From the sequence record NC_047815.1: a stretch of DNA of 64,000 nt. One strand, written 5' to 3'. A program made the translations under genes and the position numbers. Below the pieces are notes generated by a model. The model had not been told where the DNA came from, did not search any database, and saw only the letters and a list, made by a program, of their open reading frames with translations. Below, piece by piece: positions 1 through 64,000 of the stretch. How positions within the stretch are numbered: position 1 is the first letter of the stretch; each line of letters opens with the position of its first letter.

Positions 1-666
1 GACAACATGTGCCCCAACTGCAAGCAGCCTATGGCTTACAGTGAACTCAAGGTTCTCTATAAATCTCTTAAAGGATTTGTTGATGGGTTAATCGACAACC
101 TTGATGGAACATACAGCATCATCGATCTGAAATCAACTATGGTCAGTAAAGCACAGGACGGTTCGTTCTTTGTCAAGTACCATCGCTATCAGATCGCTAC
201 CTACGCCTACATCTTGTCAAAGCGTTATGGCTACAACATTGTGGACTACACGCTTGTGTATGTACCTCGTGATAATCCCAAGAAGTTTGTGGAGAAGTCA
301 TTTGTCTACGACGAGAAAGAGGCACGAGCAGCGCGTGACTTTATGATGAAGCAGATCAATGCATGGGATGCAACGATCAAGTCTCTGCGCAAGGGTGATG
401 CCAAGTACGCAATCAAACACAAGCCATGCCGTTCTGAGAAATATTATTGGGATGAGTTTCATGGCTATGATGAATGCCCTTTTTTGAACTACTGCTTTAT
501 TGAATCTCGCCTTACGGAATTCCTTGAGCGTCTTGAACAGACAATCATGGCAAATCCTGACATGACCTACGCTGAGGTTGTTCGCCCACAAGCTGAACCG
601 CAACAGGGTCTTGTCAAAAAGAAATTTCGAGAGAAGACCAAAGTCGTCAAGCAGTTTGAACTATGA
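1..666 (+). CDS. Cas4-like PD-(D/E)XK exonuclease, 5'-truncated by window edge
   Basis: Frame open from base 1; GFVDGL...IIDLKST...QIATYAY nuclease motifs; C-terminal Cys cluster (KPC...ECPFLNYC). Confidence 0.75.
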   Translation, partial: DNMCPNCKQPMAYSELKVLYKSLKGFVDGLIDNLDGTYSIIDLKSTMVSKAQDGSFFVKYHRYQIATYAYILSKRYGYNIVDYTLVYVPRDNPKKFVEKSFVYDEKEARAARDFMMKQINAWDATIKSLRKGDAKYAIKHKPCRSEKYYWDEFHGYDECPFLNYCFIESRLTEFLERLEQTIMANPDMTYAEVVRPQAEPQQGLVKKKFREKTKVVKQFEL

Positions 667-1076
667 AACGAGACTTTCAACGATCAGTTATGAGGATTCA
701 AGAGGCTGTCAACATCTTGGAGTATGTCGGTCACGACTACGAACAACTCCAAACGGTGTCAGACAGCCTTGTTGATCCCCGTCTCATTCAGGACAAGAGC
801 TATTGCCTGAGTGTTATGCTGTTGAGCCAAACGGCTATCACCGTTGCTCGCTATTTCGAAAGTATCAACCAGCTTGATATAAAGCGGCAGATGCTTGAAA
901 ACAAATTGTACACGCCAGAGATAGGCAACAAGATCAAACGCATGGCAGAAGCGCGTCGTACCATAGAGCGTAACGTTGCGTGCTATCAAGGTCTGTTATC
1001 TTATCGCAGCAATCTAGTGCTGAACATCGTTCGTGGCGTTCCATTCGAAAACAGATATTTCAGACAGGAGCCTTAA
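663..1076 (+). CDS. hypothetical protein
   Basis: ATGA overlap with upstream stop; no motif recognised. Confidence 0.7.
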   Translation: MKRDFQRSVMRIQEAVNILEYVGHDYEQLQTVSDSLVDPRLIQDKSYCLSVMLLSQTAITVARYFESINQLDIKRQMLENKLYTPEIGNKIKRMAEARRTIERNVACYQGLLSYRSNLVLNIVRGVPFENRYFRQEP

Positions 1077-1077
1077 A

Positions 1078-1569
1078 TTGGAAATCATTGTCAGCATTAG
1101 TGCCACAGGCGCTGAAAAGAGTCGCAATCGTGTGGACAGCCAAGAGTCCACCACTGGTCGTGTAGACCTCAGCGAATACACAAACCTTGAAAAGAAGATT
1201 CGTCAAACAGAGGAAGCAAAAGAGAAGCAAGATCTTGCTAAAAAGGCGAGTGGCGAAAATTCTGTAAAGAAAAAGAAAGCTACTAAACCTGATGCAGATG
1301 ATGCTGGTGGAGACGACGATGATGATTCAGCAGATAATGCCTCATTTGGATTCGACGACGACTCCTCAGATGACTCTGGATCTGATGATGGAGACGACTC
1401 CGATGATTCCTCAGATAGCAAGCCCAAGAAAGGTAAAGGAAAGAAACCAGCGTCCGATGATGAAGATGGATCTGACGAATCCGAAGGTGACGACGGGTCT
1501 GACTCTGATGAAGACGATTCAGGATCAGATGACGAAGAGGAACTTGACGAAGCAGACTTGGAAGAGTGA
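1078..1569 (+). CDS. acidic D/S-rich protein with N-terminal xIIxSLS-type tag
   Basis: TTG start 7 nt after AGGAG (1066-1070) gives MEIIVSISAT; C-terminal half D/S/E low complexity. Confidence 0.7.
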   Translation: MEIIVSISATGAEKSRNRVDSQESTTGRVDLSEYTNLEKKIRQTEEAKEKQDLAKKASGENSVKKKKATKPDADDAGGDDDDDSADNASFGFDDDSSDDSGSDDGDDSDDSSDSKPKKGKGKKPASDDEDGSDESEGDDGSDSDEDDSGSDDEEELDEADLEE

Positions 1570-1600
1570 CGTTGAGAAGTATGAGGCACTGCGTGATGTG

Positions 1601-2026
1601 ATGATAGCGATCAGCTATTCACTGAAAGTTATGCAGTATCCCTCGCTTCAGGCTTCTCTTGTGCAGCACAACAACCTGCTTGTGTTGAGTCACATTTGGT
1701 TCTGGGGAAAACCCAGTGACCAGTGGAGCTACTTTAAAAACCCTGTAGGTCAAACGAATCTTGTGTGGCTGGTGATGCAGCTTACGGGTGTTGCCTGTTA
1801 CTTCGGACTGACCCCTGTTGTTCACAGCTTTCACAGTTCTGGTTCTAATCCTCGTATGCTCGACACTATTCAACAGGTCAATCGACAGATTAGTGATCGC
1901 GCTCAGTATCAACGAGACAGACAGTTTGAACGCTGTGTAAGTCAAGAACTCGGTCTGCCTCCAACAGCCTTCTATGTATTACGGGAATTAAATTCCAATG
2001 GCCAAGTACAAATCGACAATCGCTAA
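1601..2026 (+). CDS. hypothetical protein
   Basis: GAGG at 1583 then GTG/ATG at 1598/1601; upstream part of track ORF 1292 is a shadow of the acidic gene. Confidence 0.6.
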   Translation: MIAISYSLKVMQYPSLQASLVQHNNLLVLSHIWFWGKPSDQWSYFKNPVGQTNLVWLVMQLTGVACYFGLTPVVHSFHSSGSNPRMLDTIQQVNRQISDRAQYQRDRQFERCVSQELGLPPTAFYVLRELNSNGQVQIDNR

Positions 2027-2657
2027 GACTCCTAAAAAGAGTCCTGCTGCTAAACAGGCTGAACAGCGTGCTAAGGGCATGCGTCAGATCAAAAGCGGCA
2101 AATACGAACAGGGTGTCAAGTCGATTTCAGAAGCAAACAAATCTCGTCGCATGACGCAGGGCGAGAAGCGTGCTGTATCGATTACCCCGTTCGTTCCAAA
2201 GCAAGTACCGCAGCCACCACAAACTCCTAAGAGCCTTAAGGGTTTGTCGATGGCAGCATTGATGAAGTCCTCGCCACGTCTGATGAAAGAAAACGCCTTA
2301 GAGTGTTACGTCAGCAACTACAAGCGGGGCAAGACTCCGAAAGGATTACCATTCGCTACAGCAAAAGTTAGGCACAAAGATCCACTTCGTCCTAACAAAA
2401 CCGTTCGACTGCATGAGTGTATGTTTTTAGCACTCGATGACCCAAACAAGCCTATCTCTAAACAGAAGCGTGTTTTGGCCAGTTGTGGTTGTGAGAACTA
2501 TGTGTTCATGTGGGAATATGCGAACGCCGAACACGGTGCAGCGCGTATCATTTATGGTAACGGAGAGCCGCCTGGTTTCACTAACCCAGCTCACGTTCCC
2601 GGCCTGTGTAAACACTTACTCGCACTCGCAGATGTAATTCGTCGTAACGGAGATTGA
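1998..2657 (+). CDS. basic SWIM-type zinc-finger protein
   Basis: SCGCENY...GLCKHL fits CxC-(n)-CxH SWIM signature. Confidence 0.65.
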   Translation: MAKYKSTIAKTPKKSPAAKQAEQRAKGMRQIKSGKYEQGVKSISEANKSRRMTQGEKRAVSITPFVPKQVPQPPQTPKSLKGLSMAALMKSSPRLMKENALECYVSNYKRGKTPKGLPFATAKVRHKDPLRPNKTVRLHECMFLALDDPNKPISKQKRVLASCGCENYVFMWEYANAEHGAARIIYGNGEPPGFTNPAHVPGLCKHLLALADVIRRNGD

Positions 2658-3037
2658 TCATGAATGCCCTACAGCGCGATGTTCACGAATTTGATGATCC
2701 ACAAAATCCTGCTTGGGTTCCTTACGCAATAAGAACCTTATCCGAACACAGGAAGTACATGTTCGCTAAACACGTCATAGAGCTTATCCATGCTGTTGAA
2801 ATGCTTGGTGCAAAGGGAAAACCAATCAGCCCAATGAATCCACGAGTATTTGAAAAGGACGGAGAGTTCTTACTGACAGTCGCGTTTAAGGCATTGTGGG
2901 CAACTCACGCCTACCGCAACGATCAACAGTTTGTTCTTTTGGGTTTTGCGATTGAACGTATCGCAATCCTATTGGCCGATAACGGCGTTTCAAAAAGTGA
3001 TTGTGAGCGTTTCCGTAAACTCCATCTCGGTATCTAG
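2654..3037 (+). CDS. hypothetical protein
   Basis: Overlaps upstream stop; no motif. Confidence 0.7.
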   Translation: MIMNALQRDVHEFDDPQNPAWVPYAIRTLSEHRKYMFAKHVIELIHAVEMLGAKGKPISPMNPRVFEKDGEFLLTVAFKALWATHAYRNDQQFVLLGFAIERIAILLADNGVSKSDCERFRKLHLGI

Positions 3038-3039
3038 CA

Positions 3040-3207
3040 ATGACAAAACAGAAAACAATCCCATTCAACTGTCCTCAAAGCAATCAGGTAGTTCAATGTA
3101 CGGCAACAGAAATGATGCGCATGATGTTGACTGATCTACGCAAGCAGGGACGTGATATTAATCACAGTGGCCTCGTGTCTCAGGCTCAGAAAGGAAAACA
3201 TGGCTAA
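3040..3207 (+). CDS. 55-aa small protein missed by ORF track (MTKQKTIPFNCPQSNQVVQC...)
   Basis: Fills gap exactly: starts 2 nt after upstream TAG and its stop overlaps the next start. Confidence 0.55.
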   Translation: MTKQKTIPFNCPQSNQVVQCTATEMMRMMLTDLRKQGRDINHSGLVSQAQKGKHG

Positions 3208-3733
3208 CTTCTTTACTGCTGATACTCACTACGCCTCTCAGCGTACTCTGGAACTCAGCCGTCGTCCATTCCCGTCAGTAACTGACATGGACGAAACAAT
3301 GATACTTCGCACCAACGCTATGTGTCGCGGCAGTGATGTGTTGTACAACGTTGGTGACTTCGGTGACTACCGTGTGGTGCGTCGTCTTGTTCCTAAAGTT
3401 GTATTGATTTGCGGCAACTATGAACACAACGATATTGAACGCGACTACGGCGGCAGCTTTGAAGAGTTCCGTCGTGCGCTGATCAAGATGGGATTCCGCG
3501 ACGTGTTGCTCAACAATCATGTTGTTGATGATATGTGGCTCAATCACTTTCCTAATCAGATGGTAGAAAGCCGCTTCAACTTGTTCGGGCACATTCATCG
3601 TCTACAGATGGTTCGACGCAACGGTCTCAACGTTGGCGTCGATTGTCACGACTATGCGCCTATCAGTTTGGACACTGTAAACTTCTATCGTAATGCGATT
3701 GAAAATCATTATGACGATGAGGTGTTCGGCTAA
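3200..3733 (+). CDS. calcineurin-like metallophosphoesterase
   Basis: DTH, GDF, GNYE, NH, GHIH motifs in canonical order; AAGGA SD before ATG 3200. Confidence 0.85.
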   Translation: MANFFTADTHYASQRTLELSRRPFPSVTDMDETMILRTNAMCRGSDVLYNVGDFGDYRVVRRLVPKVVLICGNYEHNDIERDYGGSFEEFRRALIKMGFRDVLLNNHVVDDMWLNHFPNQMVESRFNLFGHIHRLQMVRRNGLNVGVDCHDYAPISLDTVNFYRNAIENHYDDEVFG

Positions 3734-3742
3734 GGAGAACTG

Positions 3743-4219
3743 ATGTACAAGAAACCAATAGCGCGTGCGTTGTCTCGCAGCATCCCTCCACATGACTATA
3801 CTCCACTGTTTCATCCAGTAGGTCACGTCAATGTTGGAACTATCGGTACTGGTCTACATGAGGAGCTGATGCAAGAGCTGGCGATTGACTCTGTTGTCCG
3901 CAAGGCTCTCGACCATAATCATGCTGAGTTTCAAAAACAGTTGATAGGCAATGCCAGCTTTGAGACAACAGGCGACAACAGTTTCAACATGAATTTCGAT
4001 ATTGATATGTTAAAACATCAAATCGATCTGATGGAACAAGCACGTCAACGTCACCTCGACGTCACCTGTGAAGTACCTGAAGAGTTGCGTAGTATGTTCT
4101 TATCTCGCGGTATGACTGAGGAGGATGTGGATCGTGTGATTCTTTATCCTAATCGCTGTGAGATAGTGAACAATGCAGTTAACATTGTTTACAAGATGCA
4201 GCCTAAAGATGGCTTGTAG
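3743..4219 (+). CDS. hypothetical protein
   Basis: TAAGGAG SD; no motif. Confidence 0.75.
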   Translation: MYKKPIARALSRSIPPHDYTPLFHPVGHVNVGTIGTGLHEELMQELAIDSVVRKALDHNHAEFQKQLIGNASFETTGDNSFNMNFDIDMLKHQIDLMEQARQRHLDVTCEVPEELRSMFLSRGMTEEDVDRVILYPNRCEIVNNAVNIVYKMQPKDGL

Positions 4220-4424
4220 CAGTTGCGGTAGACGTGCCCGACGCATTCAGTATGGCGGAACAACGGCACCAACAACCGTTGAGCCAGTACCTGAGACATT
4301 AAGTGCTGCGCGTCTAACGCCTCATGGTTGGGTAAAGACCTGCGTTGTTTGCGGGCAAGTATCTGAACCTTCTCCGTTTGCTGATACTATTCCACAATCG
4401 TGTGACTGTAAACGCAACGCATAA
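4209..4424 (+). CDS. small Cys-rich putative Zn-binding protein
   Basis: CxxC at N-terminus, CxxC and CxC near C-terminus. Confidence 0.6.
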   Translation: MACSSCGRRARRIQYGGTTAPTTVEPVPETLSAARLTPHGWVKTCVVCGQVSEPSPFADTIPQSCDCKRNA

Positions 4425-4439
4425 ATATAAGGAAAGATA

Positions 4440-5021
4440 ATGTACACCGATGATCAAGGCAATGAAATCATTGAGCACGATGATGTAATCTCTGGTTTGC
4501 AGACCACGCTTGAAAAAGCTGTGCATACAGAACTGAACTACAACATCCTGTCCGACATTCGTTATGCTCACGAGATTCCTGTGTTTCCTCAGGCTCTCCA
4601 GAAAACTGACGAAGGCAACTATCATCTTGTGTATGATAGCTGTGGTGAAGATAGTTCAGAACTAAGCAAAAAGCGTGTACTGGATTTTCTGATAACTCCT
4701 ATCGCAGGTGAGAAGTACAGCGATACCTCTTTCCCGCGTCTGGTCTCTGATGTGAATTCTATCCTTCAGGATCTGCATGAATCTGGTCAGGGTCACGCTG
4801 CAATTTTAGGCCGTCGCTTAGACGATGGTTCAACTGCCGTCTATATTCGTGCGTTCAAGACAGGCGATTTCCCGTGTTCTGAACATCCAGAACTGTTGTT
4901 GGCTCAACCGCTTGGTCAACATCATTGTCGTATCTGCCGTGAAATGCAAATGGCAGGTTGTTTCCACTTACCACGAGAGTTCAACGATGAAGGTGAGCCT
5001 GTCAATGCCGAACAAGACTGA
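4440..5021 (+). CDS. hypothetical protein with C-terminal CxxH...HCxxC metal-binding motif
   Basis: TAAGGA SD; CSEHP...HHCRIC...GCFH. Confidence 0.7.
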   Translation: MYTDDQGNEIIEHDDVISGLQTTLEKAVHTELNYNILSDIRYAHEIPVFPQALQKTDEGNYHLVYDSCGEDSSELSKKRVLDFLITPIAGEKYSDTSFPRLVSDVNSILQDLHESGQGHAAILGRRLDDGSTAVYIRAFKTGDFPCSEHPELLLAQPLGQHHCRICREMQMAGCFHLPREFNDEGEPVNAEQD

Positions 5022-5475
5022 TGCGCAAGGTGGATATTGGGAAGTAGTTCCTGATGCTCGTAGCGAAACTGTACTGCGTCAGATCGCTGCGACGTTTATG
5101 GACACTGACGAACTGCCTGACCTGCATGTAACGCTTGCCTACGATGGTCGCAACCCAGAAGTGGAGGCCAAGGTAAATCCAGATGAAGTATTCAGCGCTA
5201 CTATTCGTGGTGCTGAACTGTTCGGCGACAAGTCAGACATTCTGGTACTGTTGCTTGATAGCGAAGAACTGCACGCAGAGCATCAACGCATTCATGCTTG
5301 TGGCTGCGCGAAGTTTGACTTCACACCTTACAACCCACACGTGAGTCTCAAGTACGGTGCACGTCAGGCTGAACTTGATCATTTACGTGAAATGGTATTT
5401 GTGCCTAATCGCCCTCCAATCGACTTGCTGTTTTCTGGTGAGCGTCGTGAGCTGGTGGACGAAAACGCACGATAA
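5005..5475 (+). CDS. acb1: 2H phosphoesterase, Acb1 / T4 gp57B-like
   Basis: Two HxT/S motifs (LHVTLAY, PHVSLKY); LVLLLDSEELHAEH...FDFTPYNPHVSL parallels gp57B as recalled; AAGGTGAG SD before ATG 5005. Confidence 0.8.
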   Translation: MPNKTDAQGGYWEVVPDARSETVLRQIAATFMDTDELPDLHVTLAYDGRNPEVEAKVNPDEVFSATIRGAELFGDKSDILVLLLDSEELHAEHQRIHACGCAKFDFTPYNPHVSLKYGARQAELDHLREMVFVPNRPPIDLLFSGERRELVDENAR

Positions 5476-5481
5476 CACAAG

Positions 5482-5505
5482 GCGGTGGCTTCGGCTGCCG
5501 CTTTT
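5482..5505 (+). terminator. intrinsic terminator
   Basis: GCGGTGGC-TTCG-GCTGCCGC followed by TTTT. Confidence 0.75.
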
Positions 5506-5524
5506 GACGTTCTGAGGAATTTTT

Positions 5525-5848
5525 ATGCAAATCGTATTCAGCCTAAGCAACAACGCCGAACCTATCTTTATCAAGGAGTCAATCGATCCTGCCTTAACCG
5601 AGCAAGCACGCGAAGCCCAGATTCGTCAACAAGAGCGTGAACTACGCGACCGTTATGGCTACGATGAACCTCAGTCAGAGATTGACAAGAAAGAAGCGGA
5701 ACGCATCAAGATCGAGCATGAGAAGGCAGAGCAAGACCGTTTGCCTAAACAACCTCCCGCAGAACTAGGCAAGAGCAAAATCGGTGAAGACGCGTCGGCT
5801 ACGTCCATCACTAATCGTCACGACAATTTGCCTAGCGCAAAGATTTAA
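5525..5848 (+). CDS. hypothetical protein with N-terminal xIVxSLS tag
   Basis: GAGG SD; starts MQIVFSLSN. Confidence 0.75.
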   Translation: MQIVFSLSNNAEPIFIKESIDPALTEQAREAQIRQQERELRDRYGYDEPQSEIDKKEAERIKIEHEKAEQDRLPKQPPAELGKSKIGEDASATSITNRHDNLPSAKI

Positions 5849-5890
5849 AACTGTAAAGATGCTGTAACGAATCAATAGGGCATCTGCTGT

Positions 5891-6925
5891 ATGAAGAATA
5901 AATCTAACCTGACAGGTGGCCAGATAGAAAGCGTCATGGACACCCTGCTCCACGATTGTCTGCGCGAGATCGTGGAGAGCACTGATGTGTTTGACGTTCA
6001 ACTGACCTACTTGTTGAGCATGATCACGCTGAATAAAAAGCGTAAGCCACACAATGCTTCGAATCGCGACCGTGCTATCAGCTTGCTTATCCGAGCACTG
6101 AGCAGTCCGCGTGAAGAAAAGATGCAGTACATAATGGAACTGAAAATGGAGCGAAACTTCATTTATATGTTCCTGCAAAATGTAATTAACCGCTACTATG
6201 GACAGTATGTTGAACTCTACAGAAAGTTCATCTGCACCAAAGATCCTATAGCGCGTAAAACTTATGGCAAACAGCTTGATGCGTTTGTTCGTACCGTTGG
6301 CGCCAAGAACAGATCCAGTTTCTTTGTTGCGCTGAACAATCTCAATGACCTTATGCCGCACTTCACTGAATACTTCCATTCAGTTGTTGATGACTTCTAT
6401 CGACTGTGTACGGCACAAGCCAAGTTTTATGTCGATACCAATAAAGGTAAGCAGTACGATACCAAAGACGTCAAGCAGAACTTTTTACGCAACGTCATTA
6501 TTGCTATCAACAAGTATGATTCATCGCGTGGTGCGATTGTGTCATACGTCAAGTGGTGGATCTTGAACGCACAGACCTGTAGCTCGTCAGAACACGAGTA
6601 TGGCATTTCGTATACAATACCGCAGACCCAGAGGAAAAAGCTGGCAAGCGGTCAAGATACCACCTCAGTGAATTTCTCTGTTAGTCTTGATGCACCTACA
6701 AGCGAATCAGATGAAGGGATGGACGCATCTTTGCATCACAAGGTCAGTGATAGCCATAACCTTGAAGACGCAGTAGACAGCGGAAGACGTGCTGAGAAAC
6801 TGGGGCTGTTAATAAAGCGTATCGATCCCATGGGAATCGCGCGCCTCACAATGGACATACCTGAGGTGTTCGAACAGGAAGAACGTGAGTTGATGCGTAA
6901 ATATATGCTCCAGCAGGGCCTGTAA
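5891..6925 (+). CDS. phage RNA polymerase sigma factor (sigma70 family)
   Basis: Region-2-like LRNVIIAINKYDSSRGAIVSYVKWWI, followed by region-3-like SVSLDAP. Confidence 0.8.
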   Translation: MKNKSNLTGGQIESVMDTLLHDCLREIVESTDVFDVQLTYLLSMITLNKKRKPHNASNRDRAISLLIRALSSPREEKMQYIMELKMERNFIYMFLQNVINRYYGQYVELYRKFICTKDPIARKTYGKQLDAFVRTVGAKNRSSFFVALNNLNDLMPHFTEYFHSVVDDFYRLCTAQAKFYVDTNKGKQYDTKDVKQNFLRNVIIAINKYDSSRGAIVSYVKWWILNAQTCSSSEHEYGISYTIPQTQRKKLASGQDTTSVNFSVSLDAPTSESDEGMDASLHHKVSDSHNLEDAVDSGRRAEKLGLLIKRIDPMGIARLTMDIPEVFEQEERELMRKYMLQQGL

Positions 6926-6935
6926 ATAACTTTGG

Positions 6936-6945
6936 AATCTGTAAA
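6936..6945 (+). promoter_or_regulatory. AATCTGTAAA box, putative phage-sigma promoter
   Basis: Intergenic, upstream of SSB gene; identical copies at 32755, 61477, 62144, 62201. Confidence 0.6.
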
Positions 6946-6985
6946 AAGAAGTATCACAGAAACCGCTCAATTTTGAGGATTTATA

Positions 6986-8248
6986 ATGGGACGTGGATTT
7001 GACGCCATTCCAGACAATAGCTCACGCGATAACTTGCGTGAAGGTGATATTTTTGAAATCTACCCACTAGCAAAGAAAGCAAACAACACATGGGTGTCGT
7101 TGCGTCTTCTGCCTGGCGATCTGCTGCCGATTAAAAAGCACTGGATTCGCATCATGGGTGGCAAAGACAAAGATAAAGCCATCAAGATTCCACGTATGTG
7201 TGTTAGCTTTGACCCAGACAATCAAGGTCAAGAACTGCGCGGCATGAAGTGTCCTTACTGTGGCATCGAACATGGTAATGATGAGTCCGGCGCACCAGCA
7301 CAGTACGATTTCAAATGGTATGCTCAAGCGATTGTTCGTGATCTGCAAGCAGCCAAGCCTAAGCGTGTTGCACAGCATACCAAGAAAGAAAAGCAGACAG
7401 GCAAGAAAGAAAAGACCAGTGAAAGCTGGACGCCAGTTGTTGCTATCGGTATGTCAAATGCAATGGCGGGCAAGATTCGTCAGATGGGTGAACGTAACTT
7501 TGCTCAGGTCAAAGACAAAAAGTCTGGTCAAAAGATCAAGAAAGCGTTTCCTATCACTGATGCAAAGTACGGTATCGATATTGATATTAAGTACAGCCCG
7601 AAAGCTGCGCCTGCTGATCGTTACTCGTTCGAGAAAGGTGAACGTACACCTCTGACCGAAGAAGAACGTGAATATCTGACCTGGGACTTTGATAACTGGG
7701 AAGAGATCTATAATCTGCTTGGTCGTCTCGATGAAAAAGGCGCGTTGGCTGACTTTAAAAAGATGGACGTTATCGGCGGTGAATCTACCGAGTCAGATGA
7801 TGACGACGATGACGACGATGATGACGACGATATGGCGCTTGGCCGTAAGAAGAAAGGCAAAGCTGATAAGTCGTCCAAGAAAAAGAAACGTTCGTTGGAC
7901 GATGACGACGAAGACGATGATGAAGACGAAGATGATCTGCCTAAGAGCAAGAAGAAAGGCAAGTCCTCCAAGACTTCTAAAACAACCAAGTCTAAGCGTT
8001 TGCTTGACGACGACGAAGACGACGATGAGGATGATGAGCCTAAGAAGAAAAAGTCGTCCAAACTCAAGTCCAAGTCTTCTGTGAAGAAGAAAAAGAAAAC
8101 CGTTCTTGACGACGATGAAGATGAAGACGACGCGCCGAAGAAGAAAAAGAAATCTTCCAGCAAGTCGGTCAAGTCTTCCTCAGTGAAGAAAAAGAAAAAG
8201 TCTTCTGATGACGATGAACCCGTCAAGAAGAAAAAGAAAAAGAAGTAA
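6986..8248 (+). CDS. gp32-like single-stranded DNA-binding protein with long D-block/K-block tail
   Basis: LRLLP...HW...C...CPYC Zn-site pattern as in T4 gp32; next to UvsX; last ~155 aa low complexity. Confidence 0.7.
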   Translation: MGRGFDAIPDNSSRDNLREGDIFEIYPLAKKANNTWVSLRLLPGDLLPIKKHWIRIMGGKDKDKAIKIPRMCVSFDPDNQGQELRGMKCPYCGIEHGNDESGAPAQYDFKWYAQAIVRDLQAAKPKRVAQHTKKEKQTGKKEKTSESWTPVVAIGMSNAMAGKIRQMGERNFAQVKDKKSGQKIKKAFPITDAKYGIDIDIKYSPKAAPADRYSFEKGERTPLTEEEREYLTWDFDNWEEIYNLLGRLDEKGALADFKKMDVIGGESTESDDDDDDDDDDDDMALGRKKKGKADKSSKKKKRSLDDDDEDDDEDEDDLPKSKKKGKSSKTSKTTKSKRLLDDDEDDDEDDEPKKKKSSKLKSKSSVKKKKKTVLDDDEDEDDAPKKKKKSSSKSVKSSSVKKKKKSSDDDEPVKKKKKKK

Positions 8249-8259
8249 GTTAATCAAAC

Positions 8260-8288
8260 GGGGTGGCTAGCGCCGCCCCTTTGTTTTT
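8260..8288 (+). terminator. intrinsic terminator
   Basis: GGGGTGGC-TAGC-GCCGCCCC then TTTGTTTTT. Confidence 0.8.
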
Positions 8289-8309
8289 CTCAACCGAGTA
8301 CAAGATCAC

Positions 8310-10820
8310 ATGGCTAAAGTAGCGAAAGAGAAAGAGAAAAAGACTAAGATTAAGAAGTCCAAGACAGCAACAGCAGTGGCAACTACACTTGACGATATGG
8401 AAACTGGTGTTGTCGGTTTCGATATTGGGGATTTGATGGATGATCAGCTTGACCTGATCGAAAAGAAAACTAAAGTAAGCTCAGGCACAGCAGAACGTAA
8501 CGCACCTCGTGTATCAACAGGCCAGCTTGCGCTTGACATGTTCCTGAGTGGTGGCATCGTATCTGGTGGCTGGTATACGTTTAGTGGCGGTGAGCAGTCA
8601 TGTAAATCGACTCTCACGATGGCAATCATGGCCAGCCTGATTAAACTTGAATACGGCGGTATCAGTGCTGTGTTTGACTATGAAGGTTCAACAGATGCTG
8701 ACTATGTTGCTGGTCAGTTGAAAACGTTTGGCGTTACTGTTGACCCACGTACCATCTTTGGTGTGCGTGATGATACGAGCGGTGATTGGTTGATCAAACC
8801 TCGTATTCGTTACTATGCGCCAGACAACGGCACTCGCTTCTTTGACTGGATGAGTTCGCTGCGTCGCCGTCTGCCTGACAAGATTGTTGAGAAAGACGGT
8901 ACAGCATACATGTTGTTTGAGAACAACAAAGAGAATGCTAAAAAGCTGGCAGGTAAGTACGACAAGAAGTGGTTCAGTCGTCACAATCAGTTTAAAGTGC
9001 GTGCACCTGATGGTCACATGCAAGCAATGGTAATCGTTGATAGTTATCCTGCGATGCTGCCTGATCAGCTTGATGATGATGAAGGTTCAAACGCGATGGC
9101 GATTCAAGCGCGTATGTTCTCTGATGGTATCAAGCGTTTCCGTGGCGGTATGCGTGGTAAGATGATCACCATCGTCGGCGTTAACCAGTTACGTCAGAAG
9201 CCTGCGACCATGTTTGGTTCGCCCGAATATGAGCCCTGTGGGGACGCTCTCAAGTTCTACTGCTTTGACGCTACCACACTGATTCGTACCAACTTCGGTG
9301 TATTGACAGCGCCTGCTATTCAGAGCATGATGGCAGACGGTACAGAAGTGCTGGTGGAAACGCTGGGTGGCTTCGAACCTATCATGAAAGCATGGCGAGT
9401 TGAAGAACAACGCACTCCACTTGAATTGACCACAGCAGGCACAAGCTATATCGGCAGTGATCAACACCGCCAGCTAGTGTTCTATCGTGACGTTACTGAT
9501 CACAACGAGCCCGCGCTGCGAACTGAGTTCGCCACACTGAGCGATATTCAGTCTGCGAGCGGTGAAGTGTATGCGGTGATGCGTCTGTCCACTGTAGACG
9601 AACTGATGGAGTACAGCCACAAAGAGCGTAACGCCAGCCTGCGTTATGTCAATCAGTTCCTGCGTAGCGATGCCGTCAACACAATGATCAATGTCAGTGA
9701 AGGCTATCAGGTAGTTGCCGCTGTGTTGCGTGTTGGTGAGAATCACGTTGCGACTGTTATCTCAAGCCTGCTTGACCTTGGCATTATCAGCTACGAAGCC
9801 GCTAATCATACCGTGATCATTCCTGGTCTGAGTGTAGGCACAATGCGTACAGCTATTCTTGATTCAGTCACAACTGTTGAGAACAGCCTGATTCAACGTA
9901 GCGTTATGTTGCACCTCGCAATCGCAGACGCATTCCCTGAGCTGGCAAACTTTGTTGGTAAGTACAATCTTGCTGCTAACCTGCATGAAGCCGCGCACTT
10001 CGGTTCACACTATCAATCAGATGATTATGCATATCTGGCGGACAGCGAATCGATGGAGAAAGCACTCAAGCGTTTGGTCGCTCGTGACTTCCCTGAGTTT
10101 GCTGATCAGTATGATGAGATCTCACGTCAGGCGGCATACATTGATGACCTGTTAAGTCTCGATGAAAACTTGTACCCTGTCGCTTGCTCAGTGCGTGCTG
10201 TATCAGAGCAACAGCCCGTTGAATTGTGGGATGTTACTGTACCCGCCACCAGCGCTGTTGTTACTAACGGCTTTGTCAGTCATAACTCAGACGTGCGCAT
10301 TCGTCTTGCTTCGCGTGCTGTACCTCAAGGCTGGCCGACGCTTAAAGATGAACGTGCTATTGTTGGAGAGAAGTCTGTTACCGTTGAAGGTGGTATTGAC
10401 CGCTATCGTTTCATCGCTGCTAAGACCATCAAGAACAAGATGGGCGGCATCCCGAATCAGCAGACGTGGTTACGTTTGTGGGAAGCAGATGGCAATGGCG
10501 AAGCGCGTGGCTTTGACCCTGTGTTTGATACGTGGCACTATCTGAAAACGCTTGGTCTAATCAACGGTATGCGCAAGAAGTTCAAGATCAAAGCGCCTTG
10601 TCCTATCGCCAGCGATAAAGCGATGGACTGGGATCAGTTCCGTACTCTGATCAACGGAAGCAAAGCACAGATTACAGAAGTCTGTAAAGAACTTGGTGTG
10701 AAGCCTGGCAGTCTTCGCGCTTGGTGCTTCAAATTCATCGCCAGTGAAAAAGGTCAGGCTATGCTGAAAGACAGCATCAGCCGCAGTACCAAACAGAACG
10801 ACGACGAAGACGAAGATTAA
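8310..10820 (+). CDS. uvsX: RecA/UvsX recombinase interrupted by an intein
   Basis: Walker A-like GGEQSCKST, DYEG, VIVDS, ARMFS, NQLRQK, PEY..GDALKFY|SDVRIRL. Confidence 0.9.
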   Translation: MAKVAKEKEKKTKIKKSKTATAVATTLDDMETGVVGFDIGDLMDDQLDLIEKKTKVSSGTAERNAPRVSTGQLALDMFLSGGIVSGGWYTFSGGEQSCKSTLTMAIMASLIKLEYGGISAVFDYEGSTDADYVAGQLKTFGVTVDPRTIFGVRDDTSGDWLIKPRIRYYAPDNGTRFFDWMSSLRRRLPDKIVEKDGTAYMLFENNKENAKKLAGKYDKKWFSRHNQFKVRAPDGHMQAMVIVDSYPAMLPDQLDDDEGSNAMAIQARMFSDGIKRFRGGMRGKMITIVGVNQLRQKPATMFGSPEYEPCGDALKFYCFDATTLIRTNFGVLTAPAIQSMMADGTEVLVETLGGFEPIMKAWRVEEQRTPLELTTAGTSYIGSDQHRQLVFYRDVTDHNEPALRTEFATLSDIQSASGEVYAVMRLSTVDELMEYSHKERNASLRYVNQFLRSDAVNTMINVSEGYQVVAAVLRVGENHVATVISSLLDLGIISYEAANHTVIIPGLSVGTMRTAILDSVTTVENSLIQRSVMLHLAIADAFPELANFVGKYNLAANLHEAAHFGSHYQSDDYAYLADSESMEKALKRLVARDFPEFADQYDEISRQAAYIDDLLSLDENLYPVACSVRAVSEQQPVELWDVTVPATSAVVTNGFVSHNSDVRIRLASRAVPQGWPTLKDERAIVGEKSVTVEGGIDRYRFIAAKTIKNKMGGIPNQQTWLRLWEADGNGEARGFDPVFDTWHYLKTLGLINGMRKKFKIKAPCPIASDKAMDWDQFRTLINGSKAQITEVCKELGVKPGSLRAWCFKFIASEKGQAMLKDSISRSTKQNDDEDED
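9261..10286 (+). mobile_element. intein (342 aa, residues 318-659), probably with degenerate endonuclease region
   Basis: Begins CFDATT after ALKFY, ends TNGFVSHN before Ser; block-F-like LWDVTVP. Confidence 0.9.
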
Positions 10821-10885
10821 TAATCAGCCTGGACAAGGACGTCCACCCAACCTATCTCGATAGCCCACAGCGGCAGGAGAAAACT

Positions 10886-11617
10886 ATGCACGCAATCCAA
10901 ATCGAAAGCCCAGAAGTATTTGAAGGTATTATGCATGGCTTTATGCATAAAGGCATTACACAAGAAGCGCATACGCATTCGTCGCCTGAGGTATTGTACA
11001 TTAGTACCTCAGACAGAGCAGCCGATTTTGAAGTCAAAGGCATTCTGCGTAAAAATTCTGTACCTCACACTTTCATTGCGTGTGGTTACACTTCCATAAT
11101 GAGCCGAATTCGAGGTCGCACTCGCAGCAATATCACTGTGATGCTTTCTCCAGAAGTGCTGCACATAGACCCTATCTTGTTTTGCGGTAAAATGTCTGAA
11201 CTAATCGAATTTGGATCGTGTACCACGCTGATTGCCTTCGGTCCAAACAATGAAGTTATGCTTGAAGCTATCCGCAATCGCATGTACTCGAACTATAAAA
11301 GTCGCAATCCAACATTCGTTGAAGGAAGCGTACAGCTCACGAGTAACCTCAACTTCGAGGAGTTCCGCATGTGTGTTAGTCGTGTAGAAGCCTCCTTGAC
11401 GATAGGTGATTCTAATACTCCACTGTCTCAACTTAGCCGTCAGTATTTCTTTGGCGAAGAATTCTTGGCACTGGACCAACACGAGTTTCATGCCGACCTG
11501 CTGAAAATCGCGCAAAGCATTATGCCTAGCGACAGTATGGTGTTTCATCCTAAGGTACTAGAGCGGTTGTTCCGTGAAGTTCTTTGTAGCTTGAAGCTAA
11601 CGAACGTGATCCTGTAA
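10886..11617 (+). CDS. hypothetical protein
   Basis: AGGAG SD; no motif. Confidence 0.75.
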   Translation: MHAIQIESPEVFEGIMHGFMHKGITQEAHTHSSPEVLYISTSDRAADFEVKGILRKNSVPHTFIACGYTSIMSRIRGRTRSNITVMLSPEVLHIDPILFCGKMSELIEFGSCTTLIAFGPNNEVMLEAIRNRMYSNYKSRNPTFVEGSVQLTSNLNFEEFRMCVSRVEASLTIGDSNTPLSQLSRQYFFGEEFLALDQHEFHADLLKIAQSIMPSDSMVFHPKVLERLFREVLCSLKLTNVIL

Positions 11618-11631
11618 CACTATAAACAATC

Positions 11632-11655
11632 AGAGCGGCTTCGGTCGCTCTTTTC
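11632..11655 (+). terminator. intrinsic terminator
   Basis: AGAGCGGC-TTCG-GTCGCTCT then TTT. Confidence 0.75.
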
Positions 11656-11672
11656 ATATCTGAGGAACACGT

Positions 11673-12698
11673 ATGTCTGATAAGCCTTGGCACTTAGAAA
11701 TTCACGATTCAACCATCAGCAACAACTTTTCTATCGGCATGAGTCGCAAGCATATGACCGCTGCGTTTGAAAAGTACATCGAAAAGAATAGTGGTCAAAT
11801 TCCATTTTACGCTTTCTCGTTTGAGGAGTTCTGTCGCTGGGCTGGCGATAGACATGTGCCTTGGAAAGATAAACCTGTACGCGCTAGTGTTATGCATAGC
11901 GTGAATCTTATCTACGGACAATTTCTCTGGTCCTTTACCAAAGGTTGTTTCTCACCTGAGAAAGGGCTGCTTGAGTATTTAATAAACAGTGAACTTCCTA
12001 AGACGTTTCCTGTCTCTATGTTGCGTCGTCTGCCTCACTGGTCACAATGGATAAACACAAATCTATGTGTTGATTACACCTCCTCTGGTACAATGTATTC
12101 CATCGAGAGTACAGGATTTTGGGCAACCTACTGCATGATTGAGGGACGCACGAATCTTTCTCTTTTCGGTCTAGGTCTGTTCAAGAATGGAGAGCAAGAC
12201 AGAGAGATTATGAATGTTCAGGCCATGTTTGAGATTGAAGAAGATCGACCAATCGAAGACACTCTGGAAACATTCATGTTTCTTATGGGAAGCGAAGGTA
12301 GATACGGTGTTGAGGAGACGCACCCTGATTACGAAAATATTCGTGATGCTATCATTGCTTGGGTAAAGCAAGCGGCCAACATCATTCTGTTTGTATCGAG
12401 TCAGGTAGATGACCTATACAAAGGCGGTGTCAAGCAAGTACAACCTCGACGTAAAGGTAAAAGCTATAAACTTATGCCTGTCGCTAAAGAGCGTAATTGG
12501 TCTGTCGGCACAGAGTTCCTGAACCCTATACGCGAGTATGAAAAAACTATAGGCACCATGACGTCTATTCAAAAGCGTGCTGCCCATATTCGTCGCGGTC
12601 ACTACCATAGTTTCTGGCGTGGACCTCGCGATGGACAACGTGAATTATTCAGCAAATGGTTGCCACCAACAGTTGTCAGAGGAACTTTAGAAACATAA
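11673..12698 (+). CDS. hypothetical protein with C-terminal HxRRGH motif
   Basis: GAGG SD; AHIRRGHYHSFWRGP...KWLPP. Confidence 0.75.
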   Translation: MSDKPWHLEIHDSTISNNFSIGMSRKHMTAAFEKYIEKNSGQIPFYAFSFEEFCRWAGDRHVPWKDKPVRASVMHSVNLIYGQFLWSFTKGCFSPEKGLLEYLINSELPKTFPVSMLRRLPHWSQWINTNLCVDYTSSGTMYSIESTGFWATYCMIEGRTNLSLFGLGLFKNGEQDREIMNVQAMFEIEEDRPIEDTLETFMFLMGSEGRYGVEETHPDYENIRDAIIAWVKQAANIILFVSSQVDDLYKGGVKQVQPRRKGKSYKLMPVAKERNWSVGTEFLNPIREYEKTIGTMTSIQKRAAHIRRGHYHSFWRGPRDGQRELFSKWLPPTVVRGTLET

Positions 12699-12743
12699 GA
12701 ATATTCTTAGTCCTTTTCTCTAATTTAAACACGTTGGCAAGAA

Positions 12744-13049
12744 GTGCTGACGCTGATTATTAATTGGGGAATTATTTTTATGTGTGTTCGATCTCTGGTG
12801 AAACTGGCATACTGCGAACGCCGCGCCGAGTGGTGTAAGCCTTATGTTAATGCATCCCTGTCTCAAACCAAGACAGCCCAGAAGGTAGACTGTTCTGCAT
12901 TTACAACAGCTATGAAGGGTTGTCGTCCTGTTCAACTATCTCCCAATCTCGTCAACTTTTATCGTGAAAACGAATTGGTTGGACAGACTGTATGGAAAGA
13001 AGAAGAAGGCGATAGTGAATTGCAGTTCCGTCTGCTCACAGCACATTAG
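12744..13049 (+). CDS. hypothetical protein (start uncertain, GTG 12744 or ATG 12780)
   Basis: ORF fills gap; no motif. Confidence 0.55.
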   Translation: MLTLIINWGIIFMCVRSLVKLAYCERRAEWCKPYVNASLSQTKTAQKVDCSAFTTAMKGCRPVQLSPNLVNFYRENELVGQTVWKEEEGDSELQFRLLTAH

Positions 13050-13055
13050 TACATA

Positions 13056-13091
13056 GGGCACTTGAGATTATTCTCGGTGCCCTTTCTCTTT
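13056..13091 (+). terminator. probable intrinsic terminator
   Basis: AGGGCAC...GTGCCCT stem with inner GAGA/TCTC, then TTCTCTTTT. Confidence 0.55.
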
Positions 13092-13137
13092 TGTATGCTA
13101 ATTTCGATGACAAGACACAACCACAACGGAGAATGTC

Positions 13138-13797
13138 ATGGAAATCATTGTATCGCTGTCTTTTCAGCAGCCGAAAGAACCGCCCATCATCAGTTATGAT
13201 CCGCAAAAAGCTCCTCATGTGAATGACAACAGCAAGCCCGGTCAAGTGTTTGACTTGCACACGCTGCAACAGATGAGCTACCTCGACATGCGTAAAGTTC
13301 GAGGTGACGGTGGTGCGAAGTATGCTAAGGTGATTGCTGACTGGCTTAATGGTCAACGCAACATTGAAGTAAAGTTCCGTGTATCAAAGCGTAGCAAGAT
13401 CTCGATCGAGGTCAAGAACACAAAGCAAGAAGCAGCACGCTATACCACTGTGTATCTTCTTAGCCCAGAACGTTCAAAGTCCAAGAGCTGGATGCTGATT
13501 GGCGAAGGCCCGCACAACAACGTCAACTCTGTAGACCTTGGTGGTCGCTTGCAGCCTGACGTATTGTACGCAACAGCACGCAGTTTGCTTGGAGCGCATT
13601 TGCCTACTGACGAGTGGCCAGGAGACAACACTTGTGAGCAGGTAATTTTCAAGTTCGACAAGATGCGTAAAGAACATAAAACTGTTCCTGATCGTGCTTA
13701 CCGTTACGTAAACAAAAACGAATCCCAGATAATCACCATGATGCAAGATGGCATGAGCATCGATGCGATTGTGGCTTGGGTACTTAAACAAAGCTGA
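13138..13797 (+). CDS. hypothetical protein with N-terminal xIIxSLS tag
   Basis: GGAG SD; starts MEIIVSLSF. Confidence 0.75.
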   Translation: MEIIVSLSFQQPKEPPIISYDPQKAPHVNDNSKPGQVFDLHTLQQMSYLDMRKVRGDGGAKYAKVIADWLNGQRNIEVKFRVSKRSKISIEVKNTKQEAARYTTVYLLSPERSKSKSWMLIGEGPHNNVNSVDLGGRLQPDVLYATARSLLGAHLPTDEWPGDNTCEQVIFKFDKMRKEHKTVPDRAYRYVNKNESQIITMMQDGMSIDAIVAWVLKQS

Positions 13798-13804
13798 GGA
13801 AACT

Positions 13805-15262
13805 ATGAGCATCATTTCATTATCGGCCACAGCCGCACAGAAGGACGCTGCCGTCTATTTGTTTGGCTCTAAAGGGCACAGCATTATCGCTGCTATTGAA
13901 GCACTGGCTAAGTCCAAAGAACTCAACACTCCTCATCTGAATGGTCTGATGGCCATGCTGAAAGAAGCGGAAGATGATGAGATCATCAAGTTCAAAAACA
14001 GCGCTGGTGGCAAAAAGTCTATTGAGGCTGCAAAGCAGTTAGTTACGGCCAAGACTCTGGTAACCAGCATCAAGGCGCTGCGTGCTGTTAAGGTTCCGTC
14101 TAAGTGGATTCCTAATCACGATGACGTCAAGAACCAAGCTGTATCTGAAACCGTTGTGCATCGCGCTACTGGTCGCGGTACTCGTCCGAAGAAAGCTGAA
14201 CAGATGGTAAATCCTCAGGCACCTGAAGCAGAGGAGATTGATGACTACGCACAGTACGCAGACATTAAAAATCTAGCTGCCAAAGTTCAGGACGCTCTCG
14301 AAGAAGATCATGAGATGGACGTCAAGATTACTGGTCATGCTGCGAAAGGTAAAGGTTCTTCTGCATATATGGAGGTTAAACAAGGGCGTCGTGTATTAGG
14401 TTCAATCTTTGTTCCTTACGCCGGTCGTCAAGTCCGCAGTGGTGAGTGGTTTAACGCGTCCGAAATCACGATGCAAGTCGAAAGTTTCGAACACAACGAC
14501 ATGGTTTATGATAAGATGAAGGGCTTAGGTCTTATCGACGTTGCTGGGTCAATCGCTGACAAGTTTGCAGAGCTTGCAGAGAAAGCTAACAAAGGTCCAG
14601 ATACAACTTCTCGTCGTAAAGATGGTGCTCGTATGGAAGCAGTAACCAGCGATTACCCTAACAGTTTTAGAATTGACCCAGAGCGTAACCCTGGATTAAT
14701 TGCTAAGATTGATCCTTACTTTAATAAAATTTCAGGCAAGAAAAACAGATCTGTTCAAGCCCGAGGTATTGTCAACTTCTCGTTTGCTACCAAACGTGAT
14801 ATGAACAGCGTGATTAAACAGTTTGACCTGACTTTGAACGCTATCGGTGATGCATTCTATCACCCACCAAGAGTTGTTGGCAGCGTAGTGCCTAGTAAAA
14901 CTGCGGCCAAACGCACTACGACAAATTCAGACCTGTTTACGATCGGTAACGGTGCTACTACCGTTAAATCTGTCAAGCGTGTCAATAACGGTGGCATTGA
15001 AATTCAATTCGCTGGTCCGAAGCCTTCATCAGTTCTCGTCAGTACAGAAGATGAATGGTTAGTAGTTGAGAACAAGCGTGGCGGTCAGAGTGGTTGGGAC
15101 GTTGCTGCGGAATTCTTGAACAAAGCAATCGTTGCCGCAGGTTCTTCTGTTGTTGAGCAGTCAGACCAAGCGGGCTATGAAGGATTTAAGCTGCCTAATG
15201 ATGCGGAAGTTGATAAGGTTATTGCTTATCTCGCCAAACTTAAAATCAACGCAAAAAAGTAA
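13805..15262 (+). CDS. 485-aa protein with N-terminal SIISLS tag, candidate virion protein
   Basis: GAGG SD; starts MSIISLSAT; ends GCA AAA AAG TAA. Confidence 0.75.
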   Translation: MSIISLSATAAQKDAAVYLFGSKGHSIIAAIEALAKSKELNTPHLNGLMAMLKEAEDDEIIKFKNSAGGKKSIEAAKQLVTAKTLVTSIKALRAVKVPSKWIPNHDDVKNQAVSETVVHRATGRGTRPKKAEQMVNPQAPEAEEIDDYAQYADIKNLAAKVQDALEEDHEMDVKITGHAAKGKGSSAYMEVKQGRRVLGSIFVPYAGRQVRSGEWFNASEITMQVESFEHNDMVYDKMKGLGLIDVAGSIADKFAELAEKANKGPDTTSRRKDGARMEAVTSDYPNSFRIDPERNPGLIAKIDPYFNKISGKKNRSVQARGIVNFSFATKRDMNSVIKQFDLTLNAIGDAFYHPPRVVGSVVPSKTAAKRTTTNSDLFTIGNGATTVKSVKRVNNGGIEIQFAGPKPSSVLVSTEDEWLVVENKRGGQSGWDVAAEFLNKAIVAAGSSVVEQSDQAGYEGFKLPNDAEVDKVIAYLAKLKINAKK

Positions 15263-15309
15263 CAAGCGAGCCTGAGTCAACAACGACAAACAAATCTACA
15301 GCAACGCTG

Positions 15310-15642
15310 GTGGATGAGTTGTCCGAGATGCAGCCTCGCAAGTTCAGTAAGCTGAATAGCTTTGATCGATATAGCTACATGAAGGCACTGCGTGATATGG
15401 TGCACGATGCCATGCCTGCTGATGCCGACATACAAGTTGTATTGACTGACAACGATACGCGTCTGACGATCAGTAATGGTCGTCGCAAGACCTATCAGTT
15501 CTACATCAAAGGCAATAGCTGGATCATGTACGATCAGTCTGACAAATCCGAATCAAAGATGGGTGATTCCATCGATGTTTCTGAATTGATTGAGGTTGCA
15601 CATGAAACAGCAAACACCTCAAGTCTAATCAAGTTCAAATAA
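15310..15642 (+). CDS. hypothetical protein, possibly the -1 frameshift extension of the upstream gene
   Basis: No clear SD before GTG 15310; frame open back through the upstream slippery heptamer. Confidence 0.65.
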   Translation: MDELSEMQPRKFSKLNSFDRYSYMKALRDMVHDAMPADADIQVVLTDNDTRLTISNGRRKTYQFYIKGNSWIMYDQSDKSESKMGDSIDVSELIEVAHETANTSSLIKFK

Positions 15643-15645
15643 CCA

Positions 15646-15669
15646 AAAGGGTACCTTCGGGTGCCCTTT
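15646..15669 (+). terminator. intrinsic terminator
   Basis: AAAGGGTACC-TTCG-GGTGCCCTTT. Confidence 0.7.
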
Positions 15670-15926
15670 CACCGTTCTGTAACAAAATTTACAATCCAAT
15701 CATAAATAACCTATACAGGCCCGTCAGCCGAGTTGTGTCGTGTTTAACTCACAAGTTACCCTGCCTGTATCGCCACTATTGGTATAACTCTAGTACAGTT
15801 CGGTACGTCCGAAATCGATCTGAATCTTTCCTCTTGTTTTATCGTTAATTAAGCAGAGTAGGCAAGCTACCTACACACACTTATCTAGGCAAATTTGCTA
15901 TCGGTTAACACCAAGAGGAATATTCC

Positions 15927-17741
15927 ATGATCGAAGTAAACAGTTTTGATGAACTTCGCAAAACAGCTCCAAGCAAAGCTGGTGACCTTGCGATTTTGAA
16001 ACGCTACTACGACAAAGACAGCAAGTTCCGTGGCGGCGGTTGGTTCATCGGCTTCCCACAAACAAACGTACCTGCTGATGACGGTGGTATCAATGCCGTT
16101 GATGCAAACAAGAAATTCTTTTGGCAGCGCGTTGTAAACGATCCAGAAGAGATTAACATCATGCACTTCGGCGGCAAGTGCGATGGCAAGACCGATGACT
16201 CAGACGCATTCCGTCGCAACTTCATGTGGGTATACAACATGAAAGACGGCAGTGATACCTTAGGCGTTAAATTGCCTTCAGGTACCACTATGCTCAAGCC
16301 TATGGACTTTACTGATCTCGGTGAAGTACCTGTGTTCGCTGTGTATGGTGACACGCGCTGTACCAAAGGCTGGCGACCACGCGTCAAGATTATCAGTGAC
16401 AAGTCCGACCAAAACGTGTTCAAAGTAAAAGCGCGTCGCATGATCATTCAAGGCATCAACTGGAATGGTCAGTGTACTGCTGACACTACAAAGAACACGG
16501 GCGCCATTCCTCCTGAACTGCGTTCAAACAATCAGATCTTTTTTGAAAACATTTGCACCATGGGTCAATACATTGGTGTTCACTGTTTCCGTGCTGAGAA
16601 CAACGGTGGCTCCGCATTGAAGTTTCAAGACACCATTGATACTTCAATCACAGAGATCTACGGCTCTAAAAGCTATGGCGCCGTGATTGAAGCCAAGTGG
16701 TCAAACACAGTGCAAGCAGGTTGGAATCACTCTACTGCTGTGCGTCTTGAGAACGGTAACTTCCAGTACGGCTACGGTCCTGCTGTGCTTGATATGCCGC
16801 GCATGACTCAGGCATTCATGAAGAACATCTGGATTGAGCACACTCGCTTCCCAGGTAACTTGAATGATGGTCAGTGGGTATTCGAAGGTAACTCTATCGA
16901 GAGTTCTGACAATCCACTTAACCTTGCTAACACTCGTTGCGTTATCAACGGCTTCTACTTCCAGGGTAAAGGTACCATGAATCTGGAACGTGCTAAGAGC
17001 CCTGATAACTGGTTGAGTGGTTACGAGCGTGGTAACATTCGCACAGAGACCTATGGTATCATCATGACCGATAGCTGTTTCCGTGCTGGCTACTACACTG
17101 GCTACAAGATTACGAACAACACTGACCAAGACAAGTGGTTCTACATCGGCAGTTTCTCTTTCCCTAAAATGAATCAGATCTGGGAGATTGAACTGTTGGG
17201 TAAAGCTGGTGGCACCGTACCAAATGCGAAAAGCCAACAGCCTGTCGATATGACTGGTATGGGTCGTCGCGTTATCACGATGCAGCGTTGCAACACTCCT
17301 AACAAGAAAGTGTATGCTGATATGCGTCAAGAAGGCACAGATGGTATTGCAGATGTTGTGTACCAGCGTCTGTGGGAAGATTACGGCAAAGTGTTTATTA
17401 AGCTGAAAGCCAACAGCGGTGACACTATCTTCAATCTGACAACTACTGGTCCAACTCGCTTTGAAGCTGGTCAGTGTACGTTGTTCTCCGACGGTCCATG
17501 TGAATGTGTTGACGATCTGCTGACTGAAATGACAACCAGCGTAGAGAAGAATCAGAAAGACTATGCTCGTCCTCAAAATCGTTTCAGTCTCCACAATGGT
17601 CTTGCTGGCATCGGCGCAAACGAACAGGGTGTGCTGACCATGCAGACGGCAGAAGGTAAGGCGCCGAAAGATCTTACCAAACCAGCGGGATATACCACTA
17701 TCAACATTAACGGCGTTGATCGTGTGATCCCATACTTCTAA
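15927..17741 (+). CDS. AmsF/WceF-like tailspike-fold EPS-modifying glycanase
   Basis: N-terminal DDGG...HFGGKCDGKTDDSDAF beta-helix cap; WNHSTAVRL, WIEH..FPG, RFSLHNGLAGIGANEQG resemble AmsF/WceF as recalled. Confidence 0.7.
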   Translation: MIEVNSFDELRKTAPSKAGDLAILKRYYDKDSKFRGGGWFIGFPQTNVPADDGGINAVDANKKFFWQRVVNDPEEINIMHFGGKCDGKTDDSDAFRRNFMWVYNMKDGSDTLGVKLPSGTTMLKPMDFTDLGEVPVFAVYGDTRCTKGWRPRVKIISDKSDQNVFKVKARRMIIQGINWNGQCTADTTKNTGAIPPELRSNNQIFFENICTMGQYIGVHCFRAENNGGSALKFQDTIDTSITEIYGSKSYGAVIEAKWSNTVQAGWNHSTAVRLENGNFQYGYGPAVLDMPRMTQAFMKNIWIEHTRFPGNLNDGQWVFEGNSIESSDNPLNLANTRCVINGFYFQGKGTMNLERAKSPDNWLSGYERGNIRTETYGIIMTDSCFRAGYYTGYKITNNTDQDKWFYIGSFSFPKMNQIWEIELLGKAGGTVPNAKSQQPVDMTGMGRRVITMQRCNTPNKKVYADMRQEGTDGIADVVYQRLWEDYGKVFIKLKANSGDTIFNLTTTGPTRFEAGQCTLFSDGPCECVDDLLTEMTTSVEKNQKDYARPQNRFSLHNGLAGIGANEQGVLTMQTAEGKAPKDLTKPAGYTTININGVDRVIPYF

Positions 17742-17755
17742 TAAAGAGGCTTACC

Positions 17756-17998
17756 ATGACCTACAAACTGGAACTCCAAGTTGATGAACAGAATGAACAG
17801 GCACTGACTCAGGAAATCGCAGAGTATGCGGACAAGCATGACATTTCCTATGTTGTAGAGCCTAGTGAATCTGGTAAAAGCACTGTCACTTTCGAATCTG
17901 CTGAACGCCAACCGTTGGTAGATTTAATCGAACAGGCATACGCGCCTGATGATGACGCTGAACACCAGCAGTACATCGACAAAATCCACGAAGTATAA
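17756..17998 (+). CDS. small acidic protein, paralog of 18325
   Basis: AGAGG SD; similarity to 18325..18582. Confidence 0.75.
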   Translation: MTYKLELQVDEQNEQALTQEIAEYADKHDISYVVEPSESGKSTVTFESAERQPLVDLIEQAYAPDDDAEHQQYIDKIHEV

Positions 17999-18009
17999 TC
18001 AACATCAAC

Positions 18010-18040
18010 GGGCTGCCTTCGGGTGGCCCTTTTTGTTTTT
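18010..18040 (+). terminator. intrinsic terminator
   Basis: GGGCTGCC-TTCG-GGTGGCCC then TTTTTGTTTTT. Confidence 0.85.
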
Positions 18041-18115
18041 CTACACCCACAACTCTTGTGCTTTAAAGACCTTAGACGTGCTTAGTCTTGGAAACAGTCC
18101 GGGCACCGAAAACTA

Positions 18116-18236
18116 CAAATCTGTGGTCAAAATAATCGCAGAAATCACTAGACAAATCTTTCTCAACCTGATAGACGCGGCAGTCGAAAATCTTTTTTGA
18201 AAAAGTGCTTGCAACATGTGTTCAGCATGATATTAT
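18116..18236 (+). promoter_or_regulatory. sigma70-type promoter with displaced upstream box
   Basis: TTGCAA 18209-14, 16-nt spacer, TGn-TATTAT 18231-36; CAAATCTGTGGTCAAAA at 18116-32. Confidence 0.7.
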
Positions 18237-18324
18237 GCAATCTCAGTAAGACGCAGCGCAGACAACGCAGCGACTTACAAACGCTCTTTAACAATATGAC
18301 TAATCAACTAAGAGAGAAAATCTT

Positions 18325-18582
18325 ATGACTACTTTTAATTCTTTTGCCGTAGAACTCGATGTGATCGCTGATAACAAGTTTGATGTGCCGCGTGATATTG
18401 TAGAATATTGTGAGGCTAATAACGTCGGCCTGTTTGTAGCAGTCAGAAAAGACGTAGACAATTTGCCTATCGTTTTCACAGCGTCGAGCCGTGATGATCT
18501 TGTACAGATGATCAACACAGTTTACGAAAAAGAAGATCGTGAGCAGCAAGAATTTTTCGCAACAATGATCAAAGCATTCTGA
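18325..18582 (+). CDS. small acidic protein, paralog of 17756
   Basis: First gene after promoter; similarity to 17756. Confidence 0.75.
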   Translation: MTTFNSFAVELDVIADNKFDVPRDIVEYCEANNVGLFVAVRKDVDNLPIVFTASSRDDLVQMINTVYEKEDREQQEFFATMIKAF

Positions 18583-18590
18583 TAAAACTT

Positions 18591-18618
18591 AGGCGATGGC
18601 GTTTTGCTGTCGCCTTTT
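18591..18618 (+). terminator. intrinsic terminator
   Basis: AGGCGATGGC/GCTGTCGCCT stem then TTTT. Confidence 0.7.
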
Positions 18619-18633
18619 TCATAGGGTTGAAAA

Positions 18634-19083
18634 ATGAAAACGTTATTTATTCGCTGTGATTATGCTGGCTTCAACGCGGGCCGTGTACAACTACGTGCCG
18701 TGAATGTGCGCCGTGTGTCTGATGTTGATCGTATCGTGATGTGTATTGTTCACGATAACAAATTGCATCGCACCGTACAGATGCGCCGCGTGTCAATCGA
18801 ACATGTAGAAGCGCAAGGCGATTCAATGTGCTATGCGTTCTGCTTCACGGACCGTGATTACATTGAAACAGAACTGCGTGAAAATGAACAGCAACGTTTC
18901 GACGCCACACGCAACAACAGATTTTTCTTGCAAGACCTGCGCCAGCCTGTGATAGAACTGAAACTTGATGTTGTACCTCGCACAGCACCTCAACGTATTA
19001 AGACGCTTGACGAATACACAATAGAAGAATTGCTTGAACATGTAAAGCGCCGCATCAACGGCAAGATAACAATCGAAATCTAA
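18634..19083 (+). CDS. hypothetical protein (paralog family with 20183, 20656, 21315)
   Basis: Shared C-terminal L.xYT.E.L..V..R helix. Confidence 0.75.
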   Translation: MKTLFIRCDYAGFNAGRVQLRAVNVRRVSDVDRIVMCIVHDNKLHRTVQMRRVSIEHVEAQGDSMCYAFCFTDRDYIETELRENEQQRFDATRNNRFFLQDLRQPVIELKLDVVPRTAPQRIKTLDEYTIEELLEHVKRRINGKITIEI

Positions 19084-19087
19084 AACA

Positions 19088-19117
19088 AGGGGCCGCTCGA
19101 AAGAGTTGGCCCTTTTT
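19088..19117 (+). terminator. intrinsic terminator
   Basis: GGGCCGCTC-GAAA-GAGTTGGCCC then TTTTT. Confidence 0.75.
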
Positions 19118-19129
19118 CGTTTGTCTGCA

Positions 19130-19218
19130 CTTAACTCAAATCAGAAAAAGCTCAGATCTCGCTTAACTCAAATCGCTGTAAATTTGACTTAGTGCATGGT
19201 CGTGACTTAACTCAAATC
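19130..19218 (+). repeat. three direct copies of CTTAACTCAAATC
   Basis: Exact 13-mers at 19130, 19162, 19206. Confidence 0.9.
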
Positions 19219-19221
19219 AGA

Positions 19222-19273
19222 CAAATCTGCGGTCAAAACAGTGATTGCAATGCGGTCATAATTATCGCATTAT
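19222..19273 (+). promoter_or_regulatory. box-type sigma70 promoter
   Basis: CAAATCTGCGGTCAAAA 19222-38; TTGCAA 19245-50; CATTAT 19268-73. Confidence 0.75.
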
Positions 19274-19343
19274 ATAAGCTCAACAACGCGATGCAGTCTA
19301 CGTGATTGCGTCAACAATCAACGCTACATATGAGACAACGAAC

Positions 19344-19667
19344 ATGACGACTAACATTTTTCCAGAACTCAACATCGATGAACTGACAGCATTCGTTAAT
19401 CGCATCAATCCGCAGCTCAACAAAAACGTAAAGCTGTGTGTTGAGTCGCACGATGACGAAGACAACACAGGGCATATCTATGCGGTCGAAGTCGATGAAA
19501 ACGGAGAAGACTCTGATGCTATGTGGGGCTGGTTGATTGACGTGCCGTGTGCTGAGTGCGAGAAATTCTATTTCATGTACGGCGGTAACTTCCCGCATGA
19601 TCAAGAAGGTTCGTGCGAAATTGACGACGCTTCATTCATTGCGAAAGTAAACTCACTCGAATTCTAA
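19344..19667 (+). CDS. acidic hypothetical protein
   Basis: ATG 19344 downstream of promoter; no motif. Confidence 0.7.
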   Translation: MTTNIFPELNIDELTAFVNRINPQLNKNVKLCVESHDDEDNTGHIYAVEVDENGEDSDAMWGWLIDVPCAECEKFYFMYGGNFPHDQEGSCEIDDASFIAKVNSLEF

Positions 19668-19723
19668 TCTAACGTGCGGGCTTACGGGCCCACATCAACT
19701 CTATCATTCAAGGAATCTCAATT

Positions 19724-20128
19724 ATGTTCGCTAACGTATTTTTCGCTATCTCCGATTACAATGAATTGCAAAACTACTGTGATCTCGTCAATCGTCACTT
19801 GAGTAAAACTGACCGCAAGCTCGCCGTCAACGAAGCGTATAAAGACGCTGATTGTGTAGCTGATGCGGTCACAAGTGACAAGGGTGAACCTCTGCAAGTG
19901 CTTCACTTGATTGATGGGGAATATGACGTACAAGATTACTACGCTGTTTATTTCCCGACTGTTGAACGCCCGACGCTTGAACTGCAATACACAGCGATGC
20001 CCTACGATTGTAACGAAGCATATCCTATGCTGCACTGTGATGCAACGCCCGCAGTGTTTGCACAATTCATCGACGCACTTGATCAAGATGCGTTTCATCC
20101 TGACTTTGTGTCGCCCGACGTTGAGTAA
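19724..20128 (+). CDS. hypothetical protein
   Basis: AAGGA SD. Confidence 0.75.
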   Translation: MFANVFFAISDYNELQNYCDLVNRHLSKTDRKLAVNEAYKDADCVADAVTSDKGEPLQVLHLIDGEYDVQDYYAVYFPTVERPTLELQYTAMPYDCNEAYPMLHCDATPAVFAQFIDALDQDAFHPDFVSPDVE

Positions 20129-20182
20129 CAACTAACACGACAGGGCTTACGGGCCCTGTTCTTTGATCAAGAGAAATCTATC

Positions 20183-20659
20183 ATGCGCGATTCAACACTA
20201 GTATTACTTGTCAATGAGAGTGAATTGACACAACCCTTGCTGCATAGAACGTCACTAGCAAACGCATTCAGTTTTAATCGCTTGCGTCTGCTTGTCACTC
20301 AGGGCTCTGGCGTAAACAATCCGAGCTACGCTGTTGATGTGATTGCTGTGCAAAAACTCACAGTGACCGAAGTAAGTGCAGATAAAACCTGCATCATGAT
20401 CGATATGAACTTTGAACTTGCTGCTACTTTGCATTCAGTGGTTAGTGTCGATGAGTATAATCGTGCTAAAACCACACGATCTAATATTCGTGCTTGGACC
20501 GCACGCTGGCAACAGGGCGATATTGTGACGGGCTTCGGTCAAGTCACTGAGATCCCATACGAAGCCCGACCCGATGTTATTCGCAGTCAACTATCTAAAT
20601 TCACTACTGAACAGCTACGCGCTGAATTGTCTTTACGCGACATGGAGATCTCTCAATGA
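20183..20659 (+). CDS. hypothetical protein (paralog family)
   Basis: C-terminal LSKFTTEQLRAELSLR. Confidence 0.75.
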   Translation: MRDSTLVLLVNESELTQPLLHRTSLANAFSFNRLRLLVTQGSGVNNPSYAVDVIAVQKLTVTEVSADKTCIMIDMNFELAATLHSVVSVDEYNRAKTTRSNIRAWTARWQQGDIVTGFGQVTEIPYEARPDVIRSQLSKFTTEQLRAELSLRDMEISQ

Positions 20660-21315
20660 AAACTACATCTAACGAACATGTATTGACCGTACGCAGCACA
20701 GACCTAAGCAAGCCCCACATGATTCGCATGTTGCAGTGCGACATTGAGCGCGTCGATTGCATTCGCTTTGTATTGTTTCAACAAGACAAGCAGCCCGAAC
20801 TGTGGCTTGCTGTGAGTGCCGACTGTACAGTCGAAACGCTTGGTCCCAGCAACTATCGCAATGCTGATCTTACGATTCGCGTTATCGAGTGGCAACAGTT
20901 GTATGAACCACTGCCGAAGTTGTTGCTTGATATGGAGCATGACGGTGAACGTGCTTATCGCACGCAACGCATTGCGGACTACGCGCTTAAAACACACTTG
21001 AGTCACGACCGCATTGAGTGGCACGAAAACACTCGTCCAGAAATCTTGATTGAGCGTCTTAGTGAGTTCACAACCGATCTGTTGCTTGCAGAAGTCTTAC
21101 GCCGTAGCAGTCAAGCGTGCGATAAGGAAGATGACGAGGCATACGCAAACTGTGACGATTGCGGCGAGCCGTTGAAAGAAGATGAAGTGTTCGGCGATCA
21201 ATGCGATCTGTGTGAAAGCTGTGTATCTAATCGTGACGAAGATGATGCAGAACGCGCACAATACGACGCCCATCAAGAGCGCATCAAGCGTGGTGGCTAC
21301 GAACGAGACGAGTAA
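20656..21315 (+). CDS. hypothetical protein (paralog family) with CxxC...CxxC Zn ribbon
   Basis: LSEFTTDLLLAEVLRR; CDDC...CDLC. Confidence 0.75.
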   Translation: MKTTSNEHVLTVRSTDLSKPHMIRMLQCDIERVDCIRFVLFQQDKQPELWLAVSADCTVETLGPSNYRNADLTIRVIEWQQLYEPLPKLLLDMEHDGERAYRTQRIADYALKTHLSHDRIEWHENTRPEILIERLSEFTTDLLLAEVLRRSSQACDKEDDEAYANCDDCGEPLKEDEVFGDQCDLCESCVSNRDEDDAERAQYDAHQERIKRGGYERDE

Positions 21316-21656
21316 TGACAGCACTGTATATCAAAAGCACCGAAGCCCAGATTCGTTCTGGGCAGTTAACTGTTAGTTCAATACGCGTCAAAAACCTTCA
21401 TCTACTCAAGTCTATTTTTGTTCTTGTTGAGCGTGAGGGCATTGATAGCGTGGCGTACACAGCCGAAGTGTTGCGTGCTACAGTGCGCAGAACACCACGC
21501 AGTGCGCAGACTGCAACTCTTGAGATCACGATCGACCAGTATCGTAAGCGTCCAGCCCATCACATTGAGAACGCCTACTTTGCGAGTCGCTTTAACACCA
21601 AGCATGTGCTGGCAGACATATCACCGCACTGCAAAATCAAATGGGAGAGAGAATGA
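21315..21656 (+). CDS. hypothetical protein (paralog family)
   Basis: TAATG overlap; N-terminus resembles 18634. Confidence 0.7.
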   Translation: MTALYIKSTEAQIRSGQLTVSSIRVKNLHLLKSIFVLVEREGIDSVAYTAEVLRATVRRTPRSAQTATLEITIDQYRKRPAHHIENAYFASRFNTKHVLADISPHCKIKWERE

Positions 21657-21892
21657 AAAAGCCAAGCATAGCAGCAAGAGCTAATCTTAACTTTGTTCCT
21701 CCTGGTAAAAAGAAGGCGGGCACCAGCTTTGTTCACCCAGTAGCGTTTAGTGTTGATGATACCATGCGTCGCAAGCTAAACATCATTGCCAACAAGCGGG
21801 GTATCAAGCTGGTGGTTTTGATGCGGGAGATAACTGCCGAGTATCTTGAGCAACACAGCACGGAGTGTGACCTAACGCAAATCGAAAGCTAG
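21653..21892 (+). CDS. ribbon-helix-helix (CopG/Arc-like) DNA-binding protein
   Basis: VAFSVDDTMRRKLNIIANKRGIKLVVLMREITAEYL fits strand-helix-helix pattern. Confidence 0.65.
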   Translation: MKKPSIAARANLNFVPPGKKKAGTSFVHPVAFSVDDTMRRKLNIIANKRGIKLVVLMREITAEYLEQHSTECDLTQIES

Positions 21893-21918
21893 TCTACAGG
21901 CAGCGGGGTTGAGCAAGA

Positions 21919-21970
21919 CAAATCACTGGTTAAAATACAGCTAGAACAGATCAGATTAATCTGATACAAT
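21919..21970 (+). promoter_or_regulatory. box-type sigma70 promoter with 16-bp palindrome in spacer
   Basis: CAAATCACTGGTTAAAA 21919-35; TGn-TACAAT 21965-70; ATCAGATTAATCTGAT 21950-65. Confidence 0.75.
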
Positions 21971-22029
21971 AAATGTAGGGCAGTACATACCTCATTTAAT
22001 TCGTCATTTTGACACTAGGGAAATTCATC

Positions 22030-22212
22030 ATGCTATCAGCACTTATCATTGCTGCTATGGTTCTGTTGATTATGTGTTTTATAGGTTTTTCTCTCTATCT
22101 CCAATCCGTCATTGAGAAAGAATCGGTACTTGAAGCCGAACTCGAGGAGGCGGTTGAAAACCTCGCTGTTATTCAACGTTCACGCGAACGCCAAATAAAA
22201 CGTTCTTGGTAA
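22030..22212 (+). CDS. small single-pass membrane protein
   Basis: Hydrophobic N-terminal stretch LSALIIAAMVLLIMCFIGFSLYL. Confidence 0.65.
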   Translation: MLSALIIAAMVLLIMCFIGFSLYLQSVIEKESVLEAELEEAVENLAVIQRSRERQIKRSW

Positions 22213-22221
22213 GGAAACGCT

Positions 22222-22764
22222 ATGCAATATCCAATCGACATTGTGTCCAGCATCATGCACACAATCATCACTCATGTTCCAAACGTGAAGGGCATCAGTG
22301 AACTGAAATCCAGCTTAACTCCGCCTACTGTTACGTTCACTTTGGACGAACGCACCTATCGTGTATCGGGTTCGCTGTTTGTTCATGAGGTGCAAGGCTG
22401 TTTGTTGGCTGGTACTGGTGCTGCCGCCACAATGCAGAAAATTCTGCGTGATAAGCCCGTGCAATTTGAAGCAGTTAGTTCGGTAATCACGGGTCTGGTC
22501 AATGCTGCCTCAACTGCAACATTGAAAAGCATGGCTGAGTCGATGGGTTGGCCTGACCTTGACCCGCCTCGTGTGCTACGCAAGTGCTTTCGTGAGTATC
22601 TCGAAAAGAATGTAAATGAACAGAGTCCAGACGTTGAAAGCTGTCGTGAAGCAGTCGAACTTGTCTGGCTGTTCATGGGATCTGATAACCGTCAGCGTCT
22701 CGCCACTTCAATCGATAAACAGTTTGGGTACTCACTTGCGAAGAATATGGACTATGCGAAATAG
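22222..22764 (+). CDS. hypothetical protein
   Basis: TAAGGA SD. Confidence 0.75.
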   Translation: MQYPIDIVSSIMHTIITHVPNVKGISELKSSLTPPTVTFTLDERTYRVSGSLFVHEVQGCLLAGTGAAATMQKILRDKPVQFEAVSSVITGLVNAASTATLKSMAESMGWPDLDPPRVLRKCFREYLEKNVNEQSPDVESCREAVELVWLFMGSDNRQRLATSIDKQFGYSLAKNMDYAK

Positions 22765-22774
22765 CGGAGCGCGT

Positions 22775-23239
22775 ATGAAAGAGCAACTGGCTTTTGAGAT
22801 TCAAAACGTAGTTGACCAGTGCTGCATTGCAGTAGCGCGTGCTGAAAACTCTCCTTTCGGTCACACTGCATTTCACATGACAGACCTCAAACGTTTGTCT
22901 GTGTATGTTCGTGGGCTTAGCGGCATTCAGCGTCAGTGGCAAATGCCTTGTCTTGTTATCAGCACAATCGACGTTATGCCTGCTTATCAGCGTCAAGGCT
23001 TGTTTAAGCAATTGCTTGATGAACTGATCAAGCTGTGTCGTCAGAACGGTTGGGTGCTCAAGTTTGAAAACGTGCTGGTGGATCACCTACGTGATTACCT
23101 TACTCGTTTCAATTTTCTACCTACTCCTGATGCTCGTGGTACTGAGCTAACACATGGCAGCCTGTACTGGATGCCAGACAATGATCTGCGTGGTCAGATA
23201 CCTCAGTTTGATATGACCCGTATGCGCAGTCCTGTATAA
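22775..23239 (+). CDS. GNAT-family acetyltransferase-like protein
   Basis: ISTIDVMPAYQRQGLFKQLL acetyl-CoA-binding motif A; GGAG SD. Confidence 0.65.
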   Translation: MKEQLAFEIQNVVDQCCIAVARAENSPFGHTAFHMTDLKRLSVYVRGLSGIQRQWQMPCLVISTIDVMPAYQRQGLFKQLLDELIKLCRQNGWVLKFENVLVDHLRDYLTRFNFLPTPDARGTELTHGSLYWMPDNDLRGQIPQFDMTRMRSPV

Positions 23240-23311
23240 CGAGATTAATCTGAAAGTAAGATTAGTCTCAACAAACGACCTTTCGACAGTTAATTTAGCT
23301 GAGGAGCTATT

Positions 23312-23626
23312 ATGTCATCATCTACCGAAATCTCCTTCATTTTCCCTTACCTGACTACTCTGGAAGTAGTTACTGGTTCAGGCAGTCTGGCAAACAAGCT
23401 GGGCGTTGACGCCAACGAGGAACAAACGTTCCTCGACAGTCAGGCGATGCAGCTCATGAACGGTCTGCACGTTCAGCAGGAACTCTGCCTGTTTGATCGC
23501 AGCATTCTCAATCTGATGATTGACCGTCAGATGGACTATGACGAAAAGATTACGACATACGAACGTGACAGCAAAGATCATGTTCCTCATGAAGGTCTGA
23601 TGTTGCTGGTGCGTCATACTCGTTAA
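23312..23626 (+). CDS. hypothetical protein
   Basis: GAGGAG SD. Confidence 0.75.
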   Translation: MSSSTEISFIFPYLTTLEVVTGSGSLANKLGVDANEEQTFLDSQAMQLMNGLHVQQELCLFDRSILNLMIDRQMDYDEKITTYERDSKDHVPHEGLMLLVRHTR

Positions 23627-23680
23627 GTATGATTGCTGGGACGTCTTTGCGAGGGCGTCCTGTCGATCTTTACTTATGCT

Positions 23681-23710
23681 GAGGAGCATATCATGGACGC
23701 ATAATAATAA
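23681..23710 (+). other. minigene M-D-A followed by three TAA
   Basis: GAGGAG, 6 nt, ATG GAC GCA TAA TAA TAA. Confidence 0.6.
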
Positions 23711-23803
23711 CGCAGTGGCTTTATGTTGTACCTGTTGTAAAATGCAGTGCCCATATTCCCGACCTATGTCGGCATACAGAAAAATTTAATAGGAAATATC
23801 ATA

Positions 23804-26032
23804 ATGAAAAACACACTGAAAACCTCTATCGTTGCTTCTGTTGTTACTCTGGCTCTGGTACAGTCTGCCTACGCGACTGGCTCGCACGACAACAACGGTG
23901 GCCTAGTCAATCTTGGCGGCAACGGCGGTTTGGTAAATATCGGTGGCAATGGCGGCCTGATTAATATTGGCGGCAACAATAACTCTGGTAGTCTGATTGA
24001 TCTTGACGTGCTGAATGGTAACGTCACTCAAATCGGCGCAAACGTCGGCGTGCTTAATGGTCGTGTTGATGGCCTTGAGCAAACTGTGACAACAGGCGGC
24101 GCTTTGTTGAATGACCGCATTGATAAATTGACTTCAAGTGTGGGCACTGCATACGATACTCTGGATGGTAAAATCAACAACGTGCAAGATCTCGCTATCG
24201 ATGCACGAGCAACAGCGGGCAACGCACTCGATACTGTGTATGGCCTGATTCCTCAAACACTCAACAACGCGAAAGCGATTGCAGACGTTGACAACAAGGT
24301 TGACACTGCCGTTGCTGCTGGTGTTCAGGTAGCTGGTGCACTCAACAACAAGATCGACGGCGTTGATGCTAAGGTAAATGACTTGGCGCAACAAGGGCAA
24401 GCTGCATACACTGAACTGAAATCCGATGTAGCCTCTGCTAACGGTCGCATTGACGACACTATCGCCGCTGTTGCCAACGTTGAAGCGAAAGCAAATACTG
24501 GTATTGCTCTTGGTGCCGCAGCTAATCTGAAAGCTGACCTTGTTGGTGCTGGTCTGATTGCTAACACAGTCTGGGATGCACACCAACAGAAAGAGATTGA
24601 TGCTAACGCTAAAGGTCTGGCTGCTAACAATGCAGTTGACGCGAAACAGCAAAAGCAGATTGATGGTAACTCGAAAGCAATTGGCGGTCTCCAATCTGGT
24701 CTCGCTGCTAATACAGCAAATGATGCCAAGCAGCAACAGCAGATTGATAAGGTACAGGCTGGCCTGAACTACACTGATAGAGTTGTAGCTCAGAACACGT
24801 CGGACATTGCCGATACCCGCTCAGGTTTGAAAGACCTGGCCGGTACTGTTGAAACCAACAAAGCAGCACAAGCTGATCGTGACCTTGGCCAAGACGTTCG
24901 TATGGACGGTATTGAAAAGCAAGCAGCAAACAATGACGGTCGTATCGGTGCTGTAGAAGTGCGTGCTGATAATCTTGAGCAAGGCCAGCGTGATCTGCAA
25001 GCGCAGAACGAAGTCACTGATGCACGTTCAATCGACAACGCTGATCGTATCAGCAATCTGGTTGATGTTACTGACAAGGACCGCACTGACATTAATAATC
25101 GTGTCGATGGTGTATCGACTCAGGTAAATAAAAACACCAACGATATTGCTAACGTAAGCAACGTTGCAAACGATGCATATAACAATGCGTACAACGCGCA
25201 GCAAACAGCAAATGCTGGTGTAGCGATTGGGCAGGATGCCAAGAACACTGCTATCAATGCACAGAACACTGCGGATTATGCTGTGGGCCAAACGCAAAAG
25301 AATGGCAACGACATTATCAATCTTGATAACCGTGTGACTGGTAATACGTCGGCTATTCAGAAAACGCAGAACGATCTGATCAACACCAACAATGTGCTGA
25401 CTCAGAACGTTAAGCAAACGCAGAGCAACACAAACCGCATCACCAACGTTGAAGGCACTGTCGCAACGCACACTACGCAGATCGCTAATCACGAAACGCG
25501 TATCACCAACAACGAAACCAGTATCACTAAGAACACCAGTGATATTAAAGAAACTCAGAAAGTGGTGAACAATCAGGGCAAAGTGATCAACAATCACGAA
25601 ACCCGTATCACCAACAACGAAACCAATATCAGCACGCTGAATCAAGACTTCAACTCGTTTAGCCAGACCGTTAACAACAATCAGGAAATCACCAACTACA
25701 ACATCCGTCAGGGTAATGCTCAGACTCTTAGCCAAAGCAAGAACTACACGGACAACAAGTTTGGTGAAATGAAGCAGTATGTTGATAAAGGTCGCAGCGA
25801 CGATCAGAAAGAGTATCGTTCAGGTATCGCAGGCGTTGCAGCTATGGCAAACATCCCGAACGTTCCTGGTACAACATTCTCTCTGGGTGCTGGTATGGGT
25901 CAGTACAAAGACCAAACTGCGTTAGCTGTTGGTGGTAACTGGAACGTATCGCAGCGTGTAGCGGTCAAAGCGTCCGTTGGATTTACTAACGAAGATGCAA
26001 CTGCTGGTGCTGGTATCGCATTCGGCTTCTAA
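23804..26032 (+). CDS. trimeric autotransporter adhesin (YadA-like) with signal peptide and membrane anchor
   Basis: MKNTLK...SAYA signal peptide; coiled-coil stalk; GIAGVAAMANIP...GAGIAFGF YadA anchor ending in Phe. Confidence 0.9.
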   Translation: MKNTLKTSIVASVVTLALVQSAYATGSHDNNGGLVNLGGNGGLVNIGGNGGLINIGGNNNSGSLIDLDVLNGNVTQIGANVGVLNGRVDGLEQTVTTGGALLNDRIDKLTSSVGTAYDTLDGKINNVQDLAIDARATAGNALDTVYGLIPQTLNNAKAIADVDNKVDTAVAAGVQVAGALNNKIDGVDAKVNDLAQQGQAAYTELKSDVASANGRIDDTIAAVANVEAKANTGIALGAAANLKADLVGAGLIANTVWDAHQQKEIDANAKGLAANNAVDAKQQKQIDGNSKAIGGLQSGLAANTANDAKQQQQIDKVQAGLNYTDRVVAQNTSDIADTRSGLKDLAGTVETNKAAQADRDLGQDVRMDGIEKQAANNDGRIGAVEVRADNLEQGQRDLQAQNEVTDARSIDNADRISNLVDVTDKDRTDINNRVDGVSTQVNKNTNDIANVSNVANDAYNNAYNAQQTANAGVAIGQDAKNTAINAQNTADYAVGQTQKNGNDIINLDNRVTGNTSAIQKTQNDLINTNNVLTQNVKQTQSNTNRITNVEGTVATHTTQIANHETRITNNETSITKNTSDIKETQKVVNNQGKVINNHETRITNNETNISTLNQDFNSFSQTVNNNQEITNYNIRQGNAQTLSQSKNYTDNKFGEMKQYVDKGRSDDQKEYRSGIAGVAAMANIPNVPGTTFSLGAGMGQYKDQTALAVGGNWNVSQRVAVKASVGFTNEDATAGAGIAFGF

Positions 26033-26044
26033 GTAAAACACACT

Positions 26045-26066
26045 GGGTGGCTTCGGTCACCCATTG
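26045..26066 (+). terminator. stem-loop / probable terminator
   Basis: GGGTGGC-TTCG-GTCACCC, weak U-tract. Confidence 0.55.
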
Positions 26067-26105
26067 TCACATCTAATCAACTTCACACCCTTGAGGAACT
26101 TCACC

Positions 26106-26945
26106 ATGAAACAACTTTATTTTGGCAATCACGATGTACTTGACGTTAAACCCAACTTGTTGCCTACCGTTGTTATCGACGGTCGTCAGGACATTGCACG
26201 CATCGCGCATCTTGAGCATGTAATGCAGTGGCTGCAAGGCACAGTCAACATTCAGCTTGTTTATGGTGAAGATCGTCCGAACGTCCCTGGCATGTATATC
26301 TGCACAGACAGCGCAGGCAATGTTCGTTATGGTGAAGTGCAAGACACGGCGGCTAATTGCTTCCGCTTTGTTGAGCGTTACGAAAACACAGGCTACACAG
26401 CTTGGTATGACAAGCAATCGGCTGATGAAGATTGTATCGTTGCCAGCGATCTTGATATGTCAGAACTCAGCAACTGGATGCTGTTGATGCCTACTCGTAG
26501 CCGCAATCAGGCAGACGTGACCAAGTTTCCTGCCGAGTATCGTGCCGTCAAAGACGCTACCGAAGTCAGTGTCACTGCCAAGCCATGTGATCTACGTGAT
26601 GCACAGACTCTGGGGCGCACAGAAAAGATCAATGAGTCTGTGCGTCAGTATTATTTGTGGCAGCGCAATCTTCGTGGTGAAAGCCGCGTCACGTTTGCTA
26701 CGGCTCTTGCTGCATATGTCTCAGGCATTGAGGGTGATTGGGAAACAGATGAGCTGTATGACCTAACGCTTGAAAGTTGGAAAGAGTATGCACGCTACTT
26801 GAAGCCTGATGGTTTTCAACGAGAACTCGCTACAGACAACATCTTTGTTATTGCCCGCACCTGCTACTATCATGTAGTCAAGCGCACTCCTAAAACTAAC
26901 CGTTACTACGATACTGTTTTATCTCAGGTGGAAGAACATGCGTAA
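26106..26945 (+). CDS. hypothetical protein
   Basis: GAGG SD within AACTTC-flanked leader shared with 44478 and 48055. Confidence 0.75.
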   Translation: MKQLYFGNHDVLDVKPNLLPTVVIDGRQDIARIAHLEHVMQWLQGTVNIQLVYGEDRPNVPGMYICTDSAGNVRYGEVQDTAANCFRFVERYENTGYTAWYDKQSADEDCIVASDLDMSELSNWMLLMPTRSRNQADVTKFPAEYRAVKDATEVSVTAKPCDLRDAQTLGRTEKINESVRQYYLWQRNLRGESRVTFATALAAYVSGIEGDWETDELYDLTLESWKEYARYLKPDGFQRELATDNIFVIARTCYYHVVKRTPKTNRYYDTVLSQVEEHA

Positions 26946-27147
26946 ACTCTTAACTGGTCCTGTCGGAAAACTTGTTGCTGTCCTTGCTTTTGTCTTAACT
27001 TATTTTGAACTGCGTCTGACCGAGACGGTGCCTGATGAACCATTCGGTTGGATGCTGTGTTTCTTTAGCGCGTTGGCTATCGTTCACCTGACACCACTAG
27101 CGTGTGAGCAGTGGCTACAGTTTCGTTCTGCAAGGAGAGTAAAATGA
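26938..27147 (+). CDS. small two-helix membrane protein
   Basis: Two hydrophobic segments. Confidence 0.65.
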   Translation: MRKLLTGPVGKLVAVLAFVLTYFELRLTETVPDEPFGWMLCFFSALAIVHLTPLACEQWLQFRSARRVK

Positions 27148-27419
27148 GTCGTCTGCGTCACTTGCCCGTGTTTCTCAAATGGCGTCGTCGTCTCAAAGGC
27201 GCAATTGCTTTACCTGTGTTTATCATGATCGTTCAAGGATATATGGGCGGCATGACTGACAGCATGTGGATGTGGACTGGTATCTTGTTTGCTCCCATCA
27301 TCGCACACTGCTGGTACATGACCAGCTACTATCTTGATGCGCATTGCTCCGAACTTGCAGGCGCCACTGTATCAACCGAATACACTCGAAGCATTGACTT
27401 CCCTAAGGATAAGAAATGA
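27144..27419 (+). CDS. small two-helix membrane protein
   Basis: AAGGAG SD; two hydrophobic segments. Confidence 0.7.
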   Translation: MSRLRHLPVFLKWRRRLKGAIALPVFIMIVQGYMGGMTDSMWMWTGILFAPIIAHCWYMTSYYLDAHCSELAGATVSTEYTRSIDFPKDKK

Positions 27420-27742
27420 TCAAAGCACTTCGTCGTATGTTAGGCCTGTGGCCAACCGTTGAACAGGCACTGGACCAGCCTGAAAGCTGCGTGCAAGTCG
27501 GTGAGAACTCGTATGTCGTCAAGAATCATGCAGGTCAGGCGGCGGCAGTTGTACGCGAGACCCGACGTTTGATGCAGACAGAAACTCCTGTCTCTTATCA
27601 AGCTGCGACAACCAACATGCTGCGTAACATCAACGCCGACACGACAGGCTTTCCGCAAACAATCTTCTTTGGTCAAGCTGGTGTTGTCACGATCATGAAG
27701 GTCGAATACAACATCTGCATCACTGATCTATACGACTGCTAG
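27416..27742 (+). CDS. hypothetical protein
   Basis: ATGA overlap. Confidence 0.7.
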   Translation: MIKALRRMLGLWPTVEQALDQPESCVQVGENSYVVKNHAGQAAAVVRETRRLMQTETPVSYQAATTNMLRNINADTTGFPQTIFFGQAGVVTIMKVEYNICITDLYDC

Positions 27743-27743
27743 A

Positions 27744-27795
27744 CAAATAGCTGGTCAAAATGCACAGAGCAACGTGGTTGCTTTTGTGTTATAAT
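27744..27795 (+). promoter_or_regulatory. box-type sigma70 promoter
   Basis: CAAATAGCTGGTCAAAA 27744-60; TGn-TATAAT 27790-95. Confidence 0.8.
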
Positions 27796-27839
27796 AGTGT
27801 TAGAGCAATTGTGCTCACGTTCTATATGGAAATCTCACT

Positions 27840-28109
27840 ATGAACAACTATAAACGCGCTTGTACCATTCGTATTTTCCTCTACCTGTTATTGGCTGCCT
27901 TCTGTCTTGGTGCGTGTACCGTGTTCTACTTGCAATATGCAGAACTCAACTTCAAGCTGGTTGCTGTCTCAACGGGTTTGGTTGCTGTCATGGTTTTTGC
28001 AGGTAACGGTATCGGCGAAGAGATTAGCGAATTGATTCGCATGTCTCGCATTCACGCGTTTCGCCGTATCTGCCGAGTGACTCAATCAAGCCGTCACGAC
28101 TTCTCATAA
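27840..28109 (+). CDS. small two-helix membrane protein
   Basis: Two hydrophobic segments. Confidence 0.7.
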   Translation: MNNYKRACTIRIFLYLLLAAFCLGACTVFYLQYAELNFKLVAVSTGLVAVMVFAGNGIGEEISELIRMSRIHAFRRICRVTQSSRHDFS

Positions 28110-28119
28110 GGAATCTATT

Positions 28120-28485
28120 GTGGCCCGTTTGTTTACTGCAAAGCACCGTCAACAATTTATGCGTGAACCTGATGATCTTCACTATCACGGTGAAACATCA
28201 GAACGCATTTACATTGAGGGCATGGCGGTGCTTGCTGACTTGCATTACATTCAGAAGGTTCTCAGCTATCGCAGCAGTACAATGTCTGTAAAGAATAGTC
28301 GTAAACGTTTACGGGAAATTCGTGACAATCTTTATGACCCGCGCAGCACTCGACGTTTAGTTGCTGTGTACAAGGAACTAGAGGGGCGCCTGCGTGCGCT
28401 CAAGCGTCACTACTTGTTTCAACATGAGGCGCTGCATAATCCTAAACAGTTATCAAATATTGGTTGGTGGAAACAATGGCCGTAG
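28120..28485 (+). CDS. hypothetical protein
   Basis: TAAGGA SD, GTG start. Confidence 0.7.
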   Translation: MARLFTAKHRQQFMREPDDLHYHGETSERIYIEGMAVLADLHYIQKVLSYRSSTMSVKNSRKRLREIRDNLYDPRSTRRLVAVYKELEGRLRALKRHYLFQHEALHNPKQLSNIGWWKQWP

Positions 28486-28733
28486 GTTTTGTACGTGATG
28501 ATGGTGTGAACGATACCATCGAAAGCAATATCAACAACGAAATAGATTTTGCGCGTAGCCAACTGATTGGAGTTGGCACAACGCATTGTGTTGAGTGTGG
28601 TCAAGCTATTCCACTCGCTCGACGTAAAGCAATGCCGAGCGCCAAGTATTGTATTGATTGCCAGTCGGGTCACGATGGTTCGGGTTACGTTTACTACAAT
28701 CGTCGTGGAAGCAAGGACAGCCAGTTGAGGTGA
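28476..28733 (+). CDS. DksA/TraR-family C4 zinc-finger protein, YbiI-like
   Basis: CVECGQAIPLARRKAMP..KYCIDCQ; C-terminal YNRRGSKDSQLR matches enterobacterial YbiI as recalled. Confidence 0.9.
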   Translation: MAVGFVRDDGVNDTIESNINNEIDFARSQLIGVGTTHCVECGQAIPLARRKAMPSAKYCIDCQSGHDGSGYVYYNRRGSKDSQLR

Positions 28734-28737
28734 CGTT

Positions 28738-29112
28738 GTGCCGAAGAGAACAGAAGAAGATGCAGCTTTTAGGCTGCACTGTTTTAAATTCCGAGAGTAC
28801 CTAGAAAGCGTACCTGATCGTGTGTTGCTTGAGATACGTGCCTTGCCTATAGCGCAGATGTGCAAAACTCGTAACGCCGATGATGTACGCGCCGTGCTGA
28901 AAGGTCTGACGCAGGCCGGCATGTTGTTCCTTATAAACAGCAGCGTCAATCATCGTTACTGCACGACATTCGATTTATCCGAAGTCGTGTATTCAGAGCA
29001 GGAGCTTGCTCAACACAGCTTGCTCCGTTCATTCATTGAAAATGCGGAATCATTGTATGACTGTGAAAAAGAAGTGGCCGACGAAACAATTCCGCCACGC
29101 CTGCGGGCATGA
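28738..29112 (+). CDS. hypothetical protein
   Basis: GAGGT SD, GTG start. Confidence 0.65.
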   Translation: MPKRTEEDAAFRLHCFKFREYLESVPDRVLLEIRALPIAQMCKTRNADDVRAVLKGLTQAGMLFLINSSVNHRYCTTFDLSEVVYSEQELAQHSLLRSFIENAESLYDCEKEVADETIPPRLRA

Positions 29113-29228
29113 TGTAGCAGTTGATGCAGTTTTTACTATCCGTGGCTATGCGCTGATTGCGTTTGTCATTTTCTTATTTTTGCAGGCATTCAATCAGCTT
29201 GCCAACTTTGTAGAGTGGTTATTTCCAA

Positions 29229-29717
29229 ATGTCTAACAGAGCTATCAATCCTATGTTTAAACCCGCTGGCGTACCACTAAGTCCTCAAGAGTTTCGTGAT
29301 CACGTTGAAGAACAGCGTGAGCTACGCAGCAATTGGCTGGACAAGAAAGTTAACGAGGTTAACAAAATCCTTGTTGAGCTTGCGGGCAACAAACCTCAGA
29401 CCTGTCTTCTGAATCGAAATCCGATTGACCCAGATTACATTGCGTATGTTAAAGATCGTGTGCGCAACGAAGGTCACTTCGATGTTCCTGCTGACGCTAT
29501 TGCCATTTACCTCGATCTCGGCAGCACAGGCATTGTTGTTGACCCTGACCTGTTGCCTGAGTTCGCGCAGCGATTTATTGATGTTGGTTGGGGATCGAAG
29601 ACAACAGCGCATATCAGAGCATGTCACGACTATGATGTATGGTTGTTCCTTGATCCAGTTGAGGACGAAGATGACGACTTCGACGAAGAGGACGAGGAAG
29701 AGGAAGAACACGAATGA
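29229..29717 (+). CDS. hypothetical protein with acidic tail
   Basis: ORF in packed run. Confidence 0.7.
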   Translation: MSNRAINPMFKPAGVPLSPQEFRDHVEEQRELRSNWLDKKVNEVNKILVELAGNKPQTCLLNRNPIDPDYIAYVKDRVRNEGHFDVPADAIAIYLDLGSTGIVVDPDLLPEFAQRFIDVGWGSKTTAHIRACHDYDVWLFLDPVEDEDDDFDEEDEEEEEHE

Positions 29718-30097
29718 TTCAGGAAACTCCAGAAACAACCAAGCTGATTGCATTGATTGCAAGTCTGATTACTGAACCCTACTACGAGCTTGCCTTACGC
29801 TTATCCGAAACTGGATTCAACGATGAGCAGGTAGCTCGTTGTCTTAACTTAACTACAGAAGGAGTTGCTGCACTTGCAACAGGCAATCGTCCTTATCCTC
29901 GTGTGCTTCGTTTCCGTTCTTCCTCTGATTCCGTACAGACGGCACAAGTCGGCGATCAGTCGAATGATCGACTTCGTGAAATCGAGCAAGAACTTGCAGC
30001 AAGAGAATCTCGTTCTTCGGGAACGCCTGTTGAAAGCCGCGATCAACAAGGAGCGTCGCCAGCTTCAAGCGAGGATGCCACAGACAAAGGTGACTGA
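29714..30097 (+). CDS. putative helix-turn-helix protein
   Basis: GFNDEQVARCLNLTTEGVAAL HTH-like pattern. Confidence 0.5.
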   Translation: MIQETPETTKLIALIASLITEPYYELALRLSETGFNDEQVARCLNLTTEGVAALATGNRPYPRVLRFRSSSDSVQTAQVGDQSNDRLREIEQELAARESRSSGTPVESRDQQGASPASSEDATDKGD

Positions 30098-30506
30098 TTC
30101 TAATTACCGAGAGCTTATTGCTCGGAAGCGTCAATCACCTAGACCTGCAAGCTCCTCCCCACAAACCGCTAGTGATGTAATGGAGAAATGTATGGCAGTG
30201 CCACTCAGCGTTATACATGACTTTGTAAAGGTCAAACGCTTTGCCGTGTGGCTGCACAGTGAATTGTCTATCGGTCGTTTGATGCTACAAGACACAGACA
30301 ACGATGGTCCTGCTGTGATGTTGCAGCTACGTCTCGCTATCTCTAGTCCACGTCCACATGAAGTCGCGGACATTCTACACAATCACGTTTGGCCTCACAC
30401 AGTTGAAGCACTTGAGCCTCGCGTGTTATCCATTTGCAGTCGTAGCAGTACAGTTGCTTGCTTTTTCGAAGACCCCGAAGACGAACTGCATATCGATCTA
30501 CTTTAA
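30090..30506 (+). CDS. hypothetical protein (start approximate)
   Basis: GTG 30090 or ATG 30075; upstream part of track ORF overlaps previous gene. Confidence 0.6.
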   Translation: MTDSNYRELIARKRQSPRPASSSPQTASDVMEKCMAVPLSVIHDFVKVKRFAVWLHSELSIGRLMLQDTDNDGPAVMLQLRLAISSPRPHEVADILHNHVWPHTVEALEPRVLSICSRSSTVACFFEDPEDELHIDLL

Positions 30507-30517
30507 AGGTACTTATC

Positions 30518-31390
30518 ATGAAACAAGTTGCACAATTCCAAGGTCACGAAGTAACTGCCGACGGCGTTCTTGTAGAAGTCGTTCGCGCATTTGGTCAGTC
30601 TGCCGAACTGCTTGCTGTGTTTGATGAAGACCAGTTACGTGAAGTTCTTGGGCTTTTCGGCACAGCGCCAAGCAATGTGCGTGACTGCAATCGCCTTGAA
30701 CTGTTGTATCTGTTGAGTAACAGAGTACGCGATTCCGATGATGCATTGCGCGTCGCTGCTTACGTCACACATAAGTTTGGTGCATCGGAAGACGATGACG
30801 TCCTGCTGCCTTTGTGTGAAGGTCTGATTGACCATACCTCTTATCTCAATGATGAAGATGCCGATGACGAAGACGAAGATGATGATGACTTCGATCATGT
30901 TGCCGACGACGAAGAAGACCAAACTAACTGCGATAGCTGCGGTGATGAGTTTGATGCTGTTGGTCGTTGTAGTTGTGCGACTAGCTATGACTTTGACGAA
31001 GATGAGGAACACGCCGTGATTAAACCTAAAGATGGCTCACAAGTGTTGGAAGTCAACTATGTTAATGCTATCGGTACTATGCGCGATGACGTTGTGCTTG
31101 CGCTAGTTCCGTTTATTGTTGACAGTCAAGGCGGGGATGTGTCTGTGCTTACCGCTCAAGAAGTTCGCCTGTGGTTGCAGCAAGCCAAGTCTGTGCAGCT
31201 TCGCACCGTGCTGCGTTATGTTCGTGATGCCGAAGGTCAGGCGTCAGATGCATGGACTGAGCAGAATCCAAACCTGTTCAGTGAGCGTCATGCTATCCTG
31301 CTTACTATTCTCAGCATTCTGCATCCACAAGATCCACCTTCAGATGATGACGATCAAGCGGACGATGAGAACTATGCGCTTGCACCGTAA
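30518..31390 (+). CDS. acidic hypothetical protein with central Cys cluster
   Basis: AAAGGT SD; CDSC...CSC. Confidence 0.75.
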   Translation: MKQVAQFQGHEVTADGVLVEVVRAFGQSAELLAVFDEDQLREVLGLFGTAPSNVRDCNRLELLYLLSNRVRDSDDALRVAAYVTHKFGASEDDDVLLPLCEGLIDHTSYLNDEDADDEDEDDDDFDHVADDEEDQTNCDSCGDEFDAVGRCSCATSYDFDEDEEHAVIKPKDGSQVLEVNYVNAIGTMRDDVVLALVPFIVDSQGGDVSVLTAQEVRLWLQQAKSVQLRTVLRYVRDAEGQASDAWTEQNPNLFSERHAILLTILSILHPQDPPSDDDDQADDENYALAP

Positions 31391-31733
31391 CGTTGAATTC
31401 CCGAACATGACCGACAAGGAAGTCGAGTCATTCTTGCTTGCTCCTGACCAGTGTAACTTTGTTAAGGTAAGAAAGCTGGAAGATGGTGAATGGATTGGCA
31501 TCTATCGATTAGCCTATACTTGGTCAGTGTGCTGCGGTATCGGTGAAGTCACTAGCTTCAAATATCGCTGGTGCTTTGAGAACAGAGAAGAAGCCGAGTA
31601 CATGTTTGCCAACTGTGTAGACTTCGATGATGAGCCGGATGTTGATCATCGACACACTCTTGTTGGTCATCGTTATGGTTCACGCGGCCCTCGTCTCGTT
31701 ATGCTCGATCAACATGGATTCCCAAGATGGTAA
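31374..31733 (+). CDS. hypothetical protein (start approximate)
   Basis: ORF in packed run. Confidence 0.65.
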   Translation: MRLHRNVEFPNMTDKEVESFLLAPDQCNFVKVRKLEDGEWIGIYRLAYTWSVCCGIGEVTSFKYRWCFENREEAEYMFANCVDFDDEPDVDHRHTLVGHRYGSRGPRLVMLDQHGFPRW

Positions 31734-32041
31734 AGAATATTCTCGCACGACTTTATGAACATGTTGCCAGCGGTAAATCAAACGCTGTAAGTACCATTAC
31801 CGATATCCTTGAATATCAGGGCGGCGTTGAAGATATTGAACAAAACCCACAACCGTTCCTTGATTACCTGCACGACAAGTTTGATATTCTCGATTGGTTT
31901 GAAACGCGTATCATTCTGGAAGATATGTTGTGTGTAACGTTTCCTCGTTTGTTTGATGAACACCTCGAGCGCGCAACAACTGTTGAGCAGTTTGAACAGA
32001 CATTGCTGCCTTATATGGAGGTCGAGGATGATAGTGCCTAA
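31727..32041 (+). CDS. acidic hypothetical protein
   Basis: ORF in packed run. Confidence 0.7.
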   Translation: MVKNILARLYEHVASGKSNAVSTITDILEYQGGVEDIEQNPQPFLDYLHDKFDILDWFETRIILEDMLCVTFPRLFDEHLERATTVEQFEQTLLPYMEVEDDSA

Positions 32042-32486
32042 CATCGAAGATCATACTGGCATCGACAATGCCGTGATACTTGTTGATTCTGAAATCGATG
32101 AGGGCAAGCGAGCTATTGAGTCTTGCTTACTTGCCTTTGGCCTGAAAGCCTCAGACATTTTCTATTCACCAGTTTACTTTGACGAGCACGGTGAATCGCA
32201 AGGAGGATGGGGCGCAGAGCTGACAGATAGTTCGAAAGGACGTCTCAAAATCTGTGATGATAAATCAATTCGTGACGTCTGCATGATTAGCGGTGATGAC
32301 CTGCCTAGCATACTCGATACAATCCGCGATACTGGTAATCGTATGCGGCGTCGTGCTCTCGGTACAGTAAAGACCCTGAGCAAGCGTCGTGTGTATCTTG
32401 AATTGACCTCAGACGAATACGCCTCTCTGCAAGCTAAAGCAGGTGGACAATCTATCAGTGATTATATTAAGAGAAAACTTCTATGA
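32028..32486 (+). CDS. protein with C-terminal ribbon-helix-helix domain
   Basis: RRVYLELTSDEYASLQAKAGGQSISDYIKRKLL, MobC/CopG-like. Confidence 0.65.
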   Translation: MIVPNIEDHTGIDNAVILVDSEIDEGKRAIESCLLAFGLKASDIFYSPVYFDEHGESQGGWGAELTDSSKGRLKICDDKSIRDVCMISGDDLPSILDTIRDTGNRMRRRALGTVKTLSKRRVYLELTSDEYASLQAKAGGQSISDYIKRKLL

Positions 32487-32725
32487 GCGAGTTCAATCCT
32501 ATTGCCTTACGTCCGTTGATCAAAAAGTTTCAGCACGGCACAGAGGCACTGACCAACAATGAAGTGCGCCAGTTACGTGAATACTATCGCGTGGCAAGTG
32601 ACGTAGCAAAAGCTGATCCTGCTCTGGAGGGCATCAGTGCCTACGTCAACCTCAGCTATCAGCAACTGGATCGCTTCTTTGAGGCGCGTAAGCTGAAAGA
32701 GCCTGAAACTGACAGTGCTTCATGA
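32483..32725 (+). CDS. hypothetical protein
   Basis: ATGA overlap. Confidence 0.7.
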   Translation: MSEFNPIALRPLIKKFQHGTEALTNNEVRQLREYYRVASDVAKADPALEGISAYVNLSYQQLDRFFEARKLKEPETDSAS

Positions 32726-32754
32726 TCTAACTCAAACCCCTACGTATCAACCCT

Positions 32755-32764
32755 AATCTGTAAA
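32755..32764 (+). promoter_or_regulatory. AATCTGTAAA box
   Basis: Intergenic perfect copy upstream of GNAT-uvsE. Confidence 0.6.
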
Positions 32765-32821
32765 TACTGTTTGGGAGATCTGATAAAGATTTCCCGTCGT
32801 GCATTCTAAGGAGAAAAAGTA

Positions 32822-33247
32822 ATGCCTCGACCTATGTCTAGTCCGTATCGCACTATGGAAATAACTCTTCCGAACCTTGCCGCTTTCTTCGAAGATCTCA
32901 AGCAAGACTCGGACGCTGTTAAGATTGTAGAACAAATGCAATGGGCAGTGCATGATCCAGACGTTCGCATCTATGCTGCTTACTACGACAACAGACCAGT
33001 TGCTGTTATTGGTATTCTGCAAGATGTGTATCTGCGTTTCATTGTGGTACGTGAACCACATCGACGCAAGGGCGTAGGTCGTTCGCTTGTTGAGAAGTAC
33101 GCTCAACATGTGAAAGGTATAACTGTAGATAAAAGTGATACAGGTTGTCAAATGTTCTTCCGCAAAGTTGGTTGGGTCGATTACGAAGCAATGCAGCTTG
33201 ACCAGCTTGACCAGCTTGCAATGATTCGCGGTGATTTTTTAGCATAA
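32822..33247 (+). CDS. GNAT-family acetyltransferase
   Basis: FIVVREPHRRKGVGRSLV motif A; FFRKVGW motif B. Confidence 0.8.
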   Translation: MPRPMSSPYRTMEITLPNLAAFFEDLKQDSDAVKIVEQMQWAVHDPDVRIYAAYYDNRPVAVIGILQDVYLRFIVVREPHRRKGVGRSLVEKYAQHVKGITVDKSDTGCQMFFRKVGWVDYEAMQLDQLDQLAMIRGDFLA

Positions 33248-33254
33248 GGTTTTT

Positions 33255-34238
33255 ATGAAACTCGGATTCGCCTGTAAACTTATTGACGAGAACGGCAAGC
33301 AACCATTCGCTAGTCGCAGCGTCAACTTTTCTCAATTGTCTAAGCTGTCTGAAACAGATCAGATTGCAAAGCTGATAGAGATTGCACAGCACAATGTTCA
33401 GGCCCTGTATGATATGATTGTTCATGTTGGTCGCTTGCGTCCTGATATGCGTATGTTCCGCATCACCAGTGGCTTGCTGCCGTTGTTTACTCATGAGCAC
33501 GTCCATCATCTGTATGTTGAGTACGTGAATGATCTGATTGCGCCTCAGCTTGCAGCGTGTGGTCGTGCCGCTCGTAGTCGTGACGTTCGTATCAGCTTTC
33601 ACCCAGGTCAGTTTACCGTGCTTGCCTCTCATCGTCCTGACGTGATTGAGAACAGCATCGAGGAACTTGAGTACCACACCTGGTGTGCAGTTCAGATGGG
33701 TTATGGTCGCAAGTTCCAAGACTTCAAGATCAATATTCATCTGTCAGGTAAACTTGGCGCATTCGAGTTTCGTCGTAGCTTCGGTCGTCTCAGCCGTGAG
33801 TGTCGTCGTATGCTCACAGTTGAAAACGACGAAGTGTCCTCAAGCATTGAAGAATGTTTGACGCTTGCGGACATCTGTCCTGTTGTTCTCGACATTCACC
33901 ATCATTGGGTTATGACCAACGAGTACATATCTAGTGGTGACAGTCGCGTTCAGCAGGTTATCGACTCTTGGCGCGGCGTTAGGCCGACGATGCATTTCAG
34001 TGTATCACGCCCAGAGTTTGTTCCTTCAGACACACTGCCAGACCAGAACAAGTTGAGCGTCAACAAGGTCAAGCTACGTGCTCACAGTGACTACTACCAC
34101 AACGAGGTAGTTAATGCATGGGCACTGTCATTTGACCAGTTCGATATTATGTGCGAGTCGAAAGCTAAGAATCTAGCGCGAACAGCGTTGCTTTTAAGGC
34201 AGCCGTACTCTGCAAATCATTGGTCAAAAAACAGCTAG
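33255..34238 (+). CDS. uvsE: UV-damage endonuclease
   Basis: LGFACK, FRITSGLLP, SFHPGQF, NIH, LTVENDE, VLDIHHH, HFS, AHSD, MCESKAK. Confidence 0.92.
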   Translation: MKLGFACKLIDENGKQPFASRSVNFSQLSKLSETDQIAKLIEIAQHNVQALYDMIVHVGRLRPDMRMFRITSGLLPLFTHEHVHHLYVEYVNDLIAPQLAACGRAARSRDVRISFHPGQFTVLASHRPDVIENSIEELEYHTWCAVQMGYGRKFQDFKINIHLSGKLGAFEFRRSFGRLSRECRRMLTVENDEVSSSIEECLTLADICPVVLDIHHHWVMTNEYISSGDSRVQQVIDSWRGVRPTMHFSVSRPEFVPSDTLPDQNKLSVNKVKLRAHSDYYHNEVVNAWALSFDQFDIMCESKAKNLARTALLLRQPYSANHWSKNS

Positions 34239-34264
34239 ATCTTGAGGTCGTAATACGATATACT
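34213..34264 (+). promoter_or_regulatory. box-type sigma70 promoter overlapping uvsE 3' end
   Basis: CAAATCATTGGTCAAAA 34213-29; TATACT 34259-64. Confidence 0.75.
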
Positions 34265-34316
34265 GTCTGTGCAGATGCTGTCTGTTTATTCTGTTAAACA
34301 AGCATAGAGGTATATC

Positions 34317-34607
34317 ATGTTCACTGCTCCGAGAGCTAACGCAACGAATAATATTGACCCGTCTGAGGTCAAGTTGCGTGTTGTGCCACCGTCACGCCGA
34401 CTCTACCGTCTCGGCTTGTACACGTTGGAACTGCCTCAGTCAGTAAAGCGTGCTGCACGTAGTTTAGGTATTGTCATGAGCATGGATGATTTTCGTGAAA
34501 CCTTTACAGGCGAACGTAACCACATCCTAACGCTTATTCAAAAACACTTAGCGCCTAACGACCCTGCCAAGCAGCGTGAGTTAGTGCGCCAAATGATCGA
34601 GGCGTAA
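34317..34607 (+). CDS. hypothetical protein
   Basis: GAGGT SD. Confidence 0.75.
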   Translation: MFTAPRANATNNIDPSEVKLRVVPPSRRLYRLGLYTLELPQSVKRAARSLGIVMSMDDFRETFTGERNHILTLIQKHLAPNDPAKQRELVRQMIEA

Positions 34608-34610
34608 CGT

Positions 34611-34811
34611 ATGAAGGTTCCCCCAATTGAGGCCACCAGCTTTTTTCTTGAACCACCGAGAGAAACTGAGTGTCGCCAAAAACACCAGGCCCAGGGGCCA
34701 AAAGAAACTGTAGCTGATTCCGCCAGTGATGTTGCAGGCAGTATCGTAACATTGTCGGCAGAACGGACTTCGGTTATATACACAAGTGACGGCACGTTAG
34801 TTCGATACTAA
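34611..34811 (+). CDS. small hypothetical protein
   Basis: GAGG SD. Confidence 0.6.
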   Translation: MKVPPIEATSFFLEPPRETECRQKHQAQGPKETVADSASDVAGSIVTLSAERTSVIYTSDGTLVRY

Positions 34812-34882
34812 CCTCTGCCGTCTTAAATGGAATTTGAACTACCACTAATAACATTAACTAACATTGTGGAAGGAATATTGAA

Positions 34883-35260
34883 ATGGTTGTCATCTGTAAC
34901 AGCGAACGAGATTTTAGTTTAAGCCGTCTTTTCCAGGGCGATGCTTTTGTCTTTGGTAAAAGTCACATGCTGGTTCGCGCAGACTATATTGCGCTTACTG
35001 ATAAAACTGGTTTGTTTTATATCGTCCGTCAGCAAGATATTGTGTGGCCAACAGTCATGACTGGTGCTACGCATGTTGTAAACATTTTGGCATTTGCCTC
35101 GGTTAGACAGTTAGAAGTAGCAGCGGCCTGTCCTCGTTTTGACGCTCGACGCACGGGTACTCTTGCTTTTCGTAACCTTAGCTTCGAACTCAGACTTGGT
35201 ACTTTACCTTTTGTCCGAACAATGTACGGAGAACAGAATGTCCAACTATCTTGTGCATAA
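34883..35260 (+). CDS. hypothetical protein
   Basis: AAGGA SD. Confidence 0.65.
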   Translation: MVVICNSERDFSLSRLFQGDAFVFGKSHMLVRADYIALTDKTGLFYIVRQQDIVWPTVMTGATHVVNILAFASVRQLEVAAACPRFDARRTGTLAFRNLSFELRLGTLPFVRTMYGEQNVQLSCA

Positions 35261-35474
35261 CGCACTTGTGCCATTTAAAGGGGATGCTTACAAAGGTCCT
35301 CTGTTACAAGAACTAGGCTACGGTGATAATGCCGTAGCTGATTTCCCCAGCATCAACGAAGCCGTAGAGTGCGCGGACAACTTACATGCTGTGAATGACA
35401 GCGGCTGGTTAGTTGTCCATTCATTTAATGAACGCGTGCTTTACGATAGCCGAGCGAAACAACGCGTCGGTTAA
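35238..35474 (+). CDS. small hypothetical protein
   Basis: GGAG SD before ATG 35238. Confidence 0.65.
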   Translation: MSNYLVHNALVPFKGDAYKGPLLQELGYGDNAVADFPSINEAVECADNLHAVNDSGWLVVHSFNERVLYDSRAKQRVG

Positions 35475-35541
35475 ACTTGTTTCTACTATTAATTGCTGCC
35501 GAGCTTGCGGGCTAGGCGTCTCCTCCACAAAGGAAAAACCA

Positions 35542-36051
35542 ATGACTATCAATGCAATCGTTACCGCTGCCTGTTTATCTCTGTTTGCCGCTTCTATTCA
35601 CGCAAACACCTCTGTTTCCAAACTGACTGACCTTAGCAACGAGATTGCTGCCGAGAACCTGAGTCTTCCTATCAACGTTGCGATGGACACGGACTGCAAG
35701 CAAAGCCTGCACAAGTTTCCAAAGCTGCGTGAATCAAACATCATGTTTGCCGTCAACAAGGACACTGTTGAGAGTTATCCAGCATGGCCTCTTATTTGCA
35801 GCTATGTAGCTGTCAGCGATGAGGTAGACGTGCGCGATTTAGGTAAAGGTGATCGTGAGATTGTTTTTAAACGTAAAACAGAACAGCAACCGTTCCTGAC
35901 GATTGTGTTGCAGCAAATCACGGACGATGAGCAAGATGGTTACGACTATCAGCTTACAACAATGAACAACCAGTATGCGATGAAGTATGAACATCAAAAA
36001 CTGGTAATGAATCTTATGCTGAAAAACTACCATCACGTTGTTGGTCTTTAA
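35542..36051 (+). CDS. putative exported protein
   Basis: AAGGA SD; MTINAIVTAACLSLFAASIHA signal-peptide-like. Confidence 0.7.
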   Translation: MTINAIVTAACLSLFAASIHANTSVSKLTDLSNEIAAENLSLPINVAMDTDCKQSLHKFPKLRESNIMFAVNKDTVESYPAWPLICSYVAVSDEVDVRDLGKGDREIVFKRKTEQQPFLTIVLQQITDDEQDGYDYQLTTMNNQYAMKYEHQKLVMNLMLKNYHHVVGL

Positions 36052-36062
36052 GGAGACGCCTC

Positions 36063-36971
36063 ATGTACAATCTCAATCTTGTAGCAATCAATGCAGCCTT
36101 CGCTGAACGTGCGCGTCTTGAGCGTCATATTCTAAGCACTGCCAGCTTTCTCAAAGCGCGTGGTACAGTAGCTACTACAATCTCTTGGTCTTACTGCGTC
36201 AATCATCTTGAGCAACCGCTGCCTGCCGAAGAAGTGCTTATTCGTCTGCGTAAACATGTTGGCGCAAGCACTCAACCTAAAACAACTACGCCTCGTGTGT
36301 TCTTGCATGAGATACGCGACTGCGAATCAATTGGCCATCGTACTTTGCATGAACGTTTTCTGCGTAGCTTGCTGGTAAACTCCTTGCGTCGTATGACTCC
36401 TTCAAACGATTATGTTGGTTTGATTGTTGACATGGAACTAGACATAGTTTGGTTTGCTAACTGTGTGCCTAACGGTGATGCGCATGAAATTCAAATCAAA
36501 GCAATCGCGTGTCCTCACGTTGAACCTGATTGGCGTCTTGATGATTTTGTACGCCGCGAGGTTCATCTGTACGAACACGACATGTATGGCGATCACGGTC
36601 GCATGAGTCTGAGTCAGTTTTTGGACTTCAATGAGCTTAACGACCTTACATACAATGAACTGCGTGAATACGCTTATCGTAAAGGCATCTATGCCAGCCT
36701 TGATGAGTGGCTCACGCTTGAACAGGATGACCTGTATCTGCGACTGTATGACCAGACTGTGCAGTATAAACCTCGTTTGCTTATGTCGCAAGCCGATCGT
36801 TTGGAACTACTGCGCCATCGTGTCGCTTTGCACCAAGTTGAACCTGCCGAGGCATTCTACTGGATGCAGATACTCGGTATCCCTTATGCGGAAGCGTTGT
36901 CTAACAGCAAACTTTCCATGTACAACAGTCTGTTAGTTTCAGACCTCAATCAAGTGCTAGACGATGAGTAA
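36063..36971 (+). CDS. hypothetical protein
   Basis: TAAGGAG SD. Confidence 0.8.
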   Translation: MYNLNLVAINAAFAERARLERHILSTASFLKARGTVATTISWSYCVNHLEQPLPAEEVLIRLRKHVGASTQPKTTTPRVFLHEIRDCESIGHRTLHERFLRSLLVNSLRRMTPSNDYVGLIVDMELDIVWFANCVPNGDAHEIQIKAIACPHVEPDWRLDDFVRREVHLYEHDMYGDHGRMSLSQFLDFNELNDLTYNELREYAYRKGIYASLDEWLTLEQDDLYLRLYDQTVQYKPRLLMSQADRLELLRHRVALHQVEPAEAFYWMQILGIPYAEALSNSKLSMYNSLLVSDLNQVLDDE

Positions 36972-37317
36972 GCTACCACCAGCTAGAACATTACAGCGGT
37001 CTGTAGGTCAAAAGAAGGCCGCTAATAAAACCAAAGTCGTATACGTTGAAGATCTGCGTGACTTTGATGCTATGATTACCACGCTGCGTCTCGCACTGGT
37101 TAACGAACCAAAGATGAGCAACAAACGTTTTGCTCAAATCGTTAAGCAGATGATCAACGGTGGTCAGTACGGAACAAGTAAGGAAGTTCTTGAGACATTG
37201 GGCATTCTGTATCTTGCTCGCAACCCACTCAAGTATTTCCATTCCCTTAACGAGATAGCGTTACGCGAAGATGCTAACGCCAAGGAAGTGGTGATAGAAA
37301 ATGATGACGAAGAATAA
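36964..37317 (+). CDS. hypothetical protein
   Basis: ORF in packed run. Confidence 0.7.
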   Translation: MSKLPPARTLQRSVGQKKAANKTKVVYVEDLRDFDAMITTLRLALVNEPKMSNKRFAQIVKQMINGGQYGTSKEVLETLGILYLARNPLKYFHSLNEIALREDANAKEVVIENDDEE

Positions 37318-38317
37318 AGATAAAGTAGTGGCTACTGGTGAGTCTAAAAAAGAGATAGCACAAACAATCTCTGGCTTGATTGCAGAGGACGATCATTACC
37401 GCAATCTTCGTGCAAAGATTCGTGCTGTGCTTGCGCCTTTATTGCTTCGTGATTCTTGCGCTCCGAAATATTCAGCTATGTCCTTGCTAGCTGCTCTGCA
37501 TAGGCTGTCTGATTGTTCCAGCCAGTGCAGTCTTGCTCGACACAGCATACGTTTTATTGACGGTCAAGAGCCTAAGACTGAGGCCATTAAACCTCTTGGT
37601 AGCTTGCTTAGACTTACAGAAGACGACGCCCTCTTGATTATTAATAATGTTGTGCGTTTGCGTGGTCCTCGTGTTAATCGTGTTTTGCGTAGCTATGTTG
37701 ATTTGAACATCAACGAAATTCTGCCTAATTGGCAGCGCAGCGAAACAGCGATACGTAACGGCGCGTTCAATCAGCATGTTGAGTCCGCTAACATGACGAA
37801 TGCGGATATTGTTGATCGTACATTCATCCACAACAGTTCGCAACTTGCAGAAGCATTCGCACATTCTTTCTTGTCACATGTTATTCTCCACGGCATGAAT
37901 AACATTGGCAGTAAGCTTGGTGAGAACGGTTTGCTTGGTTGGACAAGCGTGTGTCTTGTTGTTGCTGTGCTTGACGCTGATAATAAGTGGGAATTCTGCT
38001 GTGTTGACTTGGCTCGCGGTCGTACCGTTCCTGTTATCCTTAATCGTTCTGTTGATCTACCTTCTGCGAAAGGTATTCGTAGTAGCAACGATCATTCAAA
38101 ACATCGCATTGAACTCAAAAGCAATACTGAACGATTTTCAGTAATGTTTGATCTCATGCCTGAATCATTTACTGGCCAGTTGTTTGATAGCTTTATTAAT
38201 CATCGTATGTTGCTGGGTGCGTATGGAATGAATGCCCATCGTGAAATCAACAATCCCAATTCTCGTGAGTTTGCAGAACTAGCCGCTGCTATGTATGAGA
38301 TAATGGAACATGACTAA
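37301..38317 (+). CDS. hypothetical protein
   Basis: ORF in packed run. Confidence 0.75.
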   Translation: MMTKNKDKVVATGESKKEIAQTISGLIAEDDHYRNLRAKIRAVLAPLLLRDSCAPKYSAMSLLAALHRLSDCSSQCSLARHSIRFIDGQEPKTEAIKPLGSLLRLTEDDALLIINNVVRLRGPRVNRVLRSYVDLNINEILPNWQRSETAIRNGAFNQHVESANMTNADIVDRTFIHNSSQLAEAFAHSFLSHVILHGMNNIGSKLGENGLLGWTSVCLVVAVLDADNKWEFCCVDLARGRTVPVILNRSVDLPSAKGIRSSNDHSKHRIELKSNTERFSVMFDLMPESFTGQLFDSFINHRMLLGAYGMNAHREINNPNSREFAELAAAMYEIMEHD

Positions 38318-38954
38318 ACTCAACGAGCAGGGCATACAGCGTCTCAAGGAAATGATAGACCAGCTACGCACTAAAACCGCTGGAGCAAAAACGTTGTATG
38401 ACACGGTAGACTTGGGCTTTGCTCGTCCAAGTGTGACCGTATTCGAAATTGTTCAAGGCAGCTACTGCCTAGACCTGATGCTGAGTGAATCAGCATTGTG
38501 TGCGATAGACGAAACACTGGTACCCGAACTACTGGACCTTGCCGCAGATTGCAGCGTTGGTCTTTTTCTTACGTGTGCTGCCGAACTTGCTGAGCGTGCT
38601 CGTGCTCTCCACAAGCATATCTTTATGGCTCGTAGCTACCACACGTTTGCCTATCTTCACGGTGCAGGGTTGTTATACACAGTTGTTATCTTCTCGGATA
38701 AAGGACGGTATCTGAGTGCTATGTCGCTTTTCGGACAAGTCGAAGGTCCTGCTCAATATGTTGAAGGCTGGAACATACCAGCTCCCAAATCTCTTGCAGA
38801 GATAGACCAAACCTCACCAGAAGAAATAGCAAAACGTTTCAAGATAAGACGCGATGATGTGATCAGCGTGACAGGCGATGCAGACACTGTGACCATCAAG
38901 CTGGCACGACAGGCACTGACGAAACGAGCAAAATTCTGGTCAAAACAGCGTTAG
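38310..38954 (+). CDS. hypothetical protein
   Basis: ORF in packed run. Confidence 0.75.
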   Translation: MTKLNEQGIQRLKEMIDQLRTKTAGAKTLYDTVDLGFARPSVTVFEIVQGSYCLDLMLSESALCAIDETLVPELLDLAADCSVGLFLTCAAELAERARALHKHIFMARSYHTFAYLHGAGLLYTVVIFSDKGRYLSAMSLFGQVEGPAQYVEGWNIPAPKSLAEIDQTSPEEIAKRFKIRRDDVISVTGDADTVTIKLARQALTKRAKFWSKQR

Positions 38955-38980
38955 TATTGCGTGGTACTATGTGATACTAT
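38929..38980 (+). promoter_or_regulatory. box-type sigma70 promoter overlapping a gene 3' end
   Basis: CAAAATTCTGGTCAAAA 38929-45; TGn-TACTAT 38975-80. Confidence 0.75.
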
Positions 38981-39063
38981 ATCTGTGCAGCGCAAGCTGC
39001 TACTACACTATAGTCCTCGATGACTATCACGCGAAAGCGTTTATTAATAAGGATAATATTTCA

Positions 39064-39363
39064 ATGGCAATTTCACGCAAGAAAGCTGTAGACACAATGG
39101 CAAAGGTTTACGGTTCTAACCACGCTCGTTATCAACTTATGTTGATGAAGGAAGATATGACTGCGAATGACTTGTTCAAGTTTCGTGAACATGTTATCAC
39201 TGAAATCCAGCGTGGCGAGAACCCTCTGACCGCAATTGACAACATGGTAGAGACTGCAATTCGTACAACTCTGTTAGAGCGCCGTATGAGCAACGCGTAT
39301 AACCCGCAGCTCCGCGATGTGCTGACCGATGAAATCCGTGCTGAATTACAGAAACTCAACTGA
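39064..39363 (+). CDS. hypothetical protein
   Basis: TAAGGA SD before ATG 39064. Confidence 0.75.
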   Translation: MAISRKKAVDTMAKVYGSNHARYQLMLMKEDMTANDLFKFREHVITEIQRGENPLTAIDNMVETAIRTTLLERRMSNAYNPQLRDVLTDEIRAELQKLN

Positions 39364-39376
39364 GAAGGAACTCACT

Positions 39377-39895
39377 GTGAAAAAGTCAACTAAGAAAATT
39401 TTGTGTGCAATCGGTGCTGGCGTTGTAACGGCAGGTGCTGTAGTAGGTGCTGTAGTTCTATTGGGCAGAAGTGATAATACGCATCATGCGTCGGTCATCA
39501 CTCACGGTCTGAAAGAGCTGGGCAAAGCAGTTGGTGGCGATAGTATGTTAGCGGGCGTTGCTGTAGTTGCAGCCACTCCTGTTGCTGCGATGGCTACTGG
39601 TTATGGTGCAGGTCAACTTGCGTTTGGTGATGATGAACCTCAAACAATCATCAAGTATGTTGAGCGTAATCCTGAACCGACCGCTGCTGAACGTGCTGAG
39701 GCCGCTCGTCGTGTCTACGAGGCAACTCGTTACGCGTATGAGAATGATAACATCGCTGCATATGATCGTTGGGAAGAGGAGCAACGTCGCCGCAGTGCGA
39801 TGCATCCTTGGAACACGTCAAGCAATGTTATTCCTCTTACTAAAGTTTCTGCTGAGTATTTTCTGTCTCAGGATGAGCTTGATGAAGCTATCTAG
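39377..39895 (+). CDS. Gly/Ala-rich membrane protein
   Basis: AAGGA SD, GTG start; two hydrophobic G/A/V-rich helices. Confidence 0.7.
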   Translation: MKKSTKKILCAIGAGVVTAGAVVGAVVLLGRSDNTHHASVITHGLKELGKAVGGDSMLAGVAVVAATPVAAMATGYGAGQLAFGDDEPQTIIKYVERNPEPTAAERAEAARRVYEATRYAYENDNIAAYDRWEEEQRRRSAMHPWNTSSNVIPLTKVSAEYFLSQDELDEAI

Positions 39896-39955
39896 TTTGT
39901 ATCATTTACGCGCTGTCTTGAGGGGCAGCGCATTTTAAGATCTAAGGAGAGTAAC

Positions 39956-40558
39956 TTGAACGATTCTAAGGACTACATTATGGACCACACAGCCTTGTAT
40001 GTTTTGACTCATGTTCGCGCAATTGTCCAGCTCCGCAAACTGAACATGATGCCTGCCGAAGAAGTATGGCGTCAGGTGTACATGACGCAAATGAAAGCGC
40101 GTGATGTTATCGACAACCCGCTCAACACCCTTGCAGTGCCTGCAGGTACGCGTGCGCTTGTTAGCGAACTGCATCAAGCCCTGTTTCCTGTTGGTGATAA
40201 ACTGACGTGGGAACAACGCGTGATGATGATCGAAGTCTACATCCGCGAAGAGATTGAACGCTGCGTAGGCGCTAAGTTCATCTGGCCTCACATGTACGAC
40301 GAAGAAGCATTGAAGTTACTTGGCTTTAACGAGACAAACATCGAGGGTTTCTATCAGGTGCCTTACTATATGATAGATCACTTGTCGCGTGACAGTCTGT
40401 TGTTCTTTATGGATGGCAACTTCACTACTACGATTGAACGTAGTGAACCTCTGCAAGGATACGGTCCTGATCAGAGTGGCATGTTGCCACTAGGTATGTA
40501 TGCATTGGGTGCTATGCCTGACGCTCACAAACATCATTTCTTTTTGGAGACAAACTAA
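39956..40558 (+). CDS. hypothetical protein
   Basis: TAAGGAG SD, TTG start. Confidence 0.7.
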   Translation: MNDSKDYIMDHTALYVLTHVRAIVQLRKLNMMPAEEVWRQVYMTQMKARDVIDNPLNTLAVPAGTRALVSELHQALFPVGDKLTWEQRVMMIEVYIREEIERCVGAKFIWPHMYDEEALKLLGFNETNIEGFYQVPYYMIDHLSRDSLLFFMDGNFTTTIERSEPLQGYGPDQSGMLPLGMYALGAMPDAHKHHFFLETN

Positions 40559-40995
40559 TGGGCGTAGTTAATGGTATTGACGCACACAACTTCCCAACGC
40601 AAAGCCGTGACGTTGGCGTTAAGAGCTTGTTAGAAACACCTCATGGTAAATATCCTGCTGTAGCTGTTCGTCGTGACCGGGAAGAACCGAACGACGTTAT
40701 CTGGCGCATCGACGGTGAACTGCTGCCTATCGATATGCAGTTCGGCTCTGCGCAGCACGCCTACATTTCTCAGCGCAGTCTGGACAGTTATCCGAATGAA
40801 CCGTTCATTCGTGCTCGCGGTAAATTTTGCATGGAAGGCAAAACAACTGCCATCTGCTTCCGTTACAACACTAAAGAATCATGCGAAGGCATTTGCGTAT
40901 ATGATCGTGGACCATTCACTGTGTTCCTGATTACCACAGGTCCACACGAAGGTCGCTACGTCAGCGCACACGAATGTCAGTACAGTCACTGCTGA
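40558..40995 (+). CDS. hypothetical protein
   Basis: TAATG overlap; GGAG SD. Confidence 0.75.
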   Translation: MGVVNGIDAHNFPTQSRDVGVKSLLETPHGKYPAVAVRRDREEPNDVIWRIDGELLPIDMQFGSAQHAYISQRSLDSYPNEPFIRARGKFCMEGKTTAICFRYNTKESCEGICVYDRGPFTVFLITTGPHEGRYVSAHECQYSHC

Positions 40996-41019
40996 TTCTG
41001 TAAAGACAAGAGGTCAACA

Positions 41020-41199
41020 ATGAAATACCAAATTCTGGTGATCACCAGCCGAAACAATAACAATGTCGGAGGTGTTGGCGTTTCTCAAGCAGTTGTCGAA
41101 TTTGACGCACGCGGCGATGCTGATGTAGCTTTCGATAAAATCGAGCTTGCAGCTAAAAGTGATAGTCACCATGAAATCAAACCAATCAAATTGTATTAA
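41020..41199 (+). CDS. 59-aa small protein missed by ORF track (MKYQILVITSRNNNNVGG...)
   Basis: GAGGT SD; fills gap before dUTPase; ATTCTGTAAA box at 40995. Confidence 0.7.
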   Translation: MKYQILVITSRNNNNVGGVGVSQAVVEFDARGDADVAFDKIELAAKSDSHHEIKPIKLY

Positions 41200-41207
41200 G
41201 GACCATC

Positions 41208-41699
41208 ATGTTCATTCAGATTAAACCTCACGTCGCTAACTTCATCGCACCTAAACGCGGTTCCGCGCAGGCTGCTGGTCTGGATATCTTTGCTCAAGAA
41301 GATATGACTATCACAGAAGAAACTCAGATGATTGATCTGGGCTTTCGTGCTGCTGTGCCTGAAGGCTATTGTGCTGTTCTGTTACCTCGCAGTGGTAGCG
41401 GTGCTAAGTACAACATGCAACTGTCTAACACGCTGGGTCTGATTGATAGCGACTATCGTGGTCCATGGATGGCGGCCATTCACTTGGGAGGTAAAGGCAC
41501 TAAAGCAAATGATATTGATCATTGGACTGGTGAGTCATATCGCAAGAGCCTTGAGTTCAAGCGTGGTGAAGCAATTGGTCAGATGATCTTTATCGAAGTG
41601 CCTCTGTTTGATGTTGTGGTCTGTGAGGCAACAGAGCTACCTAGCACATTACGCGGTGAAGGTGGTTTCGGCAGCACGGACAAGCAGCCTAGCGAGTAA
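41208..41699 (+). CDS. dut: trimeric dUTPase
   Basis: AGLDI, PRSG, GLIDSDYRG, GQMIF, RGEGGFGST. Confidence 0.95.
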   Translation: MFIQIKPHVANFIAPKRGSAQAAGLDIFAQEDMTITEETQMIDLGFRAAVPEGYCAVLLPRSGSGAKYNMQLSNTLGLIDSDYRGPWMAAIHLGGKGTKANDIDHWTGESYRKSLEFKRGEAIGQMIFIEVPLFDVVVCEATELPSTLRGEGGFGSTDKQPSE

Positions 41700-41784
41700 T
41701 CTGATTATGGGCCTTGCGTGGGCCCATGTTCTATTCAACACTAATTTCACCAAGTGGGGTGAATATGATTATTGAGATACCGTT

Positions 41785-42096
41785 ATGGCAAGAAAGTATT
41801 TACTCCGCTCAGAGCGACCAACAACTCTGCCTAATCTCAGAGCGTACTTGTTGTATTGCGCAAGGACTCCAAACAAGCACAAAGAAGTGTTCCGACATTA
41901 CTACGAACGAAGCAAGACAGAACTACATCGTCAGCGTTTCTTCTTAGGGAACCTGTTCGGCTTTAAGGTTAAGTCCAAAAAGGGCGCAGTCCGTTATACA
42001 GTGATTTGGATTGATCCGTATAACTATGACTGTCTAGTATTAGATCATGTGGAGAAGAAGCCTAAATACAAAAACCTTTACGGCCTGATTCTTTAA
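41785..42096 (+). CDS. basic hypothetical protein
   Basis: ORF in packed run. Confidence 0.65.
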   Translation: MARKYLLRSERPTTLPNLRAYLLYCARTPNKHKEVFRHYYERSKTELHRQRFFLGNLFGFKVKSKKGAVRYTVIWIDPYNYDCLVLDHVEKKPKYKNLYGLIL

Positions 42097-42135
42097 TTAG
42101 GTCCTAGCGCCGAATTCACTAGGAGAAACTAACTG

Positions 42136-42807
42136 ATGGTAACTGTTTTAAACAATCGCACTGATGAGGTAATGAGACGCCTGAATGTCTTTATATGGTC
42201 ACTGGTCGTAACGCTGTGTATTCTCTACAGCGCCATAATCAGCTTTCAGGCACAAGCCAGTTTATCGACTGAGCCCGACAACACTATACACATGCAAAAC
42301 ATCGTTTCTCTTGATCCTGAGAATCGTGTTGCCCTAAAATACTTAGAAGACTTGGAGCGAAGACGAGAACATCAAAAACTCTTGGCAGCGTCTACCAGTC
42401 ATAAAAGACTTAATGCTATTTATTCACATTTACCGCGGCCCAAAGACCTTGGCCTCGAATTTGATCGCGCTGCAAAGAAATACAACGTTAGCGCAAGATT
42501 GCTGCTGTCAATGTGTGTCACTGAATCTCACCTAGGCGTCAAGAAAAGAAACCGAAGTGGGGCAACAGGCATTTGTCAGATCATCCCGTCACAGCACGGC
42601 ACGACAGCTAGAGCCATGCTGGACTACAGAAAGAACATCGATATGGCTGCTAGCATTCTAGCAGATTACGCACAGCAATGTGGTGGGCAGTGGTGTGCCG
42701 TTCAGGCATACAATGTTGGTATTGGAGCATACAAGAAGGGCATTCGTGCCCGAGCATACTTAGCCAAAGTCAAGCGTGAATATAACAAACGAATCAGTGC
42801 AACCTGA
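42136..42807 (+). CDS. SLT-domain lytic transglycosylase with N-terminal hydrophobic segment
   Basis: MCVTES (catalytic Glu), GATGICQI, NIDMAASIL, AVQAYNVG. Confidence 0.85.
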   Translation: MVTVLNNRTDEVMRRLNVFIWSLVVTLCILYSAIISFQAQASLSTEPDNTIHMQNIVSLDPENRVALKYLEDLERRREHQKLLAASTSHKRLNAIYSHLPRPKDLGLEFDRAAKKYNVSARLLLSMCVTESHLGVKKRNRSGATGICQIIPSQHGTTARAMLDYRKNIDMAASILADYAQQCGGQWCAVQAYNVGIGAYKKGIRARAYLAKVKREYNKRISAT

Positions 42808-42817
42808 GGAATAATGA

Positions 42818-43546
42818 ATGAAAATCAATCTTGAAGATCTGTATACTGTACAGTGTGAACTCCTGAAACCTTTTTCACCTTCTCAGGAATTTGCACTAAT
42901 CAATCTGCTGTTGGAAAACGTTGACGACAACGAGCTTGAAAAGTTTGGTCACAACGTTGTTCATGCTTACCCTCACTTGGACCGTCTGTACAGCGGCTTT
43001 GTGAATGCAAGTCAGAACGTAAGCAACGTCGTACCATTTGCCGTGCCTGTTACAGACAGCGACCACGCAATGGAAGATTTGCTTCACGACAGCGAAGGTC
43101 AGTTGTCACTTGCTCCAGATTTGATTGCCATTCTCGATCAGGCATTCGAACGTATTCCAGAGCGCGAAGTTCATGTTGACGAACTCAACTTTCCTGTTGA
43201 GCGTACAGAACTTGCTGTTGGTCATATCGCACAGGCTGCTATGTCAGCACTGCGTAGTGGACTTGCGCCGATTGTTGTGCGTGCGTCAAAAGACCAACGT
43301 GCTAATCGAATTGATCGCTTGCTTACATTCAAAGCACTTGGAAGTGTGTTCAATACCGACGTGCGCGAACAGATTCCTGAATCTCGTTGGCAGCGTCCGC
43401 AGAGTATGTGGCAGCGTGCGCATATCGATCAGATTGTTAGTCGTATGTCTGCCCGCCAGCCAGAAGCTGATTACACAATCACTATGGCTCGGCAGCCAGG
43501 TAAAGCGTCGATGGTAAACATGCTCAAGGCGCGTGCTACAAACTAA
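42818..43546 (+). CDS. hypothetical protein
   Basis: GAGG SD. Confidence 0.75.
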   Translation: MKINLEDLYTVQCELLKPFSPSQEFALINLLLENVDDNELEKFGHNVVHAYPHLDRLYSGFVNASQNVSNVVPFAVPVTDSDHAMEDLLHDSEGQLSLAPDLIAILDQAFERIPEREVHVDELNFPVERTELAVGHIAQAAMSALRSGLAPIVVRASKDQRANRIDRLLTFKALGSVFNTDVREQIPESRWQRPQSMWQRAHIDQIVSRMSARQPEADYTITMARQPGKASMVNMLKARATN

Positions 43547-43557
43547 ACTATCCAGCG

Positions 43558-43585
43558 GGAGACCTTAAACGGTTTCCCCTTTTCA
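43558..43585 (+). terminator. intrinsic terminator
   Basis: GGGAGACC/GGTTTCCC stem then CTTTT. Confidence 0.6.
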
Positions 43586-43606
43586 TTTCTACCGAGGAAT
43601 TTTTAA

Positions 43607-44377
43607 ATGATGCATCGTCGACCTCAGCACATGACCTTCACCGAGTTTCAAAAGCACGTAGATACTTTCTTTGATGCTGCTATCACAACCTACGGGCTTG
43701 AGAACTTGTGGCAGTATGTGTGCCAGAACAACACCTCTTGCAGTGGGCACAACTATCACTCTACGCGTCACATGCGTGAAGTAACATCGATTGCTTTCTG
43801 GTTGTTGCTAAAAGACTTTGATCGTGAGGTGTTTGGTAAAGACAAAGATCAGAACCACGCACAAGATGAAGTCCGCGCGATGTTGGCAGCATGTATGATT
43901 CACGATATGGACCACTCGCTCGGTCATCAAGACGATGCGTGGAACATCAACACTGCTATCGATGCGCTGGTTGAATACGTTAAACGTTACGGTGATGACA
44001 GCTTTGGATTCGTTGTTCATGCGGGCACAGGCATTGCTGAGATTGAACGCAATATCCGTACTACGCAGTTTCCATATCAATCTGATTGGGCACCTGCAAC
44101 TATCTACCAACAATGTATTCGTGACGCCGACATCCTGTACTCAATGCAAGACAATGCCTGTATGGCGGTACTTGAAAACTTACGCACAGAAATGTCAGTC
44201 ACTTATCCAAAGTACGCTGCAATGTCGCGTCGTCAATTCTTAGCAGACCGTCTGCCGTTCATTCGCAGTTGCGAAATGTTTACTCCGACGGGCCGTAGTG
44301 TAATGTCTTATCAAATTCAGAGCGGCCACCACGAGCGCGTGATGGATGCGTACATCGACAACGTAGAAAGCAAATAG
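43607..44377 (+). CDS. HD-domain phosphohydrolase, class-I PDE-like
   Basis: NYHSTRH...AACMIHDMDH...RDADIL. Confidence 0.8.
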   Translation: MMHRRPQHMTFTEFQKHVDTFFDAAITTYGLENLWQYVCQNNTSCSGHNYHSTRHMREVTSIAFWLLLKDFDREVFGKDKDQNHAQDEVRAMLAACMIHDMDHSLGHQDDAWNINTAIDALVEYVKRYGDDSFGFVVHAGTGIAEIERNIRTTQFPYQSDWAPATIYQQCIRDADILYSMQDNACMAVLENLRTEMSVTYPKYAAMSRRQFLADRLPFIRSCEMFTPTGRSVMSYQIQSGHHERVMDAYIDNVESK

Positions 44378-44422
44378 TTGGTCGAAACTGTGATAGTGAC
44401 GCAGACCTTCTCCTGATATAAT
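44371..44422 (+). promoter_or_regulatory. box-type sigma70 promoter
   Basis: CAAATAGTTGGTCGAAA 44371-87; TGn-TATAAT 44417-22. Confidence 0.8.
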
Positions 44423-44448
44423 AAACATGCAGGCTGCAACAGATGCAG

Positions 44449-44483
44449 CAAACTTCACTCCGTTAGGAAACTTCGCTATGAAA
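44449..44483 (+). repeat. 35-bp leader identical to 48026-48060
   Basis: CAAACTTCACTCCGTTAGGAAACTTCGCTATGAAA. Confidence 0.9.
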
Positions 44484-45038
44484 CAAGAAACAAGAAACAA
44501 TATGGCTCATGTTGCACGCAACTATGAAGGCAATGAAAAGACCCGCATTGAAACATTGATGATAGCAAACACAATGTTTGGTACAGGTATGTTTGATGAA
44601 CCTGATGCACCTACTAAACAGCGCCGTACCTTGTTTGCCATCCATGGCATCACGCTAGTACCTACGCAAGCATCACAAAACAGAATTGATAAAGCGTTGG
44701 ACAAAGCTGGTTTTCGTATCGACGCTATTTCACAAGATTCAAACCAAGCAGAGCAGTATGCAAACGTCTATTATCCTCAAATGGAACGGTTCACAACGTT
44801 TGTCGAAGAACTACAGGCGCTGCAAGAAATGGGGCCACTTGAATGTCTCGTCGTGCCTGTGTATCTCGATATGAACGGTGCGCGTTTTCTTGTGTACAGC
44901 CAAACATCTACACTTTACAACCGCGATGAAGTTCGCAAAGACTTTGAAGACTGGTTGATCAAGCGTTGGCCGAGATTTGCTAAAACACTTGGTATGGAAA
45001 TTGAAACAACAACTAAAATCTTTGAGCGTGGAGAATAA
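44478..45038 (+). CDS. hypothetical protein
   Basis: Start within duplicated leader (AGGA SD). Confidence 0.75.
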   Translation: MKQETRNNMAHVARNYEGNEKTRIETLMIANTMFGTGMFDEPDAPTKQRRTLFAIHGITLVPTQASQNRIDKALDKAGFRIDAISQDSNQAEQYANVYYPQMERFTTFVEELQALQEMGPLECLVVPVYLDMNGARFLVYSQTSTLYNRDEVRKDFEDWLIKRWPRFAKTLGMEIETTTKIFERGE

Positions 45039-45040
45039 CA

Positions 45041-45481
45041 ATGAAACAGACTTTCAATGAACGCCGCAAGCATGTTGCAACGTTAGCCATTTATGTAAAG
45101 CTCAATAAAGATAGCTTGACTGCTTTCGGTCAGGCTGCAATGAAAGATCGCTCGGCAGCCTCAGCCGAACAGCTTGCAGAGTTTGGTATGATGCAGAACC
45201 GTCTACACCGTTTTCTTTGGGACGAAGGTCTGACTGCTGAAATCGGACTGCAAGCCAGCATGAACTTTGACTCTAATAGCAGCATTGGTACTAACGGTCA
45301 TATCTATCTGCACAGCGATATGTCAGACGGGCCTGGCTTTCATGCAGACTTCGATCATATGATTCGTGGCTTTCAACAAATCTGCCGCGATTACGGTTTT
45401 GAATTTACGTGGCGTGTGTTCTGGTGTGCAGAAGAATACAAGTCCAACCTTTCATACTTTGTGGGCGGCGCTCACGTATAA
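45041..45481 (+). CDS. hypothetical protein
   Basis: GGAG SD. Confidence 0.75.
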   Translation: MKQTFNERRKHVATLAIYVKLNKDSLTAFGQAAMKDRSAASAEQLAEFGMMQNRLHRFLWDEGLTAEIGLQASMNFDSNSSIGTNGHIYLHSDMSDGPGFHADFDHMIRGFQQICRDYGFEFTWRVFWCAEEYKSNLSYFVGGAHV

Positions 45482-45490
45482 GGAAAAGCC

Positions 45491-45931
45491 ATGAACGAAT
45501 TACACTATGTATCACAGCTTATTGAACTGCGACTTACGCCAGGCGGTGATGTGTATTCGGCTCATCGTGCTTTTGTTAGCTTGTCGGGCGGAAAGATTCT
45601 TGATACGGGCCATGTACTGAACGTGACCGTACTCAAGATAGCTCGCAACACGCTAATGGTCAGTGTGCAACTGGAAGCGTATGACCCGAAACTTGTACGT
45701 ACCCTTAAAGCACGTTTGCATGTCTTTATGCGTCAAGTCCATAAACTATGTCTCAAGTATGATCTAGAGCTGAACGTACCTGAGCCAGTAACTGAACCGA
45801 GATCAAACAATGTCGAAGCACAAGAAAAAGAACAAGCACAAAGAACTAGAATTCAACCTAAGCCTCGGAAGGAAAATATTAGACCATGCCGTGTCGTTGT
45901 TGGCGGTGTCTCCTTCCACGTCGACGCGTAA
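45491..45931 (+). CDS. hypothetical protein
   Basis: TAAGGA SD. Confidence 0.7.
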   Translation: MNELHYVSQLIELRLTPGGDVYSAHRAFVSLSGGKILDTGHVLNVTVLKIARNTLMVSVQLEAYDPKLVRTLKARLHVFMRQVHKLCLKYDLELNVPEPVTEPRSNNVEAQEKEQAQRTRIQPKPRKENIRPCRVVVGGVSFHVDA

Positions 45932-45950
45932 CGTTAAAGGCTCATATACA

Positions 45951-46265
45951 GTGCGCAAGCCTGACGACGCACAGGTCGAAGTCTGGTTCAATCAGCCCCA
46001 ACAAACCATAGTTGAGTTCGACCAAGAAATAACAAAGAAGGGCAAGTTTAAACTCAAGGCAGTTGTATCGCGTCGTGCTAAACAGCGCATTCGCTTTTGC
46101 TGTGAAGAAGCCCAGCAGATGTTGGTGCGAGAAATCAGTGAGGCTGATGCTGTTGAAGACAAGATCAATGCGATGCAGTGGCGTCGATTGATTGAAGCAA
46201 CCGAACGCGCTATTCGTATTCTGGTAATTGAAGCCTCGTTAAAAACATTTGAAATGAAACTCTAA
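45951..46265 (+). CDS. hypothetical protein
   Basis: GTG 45951 with AAAGG 10 nt upstream removes the overlap implied by the track. Confidence 0.6.
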   Translation: MRKPDDAQVEVWFNQPQQTIVEFDQEITKKGKFKLKAVVSRRAKQRIRFCCEEAQQMLVREISEADAVEDKINAMQWRRLIEATERAIRILVIEASLKTFEMKL

Positions 46266-46275
46266 AGGAAAAGAA

Positions 46276-47706
46276 ATGATTACTTATCACGATGTACCAG
46301 CAAGTGAAGTTCAAGACCATTCTGCTGCTGCGCGTCATATTGCTATGACTATCGCCTCAGAGCTAGTTGAGCACATTGCAGACGCGCACCGTCCACCTTT
46401 GCGGAAGACCAAGCGTTTGAAATTTGATGTGACCAAGTTCTCTGTCAACTGGATGCTAGTGATTGCTGAGGCGTTGCGTCTTGACTATTGCCGTGAGCTT
46501 GCCCAGCCTTATCGAAATGACTTTCTGAGTCTGATAGAGATCGACTCAGACGAGGTTCAACTGACCGTTGATGATCTACAGTTGATCCGTGCGCTTGATA
46601 TGAAAGGCATTAATCGCAGTCACAACTTGTCGTGGAACAAAGTTAGTTCTGAATTTGATATGACACAGGGTACATTAAAGCTGTTGCGTCACGAGGAGTT
46701 CTTCCGCAGCAAAGAACTGTTTGCAGATTTCATGCAGCGCCTCATCGAAACTGTAGAACAAGGCCATCGTGATTGTACGCGAGATACTGATCCAAGTGAG
46801 TTGGACGATCAGTTGTTTGACCTGCATAATGTGCTGAATCGTGTGTGGCAACAGCATTGCATGGAGTTCGGTCGACGCAATATTATCTCTCTGAGCGAAG
46901 ATGCCGAGTGGGCCATGACGTTAACCCGTGCTAACTTGACCAGTAACTCAACAATGGATCAACGTTTTGGTGAGCGTATTCTCTATCGACAGCATCTGTC
47001 CGATGCGTTTGAGGTGTTGAGCGTTGCCTCAAGCAAGGACAGTCTTGCATATCATTTAGAAGCTGTGATGTGCTTGCTGTATAATCTCGAAATTGAAAAC
47101 GATATTGATGATGACCTCGTTGTTCAGATCAAACGCAAGCTGGACGACAGTCTTTTATCGCTTAATGAAAACTTGCATGGCGATTATCTGCCTGATTGGA
47201 ATCTATTGTCTTTAGTACAGACCAAAGCCGGAACGCCAAATCAACCGACAGTTGAATCTATGATTGCATATCTGACCGAGCATAGCACTGTATCTAAACG
47301 TATGCTAGATGCAGTGGGTGAGGATGATATTCGTGAACTGTACATGAAGACCCTTGCAGACTCCGAAGACGCAATCGACGCTGACGAAGACGAAGAAGAT
47401 GAGGACGAGGAAGAAGACGATCCAGCTTGTATTTCTCCAATGCCTAACTATCTTCATTCCGTCCAGGAGTCGCAGATTGCACGCATGGTCACTCCTTGCG
47501 ATCTAGCCGGTAATCTTGCACTCAAGCGTCCGACCTTTGAGTTTTCTGTTGCTGGTCAAGTATTCGCTCTCAACATCTTTCAGGTTCAAGCAGCACCTGT
47601 TGATGTGTATGTTCCGTCTCGCGCACTGATTCATGCAGTGTATTCTAATCTGATTGCTCTTGGTGTATTCCATCAGGACAACGACAAACCACAGTGGGTA
47701 CGCTAA
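46276..47706 (+). CDS. acidic hypothetical protein
   Basis: AAGGA SD. Confidence 0.8.
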   Translation: MITYHDVPASEVQDHSAAARHIAMTIASELVEHIADAHRPPLRKTKRLKFDVTKFSVNWMLVIAEALRLDYCRELAQPYRNDFLSLIEIDSDEVQLTVDDLQLIRALDMKGINRSHNLSWNKVSSEFDMTQGTLKLLRHEEFFRSKELFADFMQRLIETVEQGHRDCTRDTDPSELDDQLFDLHNVLNRVWQQHCMEFGRRNIISLSEDAEWAMTLTRANLTSNSTMDQRFGERILYRQHLSDAFEVLSVASSKDSLAYHLEAVMCLLYNLEIENDIDDDLVVQIKRKLDDSLLSLNENLHGDYLPDWNLLSLVQTKAGTPNQPTVESMIAYLTEHSTVSKRMLDAVGEDDIRELYMKTLADSEDAIDADEDEEDEDEEEDDPACISPMPNYLHSVQESQIARMVTPCDLAGNLALKRPTFEFSVAGQVFALNIFQVQAAPVDVYVPSRALIHAVYSNLIALGVFHQDNDKPQWVR

Positions 47707-47990
47707 TGCAATTTAAAGATCTCTCACCAAACGTTAAACTAGCTGTGCTGTTGATGCACAACTTTGGTATCATCGAACAAATCTGCGATCAGCAAGGTAT
47801 TGGCGAAGAAGCTAAGGAAGAAGCCATCACAGAAAGTCTTGCTGTTATTGGTATTTCGGCTGATGATGTTCAAGGCATTCTGTCAAACAACTTATCAGAG
47901 CAAGAAGCCTTAGAGCTTGAACAGTACCTCAATCAGTATGCTGAGGATGACTCTGACGACGAGCACGACGACACGCCACACATGCACTAA
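47706..47990 (+). CDS. small acidic hypothetical protein
   Basis: TAATG overlap. Confidence 0.7.
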   Translation: MQFKDLSPNVKLAVLLMHNFGIIEQICDQQGIGEEAKEEAITESLAVIGISADDVQGILSNNLSEQEALELEQYLNQYAEDDSDDEHDDTPHMH

Positions 47991-48025
47991 TGTCTGTGGG
48001 AGGTAACAGCCTCCCCAACTTCTTT

Positions 48026-48060
48026 CAAACTTCACTCCGTTAGGAAACTTCGCTATGAAA
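48026..48060 (+). repeat. 35-bp leader identical to 44449-44483
   Basis: Exact match including SD and ATG AAA. Confidence 0.9.
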
Positions 48061-49068
48061 ATCTCAATGTCTCATGTACCAGAACTAGGCTCAAGCCATG
48101 AAGTAGGTATTCTTATAGGTGATGACGAACAGCATGAACGCGTTATCTATGTTCCAATCCTTGTTGATGAAAGACAAGTACGCATCCCTGTTAATGGTGG
48201 CACTCTCGGTCTTCACGCAATCAAACGCCCTATGCTGGTAATCAATACACTGACTCACAAGTATCGGCTTGTGGTTGCCAACATTCGGCAGCATGTAAAG
48301 AGCAACATTCATACGTTCACGCCAGATAAAAGTATTCTCGACCATATGCTTGCTGTGCCTGGTACGTTTCTTGATTTATCCGACTCAGTGCCTGATGACT
48401 ATCAGCCTACGTCTGATCGTTATGGTGTGTTTGCTTATTCAACGCCTGTCGATCGTGGTGCGCATATAAAGCCTCGTCAGATCTATATCAGTGATCGTAA
48501 GTTTCATCATCCGTTTCTTGACGCGATTTCTGATGAGGACATGCAGCAGGTTCTCGACTACATCAAGCAGACCAAGACGTGGGAAGACCTGTGTCTTGAT
48601 CATGCTCGTGGTCGCTGCAAGATTGATGCGCCAGGCATTGATACCTACTTGCGTTATGAGACAGATATCCCTAAATATGTTCCTGAGATATTTGCGGCAG
48701 CATGGAAATCTCTGAACATCATTAACGCCATGCCACCAGCAGAGATTGCAGATCGGCGCACAGAGATGGTAACAGCTATTGAAGTTGCTATGTCGTTTGA
48801 TCGTCTTTGGGCTTGCGGTCCTAAAGTAACGTATGCCGGGGAGATTCCTGAAATGCGTTTTGAGTGGCAACGTGAAGAACGTGAAGGTCAGGTGGCAGCT
48901 ACTCGCTACATGTGTTACTGCGTTGTGCCAAACGATCTGCCTATACCAGGTCGCTTTCTCGTTATCGACACGCAGGCAGAAGGGTTTGAGAATCGCTTCC
49001 GTCCGTTTATGTCTATTAGTGATGCTCTGACTTTCGTATCAACCGAATACCACAAAGAAGAGGTTTAA
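48055..49068 (+). CDS. hypothetical protein
   Basis: Start within duplicated leader. Confidence 0.8.
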   Translation: MKISMSHVPELGSSHEVGILIGDDEQHERVIYVPILVDERQVRIPVNGGTLGLHAIKRPMLVINTLTHKYRLVVANIRQHVKSNIHTFTPDKSILDHMLAVPGTFLDLSDSVPDDYQPTSDRYGVFAYSTPVDRGAHIKPRQIYISDRKFHHPFLDAISDEDMQQVLDYIKQTKTWEDLCLDHARGRCKIDAPGIDTYLRYETDIPKYVPEIFAAAWKSLNIINAMPPAEIADRRTEMVTAIEVAMSFDRLWACGPKVTYAGEIPEMRFEWQREEREGQVAATRYMCYCVVPNDLPIPGRFLVIDTQAEGFENRFRPFMSISDALTFVSTEYHKEEV

Positions 49069-49069
49069 T

Positions 49070-49441
49070 ATGATGATGCAAGACGGAACCAAAATCGCAG
49101 CCAAAGATATGTTAGCTGCCAGCACTATCCCTGCCGAACAGCGCATAGCTCATACGGTACCTAACGTTGTTATCGTGGCGGTTGTGTATGAGTCTGACAG
49201 TTTCAGTGGTCAGCGTCATGATGGTTTCTGCTACATGCCGAACAACGAATCCTATCAGGCATTCAAAGCGCATTTGCAAAAGCACAAGAGCCGTGAAAGC
49301 TACTGTTTCATGACAGACGTTAATCTACTGTCTATAGAAGATGCAGGACTTGAGGCGATGATCGCTGCGGTGGCTGAGCGCCCAGATCGACCGTGGCTGT
49401 GGGTAGATACTGATTATGCTGTATGTGCGTGGTACGACTAA
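49070..49441 (+). CDS. hypothetical protein
   Basis: GAGGT SD. Confidence 0.75.
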   Translation: MMMQDGTKIAAKDMLAASTIPAEQRIAHTVPNVVIVAVVYESDSFSGQRHDGFCYMPNNESYQAFKAHLQKHKSRESYCFMTDVNLLSIEDAGLEAMIAAVAERPDRPWLWVDTDYAVCAWYD

Positions 49442-49445
49442 TCAG

Positions 49446-49497
49446 CAAAATCGTGGTCAAAATAGCTGTTGCGTTTAGGCGCTTGTTTTGATAAACT
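49446..49497 (+). promoter_or_regulatory. box-type sigma70 promoter
   Basis: CAAAATCGTGGTCAAAA 49446-62; TTGCGT 49469-74; TGn-TAAACT 49492-97. Confidence 0.8.
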
Positions 49498-49547
49498 GTG
49501 AGTGGGCAACAAGCTCACTCATATACAACGTCTGAGGAGACGAGACA

Positions 49548-49979
49548 GTGACTACTAAGATGACAGGATTACAGATTCACAACGCACGTAAAAACGATCC
49601 ATACGACTGGACTCGTTTGACTTCTCAAGTTCAAGGAATGCTGATTCAAGCCGAAGCTGAGAAGATACAAATGGTGGCCATGCCCCTCACCGCTTTTCCT
49701 AAGTTTAAAGAGCACGCCAATCTAAACTATGTGCTTGATGAATTGAACGACTGGCGTTTATCCGAACTGTCTACTCTATCTCAAATCAGTCATGATTGGT
49801 TTGCTAGTGATGGAACACACTTTGATTATGTGTTGTTTATTCGTTGTCCTGAGGCTCGTCAGACAATGCGTACTTTTGATGCGGAAACAAACAAGCTGGT
49901 TGACGCCCGTATGTTAAGTAGCTCGACCATCATCATGCCAAAAGATTTTGAGTTGTTTGATACCGAAATAGCAGAATAA
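49548..49979 (+). CDS. hypothetical protein
   Basis: GAGGAG SD, GTG start. Confidence 0.75.
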   Translation: MTTKMTGLQIHNARKNDPYDWTRLTSQVQGMLIQAEAEKIQMVAMPLTAFPKFKEHANLNYVLDELNDWRLSELSTLSQISHDWFASDGTHFDYVLFIRCPEARQTMRTFDAETNKLVDARMLSSSTIIMPKDFELFDTEIAE

Positions 49980-50038
49980 AAATATCTAGCGCCTGCACAA
50001 GCAGGCGCTTTGCTTATACACTGTCTGAGGAGACGGAA

Positions 50039-50530
50039 ATGAATACAACGCATAAATTCGACGATGAATCAAACACAGCCATTAGCCTTGCTGTTGAGGC
50101 CGCACAAAAGCTGATCGGTGATCTCAACATGCAGTCAATTGACGTTGCTATCACTGGTGCTCGCGTGTATCTCACTGTTGCTGATATGCTTGGCGGTCAT
50201 TTGCAGCAAGCCAGTTTTATCTTTAACGGCCAGCTCGTAACTGTGGTCATCAACGTTAAGCAAGCTGATGACGCTGAGGAATTTGTCTCAAACGAAATTG
50301 ATCGCAATTTTCAGATGGAACTCGGCGACCTACTGATCGGCACTATGGACGAAGCTGTTGATGAAGGAGTTATCAGCGGTTACGAACAAGGTGCGATGTT
50401 TATCGCTGCCCTGTCCTTGATGTATATCGGACTCAAGAACAGCGGCATTACGGAACTCAGATTCCGACACAGCAAGAAAAACTACGTTTCACACATTACC
50501 CTTATGCCAGAGGAAACTGAATCAAAATGA
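50039..50530 (+). CDS. acidic hypothetical protein
   Basis: GAGGAG SD. Confidence 0.75.
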   Translation: MNTTHKFDDESNTAISLAVEAAQKLIGDLNMQSIDVAITGARVYLTVADMLGGHLQQASFIFNGQLVTVVINVKQADDAEEFVSNEIDRNFQMELGDLLIGTMDEAVDEGVISGYEQGAMFIAALSLMYIGLKNSGITELRFRHSKKNYVSHITLMPEETESK

Positions 50531-50715
50531 AAACCGTGAACGAGTTGGTAAAGCAATTAAAGCAGTCCAATTCTATCGTATTAACCGAATCAGTGGCAGA
50601 CAGTGTTCTGCCCGATTTAAAATTCACCCTTGATGTGTTGTGTATGAATTACCGTCTGCGTCAAATCGATACACTCAGCGGAGGGCGCCAGACGAAAATT
50701 GAATTACGCAGTTAA
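50527..50715 (+). CDS. small hypothetical protein
   Basis: ATGA overlap. Confidence 0.65.
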   Translation: MKTVNELVKQLKQSNSIVLTESVADSVLPDLKFTLDVLCMNYRLRQIDTLSGGRQTKIELRS

Positions 50716-50857
50716 CTGAACTACCCTTTGGCCTTACGTTATTTATCCATCCCTCCTGACAGAGGTTGCGTAAGGTCCTTTTTAAAGCGTGTTTTCGAGC
50801 GTGCTTTAAAAAGCTGATAACTAGAAAACTCACCTTCTAGTTGGTACGTGAAAGCTG

Positions 50858-50909
50858 CAAATCTGCGGTCAAAACAGTGCTAGCAACAAGCGAAACGCTG
50901 TGCTACAAT
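50858..50909 (+). promoter_or_regulatory. box-type sigma70 promoter
   Basis: CAAATCTGCGGTCAAAA 50858-74; TAGCAA 50881-86; TGn-TACAAT 50904-09. Confidence 0.8.
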
Positions 50910-50915
50910 ATATGT

Positions 50916-51245
50916 GCAGCATGTCGTGTGCTGTAACATCGAGGAAACTTGCTAGTCTTTGAGTCTCTATCTATATGTGCGGCCATGCACTGATATGAGA
51001 CTCCTTTTTAAAACAGGTTCAATGAGCCTAGTTTAAAAAGCAATTAAAGCCAAGAGACTTCAACCCACTACTTGGTTAGTAACACCTCTGGTGCCAGGTC
51101 GGCGGCTGCATCCCAGAGACTGGGGCCTGGCTCCCTTTTTAAAGCTGATTTTGATTAGTCAGTTTTCGAAAGGGTTCGATACCCTTGAGCGCATTTGGAT
51201 TTACGCGGTTTTCACCAACTGTGCTCTCATATTAAACCGCAAAGG
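50916..51245 (+). ncRNA. candidate structured non-coding RNA / long structured leader
   Basis: ~330 nt with no credible ORF after a strong promoter; at least 7 consecutive hairpins, a T-loop-like arm and a possible pseudoknot. Confidence 0.55.
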
Positions 51246-51253
51246 AAATAACA

Positions 51254-51967
51254 ATGCCTACATTACGCAAACCTCGTCCAGCAGATAAGTTCTCTCAAGC
51301 TCGCGCCGCCAAGAACTCTCCTGAACGTCAAGAAGCAGCCAAGAAGAAAGTGCCACGCGGTCCTAAATCAGCAGGCCCTCGTCGCAATACTGTCCAAGTG
51401 GAACGCGCTGCTACGATACGCGACGAGGACCGTGTTGTAAACCTCGTGCTGTTTATCTTACGTGGTTGGAAACAAGCTAAGGCGGATAGTGAAGCCAGCG
51501 CTGCACAGGGCATCATTAAGGTAAGTCGTCGTGAAATCGAACTAGCTTTACGCGATCTCAAAAACACGCGTTTCACTAAAATCCCGACACTGATTAACGA
51601 TGTGTTGGTCTACAACGAAATCGTAAATGAGTTTGGTCAGTGGGTGTACGTAGAGCATGATAGTCCTGACTGGATGTTCATCTTAACGCCAGATCGTGAA
51701 ACGCTTGTGACACGCTGTCGCATTCGCCGCAATAAAGAGACAGACGACCTGACACAGCTCATATCCTCAGAAGTTCTGTTGAAAGATTGGAGCGAAGAAG
51801 AGGTAGAGATAGACGTCTCAGAAGAAGGCGAGGAGTATCAATCATGGACCCTCAGCCAACTTCAAAACTTTGCTAAAGCCGAAGGTTACATGGGCATCAA
51901 AGATGAAGGATGGAACGATCGTTCAGCACTCATTGCTCGAATCATCAACAAGGGCGCAATCAAATGA
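51254..51967 (+). CDS. protein with basic N-terminus and C-terminal Rho-N/HeH-like helical module
   Basis: AAGGA SD; WTLSQLQNFAKAEG...RSALIARII. Confidence 0.75.
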   Translation: MPTLRKPRPADKFSQARAAKNSPERQEAAKKKVPRGPKSAGPRRNTVQVERAATIRDEDRVVNLVLFILRGWKQAKADSEASAAQGIIKVSRREIELALRDLKNTRFTKIPTLINDVLVYNEIVNEFGQWVYVEHDSPDWMFILTPDRETLVTRCRIRRNKETDDLTQLISSEVLLKDWSEEEVEIDVSEEGEEYQSWTLSQLQNFAKAEGYMGIKDEGWNDRSALIARIINKGAIK

Positions 51968-52293
51968 GTCTGACTATTCGTTCTGCCGCTGAGGCCGCCT
52001 CGATGATCGTAGAAAACGTTACTCTTTACTCTAATGAGAAAGAGTTCGAAACAATACTACCTCGCTTTAAAATGCCAGAGACGGCGATACGTCGAATTTC
52101 AGGACACGCTCGCATAATACCTGAAAGTTATATCGAACAATTGTCTGTAGAAATACAGCAACTCGATTGGATGCTGCTGCGATGTAGTGCAAAAGAATTT
52201 ATCTTTATGCATTGTGATGTACCGTCAAACTGGACGACATTGAGTGCCAAGCGTGTGGCGCCAAATCATAGAGACGACTCAGTAGACGATTAA
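51964..52293 (+). CDS. hypothetical protein
   Basis: ATGA overlap. Confidence 0.65.
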   Translation: MSLTIRSAAEAASMIVENVTLYSNEKEFETILPRFKMPETAIRRISGHARIIPESYIEQLSVEIQQLDWMLLRCSAKEFIFMHCDVPSNWTTLSAKRVAPNHRDDSVDD

Positions 52294-52321
52294 CTCTAAT
52301 TGAGCAAGGACGCATAATCTA

Positions 52322-52373
52322 CAAATAGATGGTCAAAATAGCGGTAGATTTCTACCGCTATTTTTGATACACT
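52322..52373 (+). promoter_or_regulatory. box-type sigma70 promoter overlapped by a 14-bp inverted repeat
   Basis: CAAATAGATGGTCAAAA 52322-38; TGn-TACACT 52368-73; inverted repeat 52335-64. Confidence 0.75.
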
Positions 52374-52380
52374 AGAGATC

Positions 52381-52533
52381 AAGCAGTACATCTTTTTAAA
52401 GTGTTCTAAGTGGGATTAGAGTGCTTTACAAAGAGCAAGACTTTTGACTGTGTGGCGGACTTCTAATGTCCGATGAATACGCGTTCAACGCCACACAGTC
52501 CTTTTTGCAGAGAGCACCATCTAGTGTACTGTG
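52381..52533 (+). ncRNA. candidate small structured RNA
   Basis: No ORF between two tandem promoters; 13-bp and 12-bp stems, U-tract at 52501, ends complementary. Confidence 0.55.
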
Positions 52534-52585
52534 CAAAACAGTGGTCAAAATGACCGTTGCTTTTAACCATGATTTTTCGTACTAT
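52534..52585 (+). promoter_or_regulatory. box-type sigma70 promoter
   Basis: CAAAACAGTGGTCAAAA 52534-50; TTGCTT 52557-62; TACTAT 52580-85. Confidence 0.8.
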
Positions 52586-52647
52586 TATATCTCTTGAGCA
52601 ATAACGCTCAACGCTATATCATCTACTAATACTGAGGAGTATTAATT

Positions 52648-54267
52648 ATGGCACGTCTCGAAACTTCTTCAAACCTGGTTGGCAAATCTATCGTTCTGCT
52701 GAACGGCACCAAAGCTAAAATTGTTGACGCTATCACAAGCGGCTACAAAACTGATAAGAGCGCGAAGCGTATCGCCACTCGCTGCGTTATCAAGAAGGGC
52801 ACTGGTTACGCAGAAATTGAACGTATGCCGCTGACCCAGCTTGTTGACACGGGTGAGGGTTATGTTGAAATCAAATCTGCTGACTCGAAAGCGCCTGCTA
52901 AAAAGACCGCTGCTAAGTCTACAGCAAAAGCATCAACCAAGACCACAACGAAAACTTCCGCCAAAAGCTCAACCAAAGCCGCAGCGAAAGCTGATAGCAA
53001 ACCAGCAGCAAAAGCAAAAGCGCCTGCTAAAACAAAAGCAGCCGCTAAGAAAGAAGAAGCCGAAGCGCCGCGTAGTCGTGTTCGTCGTAAGTCTGCACAG
53101 CCGACTACTTTGACCGCTATTGATCAAGAGTTCACCGAAGCTCTGGTGATGCGTGTTGTTGAGCATTTGAAATCAGGCAATCTGCTGTCACTTGCTACTG
53201 ACGGTGTTACGCCGATTGATAACGCGTTTGAAGTTACTTATGATGCGCAGTATGCAGCGCCGAATCAATTGCAGTTTACTATCGGTGTTGAGTATGCGAT
53301 GCCGCAGCAAGCCGCTGCAAACGATGCAGTAGAAATCAGCGCAGAAGTGCTGGAGCGTGCTGCTAAGAAAGTCGGCAAGACCATCGGCAAGAAACTTGCT
53401 GCTGCTATCAAGTCTGCGTACGGCGTAGACAGTGCGAAAGACCTGCTTGCTGGTACCGTACTGCGTCACGGCGATGATGAATTCATCTATATCGGTGCAA
53501 GTGCTGCCGACGCTGATAAAGCGTATATGTACAACGCCGAGTCTGATAAGTTTCGTGCAGTAGCCGCTGCTAATCTGTCTAGCTATGAGCTGGTGGCTGA
53601 CGAAGAACAAGACGAAGACGAAGAAGAGGAAGAAGAAGACGACAACGCTGACCTCGACTTTGAAGACGACGAAGAAGAAGAGGCTGATGACGAAGAAGCC
53701 GAAGAAGAGGAAGAGGACGAGGAAGAAGAAGCCGAAGAAGAAGAAGACGGCGAAGAATCTGAACCTGAATATTCTTATCGTTCAATCTCGAAAGATGAAT
53801 TGAGCCTCGTCAATAAGAAAGTAACTGCTAAGTATGTGGCGCAACTTGCTGAACAGTGGTCGCTTGATGTTGAAGCTCTGGTGCCTGGTCTGATTGTGTC
53901 AGACGGCGAAACCGAGTTCGCATATGTCGGCTTCGACTCTAAAGGCGGTCTGGTAGTTATCGATACACAAGACGGCGAAGCGATGGTCTACGCTAAAGCA
54001 CAGGTTAAATCGCTGACTGAGTTTGCCGCTGTGTTGGGCGACGACGAGACCTCTGACGAAGAAGCAGAAGAGGAAGAAGTTGAAGACGAAGAAGACGAAG
54101 AAGAAGACGGCGACGATGATTTTGACTTCGATGATGCCGACTCTGCTGACCTCGATGATATGTCAGAAGATGAATTGCGTGATAAAGTGATTCAAGCAGG
54201 TCTGACTACCGTACGCAAAGCTGGTCGCATGAACGAAGATGAATTACGCGAACTGCTGGCTGACTAA
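52648..54267 (+). CDS. modular protein: K/A-rich linker, two beta-rich domains, D/E tracts, C-terminal 40-aa helical module
   Basis: GAGGAG SD; composition and internal repeats visible in translation. Confidence 0.85.
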   Translation: MARLETSSNLVGKSIVLLNGTKAKIVDAITSGYKTDKSAKRIATRCVIKKGTGYAEIERMPLTQLVDTGEGYVEIKSADSKAPAKKTAAKSTAKASTKTTTKTSAKSSTKAAAKADSKPAAKAKAPAKTKAAAKKEEAEAPRSRVRRKSAQPTTLTAIDQEFTEALVMRVVEHLKSGNLLSLATDGVTPIDNAFEVTYDAQYAAPNQLQFTIGVEYAMPQQAAANDAVEISAEVLERAAKKVGKTIGKKLAAAIKSAYGVDSAKDLLAGTVLRHGDDEFIYIGASAADADKAYMYNAESDKFRAVAAANLSSYELVADEEQDEDEEEEEEDDNADLDFEDDEEEEADDEEAEEEEEDEEEEAEEEEDGEESEPEYSYRSISKDELSLVNKKVTAKYVAQLAEQWSLDVEALVPGLIVSDGETEFAYVGFDSKGGLVVIDTQDGEAMVYAKAQVKSLTEFAAVLGDDETSDEEAEEEEVEDEEDEEEDGDDDFDFDDADSADLDDMSEDELRDKVIQAGLTTVRKAGRMNEDELRELLAD

Positions 54268-54278
54268 CTGATACACAT

Positions 54279-54299
54279 GCGCCCTTCGGGGCGCTTTAC
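54279..54299 (+). terminator. stem-loop / probable terminator
   Basis: GCGCCC-TTCG-GGGCGC then TTT. Confidence 0.65.
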
Positions 54300-54335
54300 T
54301 TATTCATTCAAACAATCAAACGAGAGATTACGATT

Positions 54336-55415
54336 ATGGCCAAAGCTATATCCTCTGCAAACACCAACTTGTTAAACGCCCGTGTTGTTCGTGCTGACGG
54401 CACAAAGACATTCATCAACAAAGTCAATGCTCGTGGTTACAGCACTGATGCGAAAGGACCTCAGATTCCTATGCTGCGTCTTGTACAAAGCGGTCGCACG
54501 CTGAAAGAGATTCCAGAAGCGTATGACAAAGCTGCGTGCATCATTAGTGATGGCATCGTGTTCAAACTGAACCGCAAGCAACAACGCCAGCTTGCTGATA
54601 ACGAGATCGACAATAAAGAGTTTCGCGTAGACCTCGATCGCTTGCAGTTTGTTACTGACGCGCCCACTAAAGTGCAGCGCATGGCTGTACGACACACTCC
54701 TAAAGCAGAGTCTGTTAAAGCAGACAAGCGCCCGACTGCTAAACGCGTGCGCAAGCAAGCGAAAGCCGAAGGCATTGAAGTAGATATGTTGACCAAGAAA
54801 ACACAGACGGCGTCTCGCAAGAACAAGAAAGAAAAAGATGTGCCTGCTGATTTCATCAAGCAGATGCCACGCGAGATCAAACGATTGATTCAAGACGGTG
54901 AGTTCAAACTCAATCGCAAACAAATCGAAGCTGTGTTGAGTGCGTTAGGCGTTGACAGCGCATTCTATGCAGTCGCTGTTGAGCGTTATTTAGACGGTAT
55001 GTCACTGCGTTTACCCCAGCAAGACAAGTCGAAAGCAGGTAAGCGAAGCAAAGCTATCACACCTGTATATGCTGACCAGCGTGAATACAAAAAGCTGTTT
55101 CGAAAACTGAAAACAAAAGTTGTTGTGCCGACCAAGAAGTTTGAAGCACAGCACAAACTAAAAGTGCGCGAAGTAAGAAAGTTCTGGCAGGAAGCTCTTG
55201 GTCTGTCTAGCCCTGCTGATATTAAGAAAGGACTCATGGTCATTGATGACTATGGAGATAAGTTGATGCTGGTCACTATCGATCAAGTATCAACTATCTT
55301 TGTGAAAGCAGACGGTAGTGGTGAACGTCTGATGGCTCACGCCTTGCTTAATCACAAAAGCGGGCTTGGTAAATTCACATTGGCTCCTGCCGATGAACTG
55401 GATGCTAGCGCATGA
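54336..55415 (+). CDS. basic paralog of 52648
   Basis: N-terminal 43 aa align ungapped with 52648; K/R-rich. Confidence 0.8.
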   Translation: MAKAISSANTNLLNARVVRADGTKTFINKVNARGYSTDAKGPQIPMLRLVQSGRTLKEIPEAYDKAACIISDGIVFKLNRKQQRQLADNEIDNKEFRVDLDRLQFVTDAPTKVQRMAVRHTPKAESVKADKRPTAKRVRKQAKAEGIEVDMLTKKTQTASRKNKKEKDVPADFIKQMPREIKRLIQDGEFKLNRKQIEAVLSALGVDSAFYAVAVERYLDGMSLRLPQQDKSKAGKRSKAITPVYADQREYKKLFRKLKTKVVVPTKKFEAQHKLKVREVRKFWQEALGLSSPADIKKGLMVIDDYGDKLMLVTIDQVSTIFVKADGSGERLMAHALLNHKSGLGKFTLAPADELDASA

Positions 55416-55813
55416 ATGAAAAAACGAAGTTCGCAAAGAATGTTATCGCGGGCGCTGTTGCCCAAACCTATAGCCGTCTAACGTTGGCGGCAAGTCAAGG
55501 TCTGTTTCTCTACTATCAAGACCTATGCCCCATCATGTATGGGATGCATTTTGATCGTCTCAGTGAAGACCAGTCAGAAGCACTTTGGCAGTTACTTGCA
55601 GTCACCATGGAACTAGACGCGGCGGCGGGCAGATTGCCTCTTGCTGCCTTGTTTGTCAGTCGTCGTAAGGGCGAACATCAACCAAGAGCCGCGTTCTATG
55701 AAGTATATAAAAAGCTGTATGGCGAAACGCTTGATGCCGAAGGCTGGCGCAAACTAGTCGAGCGCATCTGGCAATCATACGCCATGCCTCCCGAACTGTT
55801 GGAGCGATTATGA
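55412..55813 (+). CDS. hypothetical protein, possible winged-helix domain
   Basis: YQDL...L...RLPLAALFVS pattern. Confidence 0.65.
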   Translation: MNEKTKFAKNVIAGAVAQTYSRLTLAASQGLFLYYQDLCPIMYGMHFDRLSEDQSEALWQLLAVTMELDAAAGRLPLAALFVSRRKGEHQPRAAFYEVYKKLYGETLDAEGWRKLVERIWQSYAMPPELLERL

Positions 55814-56277
55814 AACAACCGAAGAAGATTTCAATCAGTCGTTCGTCTATGCGCCCTGAACAACGTGACCACAAGCTGGCAAACGTTGTGAACTTTCTTT
55901 TGGGTACGATTGGTACTCAAGCTACTATGGTCAGTCAGACCATGTTGCTAAACACAGCTAACTATCACTGGCTTACCTCAGTATCAGACACTCGAAGCGA
56001 TACAAAAGAAAATCGCCGTGTGTTGCACAAAACTGTAAAAGATCTAAACGCGTATTGTAGAAAGAATAAAATACCGTTGGGATTACTAATTATGCCGCAT
56101 ACCTCAGCGTCTGATTCGTCTGGGGATGATGTGTGTGCCATACCGTGGACGCATGTTAAAGCAAGTGCAGCACAGCGCAGCGCAATCAATTCACTATTCG
56201 CACTAAGCATGAATGATTATGGCGAACAGTTTGTGCGAGACGCAAAAACTGATTCAGAGGGCAGCGATGTTTTATAA
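55810..56277 (+). CDS. hypothetical protein, possible distant paralog of 55412
   Basis: LNAYCRKNKIPLGLLIM. Confidence 0.65.
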   Translation: MKQPKKISISRSSMRPEQRDHKLANVVNFLLGTIGTQATMVSQTMLLNTANYHWLTSVSDTRSDTKENRRVLHKTVKDLNAYCRKNKIPLGLLIMPHTSASDSSGDDVCAIPWTHVKASAAQRSAINSLFALSMNDYGEQFVRDAKTDSEGSDVL

Positions 56278-57520
56278 ATCAATCTTCACAACGGAAGAGC
56301 AGAACCTTTTTCTGCAACTAATGCAGTGGCGCTTAATCCCGAATGAAGTTCCGAAGTTTATGGAAAGTTCGCAGTGTGTGATGAAAGTCCGACACAGCAT
56401 CATTCGTTACAATCAAGCGAGTCAGGTGGTGGCAAACATCCTGCCTCGTATAGCACCTCGTACTGTACTGCGTATTGTCAGTGAAGTGCGTGCAGGCAAT
56501 CTTGGTCTGCCGCTCACTCAACTTGCTGTGTTGTTTGAGCTTGGCATGGGCGTTCCTAAGCAGCGCGACATTGCACGCTATATTCGTGCGTATGACCCAC
56601 AAGAAGATCATGAAGGTCGTACACTGAAACATATACGCAAGATGATTGTGCAGTATCAGCGCAATCTCAAGCGCAGCCTGTACAACATTCAGTATCTGCC
56701 ACCAGCACCATACGTTGCTCAGATGTTGAAGCTCCAGCAGTTTGTTCATCTGCGAGAAGGCGGCTACAAGCACAAGGTCAAAGTACCAGACGGTCTGCCT
56801 GTCGTGCTGATCTATGCAAACGACAAAGTTGCCGAAGCACAGTTTACACTAACTGATGCCTTTATGATTAGCCCTCTTGGTTATCCCGTGCCGTTTGCTA
56901 ACATCGCAATGCGCAAGGAGTTTGGTGCTGTCAAGACTTTTCAGAGTCGTGCGCTGCAAGGCAAGGGAATGTACAGCATGGTGTTTGGTGTTGTCTATTG
57001 GTCTGGTCAAAAGACAACAGCGATGATGCGCCAACTGCGTTGTCTCGACACAGAAGAAAGCTATGCTGTGTTGTTCGACAACTATCCTGAATTGTGCAGT
57101 GAGGAATTGCTTGAGTCGTATCAATACAAGCGCACTGATACCGAACAGCACATCGCAGCACTGGAAACTGTAAAAGAATTTCGTGACCAACGTAGTCTGA
57201 CACCCAAGCAGCAACGTCGCCTTGATCGTGCAAATGAATACTTTGCCGTTCGCAGTGAAGCTCTTGGTGATCTTGAGAAATTGGAGAAACGTGAGGCGCG
57301 TAATCTCGAAAAGACAGGGCCTGTAGCCACAGCACGTTTTTGTGCAATTGACGCAGGTACCATCGAAGACCGAGATACCTTTACCAGTGTGAAGAACCCT
57401 ATTGAGAAAGTTGAAACTGTGTTAGCGCGTTGGGGATTTGAAACCCTAGGCAAAGCCGCTGATCGCAGTTCTGTCCTGACTTATACGAGCGCACCGAAGG
57501 GTCGCTGTTGGTCACTATAA
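56267..57520 (+). CDS. basic hypothetical protein
   Basis: GAGG SD before ATG 56267. Confidence 0.75.
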   Translation: MFYKSIFTTEEQNLFLQLMQWRLIPNEVPKFMESSQCVMKVRHSIIRYNQASQVVANILPRIAPRTVLRIVSEVRAGNLGLPLTQLAVLFELGMGVPKQRDIARYIRAYDPQEDHEGRTLKHIRKMIVQYQRNLKRSLYNIQYLPPAPYVAQMLKLQQFVHLREGGYKHKVKVPDGLPVVLIYANDKVAEAQFTLTDAFMISPLGYPVPFANIAMRKEFGAVKTFQSRALQGKGMYSMVFGVVYWSGQKTTAMMRQLRCLDTEESYAVLFDNYPELCSEELLESYQYKRTDTEQHIAALETVKEFRDQRSLTPKQQRRLDRANEYFAVRSEALGDLEKLEKREARNLEKTGPVATARFCAIDAGTIEDRDTFTSVKNPIEKVETVLARWGFETLGKAADRSSVLTYTSAPKGRCWSL

Positions 57521-57544
57521 CGTTATATCTGAGGAGATACAAAG

Positions 57545-60526
57545 ATGACCGATCAAAACACTAACGGTTCAGCGAAGTCTAGTGCTGAGGAACAACAGCG
57601 CGTGATTGACCAGAACCGTCACAACACAGCGGCAGCCAGTCAAGATAAGACTGCACTGTTTGTTGTGCTTGCCCCAACCAATGCTGACAACGAAGTTAGC
57701 AACGTTGATTGCAAAGGCGATTTCTTTGCGCGGCAGCTTGAAACAAAAGCAATTGACCGTCTGCCTGACATGTTGAGTCATGTTAGTCAGGGTCTGAAAG
57801 CACAGCACTCCGCATACGATTTACTGCTGCCTCAAAACGGCGTGCCTACTTCTATCGATGCGCGTGTGCAATTGAATGAGCAGTACGACGCCAAGATCGT
57901 TCGCTATACTGTAAACGTTTCAAAGTCGGCATTGATGCAACGTCTCAGCATGGCAATCTTCGATGTTGCTGGTGACCGTAACATCTATGACGTAGCAGCA
58001 CAGTACGGTATTCACGCTATTGTCCTCTCAGATGACAAACAAGCTGTAAATGTACTGCGTGAGTTAGAGTCTCAGCTTGTAGCGTCTAAAGCTGACTTTA
58101 ACTCGGTAATCGATATTGATGATGACGCGCTGAATACCGTGCTGATCAATGTCAACACATTGCCTGCTAATCCGAGCGTGCTTATCGAAGGCGTGCGTCG
58201 TACTTTCGCAATTCAAAATGCTAACGGCCAGTTGCTGGCACCGTCTAAAATTGGAGAACAAACTGTGGTAGATAAAAACAATGGTCCTGTAGATCTCGAC
58301 GAAGATAACTTTGAATCCGTTGATCAGGACAACGAGCAGTCCGACGAAGAAGAAGTGGCAACGGGCCGTGCGCTGCTGGGCTATCAAGCTGATAGCCTGA
58401 CTCAAGAGCAAAAGATTGAAGCTCTGACCGCTATCGATTATGATTGTTCCGAGATGGACGAAGAAGCAATCGACGAAGCGTTTTTGGTTGAGCAAGAGAA
58501 GTTCCTCGACAGCGAAGACGAAGACTCAGAAGAAGAATCTGATGAAGAATCAGAAGAAGCCGAAGACTTCGACGCTGCTGGTGAAATCACTGCTATCCTT
58601 GAGCAGTACGGTGATGACCGTGACCAGATCAAACGTCTGGTGCGTGCTGCTGAACTGAAAGTGCTGGTAGCCGATACTGCTGAAACGCTGGCTGCTAAAC
58701 TGATTGCTCATGTTGAAGACATGAACGAAGAACAGTTTGCCGAATTCCTGACTGATCTGATTGCTGCCGTTGAAGGCAAGCCTGTTGACGTTGCGCCGCT
58801 TAACGAGTGGTTCGATGATACCGACTCTACCGACGAAGAAGAAGACGAAGAGTCCGAAGATGAAGATGAGCAGGACGAAGATGAAGACGAAGATGAGCAG
58901 CAATCTGCCATCGACGCTATTACCGACCCGCTTGATTACTTCGACTATGCTGGTGGTGACCTGACTCCTGAACAACGTATCTCTGCGGTTGAAGCGATGG
59001 GTCACTCCACAGAAGGCCTGAACATCATCAAAGTGATGAAGCTGTTTAACCGTCTGAAAGAAGAAGTATCGCCAGAAACTCTGGACGAAGAAGACGAGCA
59101 GGACGCTCTGCAAGTTCAAGCAGACCTCGACGAAGAAGAGGAGATTGCAGACGAGTCAGAAGACGTAGTTAAGGCGCGTGCGTATCTCGCTGCTGCCGCT
59201 GCTGATGACCTGTCTATCATCGCCGAACTGGTTGGTGCAGATGCAACTGACCTCGACGAAGAACAGACTATCGAAGCCGTGTTGTTTGAAGGTGATATTG
59301 ATAATCTGATCGCTGCTGCTGATACGTACGGTGTTGAAGCTGACTCCGATATCTCCTACTGGGAATTGCTGGTGGCGTTCCTGGAAAGCTACTTCTCAGA
59401 AGATGATTCAGAAGAAGCGGACTTCGGACAAGATGAACCTCAGTCTGAAAACGAAAGCATCCTTGCTCAGGCTGGTGTTGAGAACAACTCTAATCCACTG
59501 GGTATCGAAGCTGTGTCTGGCGCCGACAACAGCGGTAGCTTGAAGTTCCTGCGTAATGCACACAACAGCCCAGCAGGTACGCTGATGAGCGTTGATATGC
59601 CGCAGTCGCTGATCATCAACTTCACGCTGACTGACCGTGCATCGTTTGAAGAATTCAACGAAGAACTGCAGGACGTTGACGGCCTGAACTATCGCTTCCC
59701 GTTTGTTCGTCCGAAGAAAGCGAACAAAGCACAAGGCGCGATGTACCAGCCTGCTGCGTCACTGATTGAAATCATGGAGCAGACTGCAACAAGCCGCTTC
59801 ATGGTCGACACTAATCAGTTTGATGTTGGTCAATTCAGCGAAGCACTGAATGCGTCACTGGCCACCAGCGTTGAGAACAACCTGTATGACGGTCTGCTGG
59901 AACCAGGCGCTAACCCGCACGAAGAAGGTCTCAAGCTCGGTGACTTTGTTGATGACGAAGAACTGACCGATGATGAAATCGCTCCTGAGTATTGGGACGA
60001 ATTCCAGGGTGCTGACTTGCCTATGCACGGTATCATCAACGGTTTCGTGGGCGTTCGTCCTGTGCAAATCGAAGAACTGCACAGCGTGTTGTGCCTCGGT
60101 GTGCTGAACGTTGCAGTGCCTGGTATCTGGGAACTGGACCGTAACAAAGTTGGTGAGCTGCTTGATGGCGCAATCAATGCTGTCAAATCTCTGCTGGCAC
60201 CGAACAACAACATCAAAGTACACGTGGGCTTCACTCTGAGTTCTGCCTCTCTGATTGTTGATGATACGCTGATGCATGTTGTTAATCATCTGCGTGATCA
60301 GGAAATGCTGTACAGCTACTCCTCTGCCGACTGTGCGTTGTTCGCAGACAACGAAGACGTGCTGGAAGCCGCTGCAAGTCTCGACAACAGCGAACGTCTG
60401 CCGCTTGAACTGCTGTCTACTGGCTTCGCTGGCAAGACGTTTGAAAACGGCGGTGACCTGACTATTCTGGTTCCTTGCTTTGAAATCGACGCTGACGAAG
60501 ACGAAGACGAAGCAGACGAAGAATAA
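57545..60526 (+). CDS. 993-aa highly acidic modular protein
   Basis: GAGGAG SD; short helical modules separated by D/E tracts. Confidence 0.85.
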   Translation: MTDQNTNGSAKSSAEEQQRVIDQNRHNTAAASQDKTALFVVLAPTNADNEVSNVDCKGDFFARQLETKAIDRLPDMLSHVSQGLKAQHSAYDLLLPQNGVPTSIDARVQLNEQYDAKIVRYTVNVSKSALMQRLSMAIFDVAGDRNIYDVAAQYGIHAIVLSDDKQAVNVLRELESQLVASKADFNSVIDIDDDALNTVLINVNTLPANPSVLIEGVRRTFAIQNANGQLLAPSKIGEQTVVDKNNGPVDLDEDNFESVDQDNEQSDEEEVATGRALLGYQADSLTQEQKIEALTAIDYDCSEMDEEAIDEAFLVEQEKFLDSEDEDSEEESDEESEEAEDFDAAGEITAILEQYGDDRDQIKRLVRAAELKVLVADTAETLAAKLIAHVEDMNEEQFAEFLTDLIAAVEGKPVDVAPLNEWFDDTDSTDEEEDEESEDEDEQDEDEDEDEQQSAIDAITDPLDYFDYAGGDLTPEQRISAVEAMGHSTEGLNIIKVMKLFNRLKEEVSPETLDEEDEQDALQVQADLDEEEEIADESEDVVKARAYLAAAAADDLSIIAELVGADATDLDEEQTIEAVLFEGDIDNLIAAADTYGVEADSDISYWELLVAFLESYFSEDDSEEADFGQDEPQSENESILAQAGVENNSNPLGIEAVSGADNSGSLKFLRNAHNSPAGTLMSVDMPQSLIINFTLTDRASFEEFNEELQDVDGLNYRFPFVRPKKANKAQGAMYQPAASLIEIMEQTATSRFMVDTNQFDVGQFSEALNASLATSVENNLYDGLLEPGANPHEEGLKLGDFVDDEELTDDEIAPEYWDEFQGADLPMHGIINGFVGVRPVQIEELHSVLCLGVLNVAVPGIWELDRNKVGELLDGAINAVKSLLAPNNNIKVHVGFTLSSASLIVDDTLMHVVNHLRDQEMLYSYSSADCALFADNEDVLEAAASLDNSERLPLELLSTGFAGKTFENGGDLTILVPCFEIDADEDEDEADEE

Positions 60527-60540
60527 AATCTGTTAATGTA

Positions 60541-60567
60541 GGGCGTAGCGCAACTGCGCCCTCATTT
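60541..60567 (+). terminator. stem-loop / probable terminator
   Basis: GGGCGTAG/CTGCGCCC stem, weak U-tract. Confidence 0.5.
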
Positions 60568-60579
60568 CTGGAGATTGTA

Positions 60580-61464
60580 ATGTCAGAACACAACAGCACT
60601 GAACAGCAAGACAGCGGTATGATGTTGCGTGACCACATCGTATCCCTTGAGCAGCGTGTTCGTAATCTGAGTGGTCAAGTGCAGGACTTATCTGCCGAGC
60701 TTGCTCAAACCTCTACGAACCACACCAACAAAAGCATTGAGTGCCGTCGCCTGACTCGTGTGTTAGCTGAACGTGATGCGCAACTGCAAGCAGCAACAGA
60801 CCTTGCCTCAGAACGTAAAACAGCACTTGAGCAAATGATTTCAGTCGGTGAAGCTCAACGGAAACTACGTGAGACGGAATCTCGCACTGCTGAAAAGCGT
60901 TACAATGAACTGCGTAACCAGCTTGCTAAGCCTGCTGGAAATCAGAAATTTGTTATGAACATGATAATTAACGCTGCACTGAACGAACTCCGTTGTGGTG
61001 TTGAGCGTGCGTTGTTCATGTACAGCACAGCAAATCCACGCAAGACCAATCGGCATCGTGCTGCCGAACAAGCACTGCGTGAGCAATTAACTTTGGAAGA
61101 CGTTCCAAGTTCTTTGCAGGATATTGTAAAAGTATACTGCGTTACAACAAACACGGCGTTTGATATTGATTCAGTCCTCAGCGAACTTAGCGCCCATGTG
61201 ATGTTGTGCCGAGAGACGATTGAAGACAGCGATACGGCGTCCGGCATGTTCAATCAAATGTCAAGCACGATAGTCGCACAGCGTGCCTTGCTTGAGCAAG
61301 ACGTAGCATCCGAACCTGACGACATTCTGTTTACGTTTATGTATGACGTAATCAACGATGACGAAAAGCCTTACGGCGATTCGCTGATTGATGCAGTAAC
61401 AAAATTGTGTGTACGTTACGCACAGCAATTAAGTTTCGAACTTCCAGTTTTATCTGACGAATAA
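60580..61464 (+). CDS. coiled-coil protein
   Basis: GGAG SD; heptad-rich N-terminal ~120 aa. Confidence 0.75.
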   Translation: MSEHNSTEQQDSGMMLRDHIVSLEQRVRNLSGQVQDLSAELAQTSTNHTNKSIECRRLTRVLAERDAQLQAATDLASERKTALEQMISVGEAQRKLRETESRTAEKRYNELRNQLAKPAGNQKFVMNMIINAALNELRCGVERALFMYSTANPRKTNRHRAAEQALREQLTLEDVPSSLQDIVKVYCVTTNTAFDIDSVLSELSAHVMLCRETIEDSDTASGMFNQMSSTIVAQRALLEQDVASEPDDILFTFMYDVINDDEKPYGDSLIDAVTKLCVRYAQQLSFELPVLSDE

Positions 61465-61476
61465 AAAATCAGAATA

Positions 61477-61486
61477 AATCTGTAAA
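61477..61486 (+). promoter_or_regulatory. AATCTGTAAA box
   Basis: Intergenic perfect copy. Confidence 0.6.
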
Positions 61487-61544
61487 TTGTAATTGAACCA
61501 CACACGGTAATTGTACCGCGACTATTAATCATCTGGAGTTTTAA

Positions 61545-62114
61545 ATGGCAAAGTCCACTAGCACTGCACTGGTAGCACCGACTCGTATCAACCGCATTTC
61601 TAAAAAGAGCGGTTCTATTTCACAGTCTGCTGCTAAAGCGTCTCAGATGCCGCACGATGTAACTATCACCGCTACTCAGGTTTACGATGTTCAGGGTTTC
61701 ATCACTGAACTGACTGCTGACAGCGTAACTATTCGTCACAAACGTGGCTTCGGTTCAAGCGCCCAGGTTCTGTCAACGTTCCCACGCAGTCAAGTTATCG
61801 AGCTGGTGGGTGATACCGGTACTTTCGGTAGCCTGAGTGTTCTGGGCAACGTGCCTGTTCGTACTCTGAAAGGTCAGTTGCTGTCGTTTAAGGGTACTCA
61901 AGTCATTGCTACTGACTTCGATACCAAAGAAGTTACCGTGCTGAACACAACCGTGCCTGGCGTGTCTATCACTTACGCTGTGAACGAAACTGCCGCTGCT
62001 AAAAAGTATGGCATTGCTGCTCCGACCAAAGGCAAGAAAGCTGACGCGAAAGCAGCGCCTGCTAAAGCTGCTAAAGGCGGTAAGCCAGTCAAGGCTGGTA
62101 AATCAAAAAAGTAA
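61545..62114 (+). CDS. basic protein with beta-rich core and K/A tail
   Basis: GGAG SD; ends TCA AAA AAG TAA. Confidence 0.8.
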   Translation: MAKSTSTALVAPTRINRISKKSGSISQSAAKASQMPHDVTITATQVYDVQGFITELTADSVTIRHKRGFGSSAQVLSTFPRSQVIELVGDTGTFGSLSVLGNVPVRTLKGQLLSFKGTQVIATDFDTKEVTVLNTTVPGVSITYAVNETAAAKKYGIAAPTKGKKADAKAAPAKAAKGGKPVKAGKSKK

Positions 62115-62141
62115 GTTCTGACGAAGATTTTTAATCGTCAG
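62105..62141 (+). other. candidate -1 programmed frameshift signal
   Basis: A AAA AAG heptamer, 6-nt spacer, CTGACGA/TCGTCAG hairpin. Confidence 0.5.
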
Positions 62142-62143
62142 TA

Positions 62144-62210
62144 AATCTGTAAAGTGTATTCGTCAAGGGCGTTGTTGTTTTAACAGCGTCCTCAAAAACA
62201 AATCTGTAAA
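62144..62210 (+). promoter_or_regulatory. two AATCTGTAAA boxes
   Basis: Perfect copies at 62144 and 62201, upstream of 62256. Confidence 0.6.
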
Positions 62211-62255
62211 CTTTATTCGAATCAAGTCGATTCTACTCAATAGGAAAAAGTTATC

Positions 62256-63047
62256 ATGGCAAAAGCTAAAGCAAATACCGCAACTATCGTTCTGGCAAAA
62301 ATCCTGGGTGTGTTCGTTGAGAACGCAAGCGACAAAGAAATCGCTGCTGCCCTGGCCGAAGCCGGTCTGACTGTTTCTGGTGGCAAAGTCGTTAAAGCTG
62401 ACAAAGCTGCCAAAGGCGGTAAAGGCAAAAAAGCTAAAGTGGCAACTGTTGAACAAATCGTTGCGGCTGTGAAAGAAGAAGAAGCAATCGACCTGACTGG
62501 CGTAAGCGAAGATGATCTGCGTGCTGCCGTTGTTAAGGCCAAGCTGTCTGCTGCTAAGAAAGCCAAAGCGCTGGACGAAGAAGCTCTGCTGGAGCTGCTG
62601 AACGAAGCGATGGGCGTCGAGTCTGACGAAGAAGAAGACGAAGACGACGAAGAAGACGAAGACGAAGAAGACGAGGACGAAGAAGAAGAAGAAGAAGACG
62701 ACTCGGACGATGAAGACGAAGACGAAGACGAAGACGAAGACGAAGACGAAGACGAAGACGACGAAGATGAAGATGAAGATGAGGACGAAGATGAAGATGA
62801 AGATGAGGACGAAGATGAACTCGACCTCGCTAATCTCGACGAAGACGAACTTCGCGCTCTGGTAATCGAACATAAACTGGCGCCTAAGAAAAAGGCTGCT
62901 AAGATGGACGAAGACGAACTTCGTGAACTGTGTGAAGCTCACTTCGGCGATGACGAAGATGAGGACGAAGAAGACGAAGACGAAGACGAGGACGAAGATG
63001 AAGACGAAGACTTCGACGATGAAGACGAAGACGAAGACGACGAATAA
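62256..63047 (+). CDS. extremely acidic protein with two 40-aa helical modules
   Basis: AGGA SD; ~65-residue near-pure D/E tract plus D/E tail. Confidence 0.85.
   Translation: MAKAKANTATIVLAKILGVFVENASDKEIAAALAEAGLTVSGGKVVKADKAAKGGKGKKAKVATVEQIVAAVKEEEAIDLTGVSEDDLRAAVVKAKLSAAKKAKALDEEALLELLNEAMGVESDEEEDEDDEEDEDEEDEDEEEEEEDDSDDEDEDEDEDEDEDEDEDDEDEDEDEDEDEDEDEDEDELDLANLDEDELRALVIEHKLAPKKKAAKMDEDELRELCEAHFGDDEDEDEEDEDEDEDEDEDEDFDDEDEDEDDE
62712..62759 (+). repeat. (GAAGAC)8 perfect tandem repeat encoding (ED)n
   Basis: Eight exact hexamers. Confidence 0.9.
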
Positions 63048-63241
63048 TAGCATCTAACGTGCTGCACTTCTGTAACTCTTAATCTGAGTCGCACAGAAAA
63101 AAGTTTGAAATTTCCTCGATAAAACTTGTAGACGTATGTTGAGAATGATAATGTACGTCTACAGGAAATCGAAACCCTGAACACTTTTGTTTTTAACTCG
63201 CGCACCACATACAGCGCAAATCAAAAATTCTGGAGAAGAAT

Positions 63242-63763
63242 ATGTCTAAGAAAGTTATCGCCGGTCTGAACAAAAACCTGAAAGCAATCGCTAAATCAGA
63301 AGCTGCCCTGACCAAAACTGTTAACGCCACCAGCAAAGAAATCGAAAACCTGGGCGCACAGCGTGCCGGTATCGAAGCGCAGATCGCTGAACTGTCTGGT
63401 GTTGCTGCTCCGGCTAAAGCGCCGAAAGCGCCGAAAGCTGCGAAAGCTGAGAAGCCTGCAAAAGCTGGTAAGAAAGAAAAAGCTGCTAAAGCTGAAAAGC
63501 CAGCTAAAGTGAAAAAAGAAAAAGCTGCTAAAGCTGAGAAACCTGCCAAGGCCGGTAAAGCTGCTAAAGCAGAAAAAGCTGCTAAGCCTGCTAAAGCAGA
63601 AAAAGCTGGCAAGAAAGTGAAAGCCGAAACCAAACCAGCTAAAGCTGACAAAGCTGCTAAAGGCAAAAAAGCTGACAAAGCTGCTAAGCCTGCTAAAGCC
63701 GGTAAAGCTGGTAAGAAAGCGAAAGCATCTGCTGACGAAGATTTCGATTTCGAAGTAGCATAA
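63242..63763 (+). CDS. histone H1/AlgP-like K/A/P-rich DNA-binding protein
   Basis: N-terminal coiled coil, KAAK/AEKPAK repeats, acidic-aromatic tip DEDFDFEVA. Confidence 0.75.
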   Translation: MSKKVIAGLNKNLKAIAKSEAALTKTVNATSKEIENLGAQRAGIEAQIAELSGVAAPAKAPKAPKAAKAEKPAKAGKKEKAAKAEKPAKVKKEKAAKAEKPAKAGKAAKAEKAAKPAKAEKAGKKVKAETKPAKADKAAKGKKADKAAKPAKAGKAGKKAKASADEDFDFEVA

Positions 63764-63801
63764 AAACTGCGGCGGGTGTTACGGCACCTGCGTAAAACAG
63801 A

Positions 63802-63838
63802 AGGGGTTGACACTGAATAAAAGGTGTTAACCCTTTTT
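63802..63838 (+). terminator. intrinsic terminator
   Basis: GGGTTGACAC/GTGTTAACCC stem then TTTTT. Confidence 0.8.
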
Positions 63839-63874
63839 GCATTCTATCAGAATTTTTACCTAGAAGGATTTACT

Positions 63875-64000
63875 GTGTCAGAACCCACTAACTTTCGCGC
63901 AGTGCTTGAATTGCGATTCTCACATGCAGCCGCTCTCGCACGAGCAATCTACACGCTGAAAAGTCACGCTGTGTTTGGTGGCATTGAACCCAACGAAGCA
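63875..64000 (+). CDS. hypothetical protein, 3'-truncated by window edge
   Basis: AAGGA SD, GTG start, frame open to end (MSEPTNFRAVLEL...). Confidence 0.6.
   Translation, partial: MSEPTNFRAVLELRFSHAAALARAIYTLKSHAVFGGIEPNEA

Follow-up and report, generated by a model that had tools for sequence, protein, structure and literature searches.

The window analyzed in this study, a 64,000-nt stretch, corresponds to positions 186001-250000 of record NC_047815.1, the 259.7-kb genome of Erwinia phage vB_EamM_Yoloswag, a jumbo phage whose host is the fire-blight bacterium. A sequence-only reading had described a cluster of acidic and basic open reading frames at 52648-63763 of the window; all of these frames were present and identical to the deposited genes gp314-gp323, a previously unstudied cassette in which each gene is annotated as hypothetical. 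The cassette genes, gp312, and the elements given below with window coordinates are all on the plus strand.

The cassette is preceded by a 354-bp regulatory region (52294-52647) comprising a terminator-like hairpin with a T-run after gp313 (52340-52359), two GGTCAAAAT elements (52331 and 52543), a sigma70-like promoter match (52594-52622), and the element AAAACAGTGGTCAAAATGAC, which also precedes gp308 and the topoisomerase II gene gp326. The first gene, gp314 (52648-54267), encodes an acidic mosaic of 539 aa (net charge -70) consisting of an N-domain, a K/A/T-rich basic linker, a helix and beta-sheet module present twice, and a C-terminal three-helix module, along with two poly-D/E runs and a DDDFDF motif. 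Immediately 3' of gp314, the hairpin GCGCCC-TTCG-GGGCGC (54279-54294) and the T-rich run after it resemble an intrinsic terminator. The basic protein gp315 (54336-55415; 359 aa, net +28) comprises an N-domain homologous to that of gp314, a K/R-rich disordered middle, a C-terminal beta module weakly resembling the gp314 repeat, and a conserved tip, SELDA[STA]V. The small, near-neutral gp316 (55412-55813) is coupled to gp315 through an overlapping stop and was kept in 15 of 15 loci; gp317 (55810-56277) is likewise small and conserved (51-63% identity within the group), and gp318 (56267-57520; net +14, pI 9.4) is a basic, mostly globular orphan family, the best conserved of the globular members. 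Upstream, gp312 (51254-51967) has a basic disordered N-arm, a folded middle, an acidic patch, and a C-terminal helix-linker-helix. It is a possible extra member of the cassette; its Pfam matches to SAP (E=0.12) and Ish1 (E=0.05) were both under the cut-off, and its hhalign comparison with the gp314 module reached only 39.6%.

With a net charge of -174, gp319 (57545-60526; 993 aa) is the phage's most acidic protein; between its conserved N- and C-terminal regions lie acidic runs and a helical repeat (residues 272-322 and 458-520). The gap between gp319 and gp320 contains a box variant, (AA)TCTGTTAA, and a GC-rich hairpin (60541-60561), together spanning 60529-60561. The mildly acidic gp320 (60580-61464; net -14) is fast-evolving, and its position in relatives is filled by a gene of similar size; the coiled coil proposed for it is probable at the N terminus, on the basis of only sub-threshold matches to coiled-coil families. 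One exact copy of the promoter-like box AATCTGTAAA (61477-61486) lies 5' of gp321 and is conserved in doubled form 5' of Y3_322. In the basic protein gp321 (61545-62114; net +16), residues about 36-155 form an all-beta core modelled with confidence (pLDDT 87) and bearing an invariant R-H-K-[RK]-G loop; the protein also has a lysine-rich, disordered tail that in certain orthologues terminates in ..DEDF. Two further AATCTGTAAA boxes (62144 and 62201) surround a hairpin (62167-62191) in the region 62144-62210, 5' of gp322, and the pair is kept in Y3 and pEa_SNUABM_5. The hyper-acidic gp322 (62256-63047; 263 aa, 47.9% D/E, net -100), part of which is encoded by 33 GACGAA repeats, consists of a helical module followed by poly-D/E, repeated three times, and an invariant tail, DEDFDDEDEDEDDE. 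The 194-bp spacer 5' of gp323 contains an inverted repeat (63127-63163) with 10-bp perfect arms, TGTAGACGTA and TACGTCTACA, or about 17 bp if flanking pairs are counted. The last gene, gp323 (63242-63763), encodes 173 aa (27.7% K/R, 30% Ala, net +28) with a helical, coiled-coil-like N-terminal region of ~55 aa, a K/A/P/E repeat tail, and an acidic-aromatic tip, [ED]DFDF[DE]ME, invariant among 15 orthologues.

The alternation of acidic (gp319, gp322, and gp314) and lysine-rich (gp315, gp321, and gp323) proteins proved to be real. Among all open reading frames of the genome, gp319, gp322, and gp314 ranked first, third, and sixth in acidity, and gp315 and gp323 were among the most basic real genes; five genes of extreme charge lie inside a run of 10 (permutation p=0.003). 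When the charges of the cassette are summed, about -358 stands against +91. With this large imbalance there is no sign of simple mutual neutralisation, and a plain stoichiometric pairing of acid and base does not describe the cassette. The proteins had been described as disordered, which holds for gp322 and gp323, both mostly low complexity, but only in part for gp321, with its beta core, and gp314, whose model has three confident islands and 45% of the protein at pLDDT <50; gp318 looks globular. The cassette proteins are mosaics in which folded domains are combined with charged linkers, and are not disordered throughout. Outside the cassette, the most basic protein of the phage, gp181 (+63), adjoins head-tail connector genes, and gp140 (net -143) adjoins the genes of the major head protein and protease.

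Profile comparison with hhalign bore out the proposal that several cassette genes share modules: the N-domains of gp314 and gp315 matched at 93.5%, the two gp314 repeats at 94.7%, and the C-terminal helical module of gp314 matched two gp322 modules at 97-98.5%. The module common to gp314 and gp322 (..L.EDELR..V...GL....KA..M.EDELR.LL), for which AF2 gave short helices and a linker (pLDDT 85-91), agrees in length and pattern with SAP/LEM/HeH helix-extension-helix motifs. However, all Pfam matches to SAP, LEM, and Ish1 were under the gathering score (E 0.04-0.25), and a pooled profile of this module found no SAP, LEM, or Rho-N structure. A conserved acidic-aromatic tip (..DEDFDF..) was also identified in cassette proteins; the motif [DE]3-F-[DE]-[FDE] occurred five times in 796 six-frame open reading frames, three of them within the cassette, and was also present in gp124 and gp125 of Pseudomonas phage PaBG. 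The tip outlasted the tail in conservation among orthologues of gp323, gp322, gp314, and gp321. Proteins of the SSB type likewise carry a short acidic-aromatic end on a flexible tail (..DDDIPF in Escherichia coli SSB, a terminal Phe in T7 gp2.5), are far more conserved at the tip than in the tail, and use acidic tips for docking partner proteins. The cassette differs from them in lacking an OB-fold or SSB homology, and Yoloswag has its own annotated SSB, gp238, apart from the cassette.

None of the cassette proteins matched a known family or solved fold. The Pfam search revealed no homologue of histones, H1, HU, or nucleoplasmin; DNA-binding, histone, HU, and chaperone families gave neither a homology nor a fold match, and no RNA-binding domain was detected. 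The likeness of gp323 to H1 and AlgP stands in composition but not, by Pfam, in homology. A nucleus-shell or tubulin gene, reported as absent from the window, is also not annotated anywhere in the genome.

Strong SDs had been ascribed to the cluster as a whole; gp314 (top 6% genome-wide) and gp319 (top 3%) have them, whereas those of the other cassette genes are average. The clustering of boxes was confirmed, in that AATCTGTAAA, a promoter-like element found genome-wide, had 16 matches (≤1 mismatch) in the window versus 5.2 expected, a number reached by no shuffle. The TCTGTAAA(TA) box precedes the genes for SSB, DNA polymerase, clamp loader, Dam, ParB, and dUTPase as well as gp321 and gp322, and was found in 0 of 19 regions upstream of structural genes. 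The promoter classes and timing suggested by these elements are motif-based only.

Gene order and net charge were kept across 15 related phage loci at 37-50% identity. The cassette adjoins gyrase/topoisomerase II genes in Erwinia and Dickeya phages, and gyrase/topoisomerase genes likewise in a distant 205-kb metagenomic contig (L028). In PaBG the outline is kept beside sigma factor, SSB, and UvsX genes, with the counterpart pattern gp131, gp128, gp127 (the counterpart of the gp319 C-terminal region), gp126, gp125 (66.7% D/E), and gp124 (34.7% K/R). Two further metagenomic contigs (L025 and L029) carry a trio of a gp321-like gene, a hyper-acidic gene, and a coiled coil with an AKP tail. In L028, a basic arm of ARKA repeats, the gp321 core, and an EEDWEE-ended poly-acidic tail are fused in a single polypeptide, which indicates that the basic and acidic functions are linked; its gene is followed by a gp323-like gene and then GyrB, Toprim, and TopoIV-A genes. 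These findings support gp314-gp323 as one selected, coherent unit of several genes whose proteins complement each other in charge and have modules in common.

We tentatively propose a single conserved cassette of intracellular, non-virion polyelectrolyte proteins, made up of gp314-gp323 and perhaps gp312, that is expressed alongside DNA replication and topology genes and organises nucleic acid. An intracellular, nucleic-acid-linked role is favoured because the box is shared with replication genes and absent from structural genes, and because the PaBG counterparts lie outside the major virion proteins.

A somewhat unlikely alternative is that the targets belong to the host, with the poly-acidic proteins acting as DNA mimics that sequester DNA-binding proteins (HU, H-NS, Fis, and restriction or other nucleases) and the basic proteins silencing or compacting the host chromosome. 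Ocr is a known example of an acidic DNA mimic. The poly-D/E tracts, at 50-100 residues, have DNA-like charge density, the strongly acidic net charge leaves a polyanion surplus over the need of the phage's basic partners, and the sigma70-like match and very strong SD of gp314 are consistent with early, high expression; the phage HU inhibitor Gp46 is a precedent (PMC8892312). Nevertheless, PADLOC and Pfam gave zero matches of the cassette to anti-defence or DNA-mimic families, and known DNA mimics are small and folded rather than kilodalton-scale mosaics. The conserved pairing of basic and acidic genes, the common modules, and the L028 fusion all speak for partners inside the cassette, and the box common with replication genes argues that gp321 and gp322 are middle-class rather than immediate-early.

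It is improbable that the proteins enter the head together with the DNA, or are ejected into the cell, to serve as counter-ions or early effectors. T4 offers a precedent in IPI-III and its acidic internal peptides, which are phage-encoded, very basic or very acidic, and genome-associated, and the Yoloswag proteins are highly charged and abundant-looking, with strong SDs at gp314 and gp319. However, the T4 proteins are late, head-module, protease-processed virion components, whereas the cassette carries replication-type boxes, missing from all 19 structural genes, and lies in a plus-strand replication/metabolism block distant from the minus-strand structural module; the head module moreover has its own extreme-charge genes, gp140 and gp181. 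The 14 major virion proteins of PaBG (PMC7412058, Table 1), a list of Coomassie-visible bands only, in which very acidic proteins stain poorly, include none of gp124-131; the PaBG authors also mention more virion-associated proteins of unknown function, unlisted in the text.

Quite improbable is a system in which the K/A/P tails bind RNA or ribosomes, or polyphosphate granules, under regulation by the acidic partners. The AKP-tail proteins PhaF, which binds RNA and activates translation (PMC12818456), and AlgP, which organises polyphosphate granules (PMC9239181), give it a basis, and such binding of polyphosphate and RNA counts against a DNA-only reading (PMC9239181, PMC12818456). One of three weak gp323 matches was ribosomal protein L4 with its K/A extension, and one gp323 orthologue is deposited as "putative valyl-tRNA synthase", a label attributable to the same composition. 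However, the search for RNA-binding domains was negative, and in three divergent lineages the surrounding genes belong to DNA replication, recombination, and topology, not translation. That long, repetitive, extended proteins form or assemble the tail "hairs" typical of the phage group, whose proteins are not yet assigned in the literature, is scarcely credible, given that PaBG-like and metagenomic lineages also carry the cassette, that it lies outside the structural module and its regulatory context, that it is absent among the PaBG major virion bands, and that tail-fibre genes were preferred by the authors who described the hairs (PMC6143709).

For a nucleic-acid-organising cassette, the nearest precedent for phage chromatin is phi29 p6, an abundant protein, not part of the virion, that covers the viral genome in replication and affects replication and transcription (PMC10899789, PMC4974454). 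However, p6 is one small protein whose fold is its own, with no relation to the cassette in sequence or fold, and it lacks a multi-gene cassette, K/A/P tails, or dedicated poly-acidic partners. The layout of gp323 is that of PhaF, with a helical region for oligomerisation at the N terminus and, after it, a long polyanion-binding tail rich in Lys, Ala, and Pro, as in the AlgP (AlgR3)/PhaF group (PMC3574117, PMC9239181, PMC12818456). This likeness is compositional, with homology undetectable, and unlike AlgP and PhaF, gp323 has many Glu in its repeats, an invariant acidic-aromatic tip, and a hyper-acidic neighbour gene. A similar charge logic, a lysine-rich disordered DNA binder with a poly-D/E regulator, is seen in H1 with prothymosin-alpha, nucleoplasmin, or SET and in the acidic tail of HMGB1, whose type of self-regulation the L028 fusion resembles. 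An acidic stretch with an aromatic anchor at its end is a known mode of binding basic partners. The cassette yielded no match to a histone fold, an H1 winged-helix, an HMG box, or a nucleoplasmin core, and the resemblance is one of analogy, not ancestry.

K/A/P-rich tails of H1, AlgP, and PhaF bind polyanions (PMC9239181, PMC3574117). By comparison, the lysine-rich gp323 (an oligomerising helix with a K/A/P tail), gp321 (a beta-barrel core with a K tail), and gp315 may bind phage nucleic acid non-specifically, coating or condensing it. The poly-acidic gp322, gp314, and gp319 would serve as DNA-like counter-polyanions that retain the basic proteins, hand them over, or strip them away, and may treat DNA-binding proteins of the host likewise. 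We infer nucleic-acid binding, acidic-basic pairing, compaction, shielding, and coacervation or phase separation from these features. The genomic context points to nucleic-acid and DNA biology in the cell rather than in the virion, and a chromatin or condensate function is plausible from the sequences: the common N-domain, helical module, and acidic-aromatic tip could join the proteins into one multivalent network acting as a chromatin-like coat or a coacervate.

The window was 100% identical to record positions 186001-250000 of Erwinia phage vB_EamM_Yoloswag (NC_047815.1, 259,700 bp), and every open reading frame (ORF) named in the sequence-only reading was found at its proposed start. The cassette under study (52648-63763, plus strand; coordinates are those of the window unless the record is named) comprises the deposited genes gp314-gp323, each labelled 'hypothetical protein'. 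Three of its products were acidic, namely gp314 (539 aa, net charge -70), gp319 (993 aa, -174), and gp322 (263 aa, -100; D/E 47.9%), and four were basic, namely gp315 (359 aa, +28), gp318 (417-435 aa, +14), gp321 (189 aa, +16), and gp323 (173 aa, +28; K/R 27.7%, Ala 30%); gp316 (133 aa, 0), gp317 (155 aa, +5), and gp320 (294 aa, -14) completed the set. When ORFs from all six frames of the complete genome were ranked by acidity, gp319 came first, gp322 third, and gp314 sixth; gp315 and gp323 were among the most basic real genes. After correction for one spurious antisense ORF, 5 of the 14 extreme-charge genes of the genome fell inside these ten consecutive genes (permutation p=0.003). In the DNA, the tracts of charged residues corresponded to imperfect codon repeats (e.g., GACGAA x33 in gp322), the lengths of which differed between orthologues while total charge was maintained. 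Two minus-strand ORFs were rejected as mirror artefacts of such repeats: 62163-63053 (296 aa, poly-F/V) reflects the GAx codons of gp322, and 63193-63813 (206 aa, A/L/F-rich) reflects the AAA/GCT codons of gp323. A greedy longest-ORF caller wrongly takes the former instead of the real gene.

We compared the cassette in 15 loci fetched from viral contigs. The results revealed an identical gene order in all of them and net charges of -56 to -83 for gp314, +26 to +34 for gp315, -174 to -206 for gp319, +11 to +16 for gp321, -84 to -106 for gp322, and +26 to +32 for gp323; over the same loci, gp314, gp315, gp318, and gp319 shared only 33-58% identity. This conservation is a stronger argument than charge clustering that the arrangement is more than chance, and together with the charge ranks and the permutation result it upholds the clustering of acidic and basic genes described earlier. 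The same layout was observed in the distant Pseudomonas phage PaBG, in which gp131 is acidic with the architecture of gp314, gp128 is basic, the acidic gp127 matches the C-terminal region of gp319, gp126 is a gp321 homologue (33% identity), gp125 contains 66.7% D/E, and gp124 contains 34.7% K/R. The trio of a gp321-family, a hyper-acidic, and a gp323-like gene also occurred in two metagenomic contigs, L025 and L029. In a third metagenomic contig (L028, 205 kb), a single chain joined a basic ARKA-repeat arm, a gp321 core, and a poly-acidic tail ending in EEDWEE; as fusion-type evidence, this chain suggests joint action of the basic and acidic functions. A few kilobases upstream of the gp321-like gene, the same contig encodes proteins of 151 aa (L028:4287-4742; D/E 42%, with a long poly-E run at its end) and 143 aa (L028:5939-6370; D/E 34%), suggesting that hyper-acidic partners recur even where no sequence similarity remains. 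In a set of 1.84 billion representatives, the gp321 family comprised 65 clusters at 50% identity. Only uncharacterised proteins matched it in BFVD, namely those of Alexandra and PaBG, two unnamed entries, and, as a marginal match, one of Achromobacter phage Motura. A profile search with gp318 returned the same phage group only, with neither names nor domains. One gp323 orthologue, gene 00339 of the related phage pEa_SNUABM_5 (L003:15152-15658), was deposited as 'putative valyl-tRNA synthase', almost certainly a mis-annotation arising from K/A-rich low complexity.

Modules were compared by using hhalign on sub-alignments of orthologues. The N-domains of gp314 and gp315 matched each other with a probability of 93.5% (E=2e-7), as did repeats 1 and 2 of gp314 (94.7%). 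Modules 2 and 3 of gp322 matched the C-terminal helical module of gp314 (97.2-97.5%) and each other (98.5%); gp319 carried an internal helical repeat of its own (92.8%), and the C-terminus of gp315 matched gp314 repeat 2 weakly (49%). The proposed sharing of modules across genes was thus confirmed for the gp314/gp315 N-domains and the gp314/gp322 helical modules. The description of the proteins as disordered held for gp322 and gp323 (46% and 57% low complexity), but the others are mosaics. AlphaFold2 predicted a confident all-beta core for gp321 (mean pLDDT 87.3), a helix-linker-helix shape for the shared helical module (pLDDT 85-91), and three confident islands in gp314 (residues 150-320, 375-465, and 500-539), between which a basic linker and two acidic runs, accounting for 45% of residues, had a pLDDT <50. 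Foldseek searches of the PDB returned nothing significant for the models of gp321 (best E=0.02, TM<=0.29) and gp314 (E>=0.2). Recurrent non-significant matches to Tudor/SH3-like/Agenet small beta-barrels were obtained for gp321 (E>=0.02, TM<=0.29), and weak Tudor/Agenet/PWWP/SH3-like barrels recurred for gp314, for which the best local TM, also non-significant, was 0.53 (UvrD Tudor domain).

A short acidic-aromatic motif was repeated at or near the C-termini of three cassette proteins: DDDFDF in gp314, DEDFDDEDEDEDDE in gp322, and DEDFDFEVA in gp323. The pattern [DE]3-F-[DE]-[FDE] occurred only five times in 796 genome ORFs, and three of these occurrences were inside the cassette. The gp323 tip was invariant in 15 orthologues, an internal DEDFDAEDE was conserved in gp319, several gp321 orthologues ended in DEDF, and gp315 had a separate conserved tip, SELDA[STA]V. 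In PaBG, the C-termini of gp124 and gp125 carried DDDFEDFDDLD and EEDFD, respectively. The strong conservation of such short motifs on drifting tails suggests that the tips may dock one common partner. The C-terminus of gp271 (29229-29717, 162 aa), EDEDDDFDEEDEEEEEH, has the same acidic-aromatic motif, and this protein may use the same docking partner.

The cassette lies in a plus-strand replication and metabolism block. In Yoloswag and the related phage Y3, it is followed by two small genes and then topoisomerase II/gyrase genes; in PaBG, by a sigma factor, SSB, UvsX, and a topoisomerase; and in L028, the gp321-family and gp323-like genes directly precede those of GyrB, Toprim, and TopoIV-A. 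Elsewhere in the window, gp239 (8310-10820, 'putative RecA') is 836 aa long compared with 501 aa for the UvsX-like protein of PaBG; inteins are annotated in gp96 and gp98 of Yoloswag, and an intein or extra domain in gp239 is possible.

The clustered boxes reported earlier were confirmed by counting: AATCTGTAAA had 16 matches in the window (<=1 mismatch) compared with 5.2 expected, a number reached by no shuffle. Genome-wide, the box took the extended form (A/T)TCTGTAAATA, always on the strand of local transcription, with copies in the window at 6936, 32755, 40995, 61477, 62144, and 62201 and further copies across the genome. It was located upstream of DNA polymerase gp161, clamp loader gp202, SSB gp238, Dam gp25, ParB gp42, dUTPase gp295, a recombination endonuclease, a tRNA methyltransferase, gp321, and gp322 (two copies), and upstream of 0 of 19 structural genes. 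In Y3 and pEa_SNUABM_5, doubled boxes were kept before the gp321 and gp322 orthologues. The extended, promoter-like box probably serves as the recognition site for a single temporal class, perhaps through the phage sigma factor gp237. Upstream of gp314, a 354-bp region contained a sigma70-like match and the element AAAACAGTGGTCAAAATGAC, copies of which also precede gp308 and gp326 (topoisomerase II). Apart from the extended box, the recurring element GTGGTCAAAAT was observed at 18125, 27753, 49455, 52331, and 52543 and at record position 250975 outside the window, with an extended -10-like TGnTAnAnT about 25-30 nt farther on; located upstream of gp308, gp314, and gp326, it may represent an activator-dependent promoter class. 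Judged from sequence, these promoter motifs may be sorted into early or middle classes. The strong Shine-Dalgarno sites claimed for the cassette were found for gp314 (top 6% of 298 genes) and gp319 (top 3%), but the others were average. The gp322-gp323 spacer, unusually long at 194 bp, contains an inverted repeat (63127-63163) with 10-bp perfect arms, TGTAGACGTA and TACGTCTACA, and a predicted stem of about 17 bp; this repeat could function in termination, in processing, or as an operator.

The sequence-only reading had proposed a phage chromatin or condensate system; this interpretation was partly supported, and the accounts of disorder and ribosome-binding strength were corrected as described. 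The analysis established composition, conservation, modules, and context; nucleic-acid binding, acidic-basic pairing, and any condensation are what we infer. The interpretation that we tentatively favour, at somewhat less than even confidence, is a cassette that works inside the cell and is expressed together with the replication genes; its basic members would bind nucleic acid and its poly-acidic members would counter them. The lysine-rich members would bind nucleic acid non-specifically; the poly-acidic members would serve as counter-polyanions, holding, delivering, or stripping the basic ones; and the common N-domains, helical modules, and acidic-aromatic tips could create a multivalent network. 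A bolder version, which we regard as possible though doubtful, is a self-contained 'chromatin' kit in a nucleus-less phage lineage, in which lysine-rich DNA coaters and dedicated poly-acidic chaperones, linked by docking modules and tips, would form a condensate with DNA. Replication would take place inside this condensate, the genome would be protected there, and the structure would be taken apart ahead of packaging. Yoloswag, a member of the PaBG/Lu11/Y3 group, has a sigma factor gene (PMC7412058). In a comparison with the Chimallivirus phage nucleus based on annotation, chimallin, PhuZ tubulin, and multisubunit viral RNA polymerases were unannotated in the 333-feature record, in agreement with the earlier remark that no nucleus-shell or tubulin gene was visible in the window.

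Searches of Pfam, NCBIfam, PADLOC, and PHROGs yielded no functional assignment for any of the ten proteins, and profile searches of all PDB sequences were empty for gp318, gp319, gp321, and the pooled helical module, the best score of module profile A8 being E=1.5 to the UvrB C-terminal hairpin. No Pfam match to the H1/H5 winged-helix GH1 domain (Linker_histone) was obtained for the ten proteins at E<=0.1, and no HU/IHF Bac_DNA_binding or histone-fold domain was found in the Pfam and NCBIfam scans. A nucleoplasmin beta-sandwich core or NAP fold before the acidic tracts had no Pfam match and none in the PDB for the gp314 model. SAP scored below the cut-off for gp312 (E=0.12) and PaBG gp131 (E=0.04; 14.0 bits versus 23.9), as did LEM for gp314 (E=0.25) and Ish1 (E=0.05) in Pfam scans of isolated segments; a SAP/HeH motif is a candidate reading of the shared helical module. 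The likeness of gp323 to H1 and AlgP held for composition but not for homology. Its Lys/Ala/Pro-rich disordered tail is an H1/H5 feature in composition alone, which is insufficient for H1/H5 membership, and its N-terminal region appears helical or coiled-coil-like by sequence rather than winged helix; no Pfam match supported a relationship to AlgP/PhaF going further than AKP composition, such as a PhaF phasin domain, and a word-indexed search, swamped by low complexity, gave only three weak low-complexity matches. Low-complexity matches to topoisomerase III, a sigma factor, PspA, and JetC were rejected as compositional. Phi29 p6 (PMC10899789), bacterial AKP-tail proteins, the eukaryotic logic of H1 with acidic chaperones, T4 internal proteins, and SSB-type acidic tips are precedents near in function, without sequence or fold relation to the cassette. 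No treatment of the cassette genes was found in the literature on Yoloswag, Alexandra, the SNUABM phages, and fHe-Yen9-02, and a 2026 jumbo phage review mentions no histones, acidic proteins, or condensates. We rate the cassette as orphan families, in a multi-gene form undescribed for phages, of the viral/bacterial polyelectrolyte nucleic-acid organiser kind.

A function in host take-over or as decoys is unlikely, yet survives best among the alternatives. Known anti-defence and DNA-mimic families had no match in Pfam and PHROGs, and PADLOC, a weak test here because its models describe defence rather than anti-defence, gave only sub-threshold coiled-coil matches for gp320. If they act as decoys for nucleoid or defence proteins of the host, the cassette proteins would be DNA mimics of a new class, large and disordered.

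That the proteins are virion-internal cargo is quite unlikely. The cassette's location and promoter context do not fit the structural module, which lies on the minus strand 37-150 kb away. In PaBG, the 14 Coomassie-visible virion proteins are gp202, 215, 240, 213, 76, 257, 94, 191, 83, 261, 80, 81, 214, and 263 (PMC7412058, Table 1), in a numbering that matches the RefSeq tags (sigma = 118, exonuclease = 137). None of gp124-131 is among them, weak evidence because only major bands were identified, nor are they mentioned in the supplements; their absence from the bands is consistent with what location and promoters indicate. The head module has extreme-charge genes of its own. The most basic phage protein, gp181 (record 153404-154090, outside the window; 228 aa, K/R 30%, D/E 3%, net +63), is encoded on the structural strand beside head-tail connector genes; if a DNA-condensing protein is packaged, gp181 is a stronger candidate than any cassette member. 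The second most acidic, gp140 (record 101141-103183, outside the window; 680 aa, net -143), is annotated 'ATPase', and its location, with the major head protein region on one side and the head maturation protease on the other, suggests that it may instead be a scaffold or internal head protein.

Binding to RNA and polyphosphate granules has been described for the AKP tails of PhaF and AlgP (PMC12818456, PMC9239181), in line with an RNA- or polyphosphate-directed function, which we consider very unlikely for these proteins. A role in tail hairs, the protein identity of which is not established (PMC6143709), is hardly credible.

The intracellular nucleic-acid-organising cassette favoured here would bear on the way in which jumbo phages lacking a protein nucleus keep a replicating 260-kb genome organised and protected. 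Whatever its function, it contributes several orphan families and, for the gp321 core and the gp314 repeat module, two new domain models, both confident; the gene set defined here is concrete, conserved, and entirely unstudied. If its proteins organise phage DNA, they would constitute the first multi-component viral chromatin/condensate kit in bacteria. If the 'chromatin' kit is real, a prokaryotic virus would have converged on an equivalent of the histone H1/prothymosin/nucleoplasmin system, and the kit would provide jumbo phages with a second, membrane- and shell-free route to compartmentalisation.

Follow-up and report, generated by a model that had tools for sequence, protein, structure and literature searches.

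Comparative evidence for a −1 frameshift that would add a short acidic tip to gp321 of Erwinia phage vB_EamM_Yoloswag and its jumbo-phage relatives

Does gp321 of Erwinia phage vB_EamM_Yoloswag give rise to one protein or to two? The question is raised by the 3' end of the gene, which reads AAA TCA AAA AAG TAA and in which a slippery heptamer directly adjoins the stop codon. Yoloswag is a jumbo phage of the genus Yoloswagvirus (KY448244.1, 259,700 bp). The stretch of its genome analysed here, referred to as the window, comprises 64,000 nucleotides, and window coordinates are converted into those of the record by adding 186,000. Over positions 60500-63900 the match to this record is 100%. It contains 99 complete annotated genes, all of them encoded on the + strand. 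The features relevant to the question are collected in Table 1.

AlphaFold2 predicts for gp321 a beta-rich domain at approximately residues 37-146, followed by a disordered, basic tail rich in lysine and alanine that ends in ...KAGKSKK; the pLDDT is about 90 at residues 40-150 and falls below 50 at residues 162-189. The protein matches PHROG 22271, a family of unknown function. Searches with gp319-gp323, gp244 and gp245 returned no match in Pfam and families of unknown function only in PHROGs. A fold search of the PDB with two AlphaFold2 models (pLDDT 74.6 and 79.9) gave no match at E <= 0.001, and a fold search of BFVD retrieved relatives from the PaBG phage group only. gp321 is surrounded by genes for hypothetical proteins, some acidic and some basic, with gyrase/topoisomerase genes in the same neighbourhood. 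The tail genes of Yoloswag are located more than 100 kb away, on the opposite strand. By its matches in Pfam and PHROGs, gp321 is not a recognised capsid protein.

Table 1. Features of the gp244/gp245 and gp321 loci, in window coordinates
Feature	Position	Strand	Remarks
gp244	13805..15262	+	ends in A_AAA_AAG followed by TAA; AAAAAAGTAA at 15253
gp245	15310..15642	+	in frame with the −1 reading from the end of gp244
gp321 (YOLOSWAG_320)	61545..62114	+	annotated as hypothetical protein, 189 aa in the zero frame
AAGG	62091..62094	+	10 nt 5' of the heptamer; invariant in six Yoloswag-clade sequences, in that clade only
Slippery heptamer A_AAA_AAG	62105..62111	+	X_XXY_YYZ register of the zero frame; last two sense codons and third base of the preceding codon
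−1 extension V-S-S-D-E-D-F and TAA	62111..62134	+	acidic-aromatic tip of the putative long isoform; frame translated on its own
Zero-frame stop TAA	62112..62114	+	adjoins the heptamer; closes the short, tip-less isoform
Hairpin CTGACGA (62118-62124)/TCGTCAG (62135-62141)	62118..62141	+	7 bp; 10-nt loop 62125-62134; 6 nt (62112-62117) after the heptamer

The initial annotation, made from the letters of the window, had the gene starting at 61545 end in TCA AAA AAG TAA with the heptamer in the zero frame, a placement that proves exact to the base. Its reading of the −1 frame as V-S-S-D-E-D-F followed by a stop was borne out when this frame was translated alone. The stop codon of the −1 frame (62132-62134) falls within the loop of the downstream hairpin. 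When both alternative frames of all 99 genes in the window were considered, gp321 was the sole gene with a short out-of-frame extension that ends in an acidic-aromatic manner. The −1 piece lacks a start codon, which rules out an independent small ORF as the source of this peptide. A_AAA_AAG is the site used in dnaX and the most shift-prone heptamer among those tested in E. coli, and in enterobacteria one tRNA-Lys decodes both AAA and AAG (PMC5009743). No tRNA, and with it no phage-encoded tRNA-Lys, is present in the window, and the Yoloswag record annotates CDS features only.

The decoding that we propose is as follows. Most ribosomes would read TCA AAA AAG and terminate at the adjoining TAA, yielding the 189-residue protein with its disordered tail ending in KK. 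A fraction of the ribosomes would move one base back on the heptamer, with the lysine tRNA of the host re-pairing in the −1 frame. These shifted ribosomes would then translate seven further codons (V-S-S-D-E-D-F) before terminating at the TAA in the loop of the small hairpin. In the resulting long isoform, the basic tail would run on into a short acidic tip that ends in phenylalanine.

Comparison with relatives provides the decisive evidence on this signal. A tblastn search with gp321 located orthologues in 59 phage records (Erwinia, Dickeya, Yersinia and Pseudomonas), and a search of 5.8 billion proteins grouped its relatives into 28 clusters, 9 of which carry a DEDF-type tip in the zero frame while the other 19 end in KK. 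For comparison at the DNA level we used about 20 phage records and 12 metagenome contigs; one distant outlier (L034) was left out, giving 31 loci. NNA_AAA_AAG followed by a stop codon ends the gene in 23 of these. The stop is TAA in 22 of the 23 and TAG in the remaining one. The codon preceding the two lysines is TCA, GCA, GTA or TTA, so that the amino acid varies between S, A, V and L while the third base is A throughout. The A run is exactly six in all 23 loci, its register is constant and the next base is always G. In the 12 codons upstream of the heptamer, lysine codons vary freely between AAA (62) and AAG (48).

Each of the 23 heptamers is followed by a −1 tail of 7-10 residues, ending for the most part in ...S/P-D-E-D-F-stop. 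The end is PDEQF in Yersinia phage fHe-Yen9-02 and ADDDCADF in one distant metagenome contig. The first valine is forced, and the linker that joins it to the tip is variable (S, V, T, K, M, IK, SK, TA, TP and others), its length changing by whole codons. Among 12 distinct tail ends the terminal phenylalanine is invariant, encoded by TTT and TTC in a 6:6 ratio, and the aspartate preceding it is encoded by GAT or GAC. Within the four codons before the −1 stop, all four third positions vary, as against two first and two second positions. The initial annotation had suggested looking in relatives for the heptamer together with DEDF in the −1 frame, and the two do occur together, a tail ending in DEDF, DEQF or ADF accompanying the heptamer at every one of the 23 loci.

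The heptamer-plus-stop is absent from the other eight loci, which belong to Dickeya phages JA13 and JA29, Erwinia phage SNUABM_7, four metagenome contigs and PaBG; here the zero frame itself encodes ...KKKK[GS]-x-D-E-[DN]-F, with a different acidic end in PaBG. Most of the more distant family members (< 50% identity) likewise end with a basic stretch and then an acidic tip, with F, L, M or Y among the last residues. A rough neighbour-joining tree built from the beta domain shows frameshift-type and in-frame loci in an interleaved pattern, indicating several switches between the two states. As a point against the proposed decoding, the in-frame lineages would make the long form only, hence the family cannot depend on a fixed ratio of two forms.

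Taken as a whole, the comparison strongly supports recoding at the end of gp321: the peptide is kept through synonymous change, through changes of length by whole codons and through zero-frame coding in relatives, and a decaying relic would not be expected to last down to ~ 45% protein identity. Two versions of the gp321 protein are very probably made from the one gene, since a −1 slip would add a short, conserved acidic tip across some 30 relatives. The view of the initial annotation that the shift turns a basic ...KSKK end into an acidic-aromatic tip and creates tagged and untagged isoforms thus gains support from the relatives. We assign a probability of roughly three in four to the full reading, namely that gp321 and its orthologues in most of the related jumbo phages (of Erwinia, Dickeya and Yersinia) give two products by −1 frameshifting at the heptamer. 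We infer the ribosomal rather than transcriptional origin of the shift, its efficiency, any help from the hairpin or AAGG, and the role of the tip. A full-text search of the literature returned no mention of a frameshift in these phages apart from a general remark about dnaX. The gp321 homologue has no entry in the virion proteomics of PaBG, and no proteome was found in the literature for Yoloswag, Y3, Alexandra or the Dickeya phages. The full-text search likewise turned up no ribosome-profiling or transcript data for any of these phages.

A further line of evidence comes from the distribution of the heptamer itself. The ten bases formed by heptamer and stop, AAAAAAGTAA, have two copies in the window, at 15253 and 62105, where 0.36 would be expected; 2 of 100 shuffles reach two copies. 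Both copies are in frame, and each ends directly at an annotated stop. None of the 99 genes in the window contains an internal in-frame A_AAA_AAG, while 7.1 +/- 2.2 are expected from shuffles of synonymous codons (none of 300 shuffles gave zero); at the termini there are two against 0.21 expected, matched by 2 of 300 shuffles. The count was extended to the whole Yoloswag genome with 319 ORFs serving as proxies for genes, a set that includes 85 of the 99 annotated stops of the window. On this scale a single internal in-frame copy was found against 22.2 +/- 4.4 expected, the minimum in 100 shuffles being 10. The genome-wide number of A_AAA_AAG before stops, which the initial annotation had proposed to count, is two, both of them in the window, versus 0.53 expected; as 8 of 100 shuffles reach two, this terminal count is weak when taken alone.

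The codon pairs point in the same direction. AAA_AAG dicodons are present 34 times in the window, and the preceding codon ends in A in just two of them, the terminal heptamers. The AAA_AAA dicodon is almost avoided, with 4 copies in the window versus 51 of AAG_AAA. With internal counts so far under expectation, Yoloswag treats A_AAA_AAG as a sequence to avoid inside genes, as expected if it is shift-prone in the host. This depletion of ~ 20-fold provides independent evidence that the heptamer is a hazard to translation in Erwinia.

Depletion and register also bear on transcriptional slippage, the rival explanation that survives best. Here, RNA polymerase would slip on the run of six A, and the shifted mRNAs would be translated normally into the same long isoform. 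Polymerase slippage at this homopolymer run would yield an identical product, and the comparative evidence for a tipped isoform thus fits it equally well; both processes are treated in the same review (PMC5009743). However, the length of six A, the following G and the codon register, all fixed in the 23 loci, are properties that matter to a ribosome and not to a polymerase, and a depletion specific to one reading frame points to a hazard of translation. Moreover, efficient bacterial sites for transcriptional slippage generally have runs longer than six A. Given the exact run length, the invariant G, the constant X_XXY_YYZ register and the frame-specific depletion, ribosomal slippage is favoured, and we regard polymerase slippage as improbable, although it may contribute at a low level.

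The sequence downstream of the heptamer is less easily interpreted. The initial annotation had described a 7-bp stem that begins 6 nt after the heptamer and would act as a canonically placed stimulator. Stem and spacing are as described, and the minimum free energy fold of the 50 nt after the heptamer consists of exactly this 7-bp helix. Within the Yoloswag clade, aligned from six sequences (Yoloswag, SNUABM_5 and four metagenome contigs), an alternative fold made of an outer CTGAC/GTCAG and an inner GATT/AATC stem is kept, with an invariant 3' arm (GTCAG) set among bases that vary and include indels. In this alignment 91.7% of cells are paired and no covariation is seen, the stem being without variation in all six sequences. 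The energy of the hairpin is ordinary (−8.1 kcal/mol, z = −1.1), with 48% of the 50-nt stretches after other stops of the window folding at least as well. Its 5' arm doubles as coding sequence for the S-D-E part of the tail. The Alexandra clade carries another hairpin in its place, the A-U-rich AAAGTC/GACTTT, located 4-5 nt downstream of the slippery site. Stems of 5 bp or more that begin 2-9 nt past the heptamer occur in 11 of 16 distinct orthologues, which are not independent of each other, versus 16-18% of controls.

A stimulatory role of the hairpin is therefore plausible, and the case for it is weakened by the coding overlap without covariation, by the ordinary energy and by the different hairpin of the Alexandra clade. 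Upstream of the heptamer, the AAGG conserved in the Yoloswag clade may be a candidate Shine-Dalgarno-like stimulator. Such upstream elements occur in dnaX and in some IS elements and are not obligatory. The stop codon after the heptamer is most often found in the context TAAT. This context is an efficient terminator, which argues against slow termination as a stimulus.

The modest hairpin would sit comfortably with a second alternative, in which there is no recoding at all: KK would be the plain end of the protein, the heptamer would follow merely from the lysine-rich tail, and the downstream conservation would reflect a terminator, a processing site or the upstream element of a promoter. AAA AAG is a likely ending for such a tail, a shifty heptamer is cheapest at the end of a gene, and a conserved promoter-like motif, AAATCTGTAAA, lies 1-20 nt further on in all relatives. 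Nevertheless, a by-product of lysine coding would hardly fix A as the last base of the codon before the lysines when that codon specifies four different amino acids, and the downstream variation is concentrated at third positions of the −1 frame, with the terminal phenylalanine invariant. Nor would a terminator or promoter element be expected to change its linker by whole codons or to reappear as a tip peptide in the zero frame of eight relatives. No terminator-like site is predicted on the + strand between 61300 and 62400, where the stem is followed by TAAATCTG, and the hairpin has no match in Rfam, so that it was dismissed both as an intrinsic terminator and as a member of a known RNA family. 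We consider an absence of recoding very unlikely. A mis-sequenced A run, or a recently broken copy of an in-frame ancestor with a relic tail, is hardly credible: homopolymer runs are error-prone and in-frame relatives do exist, but 23 independently assembled loci from several laboratories and from metagenomes agree, and the arrangement spans orthologues down to ~ 45% protein identity with a tail under protein-level constraint, where a relic would decay.

The second copy of AAAAAAGTAA ends gp244, and there the shifted frame behaves differently. From the heptamer of gp244 the −1 frame stays open for 127 codons and runs into gp245. In SNUABM_1, AD1, SNUABM_5 and one metagenome contig the same region is a single ORF, and the −1 piece of Yoloswag aligns from its first residues with the C-terminal part of this ORF, including the stretch annotated as intergenic. 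Judged by these alignments, gp244 and gp245 are two parts of one ancestral gene, lying in two frames and separated by one frame change. The split is seen in Yoloswag alone; a scan of IMG/VR retrieved only Yoloswag itself, and a scan of metagenomes retrieved one relative, with a single ORF. A perfect heptamer with stop in a genome nearly without the heptamer speaks for a programmed site. Still, the gp244 site may be a second programmed site, a lineage-specific break or a run-length error. The initial annotation had seen in the two genes with heptamer, stop and sensible extensions a sign of end-of-gene frameshifting as a general device of the phage; the extension of gp244 is indeed sensible in that it reads into gp245, but it is restricted to Yoloswag.

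Several known systems resemble the proposed frameshift at gp321. The closest in mechanism is E. coli dnaX, the type case of −1 frameshifting at a heptamer, which shares with gp321 the A_AAA_AAG site, translation in an enterobacterium, two C-terminal isoforms (tau and gamma) from one gene, a stop very near the shift site and a hairpin a few bases downstream (PMC5009743). In dnaX the shifted frame is closed almost immediately, so that frameshifting produces the shorter protein, whereas in gp321 it is the zero frame that ends and the shift would add seven residues. Nothing at gp321 clearly corresponds to the strong Shine-Dalgarno-like element upstream of the dnaX site or to its strong stem-loop, and the proteins are unrelated. 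In purpose, the nearest system is the gene 10A/10B capsid protein of T7 (and T3), where ribosomes shifting to −1 shortly before the ORF ends make a minor, C-terminally extended isoform (PMC5009743), although it uses another heptamer, a much longer extension and a stimulator located far downstream. In the size of the extension, the nearest is Bacillus subtilis cdd, where a −1 shift on a lysine AAG (...CGA_AAG) near the end of the gene adds a short C-terminal extension; this shift is called incidental (PMC5009743), in contrast to the conservation across genera of the gp321 heptamer and its motif-bearing extension.

Lambda-type G/GT is also a conserved phage −1 shift near the end of a gene; it determines how much long product is made relative to the short one, and its parts are rearranged in some relatives (PMC5009743). 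Unlike gp321, it is flanked by the tail tube and tape measure genes and adds a whole domain, while the gp321 family would gain 7-10 residues. A tail assembly chaperone of this type was rejected as an identity for gp321, the neighbours of which are not tail genes and the extension of which is seven residues long. The novelty of gp321 would lie in its gene family, in the phage group concerned and in recoding being used to add a motif of 7-10 residues.

As for the tip itself, a likeness to SSB-Ct-like docking motifs had been pointed out in the initial annotation. T7 gp2.5 and bacterial SSB likewise end in a short, disordered stretch that is acidic and closes with an aromatic residue. The acidic tail of T7 gp2.5 contacts polymerase and helicase, and its C-terminal phenylalanine is reported to be essential for a function of the polymerase (PMC4124056 and its reference 30). 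The tip of gp321 differs in following a long basic tail and in being supplied, as we propose, by recoding. The likeness holds in kind only, for neither an OB fold nor an SSB family signature was found for gp321 in Pfam or in the PDB fold search of two models at E <= 0.001.

For P0015, a natural long form with the tip in frame, AlphaFold2 predicts a disordered tail, its SDEDF end included, with a pLDDT of about 40. Docking of the tip onto its own domain was considered and is not predicted, as the tail stays disordered, and the tip thus looks in the P0015 model like a free short linear motif rather than one folded back on its own protein. The same motif recurs next door. The initial annotation had noticed an echo of DEDF in a neighbour, and gp323 does end in ...ADEDFDFEVA; the echo extends further than was then seen, as in the relatives examined all gp322 orthologues end in ...DEDFDDEDEDEDDE. 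From DEDF in the neighbours and the likeness to SSB-type tips, it is likely that the tip represents a docking, self-masking or charge-masking motif common to gp321, gp322 and gp323. The presence of DEDF in three adjacent genes points to a common partner, within a block of extremely acidic and basic proteins.

A more speculative picture, which we put forward tentatively and consider doubtful as a whole, is that this clade of jumbo phages uses a minimal heptamer-plus-stop device to dose a DEDF peptide on a basic, possibly DNA-associated protein. DEDF, hard-wired in two adjacent genes, would then mark a docking partner shared by a three-gene, chromatin-like module; the device would have been switched on and off repeatedly as a tuning knob, and would have been reused in Yoloswag to join gp244 to gp245.

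The finding has consequences for how these genes are recorded. All public records end them at the zero-frame stop, and the tipped isoform is absent from every database entry of the family. The depletion of the heptamer inside genes may be of use when other phages of enterobacteria are annotated. If confirmed, gp321 would represent a phylogenetically well-supported −1 frameshift outside tail chaperones and capsid proteins, in which recoding adds or withholds a very short linear motif and not a domain. The relatives with and without the signal form a natural series, through which the function and the dose of the tip would become approachable by observation.

Past the slippery A_AAA_AAG heptamer with which gp244, like gp321, ends, the -1 frame continues for 127 codons without a stop and leads into gp245. 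The counterpart of this gene pair is a single open reading frame in the related jumbo phages SNUABM_1, AD1 and SNUABM_5 and in one metagenome contig, and the nominally 'intergenic' linker between gp244 and gp245 is also homologous to these single-frame counterparts. Among the relatives compared, the split over two frames, with one frame change, is found only in Yoloswag. From this sequence comparison, recoding could also take place at the end of gp244, as a second such site, or the frame could have been broken there in this lineage only.

The DEDF motif of the putative gp321 tail is common to three adjacent genes, gp321, gp322 and gp323. Together with gp319, an acidic protein of 993 residues, the DEDF-bearing genes form a block encoding extremely acidic and extremely basic proteins, which adjoins the gyrase/topoisomerase genes. 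An acidic C-terminal tip is usual for single-stranded-DNA-binding proteins. The C-terminus of gp238, the protein annotated with this function, consists of five lysines rather than an acidic tip; an acidic out-of-frame extension was looked for after gp238 and none was found.

Directly 3' of the gp321 tail lies the motif AAATCTGTAAA, which is kept there in all relatives. Allowing at most one mismatch, the window holds 12 copies vs 1.9 expected, 11 of them on the + strand, and most are positioned 44-70 nt 5' of start codons. AAATCTGTAAA probably acts as a promoter of the phage; a sigma-70-like protein, gp237, is encoded in the phage's own genome. Two of these promoter-like motifs flank a strong hairpin upstream of gp322, and the fold of 62090-62200 has a z of -4.6. 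The hairpin is not a classical terminator, as it lacks a T run. At the same place, the relatives carry another strong hairpin, different from that of Yoloswag.

Coordinates of the features discussed
Feature	Window position	Remarks
gp224, putative exonuclease	1-666	record 185590-186666; its A_AAA_AAG lies just beyond the left edge of the window
gp237	5891-6925
gp238, putative SSB	6986-8248	gene 3' end ...AAA AAG AAG TAA
gp244	13805-15262	3' end A_AAA_AAG, then TAA
gp245	15310-15642	reached by the open -1 frame from the gp244 heptamer
AAATCTGTAAA copies	61476-61486, 62143-62153, 62200-62210	also 5847, 6935, 32754, 60526 and others
12-bp hairpin	62166-62192	5' of gp322
gp322	62256-63047	orthologues in relatives (loci L002-L032) all end ...DEDFDDEDEDEDDE
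gp323	63242-63763	C-terminal end ...ADEDFDFEVA, preceded by a Lys/Ala-rich stretch

In a count over the whole genome, A_AAA_AAG occurs internally and in frame only once, early in gp224. In a metagenome contig encoding the distant relative P0066 (locus L034), the heptamer is located one codon ahead of the last sense codon, and the -1 frame yields a short tail ending in ...IDEL. Judged by sequence, this heptamer and tail may be a diverged form of the putative gp321 frameshift device.
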